DNA of 55,581 bases from a virus (lineage: Duplodnaviria > Caudoviricetes): positions 1 to 55,581 of IMG/VR virus record IMGVR_UViG_3300030419_003947; one strand, 5' to 3'. The notes beneath the pieces are model-generated. The model did no database searches. It saw nothing but the letters and a program-made list of their open reading frames with translations, and was not told the origin of the DNA. The position numbers and the translations under genes are program-made. Positions within the stretch are counted from its first letter, which is position 1; every line of letters starts with the position of its first letter. This document shows, piece after piece, positions 1 through 55,581 of this stretch.

Positions 1-754
1 TGCTAAAACCTCTAAATGGATCAACTAAACCAAACATATCTCGCACTACTGCAATCGCTTCTGTATGTTGATCCTCTATGCCGACATTTCTGGTACGAAG
101 AAAAGTGTCTCCATCATTTCTTTCCTGTAAATTTCCTTGAAAACGATCTTCGGAACCCGACCCCCATCGCAATATAGTATCGGTAAGAAGGTCAACGCGA
201 TATAATTGTGTAGCTGTAGCGACATAAATATTTCTATCCTTATAATCTAAATCCTCCATAGCCCCATTACCTAATGGACCATTGCTACCCTTCAAATAAA
301 CACTGTGGATTTCGCCATCAAGTGAGTTGCGAATCACAAGCGAATCTTGCCCCACACTGATCTCCGCTTGACCCACCACAGGAAATGCTAGCGTAGTATC
401 ACCGCGATTCGCTTGAAACATCGACAGAGTAGACTCACGGATCTGTGCTTCAGGTAATGAACCGTAGCAGGGATCATCTATGTTCGATGGATCGAAATTA
501 ACGCAGTTGTATAACGCCTGTCGATCATCCCACCCGATGATTTTATGCGCCCCACCAGAAGCTTTCCCAGCACTGGTGATGGTCGTGTCCTGACGTTCTT
601 TGACCAACTCCTGCGTGGACATAATCAACCCATATTTAGAGGTCGAATTGATAAAGCGATTGTAGTCGTCTTTCTGTGTTACAGCACCCCACTGTGCGGC
701 AACTGGCACCGACAACGCGAGGGATAATGCTATAGATTTAAGAGCTTGGAACAT
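1..754 (-). CDS. 5' part of a ~956-aa junction-spanning protein (signal peptide + LamG-like + beta-helix); continues into 53372..55581
   Basis: Hand translation shows an open frame from ATG at 754 (AGGAG upstream; MFQALKSIALSLALSVPVAAQWG...) through the repeat, in frame with ORF 53372..55534. Missed by the ORF track. Confidence 0.9.
   Translation of the reverse strand, partial: MFQALKSIALSLALSVPVAAQWGAVTQKDDYNRFINSTSKYGLIMSTQELVKERQDTTITSAGKASGGAHKIIGWDDRQALYNCVNFDPSNIDDPCYGSLPEAQIRESTLSMFQANRGDTTLAFPVVGQAEISVGQDSLVIRNSLDGEIHSVYLKGSNGPLGNGAMEDLDYKDRNIYVATATQLYRVDLLTDTILRWGSGSEDRFQGNLQERNDGDTFLRTRNVGIEDQHTEAIAVVRDMFGLVDPFRGFS
2..93. repeat. Terminal direct repeat (92 bp), left copy; circular assembly overlap
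   Basis: 2-93 is identical to 55490-55581 (base 1 differs from 55489). Implies a circular or permuted genome of ~55,488 bp. Confidence 0.97.
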
Positions 755-3146
755 CGTTGATATCTCCTGTCGGGATATAAAATTCTGCATCCGCACGGGC
801 AAAACTTGTTGCACTTGTAGCGTTTCCCAATAACCACCATCTTCCATCACTTGACTTCCACCATCCCAATGAAAATACCGTTGGACTGCCAGAGCTTGCT
901 ACTGTTACTCTCATGGCGGCCCCAACGTGCATGTCAAGAGGGTAAGATAGACCAGAGGACGCTGGAGTTTCCCACGCAGGGGCAACGCCAGCACCACCAG
1001 AGGTTAGAACTTGTCCATCAGATCCGTAGTTAGCTCCACCTACTCCAAGTTCACCTTGGCTGGTAAACCTAAACTTCTCCGTAGCTGCTTCAGAGTGACC
1101 AGTATAGAATATCAAGTCAGTAGCATTTACTGAAGCAGTAAACGTATCTTGTGCTATCGCCTTGATAGCGGCAGCTATTGCCCTTGCATCAGTATCTTGA
1201 GCTTCCAAGGGTGCTTGAAACTCTATCTGCCCAAGGACGTCATTCGCTGCTACGGCTGTCTGTGCGGTAGCAAGTAGAAGCTTTCCAGAGCTACCAGTGG
1301 CATCAGCAGACGGACCTAATATTCGCAACTGATCGGCACTCTCATCCCACTCCATGTAGGCACCGGGAGAGTCACCAAAAAACTTTACGTCCTTCCCCGT
1401 GCCATCCACGCCAACGGTAACCGTTCCAGTAAAAGTTTTATCGCCAGTGAACGTCTGCGAACCACTAAGATGCGCCGTATCAGAATCAAGGTATGCCGAA
1501 GCTATTACGTCACCCTGCCACGTTCCGGTTCCAATAGTTCCTACGGTAACAAGATTTGCACAAACTGTTATTGCAGCTTGTGTCCCACCCGTTACTGTTG
1601 CAGCAGTACCAGAGGCGTTGCCCGTCACATTGCCCGTAAGAACCATTCCACTTTCAAGCGTTATACCGCCATCATTAATATTGCCAATATTTGTTTCATC
1701 AACATAAAAGCTCATCTTGCCATGATTGGCAGTGCCGCTAGCGGTTTTAGTAGTAAATCGAAGTTCTTCCAGAGTCTTATCGCTGCCACCATTGAGAGCT
1801 TGAATGACCAATGCTTCTGTTGCAGATGTTCCAATACTCAGTGATGTGTCTGCATTATTGTTATCATCAAATATTGTTAGATCGCCAGCGGTAACGACAA
1901 CCGTTCCAGTACCTGCATTTAAAGTGAGGTTGTTGTTCCCACTTGTGTCTATAGTAGCAGCAGCGTCAAAACTCAAGGTAGAAGCATCAGACTCTATTGT
2001 CCCGCCATCTAGCGTCAATACAGCACTTCCAGCATCCAAGGACAAAGCATTATTGCCACTGGTGTCTATGGTAGATGCGGCATCAAAGCTTAGTGTAGTG
2101 GCCTTAACTGCTAAGGCTTGCCCACTGTCACCGATAGAATCTGTATAAACATTTGACCATCGAACGCTGGTAGTCCCAAGGTCATCCGTGCTATCAGTAT
2201 CAGAAACAATATTTGCTCCGCTCTGGATACCCCCGGTATGAACGCTTTGTGCTGTGAAAGTACCTACCCCAACTACAGCCAGCGTGCTATCAAGCTTTAC
2301 TGCGCCATCGTCCACCCACAAAGAATAATTGCTTCCTCCCTCAGTGGGGGCATTTTTAACATATAGCGTGGCAGCATTAGTTACAGTGCCTGTTGCCGTA
2401 ATATTAGGCTCTTCTATGGCAACGCTGGCAACTAAGGCTGTAGTCCCAGAGGGAATCGTTTGCGCCCCGCCAGCGGTCACATGTAAGGCATACGTATCAT
2501 TGGTTGCAGTGTGAGAAGCAGCAGGAGGGCTTATCGTAACAAATTTATCATCTGCCCCAGCGGCACCGAAGGCAAAGGTGTCCAATCCAGCATCTACGAC
2601 AAAGCCATTCGCAATATTATTTGTCTCTATCCGAAAGTCTATATCGGCAGATCCATCATTGAATACAACCCTACCTGCCCCATCTGCCGGGGTTCCCGCT
2701 ACCATAAACTCAGCAGCAGACCCTGCGACTAAAGCCTTAAGCTTTATCTCTGAATCTTCATCGCCATTATCGGTGTCTGTCATAATGACTTCCAGCTCAC
2801 CGATTGTTGCTACATTCCCCTCATCGTCATCGGCATTAAATAAAAGCTCTACCCCATCTCCATCAGCAGGAGTTCCAGAAGCGGGGTCTATAGAAAAGAT
2901 GGCAGCAGTTCGCACTCCCCCTGCGGCAGCAGACGTATTCTCAAAGGTCTTCAAGCCCGTTATTGTTTGAGCCTGTCCCATGACTACTATACCATCAGAG
3001 TTGGTATAGTCTACGTTGTTTTCATCAATATTATTGCCTTCTACAAAAGTTCGTAGATTGGTTATCCATCCATTAAGAGGTGCAGCAATAATATCGCCAC
3101 CAGCAACTGGAAGCGTAGATGTAGTTGGAACAGTTACAGTAGCCAT
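738..3146 (-). CDS. Tail fibre protein (802 aa)
   Basis: Thr/Ala/Gly/Asp-rich with fibre-type motifs (QTITGLKTF, GSQTFTGDKTFTG, GSDGQVLTSGG); follows the nozzle gene. Confidence 0.75.
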   Translation of the reverse strand: MATVTVPTTSTLPVAGGDIIAAPLNGWITNLRTFVEGNNIDENNVDYTNSDGIVVMGQAQTITGLKTFENTSAAAGGVRTAAIFSIDPASGTPADGDGVELLFNADDDEGNVATIGELEVIMTDTDNGDEDSEIKLKALVAGSAAEFMVAGTPADGAGRVVFNDGSADIDFRIETNNIANGFVVDAGLDTFAFGAAGADDKFVTISPPAASHTATNDTYALHVTAGGAQTIPSGTTALVASVAIEEPNITATGTVTNAATLYVKNAPTEGGSNYSLWVDDGAVKLDSTLAVVGVGTFTAQSVHTGGIQSGANIVSDTDSTDDLGTTSVRWSNVYTDSIGDSGQALAVKATTLSFDAASTIDTSGNNALSLDAGSAVLTLDGGTIESDASTLSFDAAATIDTSGNNNLTLNAGTGTVVVTAGDLTIFDDNNNADTSLSIGTSATEALVIQALNGGSDKTLEELRFTTKTASGTANHGKMSFYVDETNIGNINDGGITLESGMVLTGNVTGNASGTAATVTGGTQAAITVCANLVTVGTIGTGTWQGDVIASAYLDSDTAHLSGSQTFTGDKTFTGTVTVGVDGTGKDVKFFGDSPGAYMEWDESADQLRILGPSADATGSSGKLLLATAQTAVAANDVLGQIEFQAPLEAQDTDARAIAAAIKAIAQDTFTASVNATDLIFYTGHSEAATEKFRFTSQGELGVGGANYGSDGQVLTSGGAGVAPAWETPASSGLSYPLDMHVGAAMRVTVASSGSPTVFSLGWWKSSDGRWWLLGNATSATSFARADAEFYIPTGDINDVPSS

Positions 3147-3154
3147 ATCTATCC

Positions 3155-4735
3155 TTATGCTGCTGTGTTAGCGGTGGTATCGTCTACGGTATACCATATT
3201 TGATATCCGACCAGACTTACAGTTGAAGATCCAGTTATTCTAAACCCAGCGGTCAATGCCGTTCTGTTGCATCCCCACATCTTTCTATCGTTACCACCAC
3301 CGGGATAGCGCAATGCAGTATCGTATTGATGTCCTTCGTCATACTGAAGATCAGTTCCAAGCTCCATAACTTTTGTTCTTGAACCACGAATGCCTTCATC
3401 TCGTATGAGCTGAAGCGTTATTGATTGAGGACCATCTCCTACATCTCTATAAAAGAGGACTACATTATGTATGGTTTTTTCTACGCCGGGAAATCCTAAA
3501 TCATTAGGAGCTGTCTCTATTTCCCACTGAATGGCAGTGCCATCATCATCTGTTCCAGTGTTCGACTTATACATATAGCCACTGCTATATCCACCCAATA
3601 AATCGTATTCTATTCCACTATCAAAATAATGACTAATATAGCTAAGTTTCGTTGTTTCATGCTTGTCTATGGATATATCCCCATTCTCCCAATCCCACGA
3701 CAAGATCAGATCATGTCCCGTAGTATTTGCTGAAGATGACATCAGCACACGAACTTGATGCTCTTTCTCTCTAATAGAGGAAACAGCATACTGAAGACGG
3801 TTCATATTAAAGGTATCTTGAAAATCTATATCCTTGGTTACAATGGAAAACTTGCCCTCTGGCGTTATTACATATCCACCTTCTCTGGCAATGCCAAAGA
3901 TAAATTCGGGCCTTGCAACCATAGACGTTTTAGATACTGGATGAAACCCTCTCAGGTTTCCAACTTCTTCATCTGGAACATATTCAATGTATCCAGAATT
4001 ATATTCCAATCTACCGGGGTATATGCCATCTGTCTTAGCTATCCACAGCTTGCCCCAATTGTCTACTCCTCCAACGATAGGCGCACTGTTTTCGCCACCA
4101 ATCTCATACCGACTATTTGATGGATAGCGAGTAATATCTCCTGTAAAGTCCTTCGTATTCACATCTGACCAAATAATGCGAGTAAGCTTTTTGCTTGAAG
4201 AAATCGTCGGCACTAAAACTACTAAGGCATTGTTATGCTCTATAAGTTGCTCTGCTGCTGTAAATGCTGTCGAATCCGAGGCAAACGTAAAAGCCACAGC
4301 ATTGCCCGTCCCTGCCCACTTAAAGCAATTGTCTTTTCCATTAGTTCCAACTATAGTGTCTTGAACAAAGTCGAGTGTAAAATATTCATCGTTGCTACCC
4401 GACAGAGACACGCTGCTTGTTATGTCAGACCTAGTAGACCCATCATCCGTATAGATCTTATCGGGAGTGCAAAATAGTCTTTTTGCTCCATGCGAAGCAA
4501 AGGTTTCTTCAATAAAGCCCATCATTGGCTCTGATGATGGGATTACAGTAGTATTGTACTTTTCATAGCCATTTCTGGACGCGGCTAGATTTTTCTCTGA
4601 GAAATTAATATTGGATATAACAATACAATTTTCTGGAGAAAGATCTGGATGAGGATACACCAAACGATCTTTTAGTCCTCTCAATCTATAAATAGGACTC
4701 TTTTCAAGAGAGGTTTTATTTAGAGGTTGAGCCAT
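3155..4735 (-). CDS. Putative tail nozzle / tail stabilisation protein (526 aa)
   Basis: Size, beta-rich sequence and position between adaptor and fibre, as in podoviruses. Confidence 0.6.
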   Translation of the reverse strand: MAQPLNKTSLEKSPIYRLRGLKDRLVYPHPDLSPENCIVISNINFSEKNLAASRNGYEKYNTTVIPSSEPMMGFIEETFASHGAKRLFCTPDKIYTDDGSTRSDITSSVSLSGSNDEYFTLDFVQDTIVGTNGKDNCFKWAGTGNAVAFTFASDSTAFTAAEQLIEHNNALVVLVPTISSSKKLTRIIWSDVNTKDFTGDITRYPSNSRYEIGGENSAPIVGGVDNWGKLWIAKTDGIYPGRLEYNSGYIEYVPDEEVGNLRGFHPVSKTSMVARPEFIFGIAREGGYVITPEGKFSIVTKDIDFQDTFNMNRLQYAVSSIREKEHQVRVLMSSSANTTGHDLILSWDWENGDISIDKHETTKLSYISHYFDSGIEYDLLGGYSSGYMYKSNTGTDDDGTAIQWEIETAPNDLGFPGVEKTIHNVVLFYRDVGDGPQSITLQLIRDEGIRGSRTKVMELGTDLQYDEGHQYDTALRYPGGGNDRKMWGCNRTALTAGFRITGSSTVSLVGYQIWYTVDDTTANTAA

Positions 4736-5730
4736 TAAGAATTACTCGCATTGGGTATTTTCTCGCCACTACCACGGGAGATATATCTATTAGAGACATT
4801 CCTAAACGATCTTGAGCGAACTCCCTTGTGCTGCTTCCTGCCTAAATATGCTTCTTTTCTTACTTGATACTTTTGTCGTGCTGCTGCCGATGCAGACTCC
4901 TTACCCTTCCCGGCCAACAATATTGCCTCTGGGCCAAGCACTAAAAGGTCATGGTATTCTTCTGGAATTTCGGGCCAATCGTCATCATTTATAAGCGGTG
5001 GCTTTTGGGCCAAGCATCGCACGACATAGGTCATTGCCGTATCTGGGGTGTAATCAAACTCCCACCATTGATACGAAGGCGATTTACCCCAATAAGGAGG
5101 AATAACGGCCAAGGTGTTATCAGAAACATCTTTGACGGTTACGTATCCAGAAAACTCAGCACTACTGGCGTTAGAGAGAACGAGTCTTCGTATCCCTATT
5201 CCATTAGAGACAGCATCAAAGCTAGCAGAAGATTCAACTTCAGTTGTTCCATTCATCTCAATGGACTCTCTAATATCTACACCGGAAGACATCCCATTGA
5301 CAATGATGTTGAAGTTACCACCAGAGACATCTGAGGTGGATGATGAAACTACAGATATCTTACCTGCGGATGCTGGTTGTTTCTGAACTCCATACTCACC
5401 AAACCAATAGGCGTTGAGTGGAGTGCCAGACTCTGAAAGACCCGCACGATTACGGTCAAATTCGTGCGGACCTCTCAGAGGGATAGACCTATCATTTGTG
5501 TCATCTTCAATGTTTAAAACCTGAGACACATATATGGGCATTCCATATTTAGAAATGCCAGAGACAGTGGTAAGCGTAAACTCTCGCCTTTCTAAGTCAC
5601 TGTCTCCCTCTGCGAGGATCTCTCTGTAAGTAAAGTTAATCTCTCGCTTCGCCATCACTTGAAAGTCATCGCCATCCTCTTCGGAAGCGATAAGATTCAA
5701 GTGACTATATAGGTCTTTGAATGTAGGCAT
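4735..5730 (-). CDS. Putative head-tail adaptor protein (331 aa)
   Basis: C-terminal D.D.PEIPEEYHDLLVLG motif seen in phage adaptor proteins; gene position. Confidence 0.65.
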   Translation of the reverse strand: MPTFKDLYSHLNLIASEEDGDDFQVMAKREINFTYREILAEGDSDLERREFTLTTVSGISKYGMPIYVSQVLNIEDDTNDRSIPLRGPHEFDRNRAGLSESGTPLNAYWFGEYGVQKQPASAGKISVVSSSTSDVSGGNFNIIVNGMSSGVDIRESIEMNGTTEVESSASFDAVSNGIGIRRLVLSNASSAEFSGYVTVKDVSDNTLAVIPPYWGKSPSYQWWEFDYTPDTAMTYVVRCLAQKPPLINDDDWPEIPEEYHDLLVLGPEAILLAGKGKESASAAARQKYQVRKEAYLGRKQHKGVRSRSFRNVSNRYISRGSGEKIPNASNS

Positions 5731-5737
5731 TCGTTAT

Positions 5738-6589
5738 TTACTTCTTCTTAGATTTAGAATTGCTTTTAGGTTTTGCCGCTTCCATTTCTTCTACGGCTTT
5801 TTCTTCCTGCGCCAGCATCGCCTCTTCTTCAGCCAATTCTTCTTTGGTCAGTGGCTCTGGATTGTCTGGAGCATCCATGTCAATCCAAGCTTTCATCTGC
5901 TCTGGGGAATTGCTTTTAAGCATTTCCTGCATCACCGATTGAGCATCTACCACTTCGCCATTTTTAACAGCTACCTTCGATGGATCATTTGGAACTACGC
6001 CCGTTTCGTCTAAGCGATTCATAAGCTTACCGAAAAACTGTTCCATAGAACTAAACATTTCGGCTTGCTCCATGTTCTTCTGTCGTTCATACGTTTCTGC
6101 AAGCTTGCGCCTTGCCTCTGGCCCATTGGTCAGCTTAACCCAGCCAAGACGAAAGCACCACTCCGTATAACGAGGAAGCTGAACATCCATTGTTTCTTCC
6201 AGAAGTTCTGCTTCATCTTCTTTAATTACTCTGCCATTATTCATATCTATGGCAACGGTAGATTCGGGAGTGCCAACAAAGCGCATAATCAACCCATCGT
6301 CTTCCGATACACCAACGATATCGTCATCCATTAACCGATCTTCCATCCCCAATATGGCAACCTTGGGATGTGCCACTAGAGTCGTTTCCCACTCCTTGTG
6401 TGCAGTATCAGACAGGTCGGGAGATTGTGCTTCATATTTGCGGTAAACAATCTTTGCCTTATCAGACTTAGACAGAGGAAGAGGAACACCATCGTCTAAA
6501 CTGGCACGACCAGCACGGACCTCTTCTTCCAGTTCTTTTGTCAACGTGTTATCAATACTGACAGTGGGCTTAGTTGAGGGACTCAGCAT
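5738..6589 (-). CDS. Hypothetical acidic protein (283 aa)
   Basis: Long ORF with AGGAG RBS in the late operon. Confidence 0.75.
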   Translation of the reverse strand: MLSPSTKPTVSIDNTLTKELEEEVRAGRASLDDGVPLPLSKSDKAKIVYRKYEAQSPDLSDTAHKEWETTLVAHPKVAILGMEDRLMDDDIVGVSEDDGLIMRFVGTPESTVAIDMNNGRVIKEDEAELLEETMDVQLPRYTEWCFRLGWVKLTNGPEARRKLAETYERQKNMEQAEMFSSMEQFFGKLMNRLDETGVVPNDPSKVAVKNGEVVDAQSVMQEMLKSNSPEQMKAWIDMDAPDNPEPLTKEELAEEEAMLAQEEKAVEEMEAAKPKSNSKSKKK

Positions 6590-6600
6590 GATACGCTCCT

Positions 6601-6900
6601 TTAGTGTCCACTAATGGTAATTTGGCAATCTGCGCTAGAAGAAGCGATTGCCCCTTCTGCCTTATTGCCCATCCGACATGCCAGACTTAGTCCAGCAAAA
6701 TGAAATGACGTTCCTTCGATGCTGACATCTATCTTACTTTCCCATACGATGGTCGTTCCATCTTTTACGGTAATTACAGAGTCAGCATCTACATGTCCAG
6801 AGACTGCGGTGACAACATAAAACCTATTGCCTTCCGCTGCCTTGGTGGCGGTAGCACCCGAATTTGTTCCCGCCTTAGTTGCGCTCCAAAATGAATCCAT
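6601..6900 (-). CDS. Small beta-rich putative virion protein (99 aa)
   Basis: GGAG RBS, operon context, beta-strand pattern. Confidence 0.6.
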   Translation of the reverse strand: MDSFWSATKAGTNSGATATKAAEGNRFYVVTAVSGHVDADSVITVKDGTTIVWESKIDVSIEGTSFHFAGLSLACRMGNKAEGAIASSSADCQITISGH

Positions 6901-6916
6901 CTTGATCTCCGTTTAT

Positions 6917-6982
6917 AAAAAGAGGTGGACCGATAAGACCCTCAAGGAATAAGAGTTAAGCCCAAACTTACCAGCCCACCCC
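6917..6982 (-). terminator. Intrinsic terminator with an unusually large 29-nt loop
   Basis: Minus-strand RNA GGGGUGGGCUGGUAAG / CUUAUCGGUCCACCUC (16 bp with G-U pairs, so strand-specific) followed by UUUUU, just after the glycosyltransferase cassette. Confidence 0.75.
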
Positions 6983-6986
6983 AACT

Positions 6987-7898
6987 CTATGCAGCCACAT
7001 TGAAATCATCCAAAATGCGTTGCATCCGTTTGTGATACGTATGTCCCGACCTAACTTTTTCATGTCCTGCTTGGGCTATTTTTTCTCGCTCTATAGGATT
7101 ATCCAAATAATACTGGCTCTTGTTAACAAGATCCTCCTTGGTTTCATATCCTATGAAATGAGTGCCATCTTCAAATCCAAGATCATCGATGCCTTCGACA
7201 TTGGTATTGGTAAGAAGACATGTTCCTGTCGATAATATCTCAAAGAAGCGCATATTCAAATCATTGCGAATACTAATATTGAACCCCAGCCTTCCCCGAA
7301 TAATACGCACTGCCATGTCTTCAAAAAAGCATTGCCATGCCAGCCATGAGTTGGGGAAATGCTTAAAGGCATAATCTAGCCACTCTATTCTATTATTAGA
7401 TTCACTGGTGCCATCCCCTTCATTGAGGAATCCAACAAACGACAGATCATATTGCTTGTCCAATCCCTTTCCCCAAGTATGGTCATCTTTGTTCTTATGA
7501 ACCATCATCTCAGATAGATTAGGATGTGCCATTGGATTACATGCCAGCGGCAACCAGTATGCTTCTTTAATGCCATCTTTCTTCATCTTTACTACACCCT
7601 CTTTTTGGGCGCAGTAAACTTTATCAAATTGCCGTGCTTTCCACAGCCTGTAATCATATCCCAAATGGGTATCTATAGCCCAATATGCAGATGGGCCGGG
7701 ACATTCCCAAGTCAAATCATCCCTGCCGTCATCTACATAAATATACAACTCTCTTTCGGGAATACTGCCCTCTGGCCGCCACCTATCAACTTTATCGCCC
7801 CAGCCTAGCTGATGCTTTACTGAGTTAAAGGCCAAGGTAGCAGTGCCGTTATTGCGAATATCGCTATTGTAAACAAAGGAAACTCTTGAATCGCTCAT
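6987..7898 (-). CDS. Glycosyltransferase, CgeB/Glyco_trans_1_2-like (GT-B)
   Basis: YDLSFVG, FNISIRNDLNMRFFEILSTG, REKIAQAGHEKV...HTY..R motifs. Start moved to the ATG at 7898, which gives an ATGA overlap with the upstream stop. Confidence 0.85.
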   Translation of the reverse strand: MSDSRVSFVYNSDIRNNGTATLAFNSVKHQLGWGDKVDRWRPEGSIPERELYIYVDDGRDDLTWECPGPSAYWAIDTHLGYDYRLWKARQFDKVYCAQKEGVVKMKKDGIKEAYWLPLACNPMAHPNLSEMMVHKNKDDHTWGKGLDKQYDLSFVGFLNEGDGTSESNNRIEWLDYAFKHFPNSWLAWQCFFEDMAVRIIRGRLGFNISIRNDLNMRFFEILSTGTCLLTNTNVEGIDDLGFEDGTHFIGYETKEDLVNKSQYYLDNPIEREKIAQAGHEKVRSGHTYHKRMQRILDDFNVAA

Positions 7899-9172
7899 GC
7901 CGACACCTCTTCTGTTTTTAGTGTCCGACACTTCAAGGCAATTGTCCCGTGTATGTTTTCAACCAACTCTTCTACCCAAAAGTCCTGTGACTCTAGCAGG
8001 GCTTTTGCCGAATCGGGCGTGTACGCATGGACATGGGTATAGTCTATGAGCATTGTGGGCAAATACTCATGGTTTGGCATAGTCAGCAGTAGTGTTCCAG
8101 CAGGACGCAATACTCGCTTCCACTCTGTCAGAGCCTTATATGGATCGACTAAATGCTCCAAGAGATGAGGTGCCATTATATAGTCGATACTATTATTCTG
8201 AACAGGCAAATCGGAAGCATCAGCAGTAGTATCTGGATCTGCCTCTTCATATTTACGTCCTCCAGCCCCTCTTTCCCCAGCTTTGGCACTGTCAATGCCA
8301 ATAGCCTCGTAGTCATCCCCCTTATGCCCACACCCCAAATTAAGACCCTTCTTGCCTTCAAGAGACTCAAGGTGGGCATTCAACCATTCTTCTTCTCGTA
8401 ATCCATTGTCGATGCGCTCGGTGCCAGATCCGTAGGGTTGCCACCCCATCTGGAAGCACCGATACCACTTCTTTACCCCATGCTTACGTATGATCGCATT
8501 GTTGGTAGCTTCTTGGTGCTGCTTTGAATCCCAATAATTTTGATGAACTCTTTGTCCCGTCTGCTGACCTATATGATGTAGGTAGGCAGATCTATCTGCG
8601 ACCAAGGCAAATCCTTCGTCTTGGATTCTAATGGATGAATCCAAGTCATCGCCCCCCGGCAATGACTCATCTAATCCACCAATCTTTTTAAGCAAGTCCG
8701 TACGGACAACCATACAGAAACCTATAAGTAGGCTTGTTTCTAGTTCAACGGGAAGATTGATGTTGAATAGATTCTGATTGCCAGAAACGAAGTTTGAACA
8801 AGGACCAACTGCTCCTACTTCTGGCCGATTAAAATGACGAATCAGAGTGCGCCAAAACTCATTGGACTTTGGCGGGAACACCACATCATCATTCATCATG
8901 CAGAAGTAGGGGGTATCGGTCTTGGATAGGCCAATATTAATTGCACCCATCCATTTCATGTTGCTTCCCGGCTGAATGACCTCAATATTATCCACTTCAA
9001 TAGACTTGATCATAGCACAGATATTGTCTTGCGACTCCATGCTTGGGTCATTATTTATGATCATTATACTAAGTGGATACTCTGTATTTGCTACAAGAGA
9101 GTAGAGACACCACTGCAATTGCTGGTAGTTCTGATAGGTGGGAATACAGACTGTAAGAAGGGGTCTGGTCAT
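7895..9172 (-). CDS. GT2 glycosyltransferase fused to a class I SAM-dependent methyltransferase (425 aa)
   Basis: N-terminal LTVCIPTY, MMNDDV, LIGFCMVVR, GGLDE..GGDDLD; C-terminal LNLGCG, HLLEHL, EWKRVLRPAG. Confidence 0.88.
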   Translation of the reverse strand: MTRPLLTVCIPTYQNYQQLQWCLYSLVANTEYPLSIMIINNDPSMESQDNICAMIKSIEVDNIEVIQPGSNMKWMGAINIGLSKTDTPYFCMMNDDVVFPPKSNEFWRTLIRHFNRPEVGAVGPCSNFVSGNQNLFNINLPVELETSLLIGFCMVVRTDLLKKIGGLDESLPGGDDLDSSIRIQDEGFALVADRSAYLHHIGQQTGQRVHQNYWDSKQHQEATNNAIIRKHGVKKWYRCFQMGWQPYGSGTERIDNGLREEEWLNAHLESLEGKKGLNLGCGHKGDDYEAIGIDSAKAGERGAGGRKYEEADPDTTADASDLPVQNNSIDYIMAPHLLEHLVDPYKALTEWKRVLRPAGTLLLTMPNHEYLPTMLIDYTHVHAYTPDSAKALLESQDFWVEELVENIHGTIALKCRTLKTEEVSA

Positions 9173-10017
9173 GCGACTGCCTCCTTTTTTAGTCCATTGC
9201 CCATTAGGTTCTCAAATACTTGAGGATTGAGTTCTCTAAACGCCTCATAGTATTCTTCGCTAATCCAATCTTCTCCCCACTTCTTATGGCGAGTCTTGGT
9301 CGAGGTATCGACGTATCGTTGGATTCCATATTGGTGGCATTTGGTGCAAAAGAAGAAGTCTTCTCCTGCCCCGGTTGACTCAAACCAAGGCTGTGGCATC
9401 TGGCGAAATACATTCATATCGCACATGAAAACGCCAGTGCCAAATGCTAGCGAACCTCCCACATCAGCATTAGTGATTAGCTTGTCTTTTGGATAGTCCA
9501 AGACAAACTCACTGCTCATCATCGGCTTTCCAGACGTAGAATCTACAGATTCCTTGATCGTCATTATCACCGGATTGTATGGCTCTCTTGCTGTAAACGC
9601 CAGTGCTGCCACTACAGGAACTTGGTGCCGCCAAAGTCTGAGGAAAAGACTATGATCAAACATCATATCGTCATCCCACATGAGACAATAATCGGCATCC
9701 CATGCCAATGACGATTCGATAATCATCTCCCTCGCTTTTCCCGGCAACGAGCAGCGAGTATAATCTAGGAGTCCTAACTCCAAGACTCCCATCTTATCCA
9801 AATCTTCTTTGGTTGGCTCTGCGCCTAATTCTTCTGGACTATCGGGCGATAGCTTTGGCAAGCTATGCGTCATCATTTGCTCACCAATGGCATTATACAT
9901 GATCGTTCTTTGCCGTAGCTCACCCAAATACGTCATAAAGTCCATGAACCGAGCAAAACATGCGGTATCTGGACCATTATACCAAGGCATACCTATGACT
10001 AGTCTCATTTTATCCAC
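9169..10017 (-). CDS. GT-A fold (GT2-like) glycosyltransferase (282 aa)
   Basis: DxD motif LMWDDDM, GTGVFMC, GEDFFFC. Confidence 0.82.
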   Translation of the reverse strand: MDKMRLVIGMPWYNGPDTACFARFMDFMTYLGELRQRTIMYNAIGEQMMTHSLPKLSPDSPEELGAEPTKEDLDKMGVLELGLLDYTRCSLPGKAREMIIESSLAWDADYCLMWDDDMMFDHSLFLRLWRHQVPVVAALAFTAREPYNPVIMTIKESVDSTSGKPMMSSEFVLDYPKDKLITNADVGGSLAFGTGVFMCDMNVFRQMPQPWFESTGAGEDFFFCTKCHQYGIQRYVDTSTKTRHKKWGEDWISEEYYEAFRELNPQVFENLMGNGLKKEAVA

Positions 10018-10208
10018 CCCACTTTCATCTTAAAAAATTCCCAAGGGGAGGCATTCATAGCCATAGTATGCTTGTGTCCTACATGCTTCTTCTTCACCTC
10101 AGAAGGTGAATCGCTCCAGAACAATTCATTGCACTGGCAGCGATACAACCTTCTGGATGAAGTCGATGGGTCATGGGGCTTAAGGCATGACCTAATCTTG
10201 TTAAACAT
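10005..10208 (-). CDS. Small Cys/His protein (67 aa) leading the GT cassette
   Basis: AAGGAG RBS; CQC...H..H; overlaps the next gene start. Confidence 0.6.
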   Translation of the reverse strand: MFNKIRSCLKPHDPSTSSRRLYRCQCNELFWSDSPSEVKKKHVGHKHTMAMNASPWEFFKMKVGWIK

Positions 10209-10240
10209 AATTACTCCTTGAGGGTTTTATTTGGGCTTAT

Positions 10241-10711
10241 TTACAGGGCGCGAAGGAATACGTGGTCGGCATAGTTAATGCTACCCAGCGAGTGCAGAGT
10301 AGCGGTAACCGTGTCCAGAGCCACAACCGGACCCAAGAGTCCCTGCGTTGCGCCCGTCGAGCTAAGGCCCACAGACGCTCCTTGATTACCCGGCCCCAAG
10401 GGATGACCGGGAATAACCGTAACCGAACCAACAATGCGATAGATCAACGCCGATTCATGGTATCCATAAACCTGCACTTCACCAACGTCATTATTCGGAA
10501 TGTCCTCATTCGCCAGACCAATAAAACTGCCTTCGCCATTCAAGCAAGAATTGCTTTCCTGTGCAGCTTCATTCGATCCAACCGAAGAAGTATTCTTGTT
10601 GTTGGTCATCAGATACACCGGATAGTGCGTGGTGATCGTCTTACCATCAACATTCGTAATATTCACCCAGACCCTTTCGGCATCAGAGCGATTAACCTGT
10701 TGAATTTGCAT
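10241..10711 (-). CDS. Putative capsid decoration/cement protein (156 aa)
   Basis: Downstream of the capsid gene; FIGLANEDI....GEVQVYG pattern of cement-like proteins. Confidence 0.6.
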   Translation of the reverse strand: MQIQQVNRSDAERVWVNITNVDGKTITTHYPVYLMTNNKNTSSVGSNEAAQESNSCLNGEGSFIGLANEDIPNNDVGEVQVYGYHESALIYRIVGSVTVIPGHPLGPGNQGASVGLSSTGATQGLLGPVVALDTVTATLHSLGSINYADHVFLRAL

Positions 10712-10723
10712 TTTTAGCCTCTC

Positions 10724-11011
10724 CTAAAATGCGCCTAGGACGTGTGCGGTAAAGGTATACGTTCCACTGTCAGCAGTAGTCGATACCCGAACACTTCCGT
10801 TGGTAGACGTACCACCAGTTGAAGTATTTAGCACTACCTGTGGGGTAGCGGCATCTTCAGCCGGGGTGGAAATGCTGCAAGAGTATACATACCCTGTCTC
10901 TGGAACTAATACGATGTGACTATCGTCCTGCTCTCCAGTAAAAGAACCCGTCATAACAACGTGTTCTCCTACAGGCGAGATGGTATCAATAGTCGTAGTA
11001 AGTGCTGCCAT
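10724..11011 (-). CDS. Putative minor capsid protein (95 aa)
   Basis: AGGAG RBS, Thr-rich beta protein directly after the capsid gene. Confidence 0.55.
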   Translation of the reverse strand: MAALTTTIDTISPVGEHVVMTGSFTGEQDDSHIVLVPETGYVYSCSISTPAEDAATPQVVLNTSTGGTSTNGSVRVSTTADSGTYTFTAHVLGAF

Positions 11012-11027
11012 GACAGTCTCCTACCTA

Positions 11028-12023
11028 TTAAGAGATGCCAGCCAATACACCAAGCTTGCGCCTGTTGTTGACTGCCAAGTTGCCTTGGAAAAGAATCTGG
11101 GCAACGAGGGCATCTTGATCGATGGGCTTCTGGAAGCCTTCATCAGTCATAGCAAAATTGGCCTTGCCATGAATGAACATCATAATATGGGCAGAGTTAA
11201 GCATGTACATTACGCCGCTGGTGCAGTAGTCATCCCAAACAACTTCTGCGCCTTTGAACTTCAGCGTATCAATGCCAGCATCGGCACCACCAGAAGGATT
11301 CTGCTCATAACGAACGCGAGGCGAGATCAATGCCTCCAAAGCTTCATGTACCGTCTGAGTGGTAACGATGAAGTCAGGAGTCGAAGCAACGCCTTCCGAA
11401 CCACGCGAACAGCTATTGTAAACCGTGCGCATGTTGGAAACGAGGTTAGAAGCAGCGGCACCTACACTAGCTACCGCACGATTGCGCCATGCCGTATTAT
11501 CGGCGGGATCAATCGAAGCATAGGTAGTAGTAGCAGGAGTCTGATCAACGGCAGCAGTCAAGCCCGTAAGCTGCTTGCTACCAGAGCCAGTGCCATCACT
11601 GAAAATACCAGTAGCAACGCCATCACCCAGAGAAAGCTCGGCTTGCCGAATCTTTTCCTGCATGATGTCATTGATCTGGGCCGGACCTTGGTTAGAGCGC
11701 AACGTCAAGCCGTCAATGGCAAGACCAACTGCACCCTGCTTCCACGTATACCACGCCGTAGTCTGACCGATGGAAGGAGTAATACTAAGGGTATCCAAAC
11801 CAGAATACCACTTGAAAGTATTATTTTTCCCGGTCATAACCGGAATGCGGATACGCTCACCACCTTGAAGAACCTTGATACGATTGCCAGACTTGAACCA
11901 AGACAGCGTCTTAGCCATATCATAGATATTATCTTGAATGGCACCAGACGAGAGGATCTCATCCAACGTCATCGTAAGCAAGGGTCCATATGTGCGACTT
12001 AGGGTCGATTCTCCCGTAGCCAT
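11028..12023 (-). CDS. Major capsid protein (331 aa)
   Basis: GGERIRIPV, DGTGSGSKQLTGL, TPDFIVTT, LKFKGAEVVWD, GNLAVNNRR motifs; follows the scaffold gene. Confidence 0.9.
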   Translation of the reverse strand: MATGESTLSRTYGPLLTMTLDEILSSGAIQDNIYDMAKTLSWFKSGNRIKVLQGGERIRIPVMTGKNNTFKWYSGLDTLSITPSIGQTTAWYTWKQGAVGLAIDGLTLRSNQGPAQINDIMQEKIRQAELSLGDGVATGIFSDGTGSGSKQLTGLTAAVDQTPATTTYASIDPADNTAWRNRAVASVGAAASNLVSNMRTVYNSCSRGSEGVASTPDFIVTTQTVHEALEALISPRVRYEQNPSGGADAGIDTLKFKGAEVVWDDYCTSGVMYMLNSAHIMMFIHGKANFAMTDEGFQKPIDQDALVAQILFQGNLAVNNRRKLGVLAGIS

Positions 12024-12051
12024 AATGGAATTGCTCCCGTTCTAATGGTTG

Positions 12052-12954
12052 TTAAGTGTTAAAAGTCTTCCACGACTTGAGGACTGCTTTCGATACAATA
12101 TCGCTTAAGTCATCATCCTCTTGTCGCAAAGATGGTTCCTGCGCTGGAGCATTAGAGGATCGGTTGTGAGAGCTAGAAGCTCGCGCAACCCTCTGCGCCC
12201 TGCTGCCATTGCCACCTTCAGAAAGACCCCTGTCATACTCGGCTTGCATCAGCTTGTCGTAATTGTAAAGGATGTAAAGTTGATTGGGCGTAATGCCTTC
12301 CTCTGGTGAACGCATAGACTTGAAAAGGTCACGAACTCCTTCATATATGTCTTGGTTCCAAACAAACTTGTCACCATCCATATGTCCGAAGTCGTCGCCC
12401 CACTTGTCTACACCTTCCGTGATTGCGCCCATAGTCATTTCCATAGATCGCTTATCACGTTCTTCAGCATCCAATTCATCTTTGGATACAAGGCCAAGCT
12501 CTTCTACGTATGCGTCAAACATTTCACGCTGCTGCTTGGGCATACGCTGTAACATTTGCTGCCGACGAGCCTCTGCGGGGTCGGGCTTTTCCGGTCCTTT
12601 AGCCGCATCTTCCAACTTAGCAAGACGCTGCTCAAGTTCCTTATTAGCATTTCCCTGCTGGCTTATTGTTCTTTGAAACTGTTTTACCAGTTCGGCTCCA
12701 CCGGGAAGAGCGTCAGCATTCTTTTCCAGATAGTCCAGCAACTCTTGTCGACTAGGAGTTTTCTCCGCACCATTTGAATTGTCTGAGAGTCCGTTGCCGG
12801 GATCAGATGTATTCGATGCGTTACCATTGCCGGGGGAAGCGCCATTCCCCTTTGCCGCCACTACGGAGTCAATAGCTTCTTTGTTCATGGCAGATTGAAG
12901 CTGCTCAAGCTCATCAGAAGCACTGGACGTATTGGCAGACGTAATTTCAGTCAT
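12052..12954 (-). CDS. Putative capsid scaffolding protein (300 aa)
   Basis: Acidic, coiled-coil, low-complexity N-terminus, directly upstream of the capsid gene. Confidence 0.7.
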   Translation of the reverse strand: MTEITSANTSSASDELEQLQSAMNKEAIDSVVAAKGNGASPGNGNASNTSDPGNGLSDNSNGAEKTPSRQELLDYLEKNADALPGGAELVKQFQRTISQQGNANKELEQRLAKLEDAAKGPEKPDPAEARRQQMLQRMPKQQREMFDAYVEELGLVSKDELDAEERDKRSMEMTMGAITEGVDKWGDDFGHMDGDKFVWNQDIYEGVRDLFKSMRSPEEGITPNQLYILYNYDKLMQAEYDRGLSEGGNGSRAQRVARASSSHNRSSNAPAQEPSLRQEDDDLSDIVSKAVLKSWKTFNT

Positions 12955-12973
12955 TTTCTATTCTCCTTGAGGG

Positions 12974-13432
12974 CTACTTTATGCTGGGCAAGTCAGACAC
13001 ACGTTTAACTTCGTCTACAGATTTGCCGTCTTTATTTTCTGTTCCTACGACAAAGTTATATTTGTCTTCCTCTCTTTTTTCTTCTTCTCTACGATGATCA
13101 TCTAAGCTTCGTCCCGAAAGTCGATCTATGGGCTTAATGCTTTCGGGTGCCTTGTCATCGTAATTTCTTGCTCCACGAACCTTATCACCCGCTTCAATAA
13201 CATTAAGAGCCTTCATAACTTGCTCCTTATGCCTACGACCATGAATGTCCATATCTAAGGACTCATCGTAATAGGACTCAAAGGGCTGAAAGCCTTTAAT
13301 AGCAGTTACGGGGAACTGCAAAGCGGCATCGCCACCACATTGGCATTTGATAGTTTTCTTTTTGTCTTCAAGCGAAACAACGACTTCTTTGGTCGTATTG
13401 CACGTTTCGCATGTGTAATCATATAAAGGCAT
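12974..13432 (-). CDS. FmdB-type zinc-ribbon protein (152 aa)
   Basis: MPLYDYTCETC...CQCGG. Confidence 0.8.
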   Translation of the reverse strand: MPLYDYTCETCNTTKEVVVSLEDKKKTIKCQCGGDAALQFPVTAIKGFQPFESYYDESLDMDIHGRRHKEQVMKALNVIEAGDKVRGARNYDDKAPESIKPIDRLSGRSLDDHRREEEKREEDKYNFVVGTENKDGKSVDEVKRVSDLPSIK

Positions 13433-13436
13433 TGGA

Positions 13437-13913
13437 TTATCCTATAGGAAGAACCAAGGCACTCATGTCGTTGTCAGCAGATTGCTGCGGCGAAGGTCCA
13501 CCACCGAATCCCGCACGTTCTGCTGCTTTATCCCCACCGGGAAGGATACCCGTCTTTTCCATTTTCTGCAAAAGGCGAGGCATCACCTGTAGCTCTTCCA
13601 TCGTAAATTCATTAAGCAAGTCAGCAGGAATGCCAAAATTCTTTGTGATCTTTGCCTGTGCTGCATCCTTCGCTGCTCTGGACTGATCGGCAGTATCCAT
13701 TCCCTGTGGTTTAGGAGTGCCAGCAGGAGCCTGTCGTGAAGGTGCTGCCATAGGCTTGCGTCTGCCAGCAGGGGCTTTAGGCATTGGCCTAGCCGCTCTG
13801 GGAGCTTGCTTCGCTGCGGGAGCAGCGGCGGGTCGCCCAGCAGGACGGGCAGCGGGAGCAGCGGGAGCAGCTTGCCCCCGTGCGGGAACCTGTACTCTAC
13901 GACCTTGTGCCAT
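13437..13913 (-). CDS. Ala/Pro/Arg-rich low-complexity protein (158 aa)
   Basis: In-operon ORF with start overlapping the upstream stop; basic disordered N-terminus. Confidence 0.7.
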   Translation of the reverse strand: MAQGRRVQVPARGQAAPAAPAARPAGRPAAAPAAKQAPRAARPMPKAPAGRRKPMAAPSRQAPAGTPKPQGMDTADQSRAAKDAAQAKITKNFGIPADLLNEFTMEELQVMPRLLQKMEKTGILPGGDKAAERAGFGGGPSPQQSADNDMSALVLPIG

Positions 13914-16261
13914 TATTTTGCTCCAACTCGTAAGGGTCCACGATGAAGTGGACGGGTTCTATAAGGTAATACCTCTACTGACGATCCTACATTCAAGTAT
14001 TCAGCAAGATCCATCAAATCTTTTTCCATAAACCGAATACAGCCATGAGAGACAAAGCCTTGGTTCTCAAATCCAGTACCTGTGGCCTTGATATCGGCGG
14101 CTGCATGGGGTCCATGTAGTCCATAGCTTTTCCAATCAAGGCCCATCCAGATGGGGCCATAGCTGCCTTCCACTTGCTCGTAGGGAACCTTGTTAATCAC
14201 TTCGGCAGTGCCAGTAGGCGTAAAATATTTTTTGCCATACCGCGTTCCTGTCGTATCACCTGTGCCTACCGCAAATTGCCTTACTTCCATTCCCTGTGAA
14301 TCCAATACCGTAGCTATGTTAACATTAGGATCTATCGTCAGTCGGTATGGAGGCTCTGGCTCTGTTGATGCCTCTTCTTCTAGTGCCGCACTGGTAATAA
14401 CGATCTGTCCCGCAGGAGACTTCCAATCTGTCCCAAGTGCCTCTTGTGTTTTTATCACCATATCAGAAGCAACGGGACTATCTTTTACCTTTTTCGTATC
14501 CGATCTTTCGTCTGTCTTTGTCTTGAACGGCAACTCTATCGGCTCTGGATTGTCTACTGGTGCAGGAGTTAGAGGATTTGTCAGTCGATCTATGATCGCT
14601 GGGTCTTCAAGATCAACCTCTATTTGCTCCTCTTCAGTTTCCAGTTCCTCCGGTGGAGTGCCTTCAAATCTTTCGGATTCTATCTTTACCTTAGAATCGG
14701 TCTTTTTTTTTTGAGTCTCAGGTGTCCATTCAATAGCATTTGGATCATAATTTAGATGCACTAAGCCTTTGCCTTCGTCCATCCAAAAAGCTATGCTTCC
14801 ACCAAGATTCCTTATGCTTCCCTTAAAACTTCTAGTAGTTGCTCCATCAGCATCTTTTTCTATCGTTATGTCATCTGGATGATATGTATTTATAAAATGA
14901 TCTAATACTGCTTGCTGTGCCTTAAATTCTGCCCTATCGCGCCTCATGCCCTTTGGCATATCAAGCGTCATGGCAACGCTTTCTTGAGGAGGATTACGGA
15001 TATAATCTGGCATATCATTGCCTGTGATTGCCCTTTTTATCCCTCCTCCTATGGCCTTAAGATAAGAGCCAAGTCCAAATCCAGTGGTTTCTCTCTTTTT
15101 CGTTTCTTCTCCTACTCCAGCTTCTTTTACTACGGTATACCCTGTCTGCCTTTTTTTAGACTCATCTACTCCCGATAGGTCTACTTCTGCTGGAAGATCT
15201 GCTTCCTCTGTCTTTGGTCTAAAGTAAGTAGTCCCATCTTTGGGGTTGGTCCAAAACTGCCCTCCCCCCATTCCTCCCTCTCCTTTTGCATTTCTCTGTG
15301 CCTCACTTCTAGCAGTAGAGCGAAGAAGACCGGGAGAGGAAACTCCTACACCGGGTTCATTGATCCATGCGGGTGGAGTATCTTTACTCTCTACCGCATC
15401 TTCTTTCATCCCCATTGCCTCCCATCGTGATGGAAGTTCATCAGAAGATTCTGGAATCGTAAAAGGTGGATCTGCGGTAGTACCCCACTGTGAAACATGT
15501 CCCGATTCTTTGTCTTCTTTAGCCCACTTTTCCTCCATAGACTTTCTATGCTGTTCTGCATCTTCTGCTACAGCGGCAGTAGCAGTACGACTTTTCTTAC
15601 GCTTTTCTGCGGGATCTATGACAGGCGGCAAGTCTTCTTCTACAGGTCGAGCTTTCTGCTCTGGATAGGGAGTATAGCTTGGTCCCTCCCTACGAGCTTT
15701 CGGCTCTGGATAGGGAGTATAGCTTGGTCCTTCCCTGCGAGCTTTCTGCTCTGGATAGGGAGTATAGCTTGGTCCCTCTTTACGAGACTTTGGTTCTAAA
15801 GGAGTATGACTTGGTCCTTCCCTACGAACTTTTGGCTCTGGGGGAGTATAGCGTGGTCCAGCAGTGGGTTTAGCACGAGGCTTAAACCGCGCAGATGAAA
15901 TAGGGGCAGATTGCGTAGACTGTCTTGAGGCGGGTCTACGAAAGTCCCTTCTGCCTTTTACGGGAGCAGCGGGTTTCACTACCTCCTCTGCCTCCTCTAC
16001 TGGCGCTGCGGCGGGAGCTTCTTCTTGCTTTGCCCAAGGATCTTTGAACTTCTCTGGCTCTTTGGGTGCTACAGTAGAGGGGATGGTCTTGCGTGAACGA
16101 GCCGTGCCGTCTTTGCCAATGAGCATGGCTTGAACAGAGCCATCTTTCTGTCGCTCTATAGTCCACTCAGATCCTTCCCCGGCTTTGCCCAAGTTCTTCT
16201 TAAGCCAAGGGTCTAGATTTTCTAGTTCTTCGTCGGATAGGGACCACGATGTAAATGCCAT
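13913..16261 (-). CDS. 782-aa protein with a C-terminal L,D-transpeptidase (YkuD) domain
   Basis: TPTG, YGLHG...SHGCIRF catalytic His/Cys motif; long disordered repeat-containing N-terminus. Confidence 0.85.
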   Translation of the reverse strand: MAFTSWSLSDEELENLDPWLKKNLGKAGEGSEWTIERQKDGSVQAMLIGKDGTARSRKTIPSTVAPKEPEKFKDPWAKQEEAPAAAPVEEAEEVVKPAAPVKGRRDFRRPASRQSTQSAPISSARFKPRAKPTAGPRYTPPEPKVRREGPSHTPLEPKSRKEGPSYTPYPEQKARREGPSYTPYPEPKARREGPSYTPYPEQKARPVEEDLPPVIDPAEKRKKSRTATAAVAEDAEQHRKSMEEKWAKEDKESGHVSQWGTTADPPFTIPESSDELPSRWEAMGMKEDAVESKDTPPAWINEPGVGVSSPGLLRSTARSEAQRNAKGEGGMGGGQFWTNPKDGTTYFRPKTEEADLPAEVDLSGVDESKKRQTGYTVVKEAGVGEETKKRETTGFGLGSYLKAIGGGIKRAITGNDMPDYIRNPPQESVAMTLDMPKGMRRDRAEFKAQQAVLDHFINTYHPDDITIEKDADGATTRSFKGSIRNLGGSIAFWMDEGKGLVHLNYDPNAIEWTPETQKKKTDSKVKIESERFEGTPPEELETEEEQIEVDLEDPAIIDRLTNPLTPAPVDNPEPIELPFKTKTDERSDTKKVKDSPVASDMVIKTQEALGTDWKSPAGQIVITSAALEEEASTEPEPPYRLTIDPNVNIATVLDSQGMEVRQFAVGTGDTTGTRYGKKYFTPTGTAEVINKVPYEQVEGSYGPIWMGLDWKSYGLHGPHAAADIKATGTGFENQGFVSHGCIRFMEKDLMDLAEYLNVGSSVEVLPYRTRPLHRGPLRVGAK
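15649..15857 (-). repeat. ~5 copies of a 42-bp coding tandem repeat (REGPSYTPYPEQKA)
   Basis: Repeated GCTCTGGATAGGGAGTATAGCTTGGTCC units at 42-bp spacing. Confidence 0.9.
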
Positions 16262-16263
16262 GA

Positions 16264-18348
16264 CTACTGACCTTCCGCTGTATTACGTGCTATAGCACTA
16301 TTGGGACCAGCACCGCCACGATCTACCCTCATGGCATCACCTTGTATTGCGGACTCCGTAGGAGGAGAAGGTTCGGGTGAAGGGCTGGGTCTTCCTCCTC
16401 CTCCTGCGGCGAGAGTAGCGAGAGCGTCCTGCGGTAGCCCTCCTCCTTGTGGACCAGCACCGGGGTCGATGACATCGGGCTGAACATCTTTAAGGAAGGG
16501 CAAGACGCGCTCTGGATCTTGTATACGGTATCCTCGTATCAATAAATCTTTGACGAGTTCACCTACGTCGATGCCAACGCCATTATTGGCTTGCATGATC
16601 AACTGATTGACAGGACCAGAGGCGAGGTTGATCAAGTCCATCCACTGCTTGCGCTCTACAGCCGTTGCCGTAGCAGCAGAAGAGACATTGATCTCAAACT
16701 GATACTCGCCCTGCGCCAGTTCCTCTGTGATGTTAACGAACTCAGCAGCGCGAGGGTCTATAAGAAACAGACGCTCTGGTCTGAACTCTGTCGTTAGCTG
16801 CCAGAACTTACGGGCCTTACGCACTTGATAAGAGGCGAACTTCTCTGCTCTCTCATCTTCTCTGGCGGTATTGCGCCTGTCTTGGATGTTGGCTTCGGTG
16901 GCAGAGTCTGACTTGGGCATGGAGATAGGTTGCGGAGTGCCATTGGCTCTGTCGAACATAGACTGCACGATGCGCAATATCTCGCCCTTCTCTGGCGGTA
17001 CATCGCCAAACTGTATTGCTTGAATGGCCCTGCCCTGTGCCTCTACCAGCCCTTCCACCTCAAAAGACTCCATGTCCTCTGCTTCAAGGATGGCATCTAT
17101 CTCCTCTTCCCGTATGTAGCGAGGATCATAGAGGAAGAGGTTTTTCTGCTTGCGAATGACAGAGAGGTAGGAGTCGAGGATCTCATTGACAAGGCTCTGC
17201 ATGGAGTCGGCACCGCCCATGATAAGCGGTCCCTTGGTATGCCAATCGACTACGCCATCTGCCAGTGAGAGGATCTCACAGGGGAAATCCTCCAGAGAAG
17301 TCATCGGCCACTCATCTTCGTAGCGCAAAAACTTGTCGTGGTCTTTGCAGATGTCTATCCACAAATTTTCTTTTTGATTTTGACCTACGATATGACCCTT
17401 GGCGAAGATCTCATAGCCTTCTACAAGTCCAAAGTCATCTACCTCCATACCATCGGGCATATCGGGCGCATCTTCCATGCGGAAGTTAGGCTCCAGCCCA
17501 TTGGTATTCAGATCGCCTTGGTATGCTATCTCATCTATGTGCTTGACATAGCGGAAGGCAATCCACTTAGCATCGCGCAGTCCATCAGAAGCCATAGGAT
17601 CGATGATGATATCCCCGGCTTTCCAGTGAACCGCATAGGGAGACTCCCATTTTATCGTGGTATTTTTGTCGGGGCTGTCTAATTCAAGGTAATGACGATG
17701 GTCGTTGATGTGAGACTCAAGGATGGCAGCGCGTTCTGGGGAGGTATTAGGCTGTTGCAGGAACTGTGTATGCGCCTCTATGTGGGCAACGTGGTTCTGG
17801 TCCTGCAAAACCGTTGTTATCTCGCCAGAGATGAGGAATAACGACTCATCTACGGGGTCATCGATGACTCTGCCGGGATTTATGGCAGGATCGGAGATGA
17901 CCATGCCTTCTATATCGGCAGAATAACCTATTTTGCTACCGCCAAAGGGGCATACGTAGGCATCCAGCAAAGCCCTCTTATCATGCACCAACTGGTCTGT
18001 TTCGCGGTACCAGTAGTCCGAAATACGCGAAACGATGCGCTCAGAGCCTATTCCCGCCTTATTGAAGGGATGAACGGTAAAAGTGGGGTCGTGTGCCGCT
18101 ATATTGGCGATAGATTGGTCGAGATAGCCAAAAACAATATTGGCTTTATTGCGAATACCGGGATCAGAGGTATCTCCCATATTGTATCGCATCTCTTCTT
18201 TTTCTCTGGTAGTGGCTGCTTCATTATTATACTGTGCCACCAAAACCTTGGAAGGCTCGAAAATAGGCCGCCAATAGTCTATAGCATGGTCGAGCTTGCG
18301 CTTCCACCACTCAAGCTGGGAAGATCTGTCTGAGGGATAGCTTATCAC
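16264..18348 (-). CDS. Portal protein (694 aa)
   Basis: Follows TerL; size and SATEA motif typical of P22-like portals. Confidence 0.85.
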   Translation of the reverse strand: MISYPSDRSSQLEWWKRKLDHAIDYWRPIFEPSKVLVAQYNNEAATTREKEEMRYNMGDTSDPGIRNKANIVFGYLDQSIANIAAHDPTFTVHPFNKAGIGSERIVSRISDYWYRETDQLVHDKRALLDAYVCPFGGSKIGYSADIEGMVISDPAINPGRVIDDPVDESLFLISGEITTVLQDQNHVAHIEAHTQFLQQPNTSPERAAILESHINDHRHYLELDSPDKNTTIKWESPYAVHWKAGDIIIDPMASDGLRDAKWIAFRYVKHIDEIAYQGDLNTNGLEPNFRMEDAPDMPDGMEVDDFGLVEGYEIFAKGHIVGQNQKENLWIDICKDHDKFLRYEDEWPMTSLEDFPCEILSLADGVVDWHTKGPLIMGGADSMQSLVNEILDSYLSVIRKQKNLFLYDPRYIREEEIDAILEAEDMESFEVEGLVEAQGRAIQAIQFGDVPPEKGEILRIVQSMFDRANGTPQPISMPKSDSATEANIQDRRNTAREDERAEKFASYQVRKARKFWQLTTEFRPERLFLIDPRAAEFVNITEELAQGEYQFEINVSSAATATAVERKQWMDLINLASGPVNQLIMQANNGVGIDVGELVKDLLIRGYRIQDPERVLPFLKDVQPDVIDPGAGPQGGGLPQDALATLAAGGGGRPSPSPEPSPPTESAIQGDAMRVDRGGAGPNSAIARNTAEGQ

Positions 18349-18500
18349 TGTCTATAGCCGATTCGTGAGATACCCGTTGCCGCCTTAGAAGAACTTTTGG
18401 GTGTCTTCTTACGCTTTTTCTTCTTCTTTTTACGAGCAGCAGTAGCCGCTTTCTTACCCGCAGCAGTATACGGATAGGATTTTCCATTTACCTTCGGCAT
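18345..18500 (-). CDS. 51-aa very basic peptide (MPKVNGKSYPYTAAGKKAATAARKKKKKKRKK...)
   Basis: Hand-translated; AGGAG RBS; its TGA overlaps the portal GTG (GTGA). Below the ORF-track cutoff. Confidence 0.8.
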   Translation of the reverse strand: MPKVNGKSYPYTAAGKKAATAARKKKKKKRKKTPKSSSKAATGISRIGYRQ

Positions 18501-18577
18501 AATAAGACTCCTAGATATAGGTATCTAATATCAATTATCTGCAAAACTCCCGGTCATTGCAACTACTATTTTGCTTG

Positions 18578-20191
18578 TTAGATATCGACCAAGGACCAAT
18601 AGTCCTCTTCGGGCGGCAGTTCCATAGGCTGGTGATTGCCAGCGATAGGGGCTTCGTTGAAGACATGCTTGCCTCGGCTACGCCGCTCTGAGCGACTGAT
18701 GATCTCATCGAAGGTGTAGTTGCGAGGGGTCCACTCCTCCCGTGGCGAAGGAGGGACTGCTCCCCCTCTAAGCTTCTCCAGTGCCAGACCCAGCAGGGAG
18801 AAACAGTCAACCTCATCATCATGCTTGAAGGTGGGGAACTTGATGAGGGTTTCCTGTACATCGGCTACCCAAAAACGATCTTTGGGAAAAAAGACCTTCC
18901 CCTCCTGCGCCCTACCCTGTATCGCTCTGGCACGTACCGTCTTGTCTTTGGAAGGGGTGAACTGCTCCCGAAAGCAGTATATACCTCTCTCCTTCATGCG
19001 CTGTGAGAGGAAGGGACCGACAGAGTTGAGGATCTGCCCCCGCTCCTCGCACCACATGACGGGCTTCCACTTCTTCATAAGGTCTATACAGGACTCTATC
19101 CACTCTACAGGCTTTGCCCTCTTCTTCCAAACATCGCATACATAGATGTTCTCTTCGGTGTCTACGGCAAATATTATGTGGACGGTGAAGTCAGACCCCC
19201 TGCGCTCAGAGGTGGCATAGTCGGAGCATCCATAAAACCGCAGTTCGGAGATGGGTGGCATGTCTACCAGTTCATTGCGCCCATAGGTCTTAAACCAATC
19301 CATCTGAAAGTAATCGCCATGATCTACGGTGGGAGACTGCTGGTAGAGTGCTTGGAACTCCCGGTTTTGAAGGACAGACTCTATCTCCTTCAGTGCCGTA
19401 GTATCGTACCATTCAGGCCATAGAGCCTCTCCCGGCATTCGCCCCAATGGATCGTCTTCCTTGGCGATAGCAGGGAGGTTGAGCGTTTCCCACGGTGGTA
19501 CATTGGGATCGTCTTCGGCTTGCTTAAGCAATCGCCCTGCAAGGTCATCATCATGCCATCGGGTCATAATGACTACGATAGAAGCATGAGGCATAAGGCG
19601 GGTAAAAGCGGTAGAGCGATACCAGTTCCATATGCGCTCTCTCTCCGCAAGGCTATCTGCTTCCTCCCGGTTCTTATGGGGATCATCAATGAGGAGGATC
19701 TTAGCACCACGACCCGTAGTGGCTGTGCCTATGCCTACGGCGAAGTATTCGCCCCTATGGCCTTCGATCTTCCACTTGTGGGCAGCAGCAGCATCTGTGG
19801 CAAGCTCTATCTCTGGGAAGATGCGCTTGTATTCTTCGGAGTCTACGATGTTACGTACATCGCGCCCAAAGTCGGAAGAGAGGTCTTGACCATACGAAGC
19901 AGTAATAATGGGATCATCGGGATGCCGCCCTATATACCAAGCAGGGAAACGGCGAGAAGCCAACTCGCTTTTGGTATGGCGCGGCGGCATGGTGATCATC
20001 AACCTGCGGCACTCACCTCGCTCTACACGCTCCAGCGCATCGGCAATAAGCTCATGGTGACGAGCTTGCTCAAAGTCGGGAAAGGTCGCCTTAGTAAAAG
20101 GCAGTAGTCTATTAGCTGCCTCCCGCCTCTTGAGGATAAGCTGTGCGGCTTTTACCGCATCAAGCTGTTTCTGCGAGTTGCTCAACCTCAC
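18578..20191 (-). CDS. terL: Terminase large subunit
   Basis: Walker A MPPRHTKS, Walker B ILLIDD, MTRWH, nuclease motifs SDYA and HDDEVD. Confidence 0.95.
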   Translation of the reverse strand: MRLSNSQKQLDAVKAAQLILKRREAANRLLPFTKATFPDFEQARHHELIADALERVERGECRRLMITMPPRHTKSELASRRFPAWYIGRHPDDPIITASYGQDLSSDFGRDVRNIVDSEEYKRIFPEIELATDAAAAHKWKIEGHRGEYFAVGIGTATTGRGAKILLIDDPHKNREEADSLAERERIWNWYRSTAFTRLMPHASIVVIMTRWHDDDLAGRLLKQAEDDPNVPPWETLNLPAIAKEDDPLGRMPGEALWPEWYDTTALKEIESVLQNREFQALYQQSPTVDHGDYFQMDWFKTYGRNELVDMPPISELRFYGCSDYATSERRGSDFTVHIIFAVDTEENIYVCDVWKKRAKPVEWIESCIDLMKKWKPVMWCEERGQILNSVGPFLSQRMKERGIYCFREQFTPSKDKTVRARAIQGRAQEGKVFFPKDRFWVADVQETLIKFPTFKHDDEVDCFSLLGLALEKLRGGAVPPSPREEWTPRNYTFDEIISRSERRSRGKHVFNEAPIAGNHQPMELPPEEDYWSLVDI

Positions 20192-20780
20192 CTTCCTGTG
20201 TGCCTATCTCCACGCCTTCAGAGACATCGAACTCCGCAGGGACAGCATTCTGCTCTACGATCTTCAGCAGTGCCTCCGTAGACATGTCATCCAATGTCTT
20301 CTTCTCTTCTATCGTCTGATGGATGACCGCTGCCTTCGGTGCGTGTAAACCAAGGATCTTACAGCGTTGGTCGATACACCACTGGATCTTATCCAGCCAC
20401 TTGGTGTCTCCAGCAGGGCTAGAGGAGTTTGTCTTCGACGTAAAGCTGGTATTGCCCGTATTCATCTCCGTAGTCGAAGACTTGCCCTGCTGAGAGAGGT
20501 GATAGCCTTCCCACGCCACTTTCTCCAGATGATCCACCTTCGCCAACTGCATAGCCTTCGCCGCATTGAAATCAAATAATGCTTGGCTCTGCCATGTCTG
20601 CTGAAGCTCTGCAAGAGCCTTCTGAACCGTAGCACGGCTAATAGAAAGCTCTTCGGTCATCTCTCGTTGCGAACGACCCTTGAGATACATGTCGGCTAAC
20701 CGTGCCGCATCAAAAGCCTTCTCCAAGGTCGTGCGCTTCCTCTTAGGGTTCGTACTGACAGGCTTAATCCTTCTGGGCAT
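20160..20780 (-). CDS. terS: Putative terminase small subunit (HTH)
   Basis: HTH GRSQREMTEELSISRATVQKAL; RCKILGL motif; directly upstream of terL. Confidence 0.7.
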   Translation of the reverse strand: MPRRIKPVSTNPKRKRTTLEKAFDAARLADMYLKGRSQREMTEELSISRATVQKALAELQQTWQSQALFDFNAAKAMQLAKVDHLEKVAWEGYHLSQQGKSSTTEMNTGNTSFTSKTNSSSPAGDTKWLDKIQWCIDQRCKILGLHAPKAAVIHQTIEEKKTLDDMSTEALLKIVEQNAVPAEFDVSEGVEIGTQEGEVEQLAETA

Positions 20781-20994
20781 CGTCTATGATCTTTCTCAAG
20801 TCATCATAAGGGAAAACCGTCTGACAGGCTCTACAGACATACTCATACGTCTGCAATTTCCAAATAACTCGCGTTTCTGGATGATCACAGCCCTCAGACA
20901 ACTTCCGCATCGCCATATGAGCATCGGGCCACTCTAAATACACCCTATCCGCAATATAGGTTCCATAAACATGCGGAACATACTCTTCCATCAA
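20764..20994 (-). CDS. Hypothetical protein (C.H...CxxC)
   Basis: Overlapping stop/start chain leading into terS. Confidence 0.6.
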   Translation of the reverse strand: MMEEYVPHVYGTYIADRVYLEWPDAHMAMRKLSEGCDHPETRVIWKLQTYEYVCRACQTVFPYDDLRKIIDDAQKD

Positions 20995-21179
20995 AACAAA
21001 GTGCGCTGGGCGTATTCACTCTCAGGCACCAAAGCCTTCATGGCCGAAATCATCTCATTTCTACGCTCTGGACTGAAAATAGAATCCGCATCCTTCAAAA
21101 ACGTATCAACGATACTAATAGCACACAGACGCTCCGATACAATCTCATCAGAATACGCCAAAGCATCTTTGCCATTCAT
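20991..21179 (-). CDS. Hypothetical protein (62 aa)
   Basis: ATGA overlaps on both sides. Confidence 0.65.
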   Translation of the reverse strand: MNGKDALAYSDEIVSERLCAISIVDTFLKDADSIFSPERRNEMISAMKALVPESEYAQRTLF

Positions 21180-21436
21180 AAGATCGTCGCTATCGTTGTA
21201 CCGTCTTCAGAAGTCTCATACAGAACATTGAACTCCTCATCCAAGTGAGACTCAACCTTCTGCCCCATCGGAAAAACATCTTCAGCCTTCTGAACCCTGA
21301 CCTCTATAGCCTGTGGTTGCCCCTCCTCCAAGAACTGCGCAATACGATTGTTCGTCGGCAGAAAGGGAACATCATCACCCTGCAACTGGCGCATCAGACG
21401 TTCATGGTCATCCAGATTCTGATTAGGGTCCGACAT
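21176..21436 (-). CDS. Hypothetical acidic protein, first gene of the late arm (86 aa)
   Basis: GGAGG RBS before the ATG at 21436 (MSDPNQ...). Confidence 0.7.
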   Translation of the reverse strand: MSDPNQNLDDHERLMRQLQGDDVPFLPTNNRIAQFLEEGQPQAIEVRVQKAEDVFPMGQKVESHLDEEFNVLYETSEDGTTIATIL

Positions 21437-21483
21437 ATAAACCTCCCAATGATATACGTATCTATACATACAATATACGAATA

Positions 21484-21499
21484 TGTTCCACGTGAAACA
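21484..21499. promoter_or_regulatory. parS: parS centromere-like site TGTTCCACGTGAAACA
   Basis: Exact match to the bacterial chromosomal parS consensus TGTTNCACGTGAAACA, in AT-rich intergenic DNA. Confidence 0.85.
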
Positions 21500-21579
21500 T
21501 ACACAATTTTTTTATATAGGGTAATAGTGGGAGGAATATGGTCTGTATTGTGTAGGTGTATTAAATAATAAATTACATG

Positions 21580-21970
21580 ACAGCGGGGGAACGACGATTC
21601 GGCGGGGGCATTATGCAACGGGGGAATCGTCTGTCAGAATCGGCCCAAAATCGTCTGTCAGACAAGTCTGTTCGTCTGTTTTGGGCCGATCAGAGCCTAA
21701 ACAGTGCGCGTCATAACGTGTGCTGTTCAGTTCAAGATTCTTTGAACGCGTCTGATGGATGATATCCATGAGAATCTGAGCCGTAGGGAACTGAACTAAG
21801 CGGCTCACCCTGCTGTCCTACGGCACCCTGTTTTGGGCCGATTGCTGTCTGTTGTCGGTCCCGAAGGCACTCTGTTGCTGGTCTGGTCTGGCTTGTCAGG
21901 CTTTTCTGAATACCATTCAGCATATATGTAAGGCCATTCTCAGCCCTCTCTGAATACCATTCAGTATATA
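21580..21970. repeat. Non-coding cluster of short direct and inverted repeats (candidate packaging/terminus or origin region)
   Basis: AATCGTCTGTCAGA x2 (21625, 21649); CTGTTTTGGGCCGAT x2 (21676, 21828) with inverted ATCGGCCCAAAA (21639); TCTGAATACCATTCAG x2 (21905, 21949). Confidence 0.75.
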
Positions 21971-22493
21971 CATAGGGACTCGACTTGAGGAACTGGATGA
22001 GGTCTATGGATACCATCCATCACGCTTGAGTGTGCCAAATGGTATTTGGAGACTTGAGGTTTGGAGTGAGGCGATCCCCAAGGGGATCAACGTGTGTAAA
22101 GCAGAGCTTGGCGTGTGTGTAGTAGTCTGGGTTGGTCGATTTTGGCGATGCAGAATTTGCAGCCCTTTTTCCTACGGAAGAGTCGAACTATCGTAGGCGC
22201 GAATCATTACTTAGATGTGCGCGTTGGATGCAAAGTTTGCTGGCCGATTTCGCTGGTTTTGTGGGATTTGCTGCAAAATCTGCACTTTCGGAATGGCCTT
22301 GCGCGGAAGCAAAGCTTCTTATGCGTGTAATCGTAGGCATGTGGGACGTACGTGGCTCTAAAGAGCCTATTCGCGTGTTGGGACTTTGGCTAATGCGTGG
22401 GCGCGAAACATATAGTCCGTGCGCGTCGTTGGGCTTTGAGATCGGCCAAAAAATATTGCGCATTATGCGAGCGGGGATTTTTGTGGATCGGGG

Positions 22494-22510
22494 CTGGCAC
22501 GGCGATTGCA
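22494..22510 (+). promoter_or_regulatory. Sigma-54 (RpoN) -24/-12 promoter; predicted TSS ~22521
   Basis: CTGGCACGGCGATTGCA matches YTGGCACG-N4-TTGCW perfectly (GG-N10-GC); intergenic and pointing into the early arm. Confidence 0.82.
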
Positions 22511-22520
22511 ACGGTAAAAG

Positions 22521-23225
22521 CTGACGGCGGACCAGTTCAACGGTTCGATCGTTTTCATCACCCCCTCGATGGAGCAAACACAGCAGCGTCCAGCAGCGAG
22601 GGAGCAGGGCAGGTCAGAGGCACTGCGGTTCGCCGACAATAGATCGGCCATCGCAGAGAGCTTGATCGGGTCCGTAGACATAGCCAGCCGAGCCGGGGTT
22701 AAAGGCCCCAGAGCAGCCGCTCGTATGAAGCAAAGCTGGTGGGTCATCCGAGGGAAGACATGATCGGTTTGACTGTGAATATGGCAAGTCGCAGTGATCA
22801 GACTCAACAGTGAATGTGGTCAAGGCACGCCACCCCGTAGCAGTTCATTTAGACTGCCGTGATCGGTGGAGCAATAGTCTCCAAGCTACACGACTAAAGG
22901 TGTAGTGAACAACGCACAACTAAAGGCGCGTTGTTTAGGACGAGGCAAACGCCATTTCGGACCTCACCAGAGGTGGATTTGGATTTCTTGACTAACAGCT
23001 TAAAAAGCTGTGCTGTGATCTTGTCCTCTATCAAATACGCCCATAGCCGAGCGGATAACCGCTCGACAGCGCGATCAATTGCGTGTTATAACGCGCTATT
23101 GATCAAGAGGCTGTGGCAGTCCAGTAGTGGCTGTCGGGTGAACAAGTTCACCGCTGTGCTAAAGCCTTGGAATTCACCATCAAGCACAGCCTTTCACATA
23201 CAGTGACTCATTAGAAGTCACACCA
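22521..23225 (+). ncRNA. Candidate large multi-stem structured RNA (~700 nt), class unknown
   Basis: More than 15 hand-paired stems, several with G-U pairs favouring the + strand and nested multibranch junctions; no credible CDS; begins at the predicted sigma-54 TSS. Confidence 0.7.
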
Positions 23226-23242
23226 CGCAAAAGGAGCCTATC

Positions 23243-23860
23243 ATGGCAACTTCCAACGTCCCCCAGATCAACCTCAACCGTGCCGTATCGACCAAGTCGA
23301 TCAAGGGCAAGGTCAACCCCAACAACCCCATGACGAAAGGTCAGGCGCGCCTGCTCTACTTCGCGGTCAAAGAACTGACGGGGGCGCGGTTGGACCTGTT
23401 CAGCGTCAACACTCCGGCTCTGGTCCACAGCGACATCACTGAGTTGTGCGGTGTGCTGTCCAAGGACAGCAACGCGACTCAGGATGAGCAGCAGTTGGCC
23501 ATTGAGATTCTGGTCAGCGACCTCCGGGTTCCGGTGCTGGAGTCGGCACCCCGTCCTGTTTCCTCTGCTGGCCGCGCCGCCGCCGCTAAAGCCCCGAGCA
23601 TCCCGGCACCAGAGGCTGGCAAGGTCGGCATCGAACCGACAGAGCCGAAGAAGATGACCAGAGCGGAGTCGCTGGCCAAGGCCAGAGCCGCCAAGAAAGC
23701 CAAGGCAGAGGCGGCCAAGGCAGCCAAGGCGGCGGCACCAGCGGCACCGAGCTTGCCCGTGGTCACCCAGACTTCTGCCGCGCCGTCTGAAAAGACTGCG
23801 GATGAGAAGCTGGCACTGTTGGTCAGCGGCATTGCGGATCTGATCAAGGCCATAGCGTAG
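23243..23860 (+). CDS. 205-aa early protein with Ala/Lys-rich histone-H1-like segment
   Basis: AAGGAG RBS; strongly C/G-ending codons; AKARAAKKAKAEAAKAAKAAAP tract. Confidence 0.85.
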   Translation: MATSNVPQINLNRAVSTKSIKGKVNPNNPMTKGQARLLYFAVKELTGARLDLFSVNTPALVHSDITELCGVLSKDSNATQDEQQLAIEILVSDLRVPVLESAPRPVSSAGRAAAAKAPSIPAPEAGKVGIEPTEPKKMTRAESLAKARAAKKAKAEAAKAAKAAAPAAPSLPVVTQTSAAPSEKTADEKLALLVSGIADLIKAIA

Positions 23861-23909
23861 CATACCAGTACCTACCGTGTATGGCCTTATCAAGGCTGTG
23901 CATGGTAGG

Positions 23910-23962
23910 GGGGTCGGGCAGATCAGCACTGTCCCTGACGAAGACCATATGGTCGAAACCCC
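23910..23962 (+). ncRNA. Type III hammerhead ribozyme; predicted cleavage after C23915 (GUC)
   Basis: GGGGUC | stem I GGGCAG-AUCAGCA-CUGUCC | CUGACGA + extra A | stem II GACC-AUAU-GGUC | GAAA-CCCC. Core nucleotides and all three stems are present. Confidence 0.88.
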
Positions 23963-24032
23963 GTCAGCTTGCTCCATAACCATGCCGTATCGACATAGTC
24001 GATTCTTGGGGAGCAATGATTCCACCACTGTT

Positions 24033-24202
24033 CCAGCAGTTTGACAGAGTCCCTTAAGGGATCTACGGTTCTTGTCCCATCAGACTGCTGGGCTAATAAG
24101 CACACCACAACTGTTCCGATAGTCTGAGATATCGCGGCTTGACACGCCACACCCCATAGTGGGCATCCGAATGGAAGCGATTAATCAGATTATTGGAACA
24201 GT
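24033..24202 (+). ncRNA. Two long stem modules downstream of the hammerhead
   Basis: 12-bp stem 24033-24044/24080-24091; 18-bp stem 24110-24127/24185-24202 capped by a four-way junction. Confidence 0.65.
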
Positions 24203-24228
24203 ATTCACACCACAGAGGGGAAACTCTG

Positions 24229-24486
24229 ATGAATTACGCAATGGTATCACGCATCAATGCCTTTGGCAGAGGACAAGTTTGGGTCTATGTGGACCTGCAC
24301 ACCCACCGCATTGCTCTGCCGTATGTATTTGAGACACAGAAACAGGCAGTTGACACAATGGGATCGCCTGTTGTTGAGTATAATCCAGACTACTGGAACA
24401 GATTGAACATATATGAGTTGGCACCCAATCCTGTTACCACACCACCTATGTCTGAATCAGACATTTCTCAGAAAGGAGCAAAATGA
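24229..24486 (+). CDS. Hypothetical early protein (85 aa)
   Basis: GAGGGG RBS before the ATG at 24229. Confidence 0.65.
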   Translation: MNYAMVSRINAFGRGQVWVYVDLHTHRIALPYVFETQKQAVDTMGSPVVEYNPDYWNRLNIYELAPNPVTTPPMSESDISQKGAK

Positions 24487-24611
24487 AAACTCCGAAGATC
24501 ATCAATGTGGCAGAGATGCTACAGAAAACCCGCCGCACCACTGCCCGTGCAGGGCAGAGATTCGTAGACAAGTCGAAGTATACCCGCAAACAGAAGCACA
24601 AAACCCTCTAA
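24483..24611 (+). CDS. 42-aa basic peptide with an ArfA-like tail (DKSKYTRKQKHK)
   Basis: Hand-translated; AAGGAG RBS; ATGA overlap with the upstream gene. Confidence 0.75.
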   Translation: MKTPKIINVAEMLQKTRRTTARAGQRFVDKSKYTRKQKHKTL

Positions 24612-24625
24612 TAGGAGACAGAATC

Positions 24626-24832
24626 ATGCCAAGTCTTACCCACAATCAACAGATCGCAATGGCCGTTATCATCGGTCAGTCCAACACCAGCAACGCCCGT
24701 ATTATGGCACAGGAATCTTTGAGGAACGCGGAGTCTGAAGAGAACTATGCACTGGCAACAGACAGCGATAGCCGCCCCGCCCACATGTCTGTCAGCAAGA
24801 CAGGCGTATACACCTTTCGCACGGTCAGCTAA
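24626..24832 (+). CDS. Hypothetical protein (68 aa)
   Basis: AGGAG RBS before MPSLTH at 24626. Confidence 0.65.
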   Translation: MPSLTHNQQIAMAVIIGQSNTSNARIMAQESLRNAESEENYALATDSDSRPAHMSVSKTGVYTFRTVS

Positions 24833-24833
24833 C

Positions 24834-24929
24834 ATGGACTTCCTACAGTCGGCACTGGTCATATTAGGCATTTCCATAGGCATAACCTTTATTTGCTACC
24901 TTGTGGTCACTAAACCAGAGGAGGATTGA
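24834..24929 (+). CDS. 31-aa single-transmembrane peptide
   Basis: MDFLQSALVILGISIGITFICYLVVTKPEED; fills the gap between neighbours. Confidence 0.5.
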   Translation: MDFLQSALVILGISIGITFICYLVVTKPEED

Positions 24930-24931
24930 AC

Positions 24932-25189
24932 ATGCGAAACAATAATGGGTTCACGTTCAACAGGCTCAACGAGTCTACAGTTGTTGTCAGCAATCAGAGT
25001 ATGCTGACGGGCCACTTTAACTCCCAAGAGTGGCATGTTCCTTTTGACACCTTCCAGAGAGGCTATACAAAGTGGCTGGCTGGCGCATTTATACAGGACG
25101 CTATGCCCTTCCTGTCTGATAATCAGCGGGAGTTTGTGATGTCTGGCATCACAGAGGAAGAGTGGGATCTGGAATTCAAGGACATGTAA
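24932..25189 (+). CDS. Conserved-looking phage hypothetical protein
   Basis: GGAGG RBS; IQDAMPFLSDNQREFVMSGITEEEWD motif recalled from environmental phage proteins. Confidence 0.8.
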   Translation: MRNNNGFTFNRLNESTVVVSNQSMLTGHFNSQEWHVPFDTFQRGYTKWLAGAFIQDAMPFLSDNQREFVMSGITEEEWDLEFKDM

Positions 25190-25204
25190 AGAAAGGAGTG
25201 ATCT

Positions 25205-25408
25205 ATGTTTCACATAGACATCGTGCAGACTGCCGTCAGAGATAGCAAGGGACGGTTCACTGGAGAATACAAGATAGAGTTCTCCAGTTTCTTGTTAACA
25301 AGAATATTTGGTGGCGATACCATCCCCTCCAACAGGGGATTGCTAAAGGCACAGCTTGTCTTGTGTCCTCTGATATTGTGGCTAACTTATTCTCTCACAG
25401 GGGGTTAG
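25205..25408 (+). CDS. Hypothetical protein with RDSKGRF motif and C-terminal TM segment
   Basis: AAGGAG RBS. Confidence 0.65.
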   Translation: MFHIDIVQTAVRDSKGRFTGEYKIEFSSFLLTRIFGGDTIPSNRGLLKAQLVLCPLILWLTYSLTGG

Positions 25409-25413
25409 ATGAC

Positions 25414-25707
25414 ATGGGAAGTTTAGTGCATCTCGCAGAGCAATTGACTAAGAATCCGCAGAGTAAAGTTATCAACTTTCAACAGAAGGAGGTAAAGCCA
25501 TTGCCAAAAAGCAATGAATCAGACCACAGTCCAGCCACTAAGAGACAGCGGGGTTGGATCTATTACAACCTCAAACTCAGCACCTACAAAGTATCCATCA
25601 GCAAGGTGGAGATGAGTGTGCTGATAGAGCGTAGCCAGCGCAACAGTGAAGAGAAAGCCAAGGTCAAATTCAGACTGCTCCAGATGGGAGCAAAGGAGGT
25701 GGCGTAG
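25414..25707 (+). CDS. Hypothetical protein with PATKRQ motif
   Basis: ORF in the early chain; start inferred. Confidence 0.65.
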   Translation: MGSLVHLAEQLTKNPQSKVINFQQKEVKPLPKSNESDHSPATKRQRGWIYYNLKLSTYKVSISKVEMSVLIERSQRNSEEKAKVKFRLLQMGAKEVA

Positions 25708-26057
25708 TGCAGATCACTATTGAACTCAGCGAAGAAGACACAAGGATCGCACGGTCTATTGTGTCTGGCCAGACACACTTTGTATTGAACAGCCATTGTC
25801 TGGAGGATGCGGTTATCACGGGTGTATTACATCAGATCCATAACAACACAGCAATCTGGGCAGCTACAGACAAGCTACTTAACAGAGGGGGTTTCGATGG
25901 TGAACACGATCAAGATCTGGCAGAACAGCAGGATATTTGCAACACTGACGGGGCTGGTGCGCCCGTCAAAGAACACGAAGACAGGGCCGATGATGGCGAT
26001 ATCCCTACTGGACAAGAGGGACACGCCGACACAGATCATCAAGCAGAAGAAAGATGA
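25707..26057 (+). CDS. Hypothetical protein (3' end overlaps the next gene)
   Basis: AAGGAGGT RBS before GTG. Confidence 0.55.
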   Translation: MQITIELSEEDTRIARSIVSGQTHFVLNSHCLEDAVITGVLHQIHNNTAIWAATDKLLNRGGFDGEHDQDLAEQQDICNTDGAGAPVKEHEDRADDGDIPTGQEGHADTDHQAEER

Positions 26058-26601
26058 CAGTGTCTGTGGTGATTGCAAGCTACGTGGCAGGATCTGCTAC
26101 GTCCACCCCATGTCTCTCAATGGAGTCTGGAAAGCAGCAGTAGATCAAGTTGTATCGGCACTGCCAAAGAGACTACGTGCTGTAAGGTTCGGCACCTATG
26201 GCAACCCCAGCTTGCTCCCTCTGGGATTGGTTAAAAAGGTAGCCGCCAAGGCAAAGACTTGGACAGGTTACACTCACGATTGGGAAACCTGTAACCCTCA
26301 GTATAATAAATATTTCATGGCATCCATAGACCCCTTCACCGCACAAGCGAAAGGACGCACAGCTATAGAAGACAAAGCTGAAGCAAATAGAATGGGATAC
26401 AGAACCTACAGGACCATCGGCTCAATCAAAGAATTGTTGCCCGATGAGATCCATTGCCCCCACGAAGAGAAAGGAGTGCAGTGCATAGACTGTGGACTGT
26501 GCAGTGGGAACAGTATCAAGGCCAAGAACATTGCCATCACAGTAGGTGGCGCACCAAACAAACAGGTCCATTATCTTAAAACCATCAAGGAGATTGCCTA
26601 A
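25897..26601 (+). CDS. gp88-like Cys-rich (radical-SAM-like/Fe-S) protein
   Basis: CGDC...CY, RFGTYGNP, WTGYTHDW, CP...C..C.LC motifs; GAGGGGG RBS. Confidence 0.7.
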   Translation: MVNTIKIWQNSRIFATLTGLVRPSKNTKTGPMMAISLLDKRDTPTQIIKQKKDDSVCGDCKLRGRICYVHPMSLNGVWKAAVDQVVSALPKRLRAVRFGTYGNPSLLPLGLVKKVAAKAKTWTGYTHDWETCNPQYNKYFMASIDPFTAQAKGRTAIEDKAEANRMGYRTYRTIGSIKELLPDEIHCPHEEKGVQCIDCGLCSGNSIKAKNIAITVGGAPNKQVHYLKTIKEIA

Positions 26602-27146
26602 TGTCATACCATGAGACAACGATTCAAGTAGACACTGAAGTAGATTTAGGGTTCGATATATCCGTAGCTGATAGCTATAGTGGAACAGCATTTGACTGTG
26701 ACGTAGACTTCAGTGGCACTGACATTGAGATCACCATTGACACCTCAGATTTTCGTGATGAGATCAAAGAGGAAATCAAAGAGACTGTCAAAGATGAACT
26801 CTACGAAGATATTAAGGAAGAGATCATCGAATCCATTGCACACGCCGACAACCCATTCGCCAAGTTGGCAGCATTCGTCAACTCCATTGATCGTCCTCAT
26901 AAACGAAGCGTAGATTCTCGCATCGACAACGCGGTTATAGCATCTAACAAGACGCTGGAAACGTCTTGGACCAACGTCTGTGCTGAGAAAGACAAGGAGA
27001 TAGAGCAGCTAAACAAAGACAAGCTGGAGCTTGCAGAACACATCAAGTTAGAGAAAGAGAAAGGAGAAGAGAAGCCAGCATTGACTGTTCATTTAGACCC
27101 ACCGCAACCCGCATTCCCTAACAAATTTAACACGGAGGAAAAGTAA
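26601..27146 (+). CDS. Hypothetical acidic coiled-coil protein (181 aa)
   Basis: AAGGAG RBS; TAATG overlap. Confidence 0.75.
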   Translation: MSYHETTIQVDTEVDLGFDISVADSYSGTAFDCDVDFSGTDIEITIDTSDFRDEIKEEIKETVKDELYEDIKEEIIESIAHADNPFAKLAAFVNSIDRPHKRSVDSRIDNAVIASNKTLETSWTNVCAEKDKEIEQLNKDKLELAEHIKLEKEKGEEKPALTVHLDPPQPAFPNKFNTEEK

Positions 27147-27147
27147 C

Positions 27148-28239
27148 ATGCGAACTGGACTTGATGGAGAGCGTGGACCCGTAGTCGCCTTGGCTGAGAA
27201 GCTGGAAGAGCAGCGCAACAACATCGCAGACTACAGAGGGAACACTGGAGGGATGTCGGCTGTGTTGAACCACACAGAGGACGGCATCGACGGCATTGCT
27301 CTGGCACTGGAGAATGTCGGAGCCTTCCCCACTAACAGGATCTGTGACTCGCAGATCGCTGCGCGGCTCAAGATTCCCAAACCTTATTGGGATCGTTGCC
27401 GTGACAACTCACCAGAGTTGTTGACCACCAACGTCAACCACTGGCTGCACAACGAGCCAGAGGACAGGATGTTTCGCACCTTGGCTGGAACAGGTCGAGC
27501 CTTCCTGTCCAATCGCTATCGTAGCTTGGACAACTACGATCTGGCAGAGGCTGTGCTGCCGCCCATGATCGAAGCAGGGTGTGAGGTCAAGTCTTGTGAG
27601 ATCACGGATAGCCGCATGTATATCAAGGCTATCACCTACGAACGCACTGCTGACATCAAGCAGGGCGATACAGTTGCTGCGGGTATCATGGTCAGCAACT
27701 CAGAGGTAGGGCAGGGTGCCTTGTTTGCCGGGGCTTTCACGGAGCGTCTGGTCTGCACCAATGGCATGGTCCACAACGATTGGGGCCAGCGCAAGTATCA
27801 TGTCGGTGCCAAGCAGACCTCTGGCAACTTGGATCTCAACAGTGCTTGGGAGTTGTTCAGCGACAATACCAAGAGCCTGTCAGACCGTGCCTTCTGGGCG
27901 CAGGTATCTGATACGGTGCGTGGTGTGCTGTCACAGGACGGCTTTGATCGCATCGTTGAGGACATGAGGGAAGCGGCTGGCGAAGCTATCGACACCGACC
28001 CCATCAAAGTTGTTGAGCGGACACAGAAGAAGTATAAGCTCAACGACACAGAGAAGGGTGGCATCCTACAGCACCTGTTGCAGGGTGGAGAGATGTCGAA
28101 GTGGGGTCTGGCCAATGCGGTCACTCGCACGGCAGAGGATGCCAGTGAGTATGACCGTGCTACTGAGATGGAAGCTCTGGGCTGGAACATCGTCAAGATG
28201 CCAGCCCGTGAGTGGACTTCCCTTATCGCTCAGTCGTAG
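27148..28239 (+). CDS. DUF932-like domain protein (363 aa)
   Basis: RAFLSNRY..LDN, SNSEVG.G, RLVCTNGM, WGLANAVT motifs. Confidence 0.85.
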   Translation: MRTGLDGERGPVVALAEKLEEQRNNIADYRGNTGGMSAVLNHTEDGIDGIALALENVGAFPTNRICDSQIAARLKIPKPYWDRCRDNSPELLTTNVNHWLHNEPEDRMFRTLAGTGRAFLSNRYRSLDNYDLAEAVLPPMIEAGCEVKSCEITDSRMYIKAITYERTADIKQGDTVAAGIMVSNSEVGQGALFAGAFTERLVCTNGMVHNDWGQRKYHVGAKQTSGNLDLNSAWELFSDNTKSLSDRAFWAQVSDTVRGVLSQDGFDRIVEDMREAAGEAIDTDPIKVVERTQKKYKLNDTEKGGILQHLLQGGEMSKWGLANAVTRTAEDASEYDRATEMEALGWNIVKMPAREWTSLIAQS

Positions 28240-28247
28240 TCACCATA

Positions 28248-28277
28248 GAGGGGCAGGGTCGAGTGGCCCTGCCCCTC
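28248..28277 (+). terminator. GC-rich hairpin after the DUF932 gene (weak U-tract)
   Basis: GAGGGGCAGGGTC-GAGT-GGCCCTGCCCCTC. Confidence 0.6.
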
Positions 28278-28283
28278 CTTACC

Positions 28284-28505
28284 ATAGGAGATATCTATGG
28301 CACAAACACCAGATTTCCGCAATTATCCTAAGTGTATACGGTGCAACGTAAGACCTTCGATACCATATACACATAAAGAATCCCACTATTGTTCACCATG
28401 CGAATTAGAGATAATTGTTGAGAACAGGAGAAAGAGAAAAGAGTATCAAGAGAAACGAAATCAAGAGAAACGAAAATAGGAGATATCTATGGCACAAACA
28501 CCAGA
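28284..28505 (+). repeat. 30-bp perfect direct repeat (RBS + first codons) flanking a 60-aa gene
   Basis: ATAGGAGATATCTATGGCACAAACACCAGA at 28284-28313 and 28476-28505. Confidence 0.92.
28297..28479 (+). CDS. 60-aa CxxC...CxxC zinc-finger protein
   Basis: CIRC...CSPC; AGGAG RBS. Confidence 0.7.
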   Translation: MAQTPDFRNYPKCIRCNVRPSIPYTHKESHYCSPCELEIIVENRRKRKEYQEKRNQEKRK

Positions 28506-28710
28506 AGATTTACTGGATGGGTTCATAGAAGTCACAGCATACATGCTTATCAGTCATTGCAAGGAACAAGGTTGCAGCCTTGAGCTTGGGATAAAAGATT
28601 GGCAAGATGAACTGCCAGAGATACAAGAGAAGTTAGCAGAGAGAGTCATAGACAAAGCCCATAGTATTCACGCAAGCAATTATCATAGGAGCAAATACGA
28701 TGACCACTAA
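28489..28710 (+). CDS. Hypothetical protein (73 aa)
   Basis: AGGAG RBS. Confidence 0.7.
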   Translation: MAQTPEDLLDGFIEVTAYMLISHCKEQGCSLELGIKDWQDELPEIQEKLAERVIDKAHSIHASNYHRSKYDDH

Positions 28711-29053
28711 TGCAAATCAAAAATTGTTTAGCCTCACTCAGCTTGTAGCTAAGATGAAGGCTGTTGATCCACAGCAAGCACGATTTAGGAATGACCGTAT
28801 CATAGAGAATCTCAAGAAGCGCAAGCGCACGGCGATGAAAATCGCCTCATCTATACATGGATCATACAATGCCCACTTCCTATTGGAAGAAGGTAAAGAT
28901 GATCCAGAATTGGTAGAATTATATGCCGTGCAAGAGGGTATCAACCGTGCCGAAAGCCTGTATCGCACCTTTGAATCCGTGTGGACAAACTATTGTGCAA
29001 GGTACTGGACAGAGCAACTGTATCCAGAAGACTACCTTGACGATTACAGCTAA
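28700..29053 (+). CDS. Hypothetical protein (117 aa)
   Basis: AGGAG RBS. Confidence 0.7.
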   Translation: MTTNANQKLFSLTQLVAKMKAVDPQQARFRNDRIIENLKKRKRTAMKIASSIHGSYNAHFLLEEGKDDPELVELYAVQEGINRAESLYRTFESVWTNYCARYWTEQLYPEDYLDDYS

Positions 29054-29064
29054 GGAGTATATAA

Positions 29065-29379
29065 ATGCCAAAACCAGAAAAGGAAAAAGACAGGTACGGT
29101 AACCTTTTGTTTCGTGCAAACAGAACCCGACCAATCTCGTGGGATCTGGGTGATCCCAAAGTGCATGTTAAGACAGATATAATGAATGAGCTTATGAGAT
29201 TCCGAAATATCAAAAACATTTCAGAGCTTGGCAGGGCAATGGATGTGCATCCTTCTAACTTGTATCGCATCAATGCTGGCAAAATCCTACCTAACTACAC
29301 AACGCTTGCTCGTATGTGTCTCGTGTTGGGTTGCCAGCCAGCAGATCTACTGTATGTAGATTATAATCTTAGTGATTGA
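29065..29379 (+). CDS. Cro/C1-type HTH regulator
   Basis: ISELGRAMDVHPSNLYRI...TLARMCLVLGCQPADLL. Confidence 0.85.
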   Translation: MPKPEKEKDRYGNLLFRANRTRPISWDLGDPKVHVKTDIMNELMRFRNIKNISELGRAMDVHPSNLYRINAGKILPNYTTLARMCLVLGCQPADLLYVDYNLSD

Positions 29380-29977
29380 GATGCTTGACCACCTTCATCT
29401 CAATATAGCCCCAATCAAATGGCACTTGAAAGGATTGATCTTTGATTTCCATCTCTGTAACGACAGAACAGAATTGATTGACCGCATCCTGTAGTTCGTA
29501 AGGCACCGTGTAGGATGTGGACTCTGGCTCTGGCAGCACCGGAAGATTCTGCCCCACAATCTCATTGCGCATAGCGCGTAAGTGTCCAGCAGACCACTCT
29601 TCTTCTTCTGCCTTGTCCAGTAGGTGATCCCTGTCTGCCGTGTTCTCCATACCCGCCACCTCAAGGTGATGAGTCCATGATAGATCACGGCGTTCCACAG
29701 GAGGGAAGACAGACGCTACCCATGCACAGTTTCTAAGGGTAGTGTCTGACTTTCCAGTGAGGAAAATTGCCTGTGAGTAAGTGTCTGGGAATTTGTTCTC
29801 GCCATATAGAATCCAATCTCCAATCCAAAAATTAATATGCTTGTGTATGGTTTGGAGAATAGCTCCAGCCCTAACCCATTCGTCCCATGACGTTTCGTCT
29901 GGGATCATATAGTGACCGTCTATGAACGCACCAGACAGACCAGATACTTTACGCAAGGTATCTTCTTGCTCACTCAT
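29369..29977 (-). CDS. LmbU-like DNA-binding regulator (202 aa)
   Basis: WIGDWILYGE, TLRNCAWVA..F....RR.LSWTHH.EVA, WS...LR motifs. Confidence 0.7.
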   Translation of the reverse strand: MSEQEDTLRKVSGLSGAFIDGHYMIPDETSWDEWVRAGAILQTIHKHINFWIGDWILYGENKFPDTYSQAIFLTGKSDTTLRNCAWVASVFPPVERRDLSWTHHLEVAGMENTADRDHLLDKAEEEEWSAGHLRAMRNEIVGQNLPVLPEPESTSYTVPYELQDAVNQFCSVVTEMEIKDQSFQVPFDWGYIEMKVVKHLNH

Positions 29978-30216
29978 TACATCTCCTTTACTGGCGTTGC
30001 CAGATCAAAGCTCAACAAATCATTAGGCTTGCAATCCAAGGCAAGGCATATCTTACCTAATGTTTTAGCACTAATGTTTCGCTGGCGAGAGTTCCATATA
30101 TCATTTACTAAATTCTTATCGGTGCCGCTTATCTCAGCAAGTTTCTTTTGCGAGTTAACGCCACGACTACGGCATACATGTTGTAGGTTCCAGCGTAGCA
30201 ATATTAAATTATCCAT
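29977..30216 (-). CDS. Cro/C1-type HTH repressor-like protein
   Basis: SQKKLAEISG...TLGKICLALDCKPNDLL; start inferred at the ATG at 30216. Confidence 0.8.
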   Translation of the reverse strand: MDNLILLRWNLQHVCRSRGVNSQKKLAEISGTDKNLVNDIWNSRQRNISAKTLGKICLALDCKPNDLLSFDLATPVKEM

Positions 30217-30260
30217 CCACCAAATATATCCATCTATATGTGGATCGTCAACGATTCTTG

Positions 30261-30290
30261 TTGACAAGAATCCACATTGGAACATATATT
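30261..30290 (+). promoter_or_regulatory. Candidate sigma-70 promoter
   Basis: TTGACA-N18-TATATT in the divergent gap upstream of the SSB-like gene. Confidence 0.5.
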
Positions 30291-30449
30291 ATGAACGATA
30301 AAGATCGAATTGGCTGGATTATCTTGGCAGTCTTAACCTTCACCTTAACCTATTTAATACTCACCTAACCCATGCCCTTGGAGAAGGCATGGAAGCAGCA
30401 TATCGTAGCGGCAATAATGCCGTCCAATATCAATTGCAATTGAAAGGAA

Positions 30450-31130
30450 ATGATCATGGTAAGTGTTCCCCTTCCCAAGGGTGACTTCGTTCCCCATCCC
30501 ACTGGGCAGCACGAAGGAACCATCTTTGAAGTAGAGGTTCGCCTCAACGAAGCAACCCAATACGGCCCAAAGAATCGGGTCATCTTAAAGATCGAATCCG
30601 ACACCAAGATGAAGGACAACGATGGCAATCCCATCTTCGATGACGAAGGAAATGAACGTGGCTTTGTCATCTGGGATTGGTTGACCGTTGCCCGTAAGCA
30701 AGGGTCGCGGTTCAGAGATCGTCGTGAGGCAGTGCTGGGCCGACCCCTTGGTGAGGCAGAAGCTCGCTCAGATGAGATGGACCCGCACGAAGAGTTCGCT
30801 GGCAAGAAGATTGCCTATGTCGTGAAACATGCTCCCGGCAAAGAAGCTGGTCAGGTGTATGCTAACATAGAGGCAATGTGGTTGCCTAACGGCACTGCTG
30901 ATTACGATGAAGAGGCCCCGGCTTCCGAAGCATCCACAAAGCGCATCAAAAAACTTGAGGCAGCCCTTGAGTTAGACGATGAGCAGATCTGTGGAGTTCG
31001 TGAGAAGTATTTGAAATCGGATTCCTTGGATGGCGTTTCCGGTAAGCTTGCCGATGAGTATATCAAGGCACTGGAGGCAGAGGTTCGAAAGCGGGTTCCT
31101 GCGGAAGAAGATGACGATCTTCCTTTTTAA
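30450..31130 (+). CDS. SSB-like/replication protein with acidic DDDLPF tail
   Basis: OB-like N-terminal pattern; C-terminal EEDDDLPF. Confidence 0.7.
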   Translation: MIMVSVPLPKGDFVPHPTGQHEGTIFEVEVRLNEATQYGPKNRVILKIESDTKMKDNDGNPIFDDEGNERGFVIWDWLTVARKQGSRFRDRREAVLGRPLGEAEARSDEMDPHEEFAGKKIAYVVKHAPGKEAGQVYANIEAMWLPNGTADYDEEAPASEASTKRIKKLEAALELDDEQICGVREKYLKSDSLDGVSGKLADEYIKALEAEVRKRVPAEEDDDLPF

Positions 31131-31164
31131 TACCCCCTAAAAGTTTCAGAAATTTTCACCCCAC

Positions 31165-31200
31165 GGGGAGCAAGGCATCTCGGTCTTGCTCCCCACTTTT
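31165..31200 (+). terminator. Intrinsic terminator
   Basis: GGGGAGCAAGGC-ATCTCG-GTCTTGCTCCCC followed by ACTTTT. Confidence 0.65.
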
Positions 31201-31224
31201 ACCTAACCATAGGAGGCTTGCCAC

Positions 31225-32046
31225 ATGGCAAAGCAACCCGAAGGCGTAAGCAAGAGTGATATGTTCTATGTTGATAACCCCAACATGATCCAGATCGTGG
31301 AAGGGTTCAATCACCGTGAAGACTTTTCAGACTTAGACAATCTGGTAGAGTCTATCATTCAGCGTGGCATAGACACACCACTGCATGTCCGCAGGAACCG
31401 TGGTAACAAGGAGCAACCCTTTGCTTTAATCGCAGGAGAACGCAGACTAAGGGCTGTATCTCTGGCCCATGAGAATGGTGCCAGCCACATCCGCATCCCT
31501 GTCATCGTCAAGCAGGTAGATGACAAGCAAGCGTTTGAAGACAGCGTGGTAGAGAACATCGAACGCAAGAACTTGAACCATGTCGAAGAGTCTAATGCTG
31601 TAGTTCGCATGGGACAGTTTGGATACAGCGTCAAGGAGATTGCCAATAAGTTCAGCCGCTCTGATCAGTGGGTAAGAGAGCGTCAGGTATTGGCAGAGGC
31701 GCACAGCGAAGTGAAGAAGGCTGTGATCAAGCGCAAGATCCCTACCGATGTAGCAGTGGGACTGGTCAAGGCCACGGATCTTCCGAAGCAAGCGGGTGAG
31801 CTAAAGAAGATTCTTTCTAAAGCTCAAGGCTCCAAGAAAAGCACTCGCAAGGCAGCATCTCAGATCAGTGGTAAGAAGGTGCGTCCCGGTGTGCGAGATC
31901 TGGAGAAAGTTAGGACAGCAATCAGCACCGCAGAAGGACTGAGCGAAGAGAACAAAGACCTACTCCTTGCTATACTGGAGTATGCTCTGGGAGAACTTCC
32001 CGAAGCGGATCTTGGTCAGTACATTGATGTTCTCTGTGGCGCATAA
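31225..32046 (+). CDS. parB: ParB/Spo0J-family protein (273 aa)
   Basis: LIAGERRLRA arginine patch, ENIERKNLN, HTH GYSVKEIANKFSRSDQWV. Confidence 0.88.
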   Translation: MAKQPEGVSKSDMFYVDNPNMIQIVEGFNHREDFSDLDNLVESIIQRGIDTPLHVRRNRGNKEQPFALIAGERRLRAVSLAHENGASHIRIPVIVKQVDDKQAFEDSVVENIERKNLNHVEESNAVVRMGQFGYSVKEIANKFSRSDQWVRERQVLAEAHSEVKKAVIKRKIPTDVAVGLVKATDLPKQAGELKKILSKAQGSKKSTRKAASQISGKKVRPGVRDLEKVRTAISTAEGLSEENKDLLLAILEYALGELPEADLGQYIDVLCGA

Positions 32047-32048
32047 GT

Positions 32049-32090
32049 AATAAGATAGGGTGGGGTTCGCCCCACCCTATCTTATTTATT
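32049..32090. terminator. Perfect 17-bp hairpin (TTCG loop), likely bidirectional terminator
   Basis: AATAAGATAGGGTGGGG-TTCG-CCCCACCCTATCTTATT. Confidence 0.8.
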
Positions 32091-32104
32091 TATAAGGAGT
32101 TGCG

Positions 32105-32455
32105 ATGAAGATATCTCTAAGTGAAAAGCCCAAGTCACAGGCTCAACAAAAGACCTTGCACTACTTTCATAATGGCAATGCTCCTTACTGGAAAATAGAT
32201 ACTCCAAGTCACAGTGATCCAAATATTTTTTGGACTCTAACCTACTGCAAAGATACCGGAAAGCTTGAGTGTAATTGCCCAAGCTCTACTTATAATTGCA
32301 AGCACGTTCAGATGTTTAAGGTTAGATTAGGAGAGGCGTTCTTATCTATGTGCTTTGATGAGGAATATGAATTGCCCTTGGTTCATTTGGCAAACATAAT
32401 CCACAAAGCATTTCACGATTACCATCTTATACTGGAAGATCCGGTGCCGCTATGA
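32105..32455 (+). CDS. SWIM zinc-finger protein
   Basis: CNCPS...CKH; AAGGAG RBS. Confidence 0.75.
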   Translation: MKISLSEKPKSQAQQKTLHYFHNGNAPYWKIDTPSHSDPNIFWTLTYCKDTGKLECNCPSSTYNCKHVQMFKVRLGEAFLSMCFDEEYELPLVHLANIIHKAFHDYHLILEDPVPL

Positions 32456-32721
32456 ACGAAGGGACAAAGGTCATTAACGATAAGGGAGAATTGCTATGCA
32501 ATATACTTCCCAATCTTAATAAGTCTGATGCGTTTATATGTTTCGGTGTGAAGTTCAACAACGATGGCAATGACGAACTTGCCGTTGCCTCCTTTGGAGA
32601 TAGGGAGGGCATCGTAGCTTCGATAGCTTACTTGCTATCGGATAATACTTACAATGAATTATTGCCAGCGATACTTGAAACGGTGGCACGTATAAACGCA
32701 AACAATTCAGAAGACACTTGA
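32452..32721 (+). CDS. Hypothetical protein (89 aa)
   Basis: ATGA overlap with the upstream gene. Confidence 0.65.
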   Translation: MNEGTKVINDKGELLCNILPNLNKSDAFICFGVKFNNDGNDELAVASFGDREGIVASIAYLLSDNTYNELLPAILETVARINANNSEDT

Positions 32722-32746
32722 CACAATATGTATATATGTGTATCTT
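32718..32746 (+). promoter_or_regulatory. Sigma-70-type promoter
   Basis: TTGACA-N17-TATCTT preceding a ~490-nt non-coding structured leader. Confidence 0.7.
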
Positions 32747-32754
32747 AGAGAGCG

Positions 32755-33100
32755 GAACTGGATGATGAAGGCATCCAAAATATTTCTTTGCTGCCCCCAT
32801 GGACATTCCTCCTCAGTGGCAAAGAATAACCAGTGAGTGTGTTGCCTTCATCAACATGCTTACTGGTTTTTTTATTATCCTTGTGCAACACTACGGACTT
32901 GCAAGGGGAGTGAGTTTGTAGTGTGGGGGAGGGAGACTCCACAGCACAAGGAGGTGAGTAGGGAGTAGCGAGATGGGTGGCGATAGGGGAGGTACCCCTA
33001 TGCTGGGGAGTCCTATCTTGCCGTGACCTTCCTACTCACCACTTCTTTTTTATCTTGGGTCTGCGAAGCAGACCCAAGATATCTACCCGCTTCGCAAGAC
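32755..33100 (+). ncRNA. Structured leader/small RNA with kissing loops and terminators upstream of the replication genes
   Basis: Loop ATGAAGG (32765-32771) is complementary to terminator loop CCTTCAT (32845-32851); further long stems; perfect 14-bp GAA hairpin at 33051-33081. Confidence 0.65.
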
Positions 33101-33240
33101 AAGGGAAAGAGAGAGGGAATAACATGCAGTCTTTAAAGCCTTACATCCACAGGCGTACCCTGTACAGCATTCTTAAGCCTGTATATTGTCATCCCCCTAC
33201 GGGGGATGTGCGCGCACGCGTTATATAGGGGAGAAAAATC

Positions 33241-33546
33241 ATGGGAACCGTAGTCCAACTGGACACTGCACCAAGTCTCAAAAAATATTGGCGGCAAAAG
33301 ATAGCCGATCTCATCAAGGAGTCTGGCATCGAAGACTCTCTACTCCGTGAGCTAACGGAGAACACAACCCAGAGGAAGTCACTGCTATGGCGAATTGATC
33401 ACATGAACTACAGCCCAAAAGAATTGGAGGACATGTATCACCAATACGCTCCGGTGATTGCTGAGTCTGTGAACCGTGCATCGGAGAAGAAGCAAGAGCA
33501 GGAGAAGAAACAGCAAGAAAAGCGTAAGGCCAAGAGAGGTTGGTGA
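33241..33546 (+). CDS. Hypothetical protein (101 aa)
   Basis: GGGGAG RBS. Confidence 0.7.
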   Translation: MGTVVQLDTAPSLKKYWRQKIADLIKESGIEDSLLRELTENTTQRKSLLWRIDHMNYSPKELEDMYHQYAPVIAESVNRASEKKQEQEKKQQEKRKAKRGW

Positions 33547-33911
33547 TGAAGATCCCTGCCAGAGAATCCGTTGCAGCACCACTCCCTGCTCCACGATGGA
33601 AGATGGGAGAACTTAAAGCAGAGGAACTCATCGCCAAGCTTGTTGACAGAGTAGACCTATCCTACCCAAGAGCAGTCAAGGATAAGTCGATCAACCTACA
33701 GACAGCCCTTGCTATCGGGGTTGTTAAAGCCATGCTGAAGATGGCAGAAAAGGATGGGTTGCCACTGAAAGAATTAGTCGAGCTTGACTTGATGCAGTTA
33801 ATGCTGGACCTCATCGCATCAGATAGAGACATAGACAAAGGGGAGGTCTTGGATAAATACCTACAACACAACTCAGTCTATCTACCCAAAGAGAAAGGTG
33901 TGTGCCAATGA
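33540..33911 (+). CDS. Hypothetical protein (~121 aa)
   Basis: Chain of overlapping genes; start uncertain (33540 or 33546). Confidence 0.7.
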   Translation: MVMKIPARESVAAPLPAPRWKMGELKAEELIAKLVDRVDLSYPRAVKDKSINLQTALAIGVVKAMLKMAEKDGLPLKELVELDLMQLMLDLIASDRDIDKGEVLDKYLQHNSVYLPKEKGVCQ

Positions 33912-34684
33912 CAGAAGAGGAGCAAGCTTTAAGCGAATCGTATTTCAAAGATGCGGCAGAGCTATTAGAGAAAACATATCGCCGCTTCTACACTGGAAAG
34001 AGAGAGTCTCTTTTCGTAGAGGATTTGGATGTGCTGTGGGAAAACGTCCAGCCAATGAATGGGTATGAGTTCTTGTTGTCTTGCAAGAAGCATATCAATG
34101 ACTTCACTGGCGATGACCGCAATGCTGGTGATTGGTTTCCTACGCCAGCCAACCTAAAGAAACATGCCATCACAGTTGAAGCAGAACGGGTGGCTGAACA
34201 CCAGAAGCAACGAGCAGAAGAAGCAGAAAAGAAAGGACAGAAGGTTCCTCTTGGCAAAGAATTTACTACAGTTCCAATCGAAGATCCTTACTTGCAGCAG
34301 TTGATGGGCAAGAGATTTGTCGAATGCTACAGTAGTGACTTAGCTAAGTGTCAGTCCTGTTACGACTCAGGATACGTACGCTTCTACTACTATCCAGAGA
34401 AGCGATCACATGTGTTCTTAGGAAAGGAATGGTTGGATCTATGGGATAGAAACCAAGAGCAAGCAAAGATGTTCCGCATGGCACTGGCAATATGCGATGA
34501 CTGTGATGCCGCAAAGGACGTTCTCTACAAAGAGAGCGAGAAAGAAAAAAGGTTTCAACAGCCACTGCTCTTCGACATCAGACGATTGGTGGCAGCAAGA
34601 AAAGAGAAGCACCAGAAGATACTACGCCGCAAAGATCTTGCGGCTGGAGATCAAACCCAACTGGATGGAGGAGATTATGTCTAA
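33908..34684 (+). CDS. Putative replication protein (helicase loader/inhibitor-like) with zinc finger
   Basis: WFPTPANL motif followed by CQSCYDSG...CDDC. Confidence 0.55.
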   Translation: MTEEEQALSESYFKDAAELLEKTYRRFYTGKRESLFVEDLDVLWENVQPMNGYEFLLSCKKHINDFTGDDRNAGDWFPTPANLKKHAITVEAERVAEHQKQRAEEAEKKGQKVPLGKEFTTVPIEDPYLQQLMGKRFVECYSSDLAKCQSCYDSGYVRFYYYPEKRSHVFLGKEWLDLWDRNQEQAKMFRMALAICDDCDAAKDVLYKESEKEKRFQQPLLFDIRRLVAARKEKHQKILRRKDLAAGDQTQLDGGDYV

Positions 34685-35579
34685 GAAAATTGCAATGAGC
34701 AAACTGCCGCATGAGGTGGAGGTCATAGAAATCTCCACAAAAAAGGCCAAGGAATATTTGGATGGGACATTCGACAGGAATCGTCCCATCGTTCAAGATG
34801 CCGTAACTCACTACCACAAGCAGATGAGAGAAGGTAAGTTCTTAGTTGCCACACCTCTTGTTGTGGCACTGGTGGAAGAAACCAATAGGTTGGTGCTGGT
34901 AGATGGACAGCATAGGCTTTCTGCTGTCATCATATGGAAGGGCAAGATGACTTTCACCTTGATGACATACTACTTGGAAACCGAAGAGCAACTGTCAGAG
35001 CTTTACGCTTGCATAGATGTCGGTAGGTCAAGAAACCTTACGGACAACGTAAGGGCGCAAGGCTTTGAAACTGAGTCTGGTTTAAATAAAATAGAAGCTA
35101 CTCGCTTTGTATCTGCCATTCAATGGGCAGAAACTAAACGTCCAGCATTTTTAGCTAAGACCTCTGTGGCTGGTAGTTATGCCGATCAAATAAACAACGC
35201 GAGAGGATGGATGTCTGAAGGAACAGAGTATTTTCGCTGTGCCAAAGACGCAAAGGGCATGATGAAATCACTGAGTCGGCGCAAGCCTGTCGTAGCTTGT
35301 GGCTTGATAACCTTCAGAGGACAGCCATCAAAGGCGGCTCAGTTTTGGCGGGGAGTATTCTTAATGGACAACATTCCTGCCAACGATCCAAGAAGCAAGC
35401 TGCACCACAAGCTTGTTGAAATGGCACAGGACAAACAGTCACATGGAAGCATGGGTGCAGTCTTGTTGGCCCGTGTTGTCTGCACATGCTGGAATGCGTT
35501 CATAACAAATCGTGAGTTAACTATCATTAAACCTATTAAGAAACTTGCATTTCAGCGGTGCAAGTGGAGGGAGGAATAA
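34677..35579 (+). CDS. ParB-fold DGQHR-type protein (300 aa)
   Basis: NRPI, LVDGQHRLSAV, IDVGRSR; GGAGGAG RBS before the ATG at 34677. Confidence 0.8.
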   Translation: MSKKIAMSKLPHEVEVIEISTKKAKEYLDGTFDRNRPIVQDAVTHYHKQMREGKFLVATPLVVALVEETNRLVLVDGQHRLSAVIIWKGKMTFTLMTYYLETEEQLSELYACIDVGRSRNLTDNVRAQGFETESGLNKIEATRFVSAIQWAETKRPAFLAKTSVAGSYADQINNARGWMSEGTEYFRCAKDAKGMMKSLSRRKPVVACGLITFRGQPSKAAQFWRGVFLMDNIPANDPRSKLHHKLVEMAQDKQSHGSMGAVLLARVVCTCWNAFITNRELTIIKPIKKLAFQRCKWREE

Positions 35580-35580
35580 G

Positions 35581-36165
35581 ATGAGCTATACTATAGAATA
35601 TAGGCACCAGATGGATCGTGACGAATTTTGGAAAGACGAACCTCGTATCCGTGAAGATGAATTTGAAAACCCAGATCATATTTCTTACGATGTCCTATTG
35701 GCATTGCAAGAGACAAGAGATATAATAGCGCGACCTATGTATTTTACATACATGAGTACGGGAGACAACAGAACATTACGCCATCCAATGGGTGATGCTG
35801 TTGATCCACATTCAGATAGTCATGTTAAGTTTTCTTTACACAAATGGGGGATCGACCACGGTGAAAGTAAGGAGCAAAACAAGATTGTCGAGAGTCCTAA
35901 TGCGTTTGGACAAGCATTGGATTGGGATTGCAATACTCATAGCCTTGATGAGTTGTTTGAGGTATATCTATTGCTTGCTCAGAAAACGAAATGGACAGGA
36001 ATCGGAGTCTATCCATTTTGGATCAACAAGGGATTTCACACCGACATGAGAAACAGCGATCACCCTTCCTTTAATGCTCATTGGTTTAGGATGAAAGATG
36101 GCAGCTATCACTCACTGACATGGCCTAACTGGAAAAGAGAGGTGATCAGTGGTGCTGGCATCTGA
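35581..36165 (+). CDS. Peptidase M15-like protein (candidate endolysin)
   Basis: SLH..G...ALD and GIGVY......FHTDMR zinc-ligand pattern; GGAGG RBS. Confidence 0.7.
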   Translation: MSYTIEYRHQMDRDEFWKDEPRIREDEFENPDHISYDVLLALQETRDIIARPMYFTYMSTGDNRTLRHPMGDAVDPHSDSHVKFSLHKWGIDHGESKEQNKIVESPNAFGQALDWDCNTHSLDELFEVYLLLAQKTKWTGIGVYPFWINKGFHTDMRNSDHPSFNAHWFRMKDGSYHSLTWPNWKREVISGAGI

Positions 36166-36631
36166 AACTAAAAAGGGCGAGACTTACATACTCAAAGAAA
36201 AAGTCTTAGCCGAACACATTGCCAGAGAGTTTAATGCTGAAGCGGTAGAGCTTGGCAACGCTACCACCAATGTGGATAGGTTATTTATCAGAGACAGTAA
36301 GGTAGTATCTGTAGTAGAGATTAAGCACCGAGAAATGTCTCTTGCAGATCTTATGAAGTTTGGCACTTACCTTATTTCATATGATAAAATAACTAATGGC
36401 GTAGCTATCTCTGAGTTGCTACACGTTCCCTTCTTTGTCTTTGTGTATTTAGTACGTTCTGGAGACTTAGTTTATTTTAAGATCTCTGATGAAACAGGCA
36501 GGGACATTTGTGACTATGTTGTCGAGAGATCAGAAACAAAAGCAGACTGCAATGGCGGCAATGCCGTCAGAGAGAATGCTTATCTTTACTTAGACAAGAT
36601 GGTTGTAATGTCTACTCCCAAAGATGGGTAA
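36149..36631 (+). CDS. PD-(D/E)XK nuclease-like protein
   Basis: VDRLF...VEIKHRE. Confidence 0.7.
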   Translation: MVLASETKKGETYILKEKVLAEHIAREFNAEAVELGNATTNVDRLFIRDSKVVSVVEIKHREMSLADLMKFGTYLISYDKITNGVAISELLHVPFFVFVYLVRSGDLVYFKISDETGRDICDYVVERSETKADCNGGNAVRENAYLYLDKMVVMSTPKDG

Positions 36632-37184
36632 GTGTAGCATGGGTCGCAAACCTAAATGGACTGAGAAGGATCTAAAGAAGCTTCAGAAGAAGCAGTCCAA
36701 GAATGCCCGTAAGCACTCTCGCACTAGGCGTAAGGTGGCTACTGTAGCAGGAGAGACAGTAGCCCCTAACGCCAGAGGGGTTTATGCTGGAAGGCGCAAA
36801 GATGTACAGGACAGCAGAACCGACAAGCGTCATCCAGATGGTTTGTATTTGCGATCCAGATGGGAAGCTAACTATGCCCGATACCTTATGTGGCTTGAGT
36901 CGAGGGGAGAAATACAACGCTGGGAATATGAACCGGACACCTTTTGGTTTGAAGGAATCAAAAGAGGAGTTCGATCTTATCTCCCCGATTTCAAAATATG
37001 GAAAACCGCAGACTCAGAGCCATACTACGTAGAGGTAAAAGGAAACATGGACAGCAAGTCTGCTACAAAGCTAAAGAGAATGGCCAAGTATCATCCCGAC
37101 ATCTCTTTAGAATTGTGTGATGCCCATGTTTATAATACTATCCGACTGACCTTTGGGAAGATGATTCCCAATTGGGAGGTCTAA
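36624..37184 (+). CDS. PD-(D/E)XK endonuclease (resolvase-like)
   Basis: RSRWEAN, WEYEP, YLPDF, VEVKG. Confidence 0.85.
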   Translation: MGKCSMGRKPKWTEKDLKKLQKKQSKNARKHSRTRRKVATVAGETVAPNARGVYAGRRKDVQDSRTDKRHPDGLYLRSRWEANYARYLMWLESRGEIQRWEYEPDTFWFEGIKRGVRSYLPDFKIWKTADSEPYYVEVKGNMDSKSATKLKRMAKYHPDISLELCDAHVYNTIRLTFGKMIPNWEV

Positions 37185-37192
37185 TAAATAAT

Positions 37193-37277
37193 TGATGGGC
37201 TTTGAGGTTTGGCATCGACTTACATTAAAACCAATCATCATCCTGCATGTCTTCGATGGCATCCTCAAAGCCCATCA
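37193..37277. terminator. Inverted repeat at the convergence of the early and late arms
   Basis: TGATGGGCTTTGAGG (37193-37207) / CCTCAAAGCCCATCA (37263-37277), plus inner CATCGA/TCGATG. Confidence 0.6.
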
Positions 37278-40200
37278 GCTTCGCCTTATCAATTAGCCTT
37301 TGCTTCATGGCACGGGCTACCTCCCTCCGCTGAAATCTCTTAGCCCTCACCACAGCATCTACATCCACACTCCTAAAGTTCAGACCCAATACTTCTCGCA
37401 GTGCTTGCTCAGTAAACTTACCTTCAGACGCTCGTTCTCCCAGCCTTGCTGCTTTACCCACTGGAGGCAGTAGTGTCTTGATTGCATGGTAGGTCTTCTC
37501 GTTGAATGGCAGTTCCATCTCTTCGCCAAAGAACTTAGCCACTGCCGCTTGATCTTGGTAGTCCTGTATATCCGAATCCAAGAAGAAGCTATAGCCTTCG
37601 CTTGGATAGATCTCAGCCCATGTCTTCAAGAAGGGAGTCATAGACGATACCATGTCCTTCATGTTGAGCCTGTTGAGATCGCCGTAGGGCAAGTCTGGCG
37701 CGAAGTATAGTGGCATACCACTGTCGTTTAACGGCAGTGCCTCAGACGTTATAGGCATCCTCATGGCGTTGATGTCATCGAAGTAATCTGGCGTGGGGAT
37801 GCCTTCCCATTCTGCTGACATCGACTCCAAGTTATGCTGTAGCTTTGGCACCATAGCATACCGCTCTGGATGTTCGGCAATAGCTTTGAACTGAAGCGGT
37901 ATGTTCTTACGCATCCATGTGTAGAAGGGGATGATAGTCTTCATGTAGTCCCGCTCAAAGGGCGTAAGCTCACCGTAATCAAACAGGTATCGCTTGACAG
38001 ACTCAGCCGCCTCATCAGCATTCATGCCCATGCCTGTGGCTTTTTTGTTGAGCAGTCCGTTTCCTTTGATTTTGCCTTTGTCCGTAATCATCATCGTGAT
38101 GAAGTGAGCAAGGCGAGCGTTGTTTTCCATCTGCTGGCCAAAGTTTCTGTTGGCGCGAGTGAACATGTTATCGCCAAGCATTCCATAAGCTCTACTGAAA
38201 AAGCTTTCCTTTTCAGAGGTTGCCGTTCCAAGTAAGGCTCGTGCCGTTGCCATTGTTTCTGGCTCTGTCTCTGCGCCACGACCAAGAATGTTTTGAAAGA
38301 GATAATTGGTTTCCTCATCTGGAGTCAGTCCTACCGACCCTCCGTTGGAGAAGTCGTAGACCGTATCCATCATCTCTTTCATGTATTCAAACGTACCCTG
38401 CATGGCCCTGCCAGCGTTCTTATCTGTAGTGCCTTCCAATAAGAACTGCTCAAAGCCCCTCGCAAACTCTTCCTCCCCGTCTACGGTCCAGACAAACCTC
38501 TCCATCAACTGCGTTGCCATCTCATCAATGTCTATCTCAGCATCGGGTGCCATCCGCGCAGCATCTGTGGCTTGCTCTAACATCTCTGCGCGTACCCTGT
38601 TGTATTGATTCTCGCCCAAGATCCATCGATGGATGATATCCTTATCGCCTTCGTCCAGCATCGTGCGCCTAATCAAATGCGCTAGCTCATGGATATAGGT
38701 AGTTGGGTTTGCTCCCTCTGTTACCAAGATATCGGCTCTGCCATCATCTAAGAAATTAATGGCACCATACAGTCCATCTTCTCCATGCTGCTCCATGAAT
38801 TTGGGAGTGCTTAAATCCCATGACCCTACGTTTTCAATAGACTTAATTTGGTTAGGCTTATAGGCCACTCCAACTTGATGAAACAAGCCCGTCGCATCGT
38901 TGGTTCCACCAGCATGAGTAATCCCATCGTATCCTGCTCTTATCATAGCTTGAGATACCAGCCAATCGGCAGCATAGCTACCACCAGCTTCTAATCCCCA
39001 ACCCATTTGATCTGTTAATTTTCCAAACAATTCTTCATCGTTTGCGTCACGAACTAGTGTGCCAGTGAGATCTAGTCTATTAGCCGCATCGCCAAGATAG
39101 TCCATATGATCATCACTGCTTACAGCTAAATACTTAGTAAAAGAATCTGGATGTGACGTAACATCTTGTATAGCTTGCGGCAAAAACCCCTCCCCACTAT
39201 AACGACCAAGTCCCAAGTAGTGCGCTCTAGTTAAATAAAGATCGTCCCTGTTTCTCTGACCCATGCCTATGGGCTTGTTCAGTTCTTTCTGGCTGGGATC
39301 TCTCGGACCCAAACCCATTTCGTTCCAGTACGTGTCTTCCCATTCATCCCAAAATCTCACCCAGTCATCCTCAATTTGTTCGTTAAAATGTTTATAAAAA
39401 TAATTATAAAATTCTTTGGGATCTTTGTCTGGACTAAAAAAAGCTTTTACGCTTTCTTCTACTCCTCCTGCCTCTGCTTCTCGTTTTGCTATTGATGGAG
39501 CATGTAAATCATATAAGTCATTCCATACAATTTGCTGATTTCCCCCTAGCCCCTTGCTCTGTTCTAAGTTGCCAAAGGCTCTACCCATGTCAACAATGTT
39601 GTCTACCGTCACATCCCTGCCATCTACCTTACCACTCTTGCCTCCAACATATTTTATCGCAAGCTCTGTATACCTATCAAGTTCTTCTTTTGTGGTAAAA
39701 ACCTCTTTGTTAAAAAGGTCAAGGTCTTCGTCTGATTTGAAAACTCTTGCAATACCTTTAGGTACCTTGCCCTTGACATAGGGCTTTCTATTAGAGCCAA
39801 TGCTAATCCATAGCTCATCAATGCTTTTAGCAGACCGACCATACTGACCCATATCCATTGCCTGCAATTGCCGTGAATCGAATCCCGCTCTCCAATCAGC
39901 AATATTGATATTTCCAGCGGCTTCCATAGCGGCATTGGTATATATAGACGCAAGTGTTTCAGCAGTAGCAGTGTTTATATTCTCTATTTCATGTTCAAAA
40001 GCCTCTTTACTAAAAGTGGTTTCCATCCTGCCTAATGTGCCAAAAGCTTGCCCTGTCTGTGCCGATGGATTTTTTACCTCCTCTCCCATCCGCAGTGCTT
40101 TGAAGGAACGACCATCATCACTAACCATACTTAACGCATACGGTTTTTTAGCAAACCAATGAAAGCCAAGAACTTCTGGTTCATTACCATACACGTTAAG

Positions 40201-43200
40201 TTGATCTTTTAAGTCAATTATTCTTTTGCCCCATTGATTCTCATATCGTTCCAATGCTACGATCTCACGCAACACCTCATCTTCTGGAGGTTTAACCCTT
40301 ACGTATCTCTCCCCTTTTTGTCGTGCATATTCAAATTTAGGAACAACGGATAGGTCTAATTCTCCAGTAGCTGTTTGAGTAGCAACACCCTCAACTGCTT
40401 GCCAATCTGGATCTTCAATGTAGTACTCGTCGTATGCTTTTCTTAAAACTTCAGTGAAGTCCTTCTCTACATTTTTTAAAGATGTCGGCAACGAATAAAC
40501 TGACGTTCCTCGCCCTGCCTTTCCTTCTGCCAATTCATCTTCTATTTGTTGACGCGCAAGAATATATGTTCTGTATTTTGTCTTCAATGGACCTTCTGGA
40601 ATTTCATCTAACAACTCCCCTGCCCTCTGTCTTACTTTCTGTAACTGCTCTGGACTAGGCCCAACGGGATCCCAAGGAGATCCACTTATTAATTGCTTGG
40701 GCAGCAAGTCGTCATGTCCAAATCGCTTCATCTCATCTGCTAATTCGGGGATGCTTTCATAAAAGCCACGAGTCTCTCCCACACTTGCTCCCGGCACTCC
40801 ACTTTGTTGCGCCCTTAACTGACCTTGGTATGCTGCTACGCCCATCGGATCCCATCCGACATCTGCCATTGGTTGATGTAACATGTATCCAGTAGTTACC
40901 TGCGGCCCTCTTTCTTTAGCATATGGTAAAAAATCCATAGTCATATAGAATCCCGGTCCCATATACTGACTGTACGTTACTGTTGGATCTATTTCTCCCT
41001 CCTTCCTTATCGTTGCGCCATAGTTTGTTCCATGCAAAAATACAGGCAGTATACCTTGTTCATCTTTAAAGAAAGTTCCTTCTGCTGCTTTCTGAAAATT
41101 AGGATTGCTATAGTCAACCTTACTTATGCCGGGAATGCTGGTCTGATGTAAGAAGTCAGACCCTGCCTCTGGCACTCCAGCCGTAGGAACGGTATACGCT
41201 TTGATCTCTCGTATACGATTCTCATACCATTCCTCTGGTGTCTTCCAGTTTTTCCATGCCCATGCTCTGGCGATAACGTCATACGCCTCTGCCGTCTTCT
41301 GCGCCTGTTCCTCCGTAAGATCCCCTCCTGCCCTTTGCACTGCGCCAAACAAAGACTGTGATACGTTGGCTATACGTGCGCTCCTGTCTCCCCAATCCGC
41401 TAGCCCCTCAGAGATGTCAGTAGTCGTAGGCTTCCCTTCACGCAACTGAAGGTTGGTCATTAGCTCTTCGCCAATGCCAAGGTCAGACTCATTGTAGATC
41501 ATCCCCGCCTGTGTTACCCCTCTCTCATCTGCCATCTGCTTGATCTCTGCGCCTGACACTCTGGTGCCATCTGGCAAGTCAAACTTATAGTCTGCTGCCG
41601 TCCTTCGTCCTCCAAGGATACGCTCAATCTTAGAGCGCACAGCCCTGCTCCCGATGTTTTTGGTATCGCCAACCTGTAGCAGCATCGCCTCTGCATACCG
41701 CTTCGGATTGGTAACGCCAGCCAAATAATTATTGAAGATGTTGGAGTAGAGGTTACGCATATGATAGCCGGGGCTGAGAAGAGCATAGGCCTTCCACAGA
41801 CCCTGCACCTGTCGGAAGGTGCTGACCAGTACATTGGTATCGTCGCTACCTGTTATCAACTTGGTCATATCATCCAACTGCTCTTTCATAGCAGATGGTA
41901 TGGCATAGTATATATTATCTTCGCCTTTAGCTTGCTTGGTCTGCTTGCGAACAGAGAGGGCTGGGGCTTTCCATATGGCCATGCCGCTTTCTTTAAGCAT
42001 TTGATGGGTAGGATCACGTAGGTTCTCTGCTACGACTTGGTCAATAGGCACTGCTATACGAGTATCGGATATAATTGTGTCGTAGAACTTCTGCGTATTA
42101 ACCTTCTTAATAGACTCCATGCCACGCCTCGTTGCCATGAGCGCAGCATTCGTTTCCGTAGGCACAAGGTCTTGAAGGCGCGATTCCAAGGTGGGATACT
42201 TCTTGGCATAGGAGGCTTTCATTATGCCATTCTCAGTAATCGTAGCGATGCCGTCTTGCGTTGCCTTCTCATACATGGCACTGCCAGCATCTTTACCAAA
42301 CCGCACCTTAAACATGTTCTCTACGATGGCACGGGACAGTTCGGTGACGGGTTCCATGCCAGCAGAATAGTTGGCTCTGAACTGCGCCTTGTCCAATAGA
42401 CCGACAGCTTCTTCCTCTTCAAAGATCTTATTGAACATATCCTTCCACTCAGCAACCCCCTTAGAAATCACCTGCTTCGTAGCATCGTCCACCTTAAGCT
42501 GATTGATCAGTCCTTGCACAACATCTGGCTGGTCAAGATAAGCCCCCACCAGACGCAACTCTCCCTCATTCATATCAGCAGCGATCTTCAAGATGTTCTC
42601 TCGCAACGCCACTGTCTGCAACGATATAGCTGAATCCTTGCGGATCTGCTGCGCCATAAAATCAACTGTGCCTTCTTTTACATCCTCCGCAGTGACAGCC
42701 TTTGTCCCTTGATCCCCGCTCAGTCGATTAATCGTATCGGCTATCTCCTCTGCTTGATACCCTTCCTTCAATCCCTTCATCAAAGAGTTAGGCATGAAGA
42801 GTCTACGATATGTTTTACCAGCTTCTGAGTTGGTAACAAGGTCGCTTATCCTGCGCGTTCTGGTTGCAGCACCAGCTACCTCATCCAACTTGCCTATGCC
42901 CACAGCTACCTTGCCCAGCCCAAAGCCAAACCATGTCGTGGGATCTAACAGCACATCTGCTACAAACCCTGCTGCGGCTACTGCATATGGATTGGCATCG
43001 TCCATCGTCAGTGCCGTTTCTCCCCGCTTGCCTTCAAATATATCTGCGAATGTAGTGCGCCTTGCCCCCTCTTGATCAATACCTATGGCATTGAGAAACT
43101 CTTCCCCCGCCTGTTGCAAGCCAGCAATAGGACTACCCGTTAGCAAATATTCTTCAAGCCCACCAGCAACGGAATAGTTTCCTACAGAAAGAAAGTCAAA

Positions 43201-43629
43201 CACAGGTTCGATGACATCATCAAAGCCCCAATCATCATCTTCTGCGGCTACTGCTGCTTCAAACTCTTCGTTCAATCCAATCTGCTTAAATAGCTCTACA
43301 TTCCTATCGACCTCTGTTATCGCGCCCAACTCAGCAGTATCCTGTCGGGGCAGACGCTGTGCCGTTGTAAAGCCAGACCCCGGCATTGCGCGAGATGGCA
43401 CACGGGGTTCTATCTGACCAAAGCCCATTTCATCTTCTTCTTCTTCAAATGGATCAATGGTTTTGCGGGTCAGAAAAGATCCTATGATATCATCATAGGG
43501 CATAGCGATGCTGTCATTATAAGCAGAGTCAAACCCGTTAGAAAAAATACTTGTACTATTGGGACTGTCTAAAAAGATTCCACTGTTGGAACCCAAAGCC
43601 TCATCAAATCCCTTGGCAAAAATACTCAT
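37225..43629 (-). CDS. Giant polyvalent ejection-type protein (2134 aa) with HExxH metallopeptidase-like and ART-like motifs
   Basis: IHELAH; FLHGT...GPGFYMT...AGYDG...PNQIKS; C-terminal IPFYTWMRKN motif; last late gene. Confidence 0.75.
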   Translation of the reverse strand: MSIFAKGFDEALGSNSGIFLDSPNSTSIFSNGFDSAYNDSIAMPYDDIIGSFLTRKTIDPFEEEEDEMGFGQIEPRVPSRAMPGSGFTTAQRLPRQDTAELGAITEVDRNVELFKQIGLNEEFEAAVAAEDDDWGFDDVIEPVFDFLSVGNYSVAGGLEEYLLTGSPIAGLQQAGEEFLNAIGIDQEGARRTTFADIFEGKRGETALTMDDANPYAVAAAGFVADVLLDPTTWFGFGLGKVAVGIGKLDEVAGAATRTRRISDLVTNSEAGKTYRRLFMPNSLMKGLKEGYQAEEIADTINRLSGDQGTKAVTAEDVKEGTVDFMAQQIRKDSAISLQTVALRENILKIAADMNEGELRLVGAYLDQPDVVQGLINQLKVDDATKQVISKGVAEWKDMFNKIFEEEEAVGLLDKAQFRANYSAGMEPVTELSRAIVENMFKVRFGKDAGSAMYEKATQDGIATITENGIMKASYAKKYPTLESRLQDLVPTETNAALMATRRGMESIKKVNTQKFYDTIISDTRIAVPIDQVVAENLRDPTHQMLKESGMAIWKAPALSVRKQTKQAKGEDNIYYAIPSAMKEQLDDMTKLITGSDDTNVLVSTFRQVQGLWKAYALLSPGYHMRNLYSNIFNNYLAGVTNPKRYAEAMLLQVGDTKNIGSRAVRSKIERILGGRRTAADYKFDLPDGTRVSGAEIKQMADERGVTQAGMIYNESDLGIGEELMTNLQLREGKPTTTDISEGLADWGDRSARIANVSQSLFGAVQRAGGDLTEEQAQKTAEAYDVIARAWAWKNWKTPEEWYENRIREIKAYTVPTAGVPEAGSDFLHQTSIPGISKVDYSNPNFQKAAEGTFFKDEQGILPVFLHGTNYGATIRKEGEIDPTVTYSQYMGPGFYMTMDFLPYAKERGPQVTTGYMLHQPMADVGWDPMGVAAYQGQLRAQQSGVPGASVGETRGFYESIPELADEMKRFGHDDLLPKQLISGSPWDPVGPSPEQLQKVRQRAGELLDEIPEGPLKTKYRTYILARQQIEDELAEGKAGRGTSVYSLPTSLKNVEKDFTEVLRKAYDEYYIEDPDWQAVEGVATQTATGELDLSVVPKFEYARQKGERYVRVKPPEDEVLREIVALERYENQWGKRIIDLKDQLNVYGNEPEVLGFHWFAKKPYALSMVSDDGRSFKALRMGEEVKNPSAQTGQAFGTLGRMETTFSKEAFEHEIENINTATAETLASIYTNAAMEAAGNINIADWRAGFDSRQLQAMDMGQYGRSAKSIDELWISIGSNRKPYVKGKVPKGIARVFKSDEDLDLFNKEVFTTKEELDRYTELAIKYVGGKSGKVDGRDVTVDNIVDMGRAFGNLEQSKGLGGNQQIVWNDLYDLHAPSIAKREAEAGGVEESVKAFFSPDKDPKEFYNYFYKHFNEQIEDDWVRFWDEWEDTYWNEMGLGPRDPSQKELNKPIGMGQRNRDDLYLTRAHYLGLGRYSGEGFLPQAIQDVTSHPDSFTKYLAVSSDDHMDYLGDAANRLDLTGTLVRDANDEELFGKLTDQMGWGLEAGGSYAADWLVSQAMIRAGYDGITHAGGTNDATGLFHQVGVAYKPNQIKSIENVGSWDLSTPKFMEQHGEDGLYGAINFLDDGRADILVTEGANPTTYIHELAHLIRRTMLDEGDKDIIHRWILGENQYNRVRAEMLEQATDAARMAPDAEIDIDEMATQLMERFVWTVDGEEEFARGFEQFLLEGTTDKNAGRAMQGTFEYMKEMMDTVYDFSNGGSVGLTPDEETNYLFQNILGRGAETEPETMATARALLGTATSEKESFFSRAYGMLGDNMFTRANRNFGQQMENNARLAHFITMMITDKGKIKGNGLLNKKATGMGMNADEAAESVKRYLFDYGELTPFERDYMKTIIPFYTWMRKNIPLQFKAIAEHPERYAMVPKLQHNLESMSAEWEGIPTPDYFDDINAMRMPITSEALPLNDSGMPLYFAPDLPYGDLNRLNMKDMVSSMTPFLKTWAEIYPSEGYSFFLDSDIQDYQDQAAVAKFFGEEMELPFNEKTYHAIKTLLPPVGKAARLGERASEGKFTEQALREVLGLNFRSVDVDAVVRAKRFQRREVARAMKQRLIDKAKLMGFEDAIEDMQDDDWF

Positions 43630-43642
43630 ATTAGCTATTCTC

Positions 43643-45739
43643 CTAATAGTCCAAGCTTTGTGCTACAAGGTTGTTTGCCGTGCCTTGATTGCCTCTATTG
43701 GCAAGAGAGGTGCGTGATCCTGCTCTGTGGGGGGACCATTCTATTGCAGAGCTAATACGTTGCCAACTTTTACCTCGTTGCATACTTCTATATTTCTGTA
43801 CTATTTCTTGTTCCTCTGAAGTGAGGTTGGAAACAGCTCTTCTTCCTTCTCCACCCGGTGCTGTTATACCGGGGTTTTCTCTTATAATTCTATCATATTC
43901 ACTTTTCAAGTTCTCAGGACTGTCTTCTGCTACTTCTGGCTGTGGGCTTGACGCTGGCTCTTCATCGACATCTACCAGAATATCCATTTCCGCAGTACCC
44001 ATATAATGATTGCTAAGTCTATCAAAGACTCTTTTAGCAGCACCAACGGGAATCATACCCGTCATCTCTCTCTGTTCTAATTCCAACCGTGCTTCATCAA
44101 TAGATTGAATTTCATTCTGCGGTCCAGTTTCCAAGGTGCGCCCACTACGAGTCTTTCCAGAAACAGCCGCTTCTATATCAATCTGTGCTGCTTCAAACAA
44201 ACGATCTTCTATGACCGTTTTTTGGTCCCACCACGAAGGGAATCCTTGGTGTATTGCCGTCAAGGTGGCAAGGTCATCACGGGTTTCGGCTATTACATCA
44301 AAGCCAATCTGACCTCCCACGGACTCAAAAAGCTGAAGAGCCTTAACTCTTTCCTCTTGAGTCAAGGACTGATCTTCAAGAATAGACTCTCTTCCGACCT
44401 GTGCGGTAGAGCCAACATTTACTTGCTGTAATGCTGCTATGGCAACGACATCAGGTATAGTCAATCCACCAATCAATCTATTATTATATTTCCTTCTCGT
44501 TGCCATATGTGGAAATTGAGCATTAGCCTGTCTTATTGCCATCTCCCTTACCCGTGGAGAGAAAGCATTAAAAGCCTCTGGCTGGACTTTCTCCTTCGCC
44601 ACCTGTTGGCTCTTGCCATAAAGAGAGGTTGGGTCATCAACAGCAAGCCTTGCAAGAGGATCATCTCCTTCAAATTGCAATCGCCTTCCTCCATAGCGAT
44701 TCATGTCTCCTGCAATTCTAACTGCCGCATCTTCTATATACTGATTATATGCTGCATTTTGTTGTTCAATCATGGACAGACTGCGATCAAACAACTTACG
44801 CATTTCTATTTCTTTTTCTGGTCCTTCTGGGAATTCCTTACTTGCCATATCGTAAGCATGTTGAATCTCTCTCTGACCTGTTGCGTTTTCAATGAGATCC
44901 ATTGCACTGTTTTTAATTATTCCCAATTCCTTAGCTGCCTGTCCATTGTCAATAATCTGCATCAGAAACGAACTGTCATCCATTCCATATTTTCTGACAA
45001 ACTGCCTAGCTTTGCGAAAACCTCCCGCCTGTCCCATTAGATCTTCAACAACTGATAATCTTTGTTGAGTACCCTTGAAATCTAAATAGTCCGGACTGCC
45101 ACCTATTGCGTTTAATGTTTGTTGCCATAGGTTATACCCCTCTCCCGTAGCTATTGCACTGTAGTGTGCCAACTCTTTTTGCAATACAGGATCGGGTGTA
45201 TCTCTCTTAATGATCCTACCAGTATATGCAGCAAGCTTTTTCTGCTCTTCAGCTAAAATTTTTTGTTGATTTTGAAGCTCATTCTTTTGTTCGTTGGAAA
45301 GCCACTTACTATGCGTGTTAAGATATGAGGTTATCGCATCATGATTTCTGTTGATATTCAACAATTCTACGTTGACAGTCTCAAGGGTCACCGACTTGTC
45401 TGGTACGTCTACGCCCCTTTCCCCCGGTGACAGCAAATACTGACTTTGCGCCTTGGTGACCGCAGAATCTGCTGCTTCAACCATTTTATTAATTTCTGGA
45501 GTTGTGTATACGTGAAGCTCACCAGTATCACGATCCGCATGTTGGTATGCTAGACCCCTACCCGTTGGACCACCTTTTTCAAAAAGGTTTCTATCGAATG
45601 CCCCCTCTGTTGTTATACTTTGGCGAGTACGTAGCTGACGTTCTTCATCATACTTGTCAGATAGACTCTGGAGTCCAGAGCTTAATCCAGTGGAAAACCC
45701 TTTAGAAATGCTTTTACCAAGTTTAGAAAAAATGCTCAT
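43643..45739 (-). CDS. Putative internal virion/ejection protein (698 aa)
   Basis: Helical, Gly/Ser amphipathic N-terminus, between the two giant genes. Confidence 0.6.
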   Translation of the reverse strand: MSIFSKLGKSISKGFSTGLSSGLQSLSDKYDEERQLRTRQSITTEGAFDRNLFEKGGPTGRGLAYQHADRDTGELHVYTTPEINKMVEAADSAVTKAQSQYLLSPGERGVDVPDKSVTLETVNVELLNINRNHDAITSYLNTHSKWLSNEQKNELQNQQKILAEEQKKLAAYTGRIIKRDTPDPVLQKELAHYSAIATGEGYNLWQQTLNAIGGSPDYLDFKGTQQRLSVVEDLMGQAGGFRKARQFVRKYGMDDSSFLMQIIDNGQAAKELGIIKNSAMDLIENATGQREIQHAYDMASKEFPEGPEKEIEMRKLFDRSLSMIEQQNAAYNQYIEDAAVRIAGDMNRYGGRRLQFEGDDPLARLAVDDPTSLYGKSQQVAKEKVQPEAFNAFSPRVREMAIRQANAQFPHMATRRKYNNRLIGGLTIPDVVAIAALQQVNVGSTAQVGRESILEDQSLTQEERVKALQLFESVGGQIGFDVIAETRDDLATLTAIHQGFPSWWDQKTVIEDRLFEAAQIDIEAAVSGKTRSGRTLETGPQNEIQSIDEARLELEQREMTGMIPVGAAKRVFDRLSNHYMGTAEMDILVDVDEEPASSPQPEVAEDSPENLKSEYDRIIRENPGITAPGGEGRRAVSNLTSEEQEIVQKYRSMQRGKSWQRISSAIEWSPHRAGSRTSLANRGNQGTANNLVAQSLDY

Positions 45740-45762
45740 TAGATTATCCTTGTTCTTCTGGA

Positions 45763-48700
45763 TTAATTGAATCGTGAAGACATCTCATTCATGTCTGTTT
45801 CTACGTAATGCGACCTCTTAAATGACCCCTTACTAAAGTCTTGATCAAAAAACAAAATGCCCTCATCGTCCACTACCATGACTTCTGGAAAATATTTATT
45901 TGTTAAGTCTAACTCAACCATATCGTCTATTGATAAATCCAACGCTACACCTAATGCCAACCTATCCAATCGACTTTTATTTCTATCATTAAGTTCATCG
46001 TAGGGCTTGCTTACAAAAGTATCAAAATGAGGTAGTTTATCCCACTCCCACAGAATTTCACCTTCTGCTTCTTGCTCTGCTTCCCTGTCTGTGTAATTCA
46101 TCATCTGCTCATGGATAGCCTCTCCAGCCCCTTCCACTGCTCCACTCGGCGTTGCCGATTGTTCTATCAAAGGCTCTGTAGACATCACCCTCCTGCCCGT
46201 TCTTTGCATAAACTCATCAAGGGGTTCATCGTAAGTTCCTTTGACTCCACCTTGCCCACCCGCAGCGGTCCATCGGGCAACGCCATCTGCCCAGTGAAGA
46301 TACAATCCCGGCTGAGATCCTATGTTTACTGGATCTCCATCTTTGTCTACTGGATTAGGAGGATAGAAGTTCTTCGCATACTGCCTTGGAAACGTAACTC
46401 CCGCATCCTTCCATAATTCTTCTCTCGCTCCACCAAAGAACTCCCATGTCTTATAGGCAGCTATTGCGGTGCCAACAGCAACTGCGAGTGGTCCCACGTA
46501 AGGAGATATTTTAGCTCCCAAAGCATTAAGCTTTGGATTGCCCTGTAAAACATTTTGCACATAACTTACATTTGGGTCCCATTCATACATTGAGTCTACG
46601 CCCCACATCTTGCCAGCCCAATCCAGCCCCGGCACATCTCCCGGCAATGGTATATCATCCACAGGTAGCCCTGTGAGTCTGTCTATGACCTTACCTGTCA
46701 CCGGATCTATTACTGTTTCGGTTACTTCTTCAAAAAAAAAATCCCCAAAAGTATCCTTTATTTTATCACCTATTTTATTCCCTATTTCATCGCCAAATTC
46801 TCTTGTCAACCAGTCTACACCGAAACTAGTTACAGATTCTAATACCCCCGGTTGATCGTCAAACAGCCCTCCTTGCTTTCCTCCACCAAGACTAGTCGCT
46901 CCATTCAGCAGTGCCATGTGTGCTGCAAACTGCCTTACGGCATCCTCGTCATCCCAATCAATACCTTCACCAGTTTCGGGATCCCATAACATCTCCCAAG
47001 TGCTGTCCCTATGGTCTTCTTTCTTTTGAAAGGCTTCCATTTGGTTTATGAAGTGCTGAAGCTCTTGCTCTGACAAGTCATTCTCTAGTGCCATAGCTTG
47101 AAGCTGCTCTTCAAACAACGCATCGCCATGCCTTAAAGCTTGCAATACTTGTTGTTCATCCAATCCAAACTCTGCTGCCCACTGTGCCGCAGCATTATCT
47201 AACGATTCACCTCGCAACCTAACATCTTGCTCCACTTGCCACTTGACCATTAGGAACTCTTCTTCCTTCAGCCCAAATTCTTTTGCTGCTTGCTCTGTAG
47301 AGAAAGCCCATTCCGTTTCCCAACGATCATTAAGCGTTTCAAACTCCTTTACCGACAACTCCATCTGCTCTGCAAACTTGAACATATCATTGGCTCTATC
47401 CAAGTTCTGTTGTTCTATCTGGATAGCAAGCTGCTCTCGCCTAAACGCCATCTCTTCTTCAGTGGCCTCTCTGCCAGCCTCAATCTCTACGCCTCTCAGT
47501 CGTAGATTTTCCCAAGCAATGGCATTTTCATCATCCATCTGCTCAATCGTTAGATTCAACCTTGCCTTCTGATCTGCTATATCAGCATTTGTTCTAGCAA
47601 TGAGGGCTTCTGTTTCACGCAAGCTCAAATCGTGAGTTTTGGCAAACTCCTCCATTTGCTGATTTAACTGTTGCGTAAATTGCTCAGACGATGCAGCTAA
47701 ACGATCTGCCTCTATGTCCAATCCTCTTTCCCGTAGCTCTATTTCTCTAGCAGCATTCGTTGCTGCCAAAGTAGGAACGGTTTCGCCATTAACGTCAATG
47801 TAATAGCCTAGCCTATCTGCCAATGCCATTTGTTCTTGAAAAGCCCGTGCTGCTTCGGCATTGTCCATTGAGGTCTTTTCAAGGGCAAGACGTTCTTCGC
47901 TTAAGTTCATCTCACGATTCATATTCTGAATCTGTGCAGCCGTCATGTTTTCTGTTATGACCAGACCACGTTCTTCTAATGCAAATCTTTTTTCATCAGA
48001 CAGCTTTTGATACTCAAGCTCCAACTCATCTTGGGTAATACGAGCATTGGCAACCAGCTCTGCCGTTGCTATTTCTCTGTCCCTCTGATCAAGACCTCGC
48101 TCTGCCAATAGCTTGTCGGTATAATATCTTTTCTCTTCCAAGCTGTATTGCTGATTGAACTGTATTTCTTCAAAAGCCAATTGCTGAGTCGCAAGATCTA
48201 AGCGACCCACCTCAATCATCTCATCCAAGATAAGCTTTCGCTCCTCAAGGCTTATCCTTTCACCTTCTTGCTCCAGCCTTGCAAAACCCAGCGTTGACTC
48301 GTATTCAAGCCGTGCCTCCTCCAACTCGCGCTCAAGATTCATTTGTTCGCGTCTTAAGGAAGCCTCTTGATCTAATTCTTCCTCCCTAAGAGCAAGCTCA
48401 TCTCTTCTAAGTTGGAGGTTGTTTTCCATCTCTTCACGACGAATCGCAAACTCTTGATCTGTTTCTCCTGCGCGTTGCACCATCTGCTCTCGCGCAAGCT
48501 CTGCTTCTTGTTCTAGCTCATCACGGCGTAAGGAGATTTCTTCACTAAGCTCTTCTCTTCTAAGCTCAAACTCCTCATCGCTTTGGGCCAGCCGCTGCGC
48601 CATCTCATCGCGCCGTATGGCAAACTCCTCTGCTGACTCATCTGCCCTCTGCGCTAGTTCCGCTTCTACTAAATCTACTCTCCTGCTTTCAATGTCCAGC

Positions 48701-51258
48701 GACCTACCCTGCTGATCAACCCGCCTTCCCTCTATGTCTAATCCAGCCTCGCGTAACTCAATATCATTTGATGCTATAAACTGTTCCAGATCTAATCGTC
48801 TGGTTTCCAAAGCCATGCGATTATTGATCTCGCCTTCTTGGAGTTTTAACTCTAGATCTGCGCGTCTATCGGCACTTTGTGCCAAGTAGTTACTAACAGA
48901 TATCTGCTCTATTTCAGCAGCGGCAAGATCTCTGCGTATCGCCAACTCATCTGTTCCCAGTAGCGTATCAAGGGCAAGACGCCTTTCCTCTACGTCCATC
49001 CCCGCACGACCCATAATCTCATCTAATGCCACGCGCCGCTCTTCAAGGTCCATCCCACCCAGACCCAATGCCTCTTCCAGATTAAACCTCTTGGCCTCTA
49101 GGTTTAACTGCTTGATGCCAAGAAGCTCATTAAGAGCCTGTGCCTTCTCTTGTATCGTAAGCTCTCTATCTGCTATCTTTGCTTCTAAGTCCAGACGCTT
49201 CTTATCAAGCTCTATACGAGACAGCACCTCGCGCATCGCCAGCGTTTCTTCGCCATCCAGATTACCCGTAAGCTCTGCTTCTCGTAGTCTCTCATCGGCC
49301 CTAGTCCGATAGTCTTCAATGTCCAAGGAACGAGCTTCTAACCCAAGGCGGTCTTCTGCTACATCGGCAGCGCGAGTTCCCAGACGAATCTCTTCAAGGG
49401 AAACAACAAAATCCAATAATTGTTGAGTGGTATCTATACGTACACGCTGCTCTTCTATCGCTTCTTCTGCACGACTACGCTTGATATTTTCAAACAACTG
49501 CAAGGTTTCACGCAGTTCAGCGCGATACTTCTCACCTACATCTAGCTCTGCTTGTATTAATTCAGTGGCACGGGCAGACTCAAGTTCCTCTGCTTGGCGA
49601 ATGGTAACGCCAGATGCAGAAATTCCCCCGCCTTCTATTAGCCCTAATCGGCCCAGACGCTCTAAGGCATCGTCATATTTATTATTAATGAGAGTAGTTG
49701 TTTTTTCGAGGATCTCTTGCTCATCAATGGCAATGCTATTGATGATGTTCTCCATAGAGATTTCTATCCCAGCCTCTGCCTCCCGGCCAAAGGTCAATTC
49801 CGCATCGGTATCCTCAAAAACTCTAGTGGACTGAGCTAAAGATTGGGATAGAATGTCATCTATGTAGTTATCAATAATATTTGATGCAGACTCTATGCTT
49901 AATATGGCATCAAGATCTGCTCCATAGTCTTCAAAAACACCAACTATGGTACTTCTGACTTCATCTACTTGAGAAACATCAGAAAAATCCACATCCTCTA
50001 TTAGCCGCAATATCTCATTTACGGCATTGTCCATGTCCTCGACGGCATCATTGGCAGGAACTACCTCATTGCCAGCAACATCCACTACAACGGCTGGTTC
50101 GTCTGCTACCGCTGGCTCTTCTGCTACCACTGGCTCTTCTGTTACTACTGGCTCTTCTGTTACTGCTGGCTCTTCTGTTACTGCTGGCTCTTCTACTATC
50201 TCTAGATCTTCTGCTTCTGCTTCTTTCTTTTCCTTTTTTTCCTTTTCCTTGCGCAATCTTTCAGCTTCAGCTTCAGCTTCATCGTCCAACTCACGTTGCG
50301 CTCTGCCAGTTAAAAAGGCAGCCAAGTCAGCTGCATTTGCCTTTGCATCTTCTATAGAAGCACCAGACTGCAACAATATATCTGCTGCCCGTTCAGTTAA
50401 ATCTCCTCCTTCGGCAACAACGGATTTAAATTTTTTATAATTATTAGTTACTAAGTCTCCTGCTACGTCCAGATACTTCCACGTATACGCATCAGCATCA
50501 GCATCAGCATCAGCATCAGCATCAGCATCGCCATCAACATCAACATCAGCATCAGCATCGCCATCGCCATCGTCTGAAACCAATCCATCTGCTGCTCTCT
50601 GAGCGGCGTAATAAGCGTCAGAGCTAAGATAATTATTTACCATCTTCCCTAAGTCGGAATCTTCGGCAAAGATGGCATTCATATCTATATCTGTCCTATA
50701 CGGACTTTCCTCAAGCAATCCTACAATTTCATTATATCTTTCTTGGCGAAGAGCCTCTGCTTCAGTTACAACAGATTCGCTTCCTTCCTCAACAACTTCT
50801 TCTACTACTTCAGGCTCTTCCCATACCAATAACTCAGCGTTCCATACCGATGTGTCAGTGGGAGGAGGGGTATATACACCGTCTGATCCATACCCATCCC
50901 CCACCGTAACTACAACTTCCCCTTCATCGTCATCGTCCTCCTCGTCTAAATCGTCAAAGGTAGCCGCTGTTCCATTGCTGGCAGCAACAGGACCGGGAAC
51001 AATAGGATTTAAGCCTTGGGATACGCGGGAATACTCCTCTGGCGTAAATACACCACCCTCAGTTGGGACATAGGTACGATCTATTATCATATCCCTATCA
51101 TATAGATCTAGTAGTCCAGCCCGATCATATAGAGTTTCTAATTCCTGCCAATCACTTTCTATTTTGTTAGGATTAGTCCCTCCCCTGAGCTTTTCTTCTA
51201 TCTCACGCTTCTTCCTGCCAGCGCGATCTCGCCAGACTGTACCTGTTGCCATTGCCAT
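45763..51258 (-). CDS. Giant acidic coiled-coil protein (1831 aa), putative ejection protein
   Basis: ~900 aa of E/R/L periodic coiled-coil sequence; hydrophobic segment VGPLAVAVGTAIAAY near the C-terminus. Confidence 0.65.
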   Translation of the reverse strand: MAMATGTVWRDRAGRKKREIEEKLRGGTNPNKIESDWQELETLYDRAGLLDLYDRDMIIDRTYVPTEGGVFTPEEYSRVSQGLNPIVPGPVAASNGTAATFDDLDEEDDDDEGEVVVTVGDGYGSDGVYTPPPTDTSVWNAELLVWEEPEVVEEVVEEGSESVVTEAEALRQERYNEIVGLLEESPYRTDIDMNAIFAEDSDLGKMVNNYLSSDAYYAAQRAADGLVSDDGDGDADADVDVDGDADADADADADADAYTWKYLDVAGDLVTNNYKKFKSVVAEGGDLTERAADILLQSGASIEDAKANAADLAAFLTGRAQRELDDEAEAEAERLRKEKEKKEKKEAEAEDLEIVEEPAVTEEPAVTEEPVVTEEPVVAEEPAVADEPAVVVDVAGNEVVPANDAVEDMDNAVNEILRLIEDVDFSDVSQVDEVRSTIVGVFEDYGADLDAILSIESASNIIDNYIDDILSQSLAQSTRVFEDTDAELTFGREAEAGIEISMENIINSIAIDEQEILEKTTTLINNKYDDALERLGRLGLIEGGGISASGVTIRQAEELESARATELIQAELDVGEKYRAELRETLQLFENIKRSRAEEAIEEQRVRIDTTQQLLDFVVSLEEIRLGTRAADVAEDRLGLEARSLDIEDYRTRADERLREAELTGNLDGEETLAMREVLSRIELDKKRLDLEAKIADRELTIQEKAQALNELLGIKQLNLEAKRFNLEEALGLGGMDLEERRVALDEIMGRAGMDVEERRLALDTLLGTDELAIRRDLAAAEIEQISVSNYLAQSADRRADLELKLQEGEINNRMALETRRLDLEQFIASNDIELREAGLDIEGRRVDQQGRSLDIESRRVDLVEAELAQRADESAEEFAIRRDEMAQRLAQSDEEFELRREELSEEISLRRDELEQEAELAREQMVQRAGETDQEFAIRREEMENNLQLRRDELALREEELDQEASLRREQMNLERELEEARLEYESTLGFARLEQEGERISLEERKLILDEMIEVGRLDLATQQLAFEEIQFNQQYSLEEKRYYTDKLLAERGLDQRDREIATAELVANARITQDELELEYQKLSDEKRFALEERGLVITENMTAAQIQNMNREMNLSEERLALEKTSMDNAEAARAFQEQMALADRLGYYIDVNGETVPTLAATNAAREIELRERGLDIEADRLAASSEQFTQQLNQQMEEFAKTHDLSLRETEALIARTNADIADQKARLNLTIEQMDDENAIAWENLRLRGVEIEAGREATEEEMAFRREQLAIQIEQQNLDRANDMFKFAEQMELSVKEFETLNDRWETEWAFSTEQAAKEFGLKEEEFLMVKWQVEQDVRLRGESLDNAAAQWAAEFGLDEQQVLQALRHGDALFEEQLQAMALENDLSEQELQHFINQMEAFQKKEDHRDSTWEMLWDPETGEGIDWDDEDAVRQFAAHMALLNGATSLGGGKQGGLFDDQPGVLESVTSFGVDWLTREFGDEIGNKIGDKIKDTFGDFFFEEVTETVIDPVTGKVIDRLTGLPVDDIPLPGDVPGLDWAGKMWGVDSMYEWDPNVSYVQNVLQGNPKLNALGAKISPYVGPLAVAVGTAIAAYKTWEFFGGAREELWKDAGVTFPRQYAKNFYPPNPVDKDGDPVNIGSQPGLYLHWADGVARWTAAGGQGGVKGTYDEPLDEFMQRTGRRVMSTEPLIEQSATPSGAVEGAGEAIHEQMMNYTDREAEQEAEGEILWEWDKLPHFDTFVSKPYDELNDRNKSRLDRLALGVALDLSIDDMVELDLTNKYFPEVMVVDDEGILFFDQDFSKGSFKRSHYVETDMNEMSSRFN
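50093..50200 (-). repeat. 18-bp coding tandem repeat (EEPAVT) x~6
   Basis: Repeated TGGCTCTTCTGTTACTGC units. Confidence 0.9.
50488..50572 (-). repeat. Hexamer microsatellite (GCATCA)n encoding a (DA)n tract
   Basis: Consecutive GCATCA units plus degenerate GCCATC/ACATCA units. Confidence 0.9.
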
Positions 51259-51279
51259 AAGATCAATGCCTATCTGTTA

Positions 51280-51693
51280 TTACTCTTCGTCAGAAATAGA
51301 ATCGCCTAAAAGGATTCTCATTCGCCCATATACCAAAGTGTTCCACTGCTCTGAAACACAGCGCAAAATCAAATCTTTCTTTTTCTCTCCAATTTTGACC
51401 GTGTTGTATGAATCGCCTTCTTCAGTTCGTATCTGTTCTGCGAGTGAAAACTTTAACCACTTATCTTCTTCTGTAGTTTCTTCTGTATCTTTCGATGCGG
51501 TTAGAGACAGAAGCGTTACATGTCCTGCGGTTAACTCCACTAGATCAACAATCTCATCTTCTGTAAGAGACTGCGGATCTTCGGCTGCATCAATTATTTC
51601 TTGAATATTGGGCTTGTGAATTTTAGTAAGAATAACTTCTCCACCAAAATTATGCAGCTTTTCATTGAAATCCACCGTAACCACGTTGCTCAT
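51280..51693 (-). CDS. Hypothetical acidic protein (137 aa)
   Basis: AAGGAG RBS within the CCCTCAAGGAG motif. Confidence 0.75.
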   Translation of the reverse strand: MSNVVTVDFNEKLHNFGGEVILTKIHKPNIQEIIDAAEDPQSLTEDEIVDLVELTAGHVTLLSLTASKDTEETTEEDKWLKFSLAEQIRTEEGDSYNTVKIGEKKKDLILRCVSEQWNTLVYGRMRILLGDSISDEE

Positions 51694-51724
51694 GGCACTC
51701 TCTCCTTGAGGGTTTTGTAATGGG

Positions 51725-51958
51725 CTATGCTACGTTTTTCTGAAAAAATTGTTTTACCATATTTATAACTGTGGTCAATCCAGCGACTACATACGGTACA
51801 AGGTCAGGTGCTGATAAAGCAGTAGGCATATAGCCGAGGTCGCTAATAACAGAGTAAGCCACAGCGCCCACTCCACCTACTGCTGCGCCCTTCGCAGTTT
51901 TTGCAGTTTCTTTCTTGCCGAATCCAACTTGGATATTCTCTTTAATTTTGTCAATCAT
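51725..51958 (-). CDS. Holin-like 2-TM protein (77 aa)
   Basis: Two hydrophobic segments and basic termini. Confidence 0.55.
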   Translation of the reverse strand: MIDKIKENIQVGFGKKETAKTAKGAAVGGVGAVAYSVISDLGYMPTALSAPDLVPYVVAGLTTVINMVKQFFQKNVA

Positions 51959-51968
51959 TTCAGTCCTC

Positions 51969-52382
51969 TTAGTGTTGAAAAGGCCGCATGGCCCATGCTA
52001 ACAGACTGCCGATAGCAACTTGCATCACACCAATGGTTGCTTCGTGTTCAAATACTGGAGCCCATCTGCCCCAGCCTCCGCTGACTTCGACCACTTGGTA
52101 GAAGATGATGAGGGTGGTAGCCGCTGTAGAAGCGTATGCCGCACTGCTTTTTTCCTTAGACTTGGCATGTTCTTTTTTTGTAAGGGTTACAATTTGACCC
52201 TTAGCTTTTTTGAGGTCTGCTTGCGCCCCCCGTGCCTCTTGAGATCGTGACTTCAGCGTGCTATATGCAGCAGATTTCTGCCGCTTACACTCGTCAAGCT
52301 CATTCCATAGCGTTTCATAGTGCTGTCTTAATTCAGCAAATGACCCAACCTTCTTGGGATCGCGTGGCGGTCGGCGTAACAT
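51969..52382 (-). CDS. Coiled-coil + 2-TM membrane protein (137 aa)
   Basis: Basic coiled coil followed by two hydrophobic segments. Confidence 0.65.
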   Translation of the reverse strand: MLRRPPRDPKKVGSFAELRQHYETLWNELDECKRQKSAAYSTLKSRSQEARGAQADLKKAKGQIVTLTKKEHAKSKEKSSAAYASTAATTLIIFYQVVEVSGGWGRWAPVFEHEATIGVMQVAIGSLLAWAMRPFQH

Positions 52383-52573
52383 TACCTACCTCGTTTGGGC
52401 GACACCTGCCCTTCTGCCCACTCAATCACTTTTGTTATTCTCTGGTTCTGTCCCTCTACTCTCCGATCCACTTTGCCCACCCGATCCCGCACCGACAGCA
52501 ACAGCCATGTGTTAGCGCCGATCAACCCGACCAGCGCCAGCACAACTGCGGAGACAATAGTGTCAATATCCAC
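52382..52573 (-). CDS. Single-TM + coiled-coil protein (63 aa)
   Basis: IVSAVVLALVGLIGANTWLLL; AAGGAAG upstream. Confidence 0.65.
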   Translation of the reverse strand: MDIDTIVSAVVLALVGLIGANTWLLLSVRDRVGKVDRRVEGQNQRITKVIEWAEGQVSPKRGR

Positions 52574-52592
52574 GTTTCTTCCTTTTTACTCC

Positions 52593-52931
52593 TCAAGACA
52601 TCTTGGCTTTGTGGATCTCATTTCGCTTGTTCTGAAAATCTTTGACGGTGGCAACAATTCCAGAAGCTCCACCCGCAAGCCACAGCGTCAGAAGGCTCTT
52701 GTCAATGAACGGTACAATCTCAACCCCCGGTGCGATTGTCGGAATCAACGGAAGGTTGCCTGACCCGAACACTATAGCCCCCGAAATTGCCGTAGCGACC
52801 ATCGGCCACGGCTTGCTGATGTCCATATCGCGTAGCTTCTTGCATTGAGCTACGCACCGCTCAACGATCAACCCCACGAAAACAAGTTGCGCCAAGAATA
52901 TCGCTAATCCACCCGCATCAATATTTTGCAT
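52593..52931 (-). CDS. Holin-like 3-TM protein (112 aa)
   Basis: Three hydrophobic segments; LAGGASGI; basic C-terminus. Confidence 0.6.
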   Translation of the reverse strand: MQNIDAGGLAIFLAQLVFVGLIVERCVAQCKKLRDMDISKPWPMVATAISGAIVFGSGNLPLIPTIAPGVEIVPFIDKSLLTLWLAGGASGIVATVKDFQNKRNEIHKAKMS

Positions 52932-52942
52932 TCCATCTCTCC

Positions 52943-53359
52943 TTACTCAACAAGTTTATTGAGCCGCAATGCCAAACCTCGCCACCTACCGTAACTGGTC
53001 CGAAGCGTGTCTCCGTTGACGGCGCGACTCCCTTTTGCGATGAAATCCTCTCGGATACTCTTCAGCAGAATCTTATCCGAACCCGTAGCGGTAGACGTAG
53101 GGATGATGACGCGAACCCACATTGAATCAAGCTTGTCTGCCTCAACGGTTATACCTAACGCCTTGACCTCTGTATTGAAGACGAGTGATCCATCGTCCAT
53201 AGTGTCGGAGTTTACAGCGGCAACTCGCCGATCCGACCCATCTGCGAACAAGAGAAAGTTGAGCGAGTCGAGAGTGGCTTGCGTGGCCGCAATTTGATCC
53301 TCAATAGTAGCCCTTGCAGGAGCAACCATTAAAGCAAGAAAAAGAATGATACGTAGCAT
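52943..53359 (-). CDS. Signal-peptide protein (138 aa)
   Basis: MLRIILFLALMVAPARA-T (AxA cleavage site); GGAGG RBS. Confidence 0.75.
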   Translation of the reverse strand: MLRIILFLALMVAPARATIEDQIAATQATLDSLNFLLFADGSDRRVAAVNSDTMDDGSLVFNTEVKALGITVEADKLDSMWVRVIIPTSTATGSDKILLKSIREDFIAKGSRAVNGDTLRTSYGRWRGLALRLNKLVE

Positions 53360-53371
53360 CAGAAATCCTCC

Positions 53372-55581
53372 TTAATAGGTTGTATTGCCACAATCGGTCA
53401 AAGTGTTCGTACCGCCGTCGGAAAAGGCACCGTCAAGTTGATTGCCACAGACAATGTTGTAGTCAGCGGCAGATCCGTCTATGCGTATCGTCTGTCCGTT
53501 TCTCACTATATTATTGGTTAGGACGTTCACATCGCCACCACCTGACGAAATTTGTATTCCATTACTTCCAGTTTGGTCAAAAGTGTTCCCATTAACGATA
53601 TTAAAGTCGGAACTTATAAAAGCACCTTGTGCATCTGAAGCATAGCAATAGCTATTAAGCAACTGAGCGCGAGAAGCCGCTAAATTGAAGCAATAGGTAT
53701 CACTATCGTAGACGTAAACATTTCGGATCATTGCCGAGCTACCTGTCACATCGACTGCGTGATAACTACCATCAATTCCCCCGTTCCAAGCACCTATGTT
53801 CTCAAGAATAACGCCAGTACCCGATATAGCAATCGCATCTTTATTAGCGTTGCCGTAAATCGTCGTGCCGGATACTTGCTTCCCATCATGAGCACTATAC
53901 GCACTGCCACTGCCTGTAATAGTTTGGCCCGATTGATCTGCGACCAAACCCATATAAATGCCCGGCCCGAATTTTATGTGTGCAAGGTCTGCATTGCTCG
54001 CCGCATCCACAGCAGCACTACCGTCATAGAAATAACCTGCCCCCGACGAGTCCACTAATACGTGATCACGAGTTACCTTCGGCACACCCGCTTGCCACTC
54101 AAATGCCGCTAATTCCGTCAACGTAACAGCGGGTCGAACCATTCTTGTTTTGGTTGCGCCCCATATTACGACTGCCGCTGAATCTTGGCCGTAGTCAGGT
54201 AAGAAAGCCGCACCCTTGAGATCCTCATTTAACGCAAAGGTATCGACCAATACCCGACCATTGAACAACTGCGCGGTTTGTGCAGTGGACATAGCGACAA
54301 TAATATCACCGTTCATATTGTCGCGCACATCGACAGAAATTACCTCGTCCTCATAGAGCGCATCATCACTTTGGCCTACGAGATTGAGGTTAGGTGCATT
54401 AAGTGCGCGGCGACCTTCTGCGTGTTCCTCTGCTACCGCTGCCGGAGGGAAGTTGCCAAGCCCAACTGCTATGTCTTCGATGTATCCAGCAAAGGTATTG
54501 GACGGCGTTGCATTGTCAGCGCCTATATAGGCGTTATCAAGCGAGAGTGTGCCAGTCGCGTCATTGTCTTGGTTGGTGTGCTTAATGCCATCCACATACA
54601 AGATTAGCGTGTTGGCATTGCTGTCGCGTACCAGTGCGAAGTGATGCCAGAAATTATCGGCAAAGTCCGTGATGCCCGAGGCAGCATCCGTTGTGGAATT
54701 AACGTCCTGCACCGAAAAATTCAGATGCCCGTCTGAGTCCATGCTCACCCGAGCGTGCTCATTGCCATCCACCATATTAACGATGTAGCGTTCTCCGGAG
54801 GGATTACTGGCAATCTTAAACCAGCCCTTGATATAGAAGCTGGAATTGACCCAGTTGGGCGTATGTGACGTGAACGACAGCCCGCCTGAGTCACCCGTCA
54901 GATCCATGCACTTGCCGAAGACGCAGCCGTCTGCATAGGCAACGGTTCCGTTTGCGGTGAAGTTGTAGCCGTTGGGCGACGAGTCGTTGGCATTACCTTC
55001 AAAAGCCAAGGCAAAGCCTGCATCGTAAAACTCACGAGGGGCATTAAAACTGGAATTAATGAGCTGTCGAGCCGTCATTGTCTCGACATACTCATTAGCC
55101 ATATACGGCCAAACTTGGTATAAGCCTCCCGCCGCATTGCTCGACCCCATAACCATCACATCGCCATTATGAATGGGTTGACCACCTTCGATCACGGCGA
55201 GAGATGCTGTGCCATTGGAGGTCCAATTTAGGTCTTTGTTTGCTGAACCAGCGTGAGTAAATGCTATGTATGCGCCTTGGTCTTGATCTTGATATAGTGA
55301 CCTGCAAGCATAAAAACTATCATTCGTCCCTGCGTCATGTACATAATAAACTGACCCTCTTTGCGTGATCGCCACATCTAACCCGTTGGGAACAGTTGCC
55401 ACGCGATCTGTGAAGGCGTTATCATGTGGATCATAAGTAGTCCACGCCTGAGTCGCATCGGTCATCATCACGCGCCACCAATGTGCAGGGCTAAAACCTC
55501 TAAATGGATCAACTAAACCAAACATATCTCGCACTACTGCAATCGCTTCTGTATGTTGATCCTCTATGCCGACATTTCTGG
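53372..55581 (-). CDS. 3' part of the junction-spanning protein: LamG/ConA-like lectin domain and C-terminal parallel beta-helix (tailspike/adhesin-like)
   Basis: LamG-type motif WHHFALVRD...LILYVDG...FAGYIEDI. C-terminal Asn/Gly-rich beta-helix repeats (NIVNGN, NVLTNN, NIVCGN). Confidence 0.75.
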   Translation of the reverse strand, partial: RNVGIEDQHTEAIAVVRDMFGLVDPFRGFSPAHWWRVMMTDATQAWTTYDPHDNAFTDRVATVPNGLDVAITQRGSVYYVHDAGTNDSFYACRSLYQDQDQGAYIAFTHAGSANKDLNWTSNGTASLAVIEGGQPIHNGDVMVMGSSNAAGGLYQVWPYMANEYVETMTARQLINSSFNAPREFYDAGFALAFEGNANDSSPNGYNFTANGTVAYADGCVFGKCMDLTGDSGGLSFTSHTPNWVNSSFYIKGWFKIASNPSGERYIVNMVDGNEHARVSMDSDGHLNFSVQDVNSTTDAASGITDFADNFWHHFALVRDSNANTLILYVDGIKHTNQDNDATGTLSLDNAYIGADNATPSNTFAGYIEDIAVGLGNFPPAAVAEEHAEGRRALNAPNLNLVGQSDDALYEDEVISVDVRDNMNGDIIVAMSTAQTAQLFNGRVLVDTFALNEDLKGAAFLPDYGQDSAAVVIWGATKTRMVRPAVTLTELAAFEWQAGVPKVTRDHVLVDSSGAGYFYDGSAAVDAASNADLAHIKFGPGIYMGLVADQSGQTITGSGSAYSAHDGKQVSGTTIYGNANKDAIAISGTGVILENIGAWNGGIDGSYHAVDVTGSSAMIRNVYVYDSDTYCFNLAASRAQLLNSYCYASDAQGAFISSDFNIVNGNTFDQTGSNGIQISSGGGDVNVLTNNIVRNGQTIRIDGSAADYNIVCGNQLDGAFSDGGTNTLTDCGNTTY
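55490..55581. repeat. Terminal direct repeat (92 bp), right copy
   Basis: Identical to 2-93. Confidence 0.97.

What the first reader, a model, noticed from the sequence alone, without database searches (positions are those of the whole stretch)
6917..10240. Bipartite late-gene RBS motif whose complement sits in a terminator loop bracketing the glycosyltransferase cassette
On the late mRNA, GCCCA-N7-11-CCCUCAAGGAG precedes three start codons: the GT cassette leader (10214-10236), the scaffold (12963-12989) and the gene leading the ejection cluster (51702-51725). The 29-nt loop of the terminator at 6917-6982 contains UUUGGGCUUA and UCCUUGAGGGU. These are perfect 10- and 11-nt complements of the two halves of the 10214 site, in an order that gives a long-range pseudoknot or double kiss across 3.3 kb. 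A further partner, CCCUCAACUAAGCCCA, lies ~340 nt downstream of the terminator (6565-6580). Inference: long-range RNA pairing couples RBS occlusion with termination or readthrough to set capsid versus tail stoichiometry. Alternatively it is a protein-binding late motif.
Basis: partly seen in the sequence, partly recalled or inferred. Interest (0 to 1): 0.75.

Follow-up and report, generated by a model that had tools for sequence, protein, structure and literature searches.

The report
Anti-ribosome-site hairpin behind phage sugar-transferase genes
In an uncultured marine phage, a folded RNA element just after four linked sugar-transferase genes carries the mirror image of the ribosome landing site 3.3 kb upstream at the start of those genes, and the two sites have changed together in related phages, so they very probably pair to hold down translation, though no RNA data exist.

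Summary
The hairpin at 6917-6982 (- strand) holds exact complements of 10230-10239 and 10215-10225. The second match extends to 20 nt with one mismatch, covering the Shine-Dalgarno (SD) sequence and spacer of the 67-aa ORF that leads the glycosyltransferase (GT) cassette.

The cassette genes are joined by three ATGA overlaps, so this one ribosome binding site (RBS) probably feeds all four.

I compared 11 distinct site pairs from viral and metagenome contigs. All keep 11-17 contiguous pairs, although both partners differ between clades:
- the C-run/G-run length is 3, 4 or 5-6;
- double compensatory changes occur at several positions;
- loop nucleotides track the spacer.

The hairpin itself has covarying stems and folds far better on the late-mRNA strand.

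What is not conserved:
- the GCCCA half-site at the other RBSs;
- the U-run, since one clade has no terminator tail.

The same hairpin also matches the translation start of the downstream 283-aa gene, and the tagged RBSs of the scaffold and ejection genes.

Best reading (0.55): an anti-RBS RNA element that occludes the leader SD and throttles the cassette. This is a new variant of the known long-distance anti-SD interactions (icaR, hok/aapA) and of the P1 c4 antisense RNA. No RNA data exist; cis versus trans action and the link to termination remain open.

The parts
10211..10230 (-). Leader translation-initiation region of the GT cassette: A-rich stretch, C-run, TCAAGGAG (SD AAGGAG at 10214-10219) and spacer. 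It is the 20-nt partner of the hairpin's 3' half.
   Evidence: 18 WC + 1 GU + 1 A.C against 6933-6952. The start codon is at 10206-10208.
10230..10239 (-). Upstream half-site TAAGCCCAAA, the exact complement of the hairpin bulge at 6957-6966.
   Evidence: It varies in relatives (6 variants). All 10 positions stay paired (WC or GU) in 5 of the 6 type-A pairs that have both sites. It is absent in type B and L068.
10005..10208 (-). 67-aa leader ORF of the cassette, Cys/His-rich, with no family hit.
   Evidence: It is 53-82% identical in relatives. Its stop overlaps the GT1 start as ATGA.
9169..10008 (-). GT1 (putative glycosyltransferase, no Pfam hit). Its ATG at 10006-10008 overlaps the leader ORF stop.
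7895..9172 (-). GT2: family-2 glycosyltransferase fused to a methyltransferase domain. ATGA overlap with GT1.
   Evidence: PF00535 5e-14, PF08241 4e-11.
6987..7898 (-). GT3 (Glyco_trans_1_2). Its probable ATG at 7896-7898 overlaps the GT2 stop as ATGA.
   Evidence: PF13524 9e-23. Relatives align from residue about 15.
6917..6982 (-). Compound hairpin with a U-run, an intrinsic-terminator-like element on the late mRNA. Layout: 14-16 bp outer stem, 10-nt bulge, inner stem, UUCCU apical loop.
   Evidence: -34.2 kcal/mol, z -2.5; 4 pairs with double compensatory change in 8 sequences.: -34.2 on the late strand against -11.8 on the complement.
6957..6966 (-). Bulge TTTGGGCTTA, invariant in all 8 distinct type-A hairpins.
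6933..6952 (-). Anti-RBS segment: apical loop, inner 3' arm and the first 5 nt of the outer 3' arm. Complementary to 10211-10230.
12963..12973 (-). The same C-run + TCAAGGAG tag at the RBS of the 300-aa gene just upstream of the major capsid protein gene. Its scaffold role is assumed from position.
   Evidence: The tag is kept in relatives, with the C-run length matching that genome's hairpin.
51702..51712 (-). The same tag at the RBS of the 137-aa gene that precedes the 1831-, 698- and 2134-aa proteins.
   Evidence: Also present in G001.
6565..6580 (-). CCCTCAACTAAGCCCA, codons 4-9 of the 283-aa gene. It is colinear (non-crossed) with the complement of the two hairpin elements: 7 + 8 bp.
   Evidence: The CCCTCAA half varies among type-A relatives. 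AAGCCC (Lys-Pro) is kept in 7 of 8.

Best explanation
The hairpin between GT3 and the 99-aa gene is a structured RNA element of the late transcript that carries an anti-RBS segment. This segment base-pairs with the translation-initiation region of the 67-aa leader ORF, 3.3 kb upstream on the same message, and may also pair with copies on other messages. The pairing covers the SD and most of the spacer.

The leader ORF, GT1, GT2 and GT3 are chained by ATGA stop/start overlaps. Closing this one RBS should therefore lower translation of the whole enzyme cassette, which sits inside a strongly expressed structural operon. The duplex could also serve as an RNase III substrate.

Exposed single-stranded parts of the hairpin are the likely nucleation points:
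- in the window's clade, the 10-nt bulge and the UUCCU loop;
- in the sister clade, the G-run internal loop and the apical loop.

In the window's clade the same hairpin also looks like an intrinsic terminator.

Shown: the complementarity, its co-variation, hairpin structure and strand specificity, and the overlapping cassette genes.
Inferred: that the pairing forms in vivo, that it represses, and that it acts in cis.
For: 1. Extent in the window. 20 nt pair with 1 mismatch, plus a separate exact 10-nt match.

2. Conservation of the pairing. In 11 distinct RBS/hairpin pairs the longest contiguous helix is 11-17 bp, although the sequences differ. Offset 0 is the T of TCAAG. Several offsets carry more than one Watson-Crick pair type:
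- offset +5: GC x8, AU x3
- offset +8: UA, AU, CG
- offset +9: AU, CG, GC
- offset -4: AU x6, CG x4

3. Loop tracks spacer. Apical-loop nucleotides that no local stem constrains follow the spacer: L006 UCGG with CCGA, L009 GA with UC, L071 UCACU with AGUGA, L068 UUG with CAA.

4. Three-way change in type B. The local stem arm, the anti-RBS arm and the leader RBS all switch together between L009 and L006.

5. Cognate versus shuffled partners. 126 of 176 variable cells pair, against 106.5 +/- 4.9 for shuffled partners; 0 of 20000 permutations reach the observed value. Cognate duplex energy averages -28.5 against -22.3 kcal/mol, and the cognate partner is best in its row in 7 of 11.

6. Genome-wide ranking. 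In RNAduplex scans of four genomes the tagged RBSs rank at the top: 1 and 2 (window); 1, 3, 6 (G001); 2, 3, 4 (G002); 1, 2, 3 (G003).

7. The hairpin is an RNA structure on the late strand. Sense versus antisense folding is -34 against -12 kcal/mol in the window, and sense is better in all 18 rows. The stems covary.

8. Thermodynamics. Cofolding lowers the energy in 9 of 10 informative pairs (ddG -5 to -20 kcal/mol); in 7 of these 9 the minimum-energy cofold contains the RBS:anti-RBS duplex.

9. Coupling. There are three ATGA junctions, and the overlaps are kept in type B.

10. Alternative design in relatives. Type C relatives lack the hairpin and the tag. In 2 of the 3 examined (L030, L087) a terminator-like hairpin with a T-run sits in front of the cassette, and L033 has a hairpin there. 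This fits a need to damp the cassette.
Against: - No RNA evidence of any kind. No RNA run holds the sequence, so co-transcription, 3' ends and cleavage are unknown.
- The 11 pairs come from about 4-5 independent lineages, so the permutation figure overstates independence.
- 3.3 kb of translated mRNA lies between the partners, and ribosomes would load before the hairpin is even made.
- In the window the two helices are in crossed order and the target must invade a stable hairpin (-34 kcal/mol). For L009 and L068 the cofold minimum-energy structure does not choose the duplex.
- The same hairpin is also complementary to other RBSs (scaffold, ejection lead, 283-aa gene), so the cassette may not be the only or the main target. 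In L068 the 283-aa gene start is the better match.
- Differences between the partners are not exclusively G-U: all type-A pairs keep an A.C at offset -5.
Confidence: 0.55

Rival explanations
1. Trans-acting hub. The hairpin is released by termination and/or processing as a small RNA derived from the 3' end of the cassette message. It acts mainly in trans on every late RBS that carries the C-run + UCAAGGAG tag: scaffold, cassette leader, the 283-aa gene or the ejection lead gene. In this way it sets the relative output of the late modules.
For: - The C-run length is the same in all tagged RBSs of a genome and equals the hairpin's G-run: 3 in the window and G001, 4 in G002, 5-6 against 5 in G003.
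- Tagged RBSs are the top-ranked targets genome-wide.
- Type B puts the tag on the 283-aa-gene homologue in 5 of 5.
- L068 pairs 15 + 9 bp with that gene's start.
- The two genomes without the hairpin have no tag on the late strand.
- Type-A hairpins have a U-tail, like 3'-derived sRNAs (recalled analogy).
Against: - In every genome the leader site is the longest match (15-20 nt, against an 11-13 nt core for the others), and only its spacer covaries.
- Type-B hairpins have no U-run.
- No promoter is called above background.
- No RNA data exist.
Confidence: 0.2
2. Termination/readthrough switch. Pairing of the free leader RBS with the hairpin's 3' half remodels the terminator. Ribosome occupancy of the cassette leader then decides how much transcription continues into the tail genes.
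For: - The window's pairing includes 5 nt of the outer 3' arm.
- In the cofold the 5' half refolds into another hairpin.
- A U-run follows the stem in the window and in G001.
Against: - Type B keeps the complementarity without a U-run.
- In several type-A relatives the tail is weak.
- The bottom 9 bp of the stem next to the U-run stay free to form.
- The decision window is sub-second, while the partner is 3.3 kb away.
Confidence: 0.1
3. No present function. The anti-RBS segment is a leftover of an inverted duplication of an RBS-bearing segment, kept because the local hairpin (needed as a terminator or stabiliser) happens to be built from it.
For: In type B the inner stem is literally an SD-dead copy of the RBS paired with its complement.
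Against: - Positions outside any local stem (apical loop, G-run internal loop) follow the distant RBS.
- The local stem changes in step with the RBS across clades.
- The two loop elements are invariant in 8 type-A hairpins while the flanking stems vary.
Confidence: 0.1
4. DNA-level feature. The two sites are inverted repeats recognised as double-stranded DNA, either as ends of a mobile or invertible cassette or as binding sites of a late regulator.
For: - A 3.3-kb gene block is flanked by 15-20 bp inverted repeats.
- Sites within a genome evolve in concert.
Against: - The cassette holds no recombinase or transposase domain.
- The cassette sits at the same place, in the same orientation as both flanks, in all 21 loci that span it (these scripts read + strand hits only, and every gene was found there).
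- The cassette is also present in relatives without the repeats (type C).
- Contigs of 4 DNA runs show no strand-changing joint.
- The hairpin is strongly strand-asymmetric.
- In the window the two half-sites are each inverted but not in inverted order.
- Differences inside the SD complement are U opposite G in 3 of 3 lineages.
Confidence: 0.05

Closest known systems
icaR mRNA 5'-3' UTR interaction of Staphylococcus aureus (PMC3868564, abstract read)
   Same: A pyrimidine-rich anti-SD motif downstream of the coding region pairs with the SD of the same message. It blocks initiation and creates an RNase III substrate.
   Different: icaR is one gene with a 7-nt motif. Here 15-20 nt pair across four translationally coupled genes (3.3 kb) inside a polycistronic phage late operon. 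The anti-SD sits in a compound hairpin that can double as a terminator, and no experiment exists.
Long-distance 5'-3' interaction of type I toxin mRNAs (hok; aapA/IsoA of Helicobacter) (PMC6733600, passages read)
   Same: An anti-SD encoded far downstream sequesters the SD once the 3' end has been made. The same paper raises the question of how translation is held off before the 3' end exists, which applies here too.
   Different: Those messages are short, monocistronic and activated by 3' trimming. Here the loop spans 3.3 kb of genes that must still be translated to some degree.
c4 antisense RNA of phages P1/P7 (PMC8198154, passages read; the details of two complementary segments and the heteroimmunity covariation are recalled)
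   Same: A phage-encoded structured RNA, made from the same operon as its target, pairs through exposed segments with an RBS. Through translational coupling it silences the downstream genes.
   Different: c4 lies upstream of its target and is a processed ~77-nt RNA of the immunity region. There is no Rfam match here. This element lies downstream of its target and belongs to late structural genes.
hbs mRNA 5'/3'-UTR interaction of B. subtilis (PMC5737220, listing and start of abstract only)
   Same: The 5' and 3' ends of one message interact, linking translation to message fate.
   Different: It concerns mRNA stability of a single gene; SD occlusion is not its main point.
Long-range RNA interactions of RNA phages (Qbeta; PMC2978339, listing and start of abstract only; MS2 recalled)
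   Same: Structure at one RBS of a polycistronic phage RNA affects initiation more than 1 kb away.
   Different: Those are genomic RNAs of ssRNA phages, not the mRNA of a dsDNA phage.

Membership tests
Long-distance anti-SD / 5'-3' mRNA interaction (icaR, hok/aapA type) | A segment complementary to the SD lies downstream of the coding region, on the same strand. | tested here: met
   6933-6952 against 10211-10230, both on the - strand. SD AAGGAG is fully covered.
Long-distance anti-SD / 5'-3' mRNA interaction (icaR, hok/aapA type) | The pairing is conserved through co-variation in relatives. | tested here: met
   11 distinct pairs with helices of 11-17 bp. Several offsets carry 2-3 Watson-Crick pair types. 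0 of 20000 partner permutations reach the observed pairing, though the lineages are few.
Long-distance anti-SD / 5'-3' mRNA interaction (icaR, hok/aapA type) | Both sites lie on one transcript, and pairing lowers translation or triggers cleavage. | not testable with these tools
   No RNA run holds the stretch. Terminator-like sites between the two partners are no more frequent than in shuffles.
Intrinsic (Rho-independent) terminator | A GC-rich stem-loop on the transcribed strand. | tested here: met
   a 16-pair outer helix, 98.8% of cells paired, 4 pairs with double changes.
Intrinsic (Rho-independent) terminator | A U-run directly after the stem, conserved in relatives. | tested here: inconclusive
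   The window and G001 have UCUUUUU. Other type-A tails have 3-5 U with interruptions. Type B has no U-run.
C4 antisense RNA family (Rfam; P1/P7 c4, P4 CI) | A match to the family covariance model. | tested here: not met
   No Rfam family reaches threshold in the window. At E<=10 on 6700-7200 the only match is a chance-level one to rli24 (13.8 bits against a gathering score of 100).
Invertible or transposable DNA cassette | A recombinase or transposase in or beside the segment, and alternative orientations or empty sites in the population. | tested here: not met
   only GT and methyltransferase domains; the same orientation in all 21 spanning loci; no strand-changing joint in contigs of 4 runs.

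The most novel reading that the evidence does not exclude
One structured RNA in the late operon acts as a hub. It co-evolves with a C-run 'address tag' placed on the SD of the first gene of each late module (head scaffold, glycosylation cassette, tail/adaptor or ejection module). By pairing with these sites, most tightly with the enzyme cassette, it sets module stoichiometry after transcription. In the window's clade it is also wired to a terminator. This would be a phage-encoded anti-RBS regulon of a kind not described for dsDNA phage late genes.
Probability: 0.25. Interest if true: 0.85.

Novelty: new variant of a known kind. Interest (0 to 1): 0.7.

Why it matters
How tailed phages set very different protein outputs from one long late transcript is usually explained by RBS strength, terminators and RNase III sites next to the genes.

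Here an enzyme cassette embedded between capsid and tail genes appears to be throttled by a partner sequence placed 3.3 kb away, behind the cassette. The evidence is co-variation across a clade of abundant, uncultured marine phages.

If confirmed, three things would follow:
- long-distance anti-SD control, so far shown for single short messages, would extend to a multi-gene, translationally coupled block;
- there would be a natural 'address tag plus anti-tag' design for tuning modules in polycistronic messages;
- there would be a sequence signature (an RBS tag plus its complement in a nearby hairpin) that can be searched for in other phage genomes.

Tried and rejected
- Close named relatives. 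Megablast of 6400-10400 against the phage collection found nothing. By MCP protein the nearest named phages are under 60% identical, so all comparisons rest on uncultured contigs.
- RNA evidence. No RNA holder is listed for 6500-10400, so there is no expression, 3'-end or cleavage evidence. Laying contigs of 4 DNA runs gave only strain variants; none of the 40 best-supported differences shown lies in the hairpin or the leader site, but 122 differences were not shown.
- Known RNA genes. Rfam gave no family and there are no tRNAs.
- Promoters and terminators. Promoter- and terminator-like matches in 5500-13500 are no more frequent than in shuffles, so a separate sRNA promoter cannot be claimed.
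- Bipartite motif. I rejected GCCCA-N7-11 as a conserved part of the motif.
- Local leader hairpin. I rejected a local hairpin in the leader: the leader alone folds at only -1.6 kcal/mol.
- Alternative pairing of the bulge. Pairing of the bulge with the outer 5' arm does not covary.
- Phage RNA polymerase promoter. There is no RNAP domain in the six large proteins tested, and nothing upstream of the tag is conserved between sites.
- Alignment tools. The long-range pair counts therefore come from my own scripts reading stored loci.
- First genome scan. The first RNAduplex genome scan timed out and was rerun with coarser steps.
- Earlier scan notes. There are none for this genome or this sequence.
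- Literature. Searches listed no paper whose title or abstract start describes such an element in a dsDNA phage late operon. Only the held library was searched, and supplements were not seen.


Full report
**What the window is.** The window is a complete 55.6-kb viral record. Its structural (late) genes are on the - strand.
- By major capsid protein (MCP) it is only distantly related to named phages (under 60% identity).
- It has uncultured relatives in marine viral and metagenome contigs and in marine DNA runs.
- The region of the finding reads, on the late strand: 156-aa gene, 32-nt gap, 67-aa ORF, three glycosyltransferase (GT) genes, hairpin, 99-aa gene, 283-aa gene, then an SU10-adaptor-like gene. 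One GT gene is fused to a methyltransferase domain.

**Check of the observation.**
- CCCTCAAGGAG occurs exactly three times, always on the late strand and 5-8 nt before an ATG.
- The hairpin at 6917-6982 contains exact complements of 10230-10239 and 10215-10225, in crossed order.
- Three details change. First, the interior of the hairpin is predicted to fold further: a 7-bp inner stem leaves a 10-nt bulge and a UUCCU loop. Second, the second match is really 20 nt long with one A.C mismatch and one G-U. It reaches from the A-rich stretch before the C-run to the spacer after the Shine-Dalgarno (SD) sequence, and into the 3' arm of the outer stem. Third, the ATG belongs to a 67-aa ORF.
- The four cassette genes are linked by ATGA stop/start overlaps. 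The leader ribosome binding site (RBS) is therefore the natural entry point for the whole cassette.

**Relatives.** Scans with the MCP and with alignments of GT3 and GT2 gave contigs in three architectures.
- *Type A* (the window, G001/L005, L022, L023, L061, L062, L071, L078). The hairpin has a U-rich tail. The two interior elements are invariant in all 8 distinct sequences, while the outer stem shows compensatory changes.
- *Type B* (L006, L009, L026, L027, L070; MCP about 85% identical). A three-tier hairpin with no U-run has covarying stems. Its inner 3' arm plus a G-run internal loop and the apical loop are complementary to that phage's own leader RBS.
- *L068* is intermediate between types A and B.
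- *Type C* (L030-L033, L087). There is no hairpin after GT3 and no tag. L030 and L087 have a terminator-like hairpin with a T-run in front of the cassette; L033 has a hairpin there.

**Co-variation.** I anchored all 11 distinct leader/hairpin pairs on the invariant core. Every pair keeps a contiguous helix of 11-17 bp.
- The C-run of the RBS and the G-run of the hairpin are 3/3 in type A, 4/4 in L026 and 6/5 in L006, L009 and L027.
- Offset 0 is the T of TCAAG. Offset +5 is G-C in eight pairs and A-U in three. Offsets +8 and +9 each show three different Watson-Crick pair types. Offset -4 is A-U or C-G.
- Apical-loop nucleotides, which no local stem constrains, follow the spacer after the SD: UCGG/CCGA, GA/UC, UCACU/AGUGA, UUG/CAA.
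- In type B the local 5' arm is an SD-dead copy of the RBS. Local arm, anti-RBS arm and distant RBS all switch together between L009 and L006.
- Cognate partners pair in 126 of 176 variable cells, against 106.5 +/- 4.9 for shuffled partners (0 of 20000 permutations). They also give better duplex energies: -28.5 against -22.3 kcal/mol, best in row in 7 of 11.
- These numbers overstate independence, because only about 4-5 lineages are involved.

**RNA level or DNA level.**
- The hairpins fold much better on the late strand than on its complement in all 18 rows examined; type A gives about -30 against -12 to -22 kcal/mol. This is because of the G-U pairs.
- Inside the SD complement, the three lineage-specific differences all put U opposite G.
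- The cassette carries no recombinase.
- The cassette has the same orientation as its flanks in all 21 spanning loci. It is also present in relatives that lack the repeats. Contigs of four DNA runs show no inversion joint.
- I therefore place the relationship at the RNA level.

**Other partners.**
- The same tag sits on the scaffold RBS in all clades. It sits on the ejection-lead RBS in type A and on the RBS of the 283-aa-gene homologue in type B (5 of 5).
- The C-run length matches the hairpin's G-run within each genome.
- In whole-genome duplex scans these RBSs are the top-ranked targets of the hairpin interior.
- The two complete relatives without the hairpin have no tag on the late strand.
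Its order is colinear with the hairpin, so it would give a simple bulged duplex. However, the CCCTCAA half varies among type-A relatives, and AAGCCC encodes a conserved Lys-Pro.
- In L068 the hairpin pairs 15 bp with that gene's SD and 9 bp with codons 5-8, including a U-A to C-G swap relative to type A. In the same phage the GCCCA-type element has no partner at the leader.
- So the bulge may be aimed at the downstream gene as much as at the leader.

**The GCCCA half-site.** It is exact in the window, but the RBS-side copy is the most variable part of the intergenic region (six variants). Five of six type-A pairs keep all ten positions paired. The partner is G/U-rich, however, so most transitions are tolerated, and this is weak evidence. 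At the other two tagged RBSs the GCCCA is either coding sequence or is lost in G001.

**Mechanism.**
- The leader alone is unstructured (-1.6 kcal/mol).
- Cofolding leader and hairpin lowers the energy in 9 of 10 informative cases (ddG -5 to -20 kcal/mol), and in 7 of these 9 the minimum-energy structure contains the RBS:anti-RBS duplex.
- I therefore read the element as an anti-RBS that closes the cassette's entry site once the 3' end of the cassette has been transcribed. That would give a limited burst of enzyme synthesis from an abundant structural message. The duplex may also be cut by RNase III.
- This is inference. Repression, cis action and cleavage are not shown.
- A trans-acting hub, a terminator switch, a functionless relic and a DNA-level repeat are kept as rivals, with decreasing weight.

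**Comparison with known systems.**
- It works like the icaR 5'-3' UTR interaction (PMC3868564) and the long-distance anti-SD lock of type I toxin messages (PMC6733600). In its phage context and its use of translational coupling it works like P1 c4 (PMC8198154).
- It is not a member of any Rfam family.
- It differs in spanning a four-gene coupled cassette, in lying inside a late structural operon, in being built into a compound hairpin that in one clade is also terminator-like, and in sharing its target tag with other module-leading RBSs.
- Earlier notes of this scan on other genomes describe anti-SD hairpins and self-locking messages in phages. They are unchecked leads and were not used as evidence.

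**Verdict.** The feature is real and co-evolving. The mechanism is plausible but unproven. It is a new variant of a known kind.

Noticed in passing
window 37184-37292: A long inverted repeat at the convergent end of the 2134-aa late gene and the + strand genes. Its 14-nt arms are GATGGGCTTTGAGG and CCTCAAAGCCCATC. The type-A hairpin covariance model hits it at 26 bits. The arms combine GGGCTT and TGAGG, the same short words as the two hairpin elements. It is possibly the terminator of the late operon.
   Followed up: partly
L016 11820-11835 and 13795-13810; L017 about 4470-4485: In the 58-59% MCP clade the palindrome TATAAACGTTTATAA precedes the RBS of both the first gene after the 156-aa-gene homologue (L016 and L017) and the 283-aa-gene homologue (L016). 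In type B these are the two positions that carry the C-run tag. It may be a different device at the same control points.
   Followed up: no
L030 about 3100-3150; L087 2865-2900; L033 about 3160-3200: Type C relatives lack the downstream hairpin. L030 and L087 have a terminator-like GC-rich hairpin with a T-run between the 156-aa gene and the GT cassette. L033 has a hairpin there without an adjacent T-run.
   Followed up: partly
L006 12487-12555 and the type-B homologues: The type-B hairpin has a symmetric UGAU/UGAU internal loop in 4 of 5 sequences, between the outer and middle stems. It could form tandem G.A pairs and might be a protein-binding motif.
   Followed up: no
window 7331-8869: Contigs of two DNA runs join 7331 to 8869, skipping 1537 bases inside GT3/GT2. 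This suggests a population variant with a shortened or replaced cassette.
   Followed up: no
window 10005-10208: The 67-aa leader ORF is conserved (53-82% identity) and Cys/His-rich but matches no Pfam or PHROG family. It is probably a real small protein rather than a mere leader peptide.
   Followed up: no
L009 7823-8143: The 85%-MCP clade carries a second, diverged copy (37% identity) of the 99-aa gene upstream of the head genes.
   Followed up: no

What the first reader, a model, noticed from the sequence alone, without database searches (positions are those of the whole stretch)
22494..24213. Candidate new RNA system: sigma-54 promoter -> ~700-nt ornate RNA -> Ala/Lys-rich protein -> hammerhead ribozyme
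Seen in sequence, on one strand and in order: a perfect RpoN promoter (TSS ~22521); ~700 nt of almost continuously paired non-coding sequence; a 205-aa ORF with strong RBS, strong codon bias and an H1-like AK tract; a complete hammerhead 50 nt after its stop; then two more long stems before the next gene. Established: phages carry giant structured RNAs (GOLLD, ROOL) and hammerheads. Inference: self-cleavage at 23915 would release a discrete ~1.4-kb RNA (structured RNA plus its own basic protein ORF) from the early polycistron, possibly a ribonucleoprotein or decoy made at the start of infection. I do not recognise this arrangement as a described system.
Basis: partly seen in the sequence, partly recalled or inferred. 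Interest (0 to 1): 0.92.

Follow-up and report, generated by a model that had tools for sequence, protein, structure and literature searches.

The report
Sigma-54 leader RNA, orphan gene, hammerhead
A small group of uncultured marine phages keeps a self-contained unit made of a sigma-54-type promoter, a new roughly 720-base folded RNA, one orphan basic protein gene and a self-cutting hammerhead RNA, and what the unit does is still unknown.

Summary
The window is a complete 55.6-kb uncultured phage.

- **Promoter:** the sigma-54 box (22495-22509) occurs in 11 of 11 related sources that reach far enough upstream. Only its spacer varies.
- **Leader:** the 722-nt leader has no conserved frame. 41 of 136 predicted pairs carry compensatory changes, against 18.8 in shuffles. 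Two pseudoknot helices add to this.
- **Gene:** the 205-aa protein is real but an orphan, with 3 cluster representatives among 1.84 billion.
- **Hammerhead:** a type III hammerhead that would cut after C23915 is in 12 of 12 sources reaching downstream. Stems I and II covary. A loop 1-loop 2 tertiary pair switches A-U (5) to U-A (4). One extra A or U follows A9, and Rfam's models miss it.

No Rfam family matches anything here. The most likely reading is a ribozyme-ended ~1.4-kb RNA with hairpin-protected ends. The role of the leader is open, and there was no transcript or cleavage data. First-stage notes of this scan flagged the same RNA in another genome.

The parts
22149..22161 (.). Candidate activator or operator palindrome 1 (TGCA-N5-TGCA)
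   Evidence: Three such sites fall within 136 bp, against 8 other positions in the remaining 55 kb. The site is conserved in 7 of 7 lineages. Its function is inferred.
22229..22241 (.). Candidate palindrome 2 (TGCA-N5-TGCT)
22272..22284 (.). Candidate palindrome 3 (TGCA-N5-TGCA)
22495..22509 (+). Sigma-54-type -24/-12 promoter box, with a predicted start near 22521
   Evidence: 1 match against 0.09 expected. Present in 11 of 11 sources that reach at least 637 nt upstream of the ATG. TGGCACGG and ATTGCAA are invariant in 7 lineages; only two spacer positions vary, and the flanks are poorly conserved.
22523..22553 (+). 5'-terminal hairpin of the predicted transcript
   Evidence: In 7 of 7 lineages a hairpin starts 2-3 nt after the predicted start, although the sequence differs between lineages.
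22563..23229 (+). Conserved multi-domain structured leader RNA (core)
   Evidence: Of 136 pairs in 26 helices, 96.4% of cells are paired, against 33-43% when the partner is slid. 41 pairs carry double changes, against 18.8 +/- 2.6 in shuffles. Long-range helices include 22751-54/23026-29, 22783-98/23009-25 and 22807-25/22986-23002. G-U cells number 137 and A-C cells 17.
23108..23178 (+). Double pseudoknot: 23108-23112 pairs with 23163-23167, and 23137-23141 pairs with 23174-23178. The 3' partners lie in the loop of hairpin 23153-23190.
   Evidence: Found by my stack scan (8 stacks, 6 of them already in the predicted fold; 0.15 per column-shuffled alignment). Counted: 100 of 100 cells paired, and 5 of 10 pairs have double changes.
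23190..23236 (+). CCUUU (23190-23194) can pair with AAAGG of the ribosome-binding site AAAGGAG (23230-23236), enclosing hairpin 23203-23221
   Evidence: The helix is in the minimum-energy fold of 4 of 6 lineages, in the centroid only (3 pairs) for the window, and absent for L005. L005 has CUCCU and AGGAG instead. The helix is weak (4-5 bp) and tentative.
23243..23860 (+). Gene for a 205-aa orphan protein (conserved N-terminal domain, Ala/Lys-rich helix, C-terminal amphipathic helix)
   Evidence: 36 homologues at 59-95% identity. One search gives the alignment. Searches found no Pfam or PHROG family. One search found 3 representatives in 1.84 billion.
23871..23909 (+). 18-bp hairpin (P0) directly 5' of hammerhead stem III; it would be the 3'-terminal hairpin of the upstream cleavage product
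   Evidence: 18 pairs, 97.5% of cells paired, 3 pairs with double changes. Also in the folds.
23910..23962 (+). Type III hammerhead. Stem III 23910-14/23958-62; cut after C23915; stem I 23916-21/23929-34; core CUGACGA 23935-41; extra A 23942; stem II 23943-46/23951-54; GAA 23955-57
   Evidence: Present in 12 of 12 sources that reach downstream.
23962..23967 (+). CGUCAG, complementary to core CUGACG (23935-40); a possible alternative helix after cleavage
   Evidence: Present in 9 of 9 distinct sequences and shifted by 2 nt in L006. The 3' product 23916-23968 folds into it with frequency 0.85. No covariation is possible, so this is inferred.
23969..24202 (+). Three stem-loops (23969-24016, 24033-24091, 24110-24202) before the next gene. 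Their number and sequence vary between lineages.
   Evidence: z = -7.3 for 23861-24232. One search shows that the modules differ in number between loci.

Best explanation
This is a self-contained transcription unit kept by one clade of uncultured marine phages.

Inferred steps:
1. Host RNA polymerase with sigma-54 starts at about 22521. It is presumably switched on by a host activator, because the phage encodes neither sigma-54 nor an activator ATPase.
2. The RNA begins with a protective hairpin.
3. It then folds into a ~670-nt multi-domain, pseudoknotted leader whose 3' end abuts, and weakly pairs with, the ribosome-binding site of the single gene.
4. Fifty bases after the stop codon a type III hammerhead cuts after C23915.
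5. The upstream product (~1395 nt: leader plus gene) then ends in an 18-bp hairpin followed by GGGGUC with a cyclic phosphate.
6. The downstream product starts with a 5'-OH and refolds so that the core is locked in a CUGACG/CGUCAG helix.

The ribozyme thus makes the 3' end of the leader-gene RNA and separates its fate from the downstream genes. I take the leader to act in cis, as a large conformational gate or protein-binding platform for translation of the orphan protein. This last step is the weakest.

Shown here: the conservation, the base pairing and the strand of the RNA. Inferred: initiation, cleavage, end protection and the role of the leader.
For: - **Unit integrity:** the sigma-54 box is in 11 of 11 sources and the hammerhead core in 12 of 12 sources that reach far enough, out of 17 sources examined. 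The distance from stop codon to core is fixed at 75-78 nt, while the sequence after the ribozyme varies. In L013 the next gene follows almost at once.
- **Promoter:** it is an island of invariance with a variable spacer. A 5' hairpin sits 2-3 nt after the predicted start in 7 of 7 lineages. No PF00158 or PF04552 is encoded in the phage.
- **Leader structure:** 41 of 136 pairs carry double changes, against 18.8 +/- 2.6 in shuffles (0 of 500 reach it) and 3-13 when slid. Leaving out the two 3' helices whose alignment register is unsure, 35 of 127 pairs remain. Two extra pseudoknot helices are 100% paired, and 5 of their 10 pairs covary. The scan gives 0.15 false stacks per shuffle.
- **Strand:** G-U cells 137 against A-C cells 17.
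- **Selection:** against lineages L016 and L012, nucleotide identity is 81% and 79% for the leader and 89% and 89% for the hairpin plus ribozyme, but 68% and 75% for the gene.
- **Hammerhead:** core CUGANGA, GAAA and GUC are invariant in 9 of 9 distinct sequences. Stems I and II each have one pair with a double change. The tertiary pair between the 5' base of loop 1 and the 3' base of loop 2 is A-U in 5 and U-A in 4 sequences. That is the contact described for natural hammerheads in the abstract of PMC2632901. My descriptor gives 1 hit in the window, 0 in 100 shuffles, and only true copies in 749 kb of related phage DNA.
- **Folding:** 23870-23968 has the hammerhead as its minimum-energy fold, and the 3' product refolds.
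- **Precedent:** hammerheads that flank genes in prophages, with the proposal that they process long phage transcripts (PMC3088659, passages).
Against: - There are no RNA data. No transcript end, cleavage or expression was seen (one search listed no run).
- Rfam's hammerhead models do not report the site, either at E<=10 on a 91-nt stretch or with RF00008 over the whole phage. The core carries one extra base after A9, so activity is not assured.
- Stem III never varies, so it has no covariation support.
- In the long context 23861-24232 the minimum-energy fold is the inactive alternative. Cleavage would have to be co-transcriptional.
- A sigma-54 box can be bound without firing. PMC4591121 reports widespread inactive intragenic binding (title and start of abstract in the listing only). 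No activator site could be assigned, and the host is unknown; the closest cultured TerL is 47.7% identical.
- The pairing with the ribosome-binding site is only 4-5 bp. It is absent from the minimum-energy fold of 2 of 6 lineages. Its counts are inflated by a shifted alignment register for the window, L006 and L003.
- The sequences come from about 7-9 related lineages. Shuffle controls therefore overstate significance.
Confidence: 0.55

Rival explanations
1. The leader is a free-standing functional RNA, in the manner of the large ornate phage-associated RNAs (an assembly-forming, scaffold or decoy RNA). The gene merely shares its transcript. The hammerhead serves to release the RNA in a defined size.
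For: The RNA is more conserved than the gene. Many unpaired junction bases are invariant. It has a multi-domain, pseudoknotted architecture. Its size and phage setting resemble GOLLD and ROOL, which form RNA-only assemblies (bioRxiv 10.1101/2024.12.08.627333, listing and start of abstract only). The pairing with the ribosome-binding site is weak.
Against: RNA and gene were never found apart in the loci I could examine. No ribozyme or terminator separates the leader from the gene, so the RNA stays attached to an mRNA. No Rfam model of a large RNA matches.
Confidence: 0.25
2. The RNA and the Ala/Lys-rich protein it encodes assemble into a ribonucleoprotein. The protein binds its own leader, for autoregulation or as a particle.
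For: RNA and gene co-occur strictly, and both are clade-specific. The protein has a basic Ala/Lys helix and a conserved N-terminal domain of no known fold. CUAAAG-type loops recur in the leader.
Against: There is no evidence of binding. The model of the protein is poor (pLDDT 54). Basic Ala/Lys tracts bind DNA as readily as RNA.
Confidence: 0.12
3. The conservation reflects DNA-level functions of the control region between the two phage arms, such as an origin, a packaging site or operators. The sigma-54 box would then be a non-productive binding site, and the hammerhead-like motif would be inactive.
For: The region lies between divergent gene blocks next to the terminase genes. Conserved palindromes lie upstream. 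Sigma-54 sites can be silent (PMC4591121, listing only). Rfam models miss the ribozyme.
Against: Nested helices join bases up to about 270 nt apart in the window and carry compensatory changes. The strong excess of G-U over A-C cells fits RNA of the + strand, not duplex DNA. The tertiary loop-loop covariation is specific to hammerhead RNA.
Confidence: 0.05

Closest known systems
Type III hammerhead ribozymes in phage and prophage transcripts (Rfam RF00008; Perreault et al. 2011, PMC3088659)
   Same: The core CUGANGA / GAAA / GUC, the three helices, the open stem III, the loop-loop contact and the position between phage genes are shared. The proposed role in cutting long phage transcripts is the same (passages).
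   Different: One extra A or U lies between A9 and stem II. The site is not reported by the Rfam models. It is a single ribozyme tied to the 3' end of one conserved gene and directly preceded by an 18-bp hairpin, rather than several ribozymes flanking variable genes.
CChMVd (+) hammerhead with an extra A after A9 (De la Pena and Flores 2001, J Biol Chem)
   Same: An additional base sits at the same place in the core. As I recall the paper, A or U there is tolerated. This family has A in 3 and U in 6 of 9 sequences.
   Different: CChMVd is a plant viroid RNA and this is a DNA phage. I saw only the paper's title in reference lists. The paper is not held, so its content is recalled and unchecked.
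GOLLD and ROOL large ornate RNAs of phages and prophages
   Same: Size of several hundred bases, many helices and junctions, phage setting and unknown function.
   Different: There is no match to their Rfam models. This RNA is a 5' leader fused to an mRNA and has a sigma-54-type promoter. It was found only in one narrow phage clade.
Sigma-54-dependent non-coding RNA genes of bacteria (Qrr with LuxO; GlmY/GlmZ with GlrR)
   Same: A -24/-12 promoter with upstream palindromic activator sites drives an RNA whose job is regulatory. GlmY/GlmZ: PMC3045617, listing only. Qrr and the LuxO site are recalled.
   Different: Those RNAs are short and chromosomal. Here TGCA-N5-TGCA sites lie 210-360 bp upstream, and their spacing does not fit the LuxO or NtrC sites as I recall them. 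No activator was identified.
RiboJ-type synthetic ribozyme insulators (recalled)
   Same: A type III hammerhead plus a hairpin cuts a transcript so that neighbouring parts no longer influence each other.
   Different: RiboJ is engineered and sits 5' of the gene it serves. Here the conserved linkage is to the upstream gene's 3' end.

Membership tests
Hammerhead ribozyme, type III | Conserved core C3 U4 G5 A6 N7 G8 A9 ... G12 A13 A14, an A15.1-U16.1 pair, and a cleavage triplet ending in H17 (GUC) | tested here: met
   CUGACGA, GAAA and GGGGUC are invariant in 9 of 9 distinct sequences.
Hammerhead ribozyme, type III | Three helices around the core: stems I and II closed by loops, stem III open | tested here: met
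   Stems I, II and III are 100% paired. Stem I has 1 pair with a double change and 2 with single changes. Stem II has 1 double and 1 single. Stem III never varies.
Hammerhead ribozyme, type III | Loop 1-loop 2 tertiary contact (5' base of loop 1 with 3' base of loop 2; heptaloop 1) | tested here: met
   Loop 1 has 7 nt. The pair is A-U in 5 and U-A in 4 of 9 sequences. The motif is taken from the abstract of PMC2632901.
Hammerhead ribozyme, type III | A9 directly followed by the G10.1-C11.1 pair of stem II | tested here: not met
   One extra base follows A9: A in 3 and U in 6 of 9 sequences. It is therefore a core variant.
Hammerhead ribozyme, type III | Score at or above the gathering score of Rfam RF00008 | tested here: not met
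   No hammerhead family is reported at E<=10 on 23895-23985. RF00008 over the whole phage gives 0 matches at E<=10.
Hammerhead ribozyme, type III | Self-cleavage that yields a 2',3'-cyclic phosphate and a 5'-OH | not testable with these tools
   This needs an in vitro transcription and cleavage assay.
Sigma-54 (RpoN) dependent promoter | GG at -24 and GC at -12 in the consensus TGGCACG-N4-TTGCW | tested here: met
   Perfect match at 22495-22510. Invariant except for 2 spacer positions in 7 lineages.
Sigma-54 (RpoN) dependent promoter | Upstream binding sites for an AAA+ activator, and the presence of such an activator | tested here: inconclusive
   Three conserved palindromes lie 210-360 bp upstream, but no known activator site was recognised. 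The phage has no PF00158. The host is unknown.
Sigma-54 (RpoN) dependent promoter | Transcription start about 12 nt after the GC that depends on rpoN | not testable with these tools
   No RNA run was listed. The only indirect support is a 5' hairpin 2-3 nt after the predicted start in 7 of 7 lineages.
Known large structured RNAs in Rfam (GOLLD, ROOL, HEARO, OLE, IMES, group I/II introns, RNase P, riboswitch aptamers) | Match to the family covariance model | tested here: not met
   0 matches at gathering score in the window. Only two unrelated chance-level rows appear at E<=10 in 21800-24600.
Translational leader that occludes the ribosome-binding site | A conserved helix that pairs the ribosome-binding site, with covariation | tested here: inconclusive
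   The CCUUU/AAAGG helix is in the minimum-energy fold of 4 of 6 lineages. One lineage has CUCCU/AGGAG. The helix is only 4-5 bp, and the counts are unreliable there.

The most novel reading that the evidence does not exclude
The ~720-nt leader is a new class of giant RNA device. It would be a pseudoknotted sensor or assembly platform, made only when a host sigma-54 activator fires, cut free with its own mRNA by a variant hammerhead. It would then either gate translation of the basic protein it carries or assemble with that protein into a particle that acts on the host at a chosen physiological state. On this reading, sigma-54 promoters paired with hammerheads are a recurrent, undescribed way for phages to build autonomous RNA modules.
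Probability: 0.2. Interest if true: 0.85.

Novelty: new variant of a known kind. Interest (0 to 1): 0.62.

Why it matters
- **A new large RNA.** The leader is a covariation-supported structured RNA of about 700 nt with long-range helices and pseudoknots, and it matches no Rfam family. RNAs of this size with this much support are rare, and each has so far pointed to unexpected biology.
- **A clear natural role for a hammerhead.** The ribozyme appears to make a hairpin-capped 3' end for one specific RNA. The extra A or U in the core and the swapped tertiary pair make this family a ready-made natural mutant series for ribozyme work.
- **A host signal read by a phage.** If the sigma-54 box is active, part of the phage programme depends on an enhancer-dependent host factor and so on a host signal. 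My searches found no paper that describes this for phages.

Limits: the family is narrow, the host is unknown, and nothing has been shown at the RNA level.

Tried and rejected
- **Rfam.** The whole window at gathering score gave nothing. The region at E<=10 gave only MEG8 and snoRNA chance rows. The 91-nt ribozyme stretch gave one 9-bit twister-P5 row. RF00008 gave nothing.
- **Protein.** Pfam and PHROGs found no family. The AlphaFold model was poor (pLDDT 54). Foldseek against PDB gave no row at E<=0.001. The VIA wide search gave a best Z of 4.5. The Atlas gave no usable hit. The PDB profile search found only low-complexity rows.
- **Coding frames.** The 130-aa frame at 22132-22524 and the frames inside the leader were rejected as genes: the frame is broken or shifted in relatives.
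- **Wider distribution of the RNA.**
  - Two exact-pattern scans of viral contigs found only the same clade.
  - Bacterial and archaeal genomes gave 0 for the protein and 0 for an RNA pattern.
  - nhmmer over 83 loci hit only contigs whose TerL is at least 83% identical.
  - Covariance model R1 was run over 76 of those 83 loci plus the window; the 7 known carriers were left out. It matched only the window, plus two weak rows at E 0.048 and 0.75.
  - INPHARED phages by DNA gave no match.
- **RNA evidence.** No RNA holder was listed.
- The contigs of most of the 36 protein homologues could therefore not be fetched, and the alignments stayed at 9-10 sequences.
- **Ideas considered and dropped.**
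  - Circularisation of the excised RNA: there is only one ribozyme, and the 5' end would be a triphosphate.
  - A trans-cutting role suggested by another note of this scan: stem I is closed by a loop. Not tested further.
  - Assigning the palindromes to LuxO or NtrC: as I recall their sites, the spacing does not fit.
- **Host.** The closest cultured TerL is only 47.7% identical, so no host was inferred.
- **Papers.** The supplementary figures of PMC3088659 (core variants) could not be seen and may show a similar insertion.
Full report
**What the window is.** The window is a whole IMG/VR virus record of 55,581 bases, rated complete by CheckV. Structural and terminase genes run leftwards from about 21.5 kb. 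Small genes run rightwards from about 22.5 kb. The finding lies at the start of the rightward arm. No cultured phage is close: the best TerL match is 47.7% identical, and there is no DNA match in INPHARED. The host is unknown.

**Relatives.** I therefore fetched loci with the search for related loci: 1 locus with the single protein, 3 viral loci with the alignment and 13 metagenome loci. They collapse to 7 distinct lineages upstream of the gene and 9 distinct sequences downstream of it.

**Promoter.**
- TGGCACGGCGATTGC (22495-22509) is the only match to TGGCAC-N5-TTGC in the window. 0.09 are expected, and 9 of 100 shuffles had one.
- Of 17 sources examined, 11 reach at least 637 nt upstream of the ATG, and all 11 carry the box, 637-748 nt before the ATG.
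- In the 7-lineage alignment TGGCACGG and ATTGCAA are invariant. Only two spacer positions vary. The 40 bases on either side are poorly conserved. That pattern is expected of a -24/-12 promoter.
- Each of the 7 lineages has a hairpin of different sequence starting 2-3 nt after the predicted start. This fits a protected 5' end.
- The phage encodes no sigma-54 DNA-binding domain and no sigma-54 activator ATPase.
- Three conserved TGCA-N5-TGC(A/T) palindromes lie 210-360 bp upstream. Whether they bind a host activator or a phage repressor is open.

**Leader RNA.**
- Between 22521 and the ATG at 23243 no reading frame is conserved.
- A 10-sequence alignment gives an RNAalifold consensus of 136 pairs, 40 of them with compensatory double changes.
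- Counting the same structure gives 96.4% of 1286 cells paired. 41 pairs carry double changes, against 18.8 +/- 2.6 in 500 shuffles (none reaches it) and 3-13 when partners are slid by 1-3 columns.
- The register of the window, L006 and L003 is shifted in the last 60 columns. Without helices 25 and 26, 35 of 127 pairs remain.
- The fold has a long 5' hairpin (22608-22672) and a three-way junction (22683-22740). A large domain is closed by helices that join bases up to about 270 nt apart in the window: 22751-54/23026-29, 22783-98/23009-25 and 22807-25/22986-23002.
- Hairpin-sized insertions and deletions distinguish lineages.
- My scan for perfectly paired stacks with at least two covarying pairs found 8 stacks. 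Six were already in the consensus. Column-shuffled alignments gave 0.15 per run.
- The two new stacks are 23108-12/23163-67 and 23137-41/23174-78. They are paired in 100 of 100 cells, and 5 of their 10 pairs covary. They interleave and use the loop of hairpin 23153-23190, which makes a double pseudoknot just upstream of the ribosome-binding site.
- The second new stack competes with the predicted helix 22741-49/23136-44, which has no double change. That part of the fold may switch between pairings or may be mis-predicted.
- G-U cells outnumber A-C cells 137 to 17, so the + strand RNA is the folded molecule. The structure was predicted on that strand, which favours this result somewhat.
- Against the two most distant full lineages the leader is 81% and 79% identical, while the gene is 68% and 75%.

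**Ribosome-binding site.** CCUUU (23190-94) can pair with AAAGG of AAAGGAG (23230-36). The helix appears in the minimum-energy fold of 4 of 6 lineages and in the centroid only (3 pairs) for the window. It is absent for L005, which has CUCCU and AGGAG instead. With 4-5 pairs this is a weak and tentative occlusion.

**Gene.** The protein alignment shows a strongly conserved N-terminal domain (residues ~25-100), a conserved KMT-x-A-x-SLAKARAAKKAKA helix, a variable spacer and a conserved C-terminal amphipathic helix. Indels come in whole codons. It has no family, fold or name. A profile search of 1.84 billion cluster representatives found 3.

**Hammerhead.**
- The sequence reads GGGGU-C / GGGCAG-AUCAGCA-CUGUCC / CUGACGA-A / GACC-AUAU-GGUC / GAA-ACCCC. 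This is a type III hammerhead that would cut after C23915.
- Twelve of the 17 sources reach more than 100 nt past the stop codon. All 12 have the core, 75-78 nt after the stop.
- Across 9 distinct sequences all three stems are 100% paired. Stem I has a G-C to A-U change and stem II a G-C to A-U change in 3 sequences. Stem III is invariant.
- The 5' base of heptaloop 1 and the 3' base of tetraloop 2 are A and U in 5 sequences and U and A in 4. The two states occur on both types of flanking hairpin sequence. This is the loop-loop pair reported as shared by many natural hammerheads (PMC2632901, abstract).
- One extra base follows A9: A in 3 sequences and U in 6. I recall that the CChMVd (+) hammerhead has such an A and that A or U is tolerated there, but I saw only that paper's title.
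- Rfam's models do not report the site.
- My own descriptor finds this one site in the window, none in 100 dinucleotide shuffles, and only true copies in 749 kb of related phage DNA.

**What the ribozyme is attached to.**
- An 18-bp hairpin (23871-23909; 3 pairs with double changes) abuts stem III on the 5' side.
- After the cut, the upstream RNA would end in this hairpin plus six bases.
- The distance to the upstream stop codon is fixed, whereas the downstream sequence varies in content and length. The ribozyme therefore belongs to the upstream unit.
- CGUCAG (23962-67), present in 9 of 9 sequences, complements core CUGACG.
- The uncut RNA 23870-23968 folds as a hammerhead. The 3' product folds into stem I plus the CUGACG/CGUCAG helix with frequency 0.85.
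- In the 372-nt context the alternative helix is already in the minimum-energy fold. Cleavage would have to occur during transcription.

**Downstream.** Three stem-loops precede the next ATG at 24229. CACACCAC occurs 6 times in the window against 1.06 expected, and 4 of the copies lie at 23219-24445 just before ribosome-binding sites.

**Distribution.** The leader and ribozyme were found only in contigs whose TerL is at least 83% identical. They were not found in 185,579 species genomes by pattern or by protein.

**Known work and novelty.**
- Hammerheads in phage intergenic regions, and their proposed role in cutting long phage transcripts, are in print (PMC3088659 and PMC6155905, passages).
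- My searches for sigma-54 promoters in phages and for GOLLD or ROOL together with hammerheads listed no paper on an arrangement like this one.
- First-stage notes of this scan flag the same RNA and unit in another genome (e1-6303826, e1-6303827). Follow-up notes report sigma-54-type promoters, once paired with hammerheads, in other uncultured phages (e1-6013660, e1-5736303). I treat these as leads only.

**Verdict.** The ribozyme is a new core variant of a known kind in a known setting. The leader is a new RNA family of unknown function. The sigma-54 promoter is well supported by conservation but untested. I rate the most likely mechanism, a ribozyme-ended and hairpin-capped 1.4-kb RNA whose leader acts on its own gene, at about 0.55.

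Noticed in passing
window 23219-23226, 24101-24108, 24206-24213, 24438-24445 (+): CACACCAC occurs 6 times in the window against 1.06 expected. Four copies cluster on the + strand, each just after a hairpin and 5-35 nt before a ribosome-binding site of an early gene. It could be a translation enhancer or a processing signal.
   Followed up: partly
window 23969-24202; loci L004, L008-L011 downstream of the hammerhead: Long hairpin modules (arms such as CUGUUCCAAUAGUCUGGGA / UCCCAGAUUAUUGGAACAG), each followed by CACACCAC, occur in different numbers (0 to about 3) in different lineages. They may be RNase III-type processing sites or small mobile repeats.
   Followed up: partly
window 22149-22284: Three conserved TGCA-N5-TGC(A/T) palindromes lie within 136 bp, 210-360 bp upstream of the sigma-54 box. 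They could be activator sites or phage operators.
   Followed up: partly
window 22440-22490: Directly upstream of the promoter every lineage has an A-run, a short hairpin of variable sequence, another A-run and a T-run. This could be a weak leftward terminator or intrinsically bent DNA standing in for an IHF site.
   Followed up: no
L042 about 2110-1250 (- strand): A phage whose TerL is 51% identical also has a perfect sigma-54 box (TGGCACGATTATTGCA) pointing away from the terminase genes. It is preceded by a direct repeat of GGGACCAGTGAAT. About 850 nt with only short, unverified frames of 58-92 aa follow. There is no sequence or model similarity to this leader, beyond a chance-level row elsewhere in L042 (E 0.75), and no hammerhead by my descriptor.
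   Followed up: partly
window 23137-23141 with 22744-22749, 23147-23152 or 23174-23178: GGUGA has three possible partners (UCAUCC, UUCACC, UUCACC). Only the pairing with 23174-23178 covaries in both L003 and L004. This hints at alternative conformations near the ribosome-binding site.
   Followed up: partly
window 37225-43629, 45763-51258 and other large genes: Seven of the ten large proteins tested, including those of 2134 and 1831 aa, match no PHROG family at E<=1e-5. The phage as a whole is far from described ones.
   Followed up: no

What the first reader, a model, noticed from the sequence alone, without database searches (positions are those of the whole stretch)
22521..23225. Giant multi-junction non-coding RNA with recurring UAAAG loops
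Hand-paired stems include CUGCGGU..GCCGA/UCGGC..AUCGCAG (~22623-22656), GGGGUU-AAA-GGCCCC (22695-22709), GGUUUGA-CUGUGA/UCGCAG-UCAGACU (~22766-22804), CUACAC/GUGUAG (22886-22905) and AACAACGC/GCGUUGUU (22908-22935). AGGACGAG/CUUGUCCU (22937-23027) encloses three hairpins. CCAUAGCC/GGCUGUGG encloses CGAGCGG/CCGCUCG and GAUCAAU/AUUGAUC. Also GGUGAA/UUCACC, GCUGUGCU/AGCACAGC and GUGACU/AGUCAC. Two adjacent hairpins share the loop sequence ACUAAAG, and UAAAG/UAAAA recurs in other loops, suggesting repeated protein-binding or tertiary-contact loops. G-U pairs favour the + strand.
Basis: seen in the sequence. Interest (0 to 1): 0.85.

Follow-up and report, generated by a model that had tools for sequence, protein, structure and literature searches.

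The report
Large folded leader RNA of phage
An uncultured marine phage carries a roughly 720-base, elaborately folded RNA segment, matching no catalogued family, that runs from a predicted sigma-54 promoter to the ribosome-binding site of its first rightward gene and ends in a conserved knot-like fold that probably controls that gene.

Summary
Window 22521-23225 folds far better than shuffles on the + strand (z -6.4; minus strand -3.2). Five to seven homologs from marine viral or metagenome contigs (70-95% identical) keep the helices: 30 of 189 pairs change on both sides, against 13.5 +/- 2.6 in shuffles and 4-7 in slid controls. Indels break every reading frame. Rfam 15 has no match.

The interpretation needs correction.
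- The folded stretch runs, without a terminator, into the Shine-Dalgarno sequence and ATG (23243) of the first rightward gene.
- It begins 2 nt after the start predicted from an exact, conserved sigma-54 promoter (22495-22510). It is therefore most likely a giant 5' leader, not a free-standing RNA.
- Its last ~135 nt form an H-type pseudoknot (23137-42 with 23173-78). Five of its 6 pairs covary, and it recurs in more distant phages. The upstream ~580 nt are specific to the close lineage.
- Covarying hairpins continue upstream to about 21590.

No expression data could be obtained, and function is inferred. The scan had noted a relative of this RNA on other DNA (e1-6303827, not followed up).

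The parts
22495..22510 (+). Predicted sigma-54 (-24/-12) promoter TGGCACGGCGATTGCA; predicted start about 22521
   Evidence: Only exact match to TGGCAC-N5-TTGCW in the 55.6-kb window. Exact in 6 of the 7 distinct sequences that cover it (window, L002, L007, L009, L091, L006); the seventh, L005, has an N inside it. A 10-of-11 match lies 787 nt before the homologous ATG in L010. The consensus and the start-site spacing are recalled knowledge; the start is not measured.
22523..22553 (+). P1, 5'-terminal hairpin
   Evidence: 9 counted pairs, 4 changed on both sides (helix 1). Forms in each of the 6 homologs that cover it when folded alone. Begins 2 nt after the predicted start.
22563..22602 (+). 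P2 hairpin CCCUC/GAGGG, with a window-specific insertion in its loop
   Evidence: The stem hardly varies, so it is not tested by covariation.
22607..22674 (+).
   Evidence: Helices 5 and 6: 25 pairs, 9 changed on both sides. Same fold in 7 of 7 sequences folded alone.
22683..22740 (+). P4, three-way junction (GCCAGC/GCUGGU closing hairpins 22695-22709 and 22711-22722)
   Evidence: Helices 7-10, 4 pairs changed on both sides. Per-homolog folds agree in 5 of 7; L002 and L007 differ inside the junction.
22742..22774 (+). P5 hairpin with conserved 12-nt loop GGGAAGACAUGA
   Evidence: Helix 11. Same fold in 7 of 7.
22775..22821 (+). P6, variable region with competing pairings (CUGUG / CACAG / UGUGG)
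   Evidence: The folds differ among homologs, and L088 carries a replaced patch here. Unresolved.
22822..22869 (+). Invariant 48-nt core with hairpin GCAGUU-CAUUUA-GACUGC inside CCACC/GGUGG
   Evidence: From the hairpin onward (22838-22869) identical in 6 of 6 sequences; two 5' positions of the core differ in L002 or L091. The rest of the element is 70-95% identical, so structure here cannot be tested by covariation. The 30-nt pattern recovered only the same family in viral and metagenome collections.
22886..22935 (+). P9 and P10, two optional hairpins with ACUAAAG loops
   Evidence: Present in the window, L088 and L007. Absent in L002 and L009, replaced in L091. P9 has one compensatory pair and a different loop in L007.
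22937..23027 (+). P11, multi-hairpin domain with weak closure
Evidence: A 4-bp GAGG/CCUC core is 79% paired (helix 21).
23038..23140 (+). P12, four-way junction: CGCCC/GGGUG closing 23048-23065, 23066-23114 and 23115-23135
   Evidence: Same topology in 4 of the 5 homologs that have it (the window, L088, L002, L009); L007 keeps the inner helices but only a 2-bp closure; L091 lacks the two inner hairpins. The closing helix has one compensatory pair, in L002. The inner helices hardly vary.
23137..23178 (+). H-type pseudoknot: GGUGAA 23137-42 pairs with UUCACC 23173-78 in the loop of P14
   Evidence: 6 of 6 pairs in 5 of 6 close homologs, with two independent compensatory changes in L002 and L007. 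With the distant homologs, 5 of 6 pairs change on both sides and 91.7% of cells pair. The helix was not part of the model that made the alignment.
23154..23189 (+). P14 hairpin with conserved 22-nt loop (AAAG.CUUGCAAU...CCAU)
   Evidence: 6 of 7 pairs change on both sides across 10 sequences. The loop is conserved in L010, L011, L015 and L017.
23190..23236 (+). Anti-SD CCUUU (23190-94) pairing with AAAGG (23230-34) of the SD, enclosing hairpin P16 (23203-23221)
   Evidence: Helix 32 is 90% paired. L009 has CUCCU/AGGAG instead. The helix is unclear in the distant group (non-standard pairs marked). P16 has 3 to 5 compensatory pairs.
23243..23860 (+). First rightward gene (205 aa, Ala/Lys-rich C-terminal half), the gene served by the leader
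   Evidence: Conserved as a protein: 36 relatives; tblastn 63-78% identity in the homologous loci. No Pfam or PHROG family. The structure model is of low confidence.

Best explanation
The segment is the structured 5' leader, about 720 nt long, of the phage's rightward (presumably early) operon.

Proposed mechanism:
- Transcription starts near 22521 from a host sigma-54-dependent promoter. This is inferred from the sequence.
- The RNA opens with a protective 5' hairpin and folds into a chain of conserved local domains.
- It ends in a roughly 135-nt pseudoknotted module that abuts the Shine-Dalgarno sequence.

That 3' module is the anciently conserved functional unit. It most likely acts in cis as an operator that sets translation initiation (SD occlusion against exposure) and/or the stability of the mRNA for the first gene, in response to a bound protein or ligand.

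The upstream ~580 nt are a lineage-specific 'ornate' extension. It has an invariant 48-nt core and optional A-rich-loop hairpins, which probably recruit a phage or host factor such as an RNA-binding protein or RNA polymerase.

Shown here: the fold, its covariation, the strand, the lack of coding capacity, the pseudoknot, the promoter motif and its conservation. Inferred: the start site, expression, and every step of regulation.
For: Real structured RNA:
- Fold z-score -6.43.
- 30 of 189 pairs are compensatory, against 13.5 +/- 2.6 in shuffles and 4-7 in slid controls.
- Indels that are multiples of three number 0 of 16, 2 of 26, 4 of 26 and 3 of 28, and mismatches show no codon periodicity.

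Leader rather than free RNA:
- No terminator-like site lies between 23000 and the ATG.
- The SD follows the last helix directly.
- An anti-SD/SD helix is present.

Start:
- The exact sigma-54 motif is unique in the genome. It is kept in 6 of 7 distinct sequences that cover it (the window and 5 homologs), and the seventh has an N.
- Near-exact or exact copies in the same orientation occur in more distant phages L010 (787 nt before the ATG) and L023.
- P1 begins 2 nt after the predicted start.
- No covarying helix of 6 bp or more bridges 22521.

Conserved 3' module:
- A covariance model of 23108-23242 finds full-length matches ending at the homologous start codon in L010 (E 3e-5), L011 (2.6e-4) and L017 (5.9e-4), and more weakly in L015 and L016 (0.15).
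- The pseudoknot was not in that model, yet it covaries in 5 of 6 pairs.

Lineage-specific 5' part:
- A model of 22604-22776 finds nothing in 24 distant loci.
- L010 nevertheless has a leader of similar length that also folds well (z -4.37).
Against: - No expression data exist. No RNA sequencing run was listed, so the start, the end and any processing are unmeasured.
- The phage encodes no sigma-54 activator, and the host is unknown.
- Covarying, G-U-bearing hairpins continue upstream of the promoter (G-U 64 against A-C 20; 26 compensatory pairs). A longer transcript that reads through the promoter is therefore possible.
- The anti-SD helix is not evident in the distant group.
- Only about 6 close and 4 distant sequences exist, several of them closely related, so the covariation counts rest on few independent events.
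- 720 nt is far longer than known cis-regulatory leaders need to be, which leaves room for a trans or scaffold role.
Confidence: 0.5

Rival explanations
1. A free-standing or processed, trans-acting large 'ornate' RNA of the GOLLD/ROOL kind. It would be made from the leader region and released by processing. It would act as a scaffold, decoy or self-assembling particle rather than as a regulator of the downstream gene.
For: - The size and elaborateness, and an invariant 48-nt core.
- Modular optional hairpins with recurring CUAAAG loops, also in L010.
- A universally conserved 3' domain with a variable 5' domain, as PMC12286853 (passages read) describes for GOLLD.
- The phage origin.
Against: - No match to the GOLLD, ROOL or OLE models even at E <= 10.
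- No tRNA genes in the phage, whereas those RNAs often lie near tRNA islands.
- No terminator before the gene.
- The most conserved module is the one touching the SD.
- No long-range closing helices.
Confidence: 0.22
2. Part of a still larger RNA of 1.3-1.65 kb that starts near 21590, after the AT-rich parS region. The sigma-54 motif would then be an internal second promoter, so the finding covers only the 3' portion of the element.
For: - Conservation and covarying hairpins extend to about 21590.
- G-U against A-C departures strongly favour the + strand upstream (64 v 20; fold of the reverse strand 16 v 46).
- The hairpin motif CGYGTYATAACRYG occurs at 21707 and 23082, against 0.13 matches expected by chance.
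- UAAAG-loop hairpins also lie upstream of the promoter in the window (22365-22378) and in L010.
Against: - An exact, conserved sigma-54 motif with a hairpin starting just after its predicted start is hard to explain as chance.
- No covarying helix links the two halves.
- The upstream fold z-score is modest (-2.83).
- No convincing + strand sigma-70 promoter was found near 21570.
Confidence: 0.2
3. A DNA-level element: an origin of replication, cruciforms, or single-stranded DNA hairpins used in replication or packaging. The palindromes would then be kept for DNA, not RNA.
For: - The region lies between divergent operons, next to a parS site, an AT-rich stretch and repeated GTCTGT motifs.
- The phage encodes ParB.
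- Palindromes as such are strand-symmetric.
Against: - The tolerance of G-U is strand-specific.
- A pseudoknot with five covarying pairs is positioned against an SD.
- The loop sequences are asymmetric.
- The orientation and the end point are tied to the downstream start codon in all relatives.
Confidence: 0.05
4. An unrecognised protein-coding region.
For: ORFs of 64-130 codons can be drawn on both strands.
Against: - tblastn matches are fragmentary, switch frames and occur equally on both strands.
- 89-100% of indels are not multiples of three, and there is no third-position bias.
Confidence: 0.01

Closest known systems
GOLLD (RF01998) and ROOL (RF03087), large ornate RNAs of phages and prophages
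   Same: - Encoded by a phage, several hundred nucleotides long, with many covarying helices and a pseudoknot.
- A conserved 3' part with a more variable 5' part, as stated for GOLLD in PMC12286853 (passages read).
- Function unknown.
   Different: - No match to either covariance model.
- No tRNA genes nearby.
- Fused to the SD of a protein gene rather than standing alone.
- A string of local domains, with no evidence of a closed global fold.
- Predicted sigma-54 promoter.
Cis-acting pseudoknot operators and riboswitches placed against a ribosome-binding site (for example the phage T4 gene 32 operator and the SAM-II and preQ1 classes; recalled, not tested)
   Same: The 3' ~135 nt form an H-type pseudoknot with a conserved loop directly before the SD, plus an anti-SD strand.
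   Different: - No Rfam family matches.
- The ligand or protein is unknown.
- It is preceded by ~580 nt of further conserved structure, which is far more than such elements carry.
RNA elements in phage early leaders that act on RNA polymerase or bind antiterminators (HK022 put, lambda nut/boxB; recalled, not tested)
   Same: Located in the leader of an early-type operon, just downstream of its promoter, with short hairpins bearing A-rich loops. The first gene downstream is small, basic and largely disordered.
   Different: Ten times larger.
Unannotated pseudoknot leader RNAs of phage early transcripts noted earlier in this scan (e1-174141, e1-3406060 and others)
   Same: A folded RNA close behind a promoter, with a covarying pseudoknot, at the head of early phage transcripts and absent from Rfam (AI notes, not checked by me).
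   Different: Those are 75-430 nt, lie behind sigma-70-type promoters and come from other phage groups. No sequence relation was tested.

Membership tests
GOLLD / ROOL / OLE / HEARO / RNase P / tmRNA / group I and II introns (Rfam 15) | Score against the family's covariance model | tested here: not met
   0 matches at gathering score in the whole window and in 9 homologous loci. At E <= 10 over 21800-23350 there was only a 10.7-bit Ocean-VII hit, against a gathering score of 53.5. ARAGORN found 0 tRNA or tmRNA genes.
GOLLD / ROOL | Frequent position next to tRNA islands in phages or prophages (PMC12286853, passages read) | tested here: not met
   No tRNA gene in the 55.6-kb genome.
GOLLD / ROOL | RNA-only homo-oligomeric cage | not testable with these tools
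   Needs native gels or cryo-EM of the transcript.
Structured non-coding RNA (general) | Folding energy below shuffles, and base pairs kept through compensatory changes | tested here: met
Structured non-coding RNA (general) | No conserved reading frame | tested here: met
Structured non-coding RNA (general) | Transcribed | not testable with these tools
Sigma-54-dependent promoter | GG and GC elements with the canonical spacing and flanks (TGGCAC-N5-TTGCW; consensus recalled) | tested here: met
   Exact at 22495-22510, and the only exact match in the window. Kept in 6 of 7 distinct sequences that cover it (the window and 5 homologs); the seventh has an N.
Sigma-54-dependent promoter | An AAA+ enhancer-binding activator and its upstream sites | tested here: inconclusive
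   No PF00158 domain in the phage, so a host activator would be needed. Three conserved TGCA-N5-TGC palindromes lie at 22149, 22229 and 22272, but no activator can be assigned to them.
Sigma-54-dependent promoter | The host has rpoN, and transcription depends on it | not testable with these tools
   The host is unknown. The nearest TerL is <= 47.7% identical in cultured phages and <= 47% in cellular genomes.
Cis-regulatory leader / translational operator | Lies in the 5' untranslated region and reaches the ribosome-binding site, with no terminator in between | tested here: met
Cis-regulatory leader / translational operator | The SD is occluded by a conserved complementary strand | tested here: inconclusive
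   CCUUU/AAAGG pairs fully in 5 of 6 close sequences. In L009 those aligned columns do not pair, but CUCCU/AGGAG pairs 2 nt downstream. The helix is not evident in L011 and L015.
Cis-regulatory leader / translational operator | Alternative conformations, or a bound ligand or protein | tested here: inconclusive
   GGUGAA can pair with either of two UUCACC copies. The pseudoknot partner is compensated in both L002 and L007; the local partner is compensated only in L007 and is absent in the distant group. No ligand or protein is known.
H-type pseudoknot | A strand 5' of a hairpin pairs with that hairpin's loop, supported by covariation | tested here: met
   Helix 2: 6 pairs, 5 changed on both sides, 91.7% paired. 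The alignment was made by a model that did not include this helix.

The most novel reading that the evidence does not exclude
This would be the founding member of a new class of giant phage regulatory RNA. A sigma-54-gated 'sensor' leader of 0.7 kb (possibly up to 1.65 kb) would have as its 3' pseudoknot a new riboswitch or protein-operated switch. Its ornate 5' body, with the invariant 48-nt core and the modular CUAAAG hairpins, would capture a host machine (RNA polymerase, the ribosome or an RNA chaperone) or self-assemble. It would thereby couple a host physiological signal, read through a host enhancer-binding protein, to the phage's developmental decision.
Probability: 0.2. Interest if true: 0.85.

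Novelty: new variant of a known kind. Interest (0 to 1): 0.62.

Why it matters
- Few large, covariation-supported bacterial or phage RNAs without a known function are on record. PMC12286853 (passages read) names three such classes: GOLLD, ROOL and OLE. This one is of comparable size, absent from Rfam, and comes with an unusually clear anatomy: a predicted sigma-54 start, a 5' hairpin, defined junctions, an invariant core and a covarying pseudoknot set against a ribosome-binding site. That anatomy makes it directly testable with reporter fusions and chemical probing.
- It would also be a rare case of a phage operon driven by a host sigma-54 promoter, which implies control by a host signalling protein. 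My two literature searches on this turned up no description of such an arrangement (listings and abstracts only).
- Caution: the family is small (about ten metagenomic sequences), the host is unknown, and no expression data exist.

Tried and rejected
- DNA search of 22000-23300 against 50,697 phage records: no match.
- Exact and degenerate patterns of the invariant core: viral contigs gave only the 3 contigs already found; metagenome contigs gave 6 stretches, mostly duplicates; species-representative genomes gave none.
An alignment-based scan of viral contigs gave only the same 3 contigs.
- TerL in cellular genomes: 40 loci, all <= 47% identical, so no host clue.
- Public sequencing runs: no RNA holder was listed.
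- Covariance model of 22604-22776 (R2): no homolog in 24 distant loci.
- Pattern for the pseudoknot module in viral contigs: one new stretch (L135), which lies antisense inside a 563-codon ORF and gives only a partial 12-bit match. I treated it as chance.
- The 205-aa protein: no Pfam or PHROG family, the Atlas gave no usable hit, and the AlphaFold model had mean pLDDT 50. I therefore ran no fold search and claim no function.
- Literature: 3 searches (listings and abstracts) and passages of PMC12286853. I found no description of this RNA. Supplements were closed and may hold candidate lists that I could not see.
- Considered and rejected: a tRNA, tmRNA or intron, a coding region, and an intrinsic attenuator at P1 (flagged, but the U-run is not conserved).
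Full report
**What the window is.** The window is a complete 55,581-nt virus record from IMG/VR; completeness (100%) is CheckV's estimate. Genes on the minus strand from about 21470 leftward include a small-terminase-like gene and the large terminase at 18578-20191. Plus-strand genes start at ATG 23243 and include ParB, a DUF932 protein, an HTH protein and a RusA-like resolvase. The finding therefore lies in the roughly 1.77-kb gap between two divergent operons. No cultured phage is close: the best TerL identity is 47.7%. No cellular genome is close either, at 47% or less. The related contigs come from marine-type metagenomes.

**Checking the observation.**
- The + strand of 22521-23225 folds at -262 kcal/mol, against -226.4 +/- 5.5 for 20 dinucleotide shuffles (z -6.43). 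The - strand gives z -3.16.
- Homologs were found through the neighbouring genes and through a 30-nt invariant pattern. After removing duplicates, the distinct sequences are the window, L088 (95% identical, 3' 730 nt only), L002, L007, L091, L009, and L006 and L005 (5' parts only).
- On their alignment (A4), an RNAalifold-derived structure for the finding's region, with one hairpin and one pseudoknot added by me, has 189 pairs and 94.9% of cells paired. 30 pairs change on both sides, against 13.5 +/- 2.6 in 500 column shuffles (none reaches 30) and 4-7 when partners are slid by 1-3 columns.
- These counts rest on few, related sequences, so they overstate the number of independent events. The slid controls, which keep relatedness, are nevertheless far lower.

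**Not coding.** ORFs can be drawn on both strands. Their tblastn matches to the homologs are fragmentary, change frame and occur on both strands. The flanking genes behave differently: the 205-aa protein, the terS-like protein and the small leftward ORFs are conserved as proteins. Between the window and L002, L007, L091 and L009, the indels that are multiples of three number 0 of 16, 2 of 26, 4 of 26 and 3 of 28. Mismatches show no codon periodicity.

**Strand.** At pairs that are mostly Watson-Crick, G-U departures outnumber A-C departures 15 to 3 for 22518-22793. When the reverse strand is folded by the same procedure the ratio inverts, 3 to 18. For 22789-23240 the counts do not decide (10 v 13; reverse 18 v 11), because this part hardly varies among the close homologs. 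There the + strand follows from the pseudoknot, the anti-SD strand and the fixed position against the start codon.

**Anatomy.** The domains below rest.
- P1 (22523-22553) is a 5' hairpin with 4 compensatory pairs.
- P2 is a short hairpin whose loop carries a window-specific insertion.
Together its helices have 25 pairs, 9 of them compensatory.
- P4 (22683-22740) is a three-way junction.
- P5 (22742-22774) has a conserved 12-nt loop.
- P6 is variable, with competing pairings.
- 22822-22869 is an almost invariant 48-nt core around a hairpin: 22838-22869 is identical in all six sequences, and two 5' positions differ in L002 or L091.
- P9 and P10 (22886-22935) are the two ACUAAAG-loop hairpins. 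They are present in 3 of 6 sequences, absent in L002 and L009, and replaced in L091.
- P11 (22937-23027) is a cluster of hairpins whose closing stem is complete only in the window.
- P12 (23038-23140) is a four-way junction.
- The 3' module follows and is described below.

No covarying helix of 6 bp or more with a span over 150 columns exists inside the region or across 22521. The RNA therefore looks like a string of domains, not a globally closed fold.

**The 3' module.**
- GGUGAA (23137-42) can pair with UUCACC at 23147-52, a local hairpin, or with UUCACC at 23173-78, which lies in the loop of hairpin P14 (23154-23189). The second pairing makes an H-type pseudoknot.
- L002 (GGUAAA) is compensated only at the pseudoknot partner (UUUACC). 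L007 (GAUGAA) is compensated at both partners.
- A covariance model of 23108-23242 that did not contain the pseudoknot (R1) found full-length matches in phages whose TerL is only 63-68% identical: L010 (E 3e-5), L011 (2.6e-4), L017 (5.9e-4), and L015 and L016 (0.15). Each match ends at the start codon of the homolog of the 205-aa gene.
- In the resulting 10-row alignment the pseudoknot strands read GGACCA/UGGUCC, GGGUAG/CUACCC and GGGUCA/UGGCCC. In L015, shifted by one column by eye, they read GGGUCG/CGACCC.
- Counted as aligned, 5 of the 6 pseudoknot pairs change on both sides and 91.7% of cells pair. For the whole module, 23 of 32 pairs change on both sides, against 9.6 +/- 2.0 in shuffles and 4-10 in slid controls.
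- The P14 loop (AAAG.CUUGCAAU...CCAU) is conserved in sequence.
- Directly after P14, CCUUU (23190-94) pairs with AAAGG of the SD (23230-34) around hairpin P16. L009 has CUCCU/AGGAG instead. This helix is not evident in L011 and L015.
- A model of the P3-P5 domain found nothing in 24 distant loci. The 3' module is therefore old, and the 5' body is specific to the lineage.
- The distant phages nevertheless keep non-coding stretches of similar length before the same gene. The L010 leader folds with z -4.37 and carries three hairpins with CUAAAG loops.

**Where it starts.**
I checked it. TGGCACGGCGATTGCA at 22495-22510 is the only exact match to the recalled consensus in the genome; with one mismatch allowed there are 4 matches against 2.7 expected.
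- The motif is exact in 6 of the 7 distinct sequences that cover it (the window and 5 of its 6 homologs); L005 has an N there. Variation falls only in the spacer.
- L010 has a 10-of-11 match 787 nt before its ATG, compared with 735 nt in the window. The still more distant L023 has an exact one, pointing away from its terminase. L011, L015 and L017 have none.
- With the usual spacing (recalled), transcription would start at about 22521, and P1 starts at 22523.
- The phage has no sigma-54 activator domain.
- Three conserved TGCA-N5-TGC palindromes lie 225-360 nt upstream.
- All of this is sequence inference. No RNA run was listed.

**Upstream of the finding.** Conservation and covarying hairpins continue from 22494 back to about 21590.
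- The part of the structure left of 22510 has 134 pairs, 26 of them compensatory.
- Departures there favour the + strand strongly: 58 G-U against 19 A-C on those 134 pairs, and 64 against 20 on the whole 21941-22550 block.
- The hairpin motif CGYGTYATAACRYG occurs at 21707 and at 23082.
- I could not decide whether this is a separate RNA, the 5' part of one longer RNA, or something else. No helix links the two halves, and the fold z-score of 21585-22494 is only -2.83.

**What it most likely does.** I favour a cis-acting leader, with probability about 0.5.
- A host activator fires the sigma-54 promoter.
- The 5' hairpin stabilises the transcript.
- The 3' pseudoknot module, together with the anti-SD strand, decides whether the ribosome can load on the first gene. 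A bound factor would shift the balance between the local hairpin and the pseudoknot.
- The lineage-specific body, with its invariant core and optional A-rich-loop hairpins, would bind a phage or host factor. The analogy is to the RNA elements in lambdoid early leaders that bind antiterminators or RNA polymerase. This is recalled knowledge and a lead, not a test.
- The rivals are a processed trans-acting ornate RNA (0.22), a longer RNA of which this is the 3' part (0.2, not exclusive), a DNA-level element (0.05) and a coding region (0.01).

**Comparison with known families.** No Rfam 15 family matches the window or nine homologous loci. GOLLD and ROOL are the nearest in kind: phage-borne, large, with a pseudoknot, and for GOLLD a conserved 3' and a variable 5' part (PMC12286853, passages read). 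The defining tests fail, however: there is no model match and no neighbouring tRNAs. The fusion to a ribosome-binding site also differs. I file it as a new family, a new variant of the known kind 'large structured phage RNA or leader'. A first-stage note on another genome (e1-6303827) describes what appears, from the helices it lists, to be an L002-type relative. It had not been followed up.

**Limits.**
- The family comprises about ten sequences, several of them closely related.
- The alignments in the variable hairpins are approximate.
- E-values from my models are rough.
- There are no expression data, the host is unknown, and the function of the first gene is unknown.

Noticed in passing
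window 21590-22494: Conserved, non-coding, hairpin-rich stretch upstream of the finding. Its 134 predicted pairs include 26 compensatory ones, and G-U departures favour the + strand (58 v 19 on those pairs; 64 v 20 on the whole 21941-22550 block). It may be a second RNA or the 5' part of a longer one.
   Followed up: partly
window 22149-22161, 22229-22240, 22272-22284: Three conserved TGCA-N5-TGC palindromes lie 225-360 nt upstream of the sigma-54 motif. They are candidate activator sites. The phage itself has no sigma-54 activator domain.
   Followed up: partly
The phage encodes ParB at 31225-32046. A similar palindrome lies at the same place in L017.
   Followed up: partly
window 21707-21720 and 23082-23095: The same hairpin motif, CGYGTYATAACRYG inside longer inverted repeats, occurs twice, near both ends of the intergenic region. 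Chance expects 0.13 matches. The 21700 copy has three G-U pairs on the + strand.
   Followed up: partly
window 21629-21900: Many GTCTGT-type repeats are present, and a 15-nt direct repeat CTGTTTTGGGCCGAT occurs at 21676-21690 and 21828-21842. The complement of its core lies at 21643-21654. The pattern is iteron-like or a long-range helix.
   Followed up: no
L023 2068-2160 (minus strand): A distant phage (TerL 51% identical) has an exact sigma-54 motif pointing away from its terminase. It is preceded by two direct repeats of GGGACCAGTGAAT and followed by about 800 nt without a long ORF.
   Followed up: partly
L017 3430-4600 (minus strand): A phage with 63% TerL identity has a ~1.2-kb non-coding stretch before the homologous first gene. 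It contains many hairpins and repeated GCATGATG / GTGCGCAGGT motifs but no sigma-54 motif.
   Followed up: partly
   Followed up: partly
window 22795-22815: L088 is 95% identical to the window over 730 nt, but a ~20-nt patch here is replaced by the sequence that the other homologs carry. This looks like a local exchange in a variable hairpin.
   Followed up: no
window 23243-23860: The first rightward gene encodes a 205-aa protein with a small conserved N-terminal part and an Ala/Lys-rich, probably disordered C-terminal half. It has no family and only a low-confidence model.
   Followed up: partly
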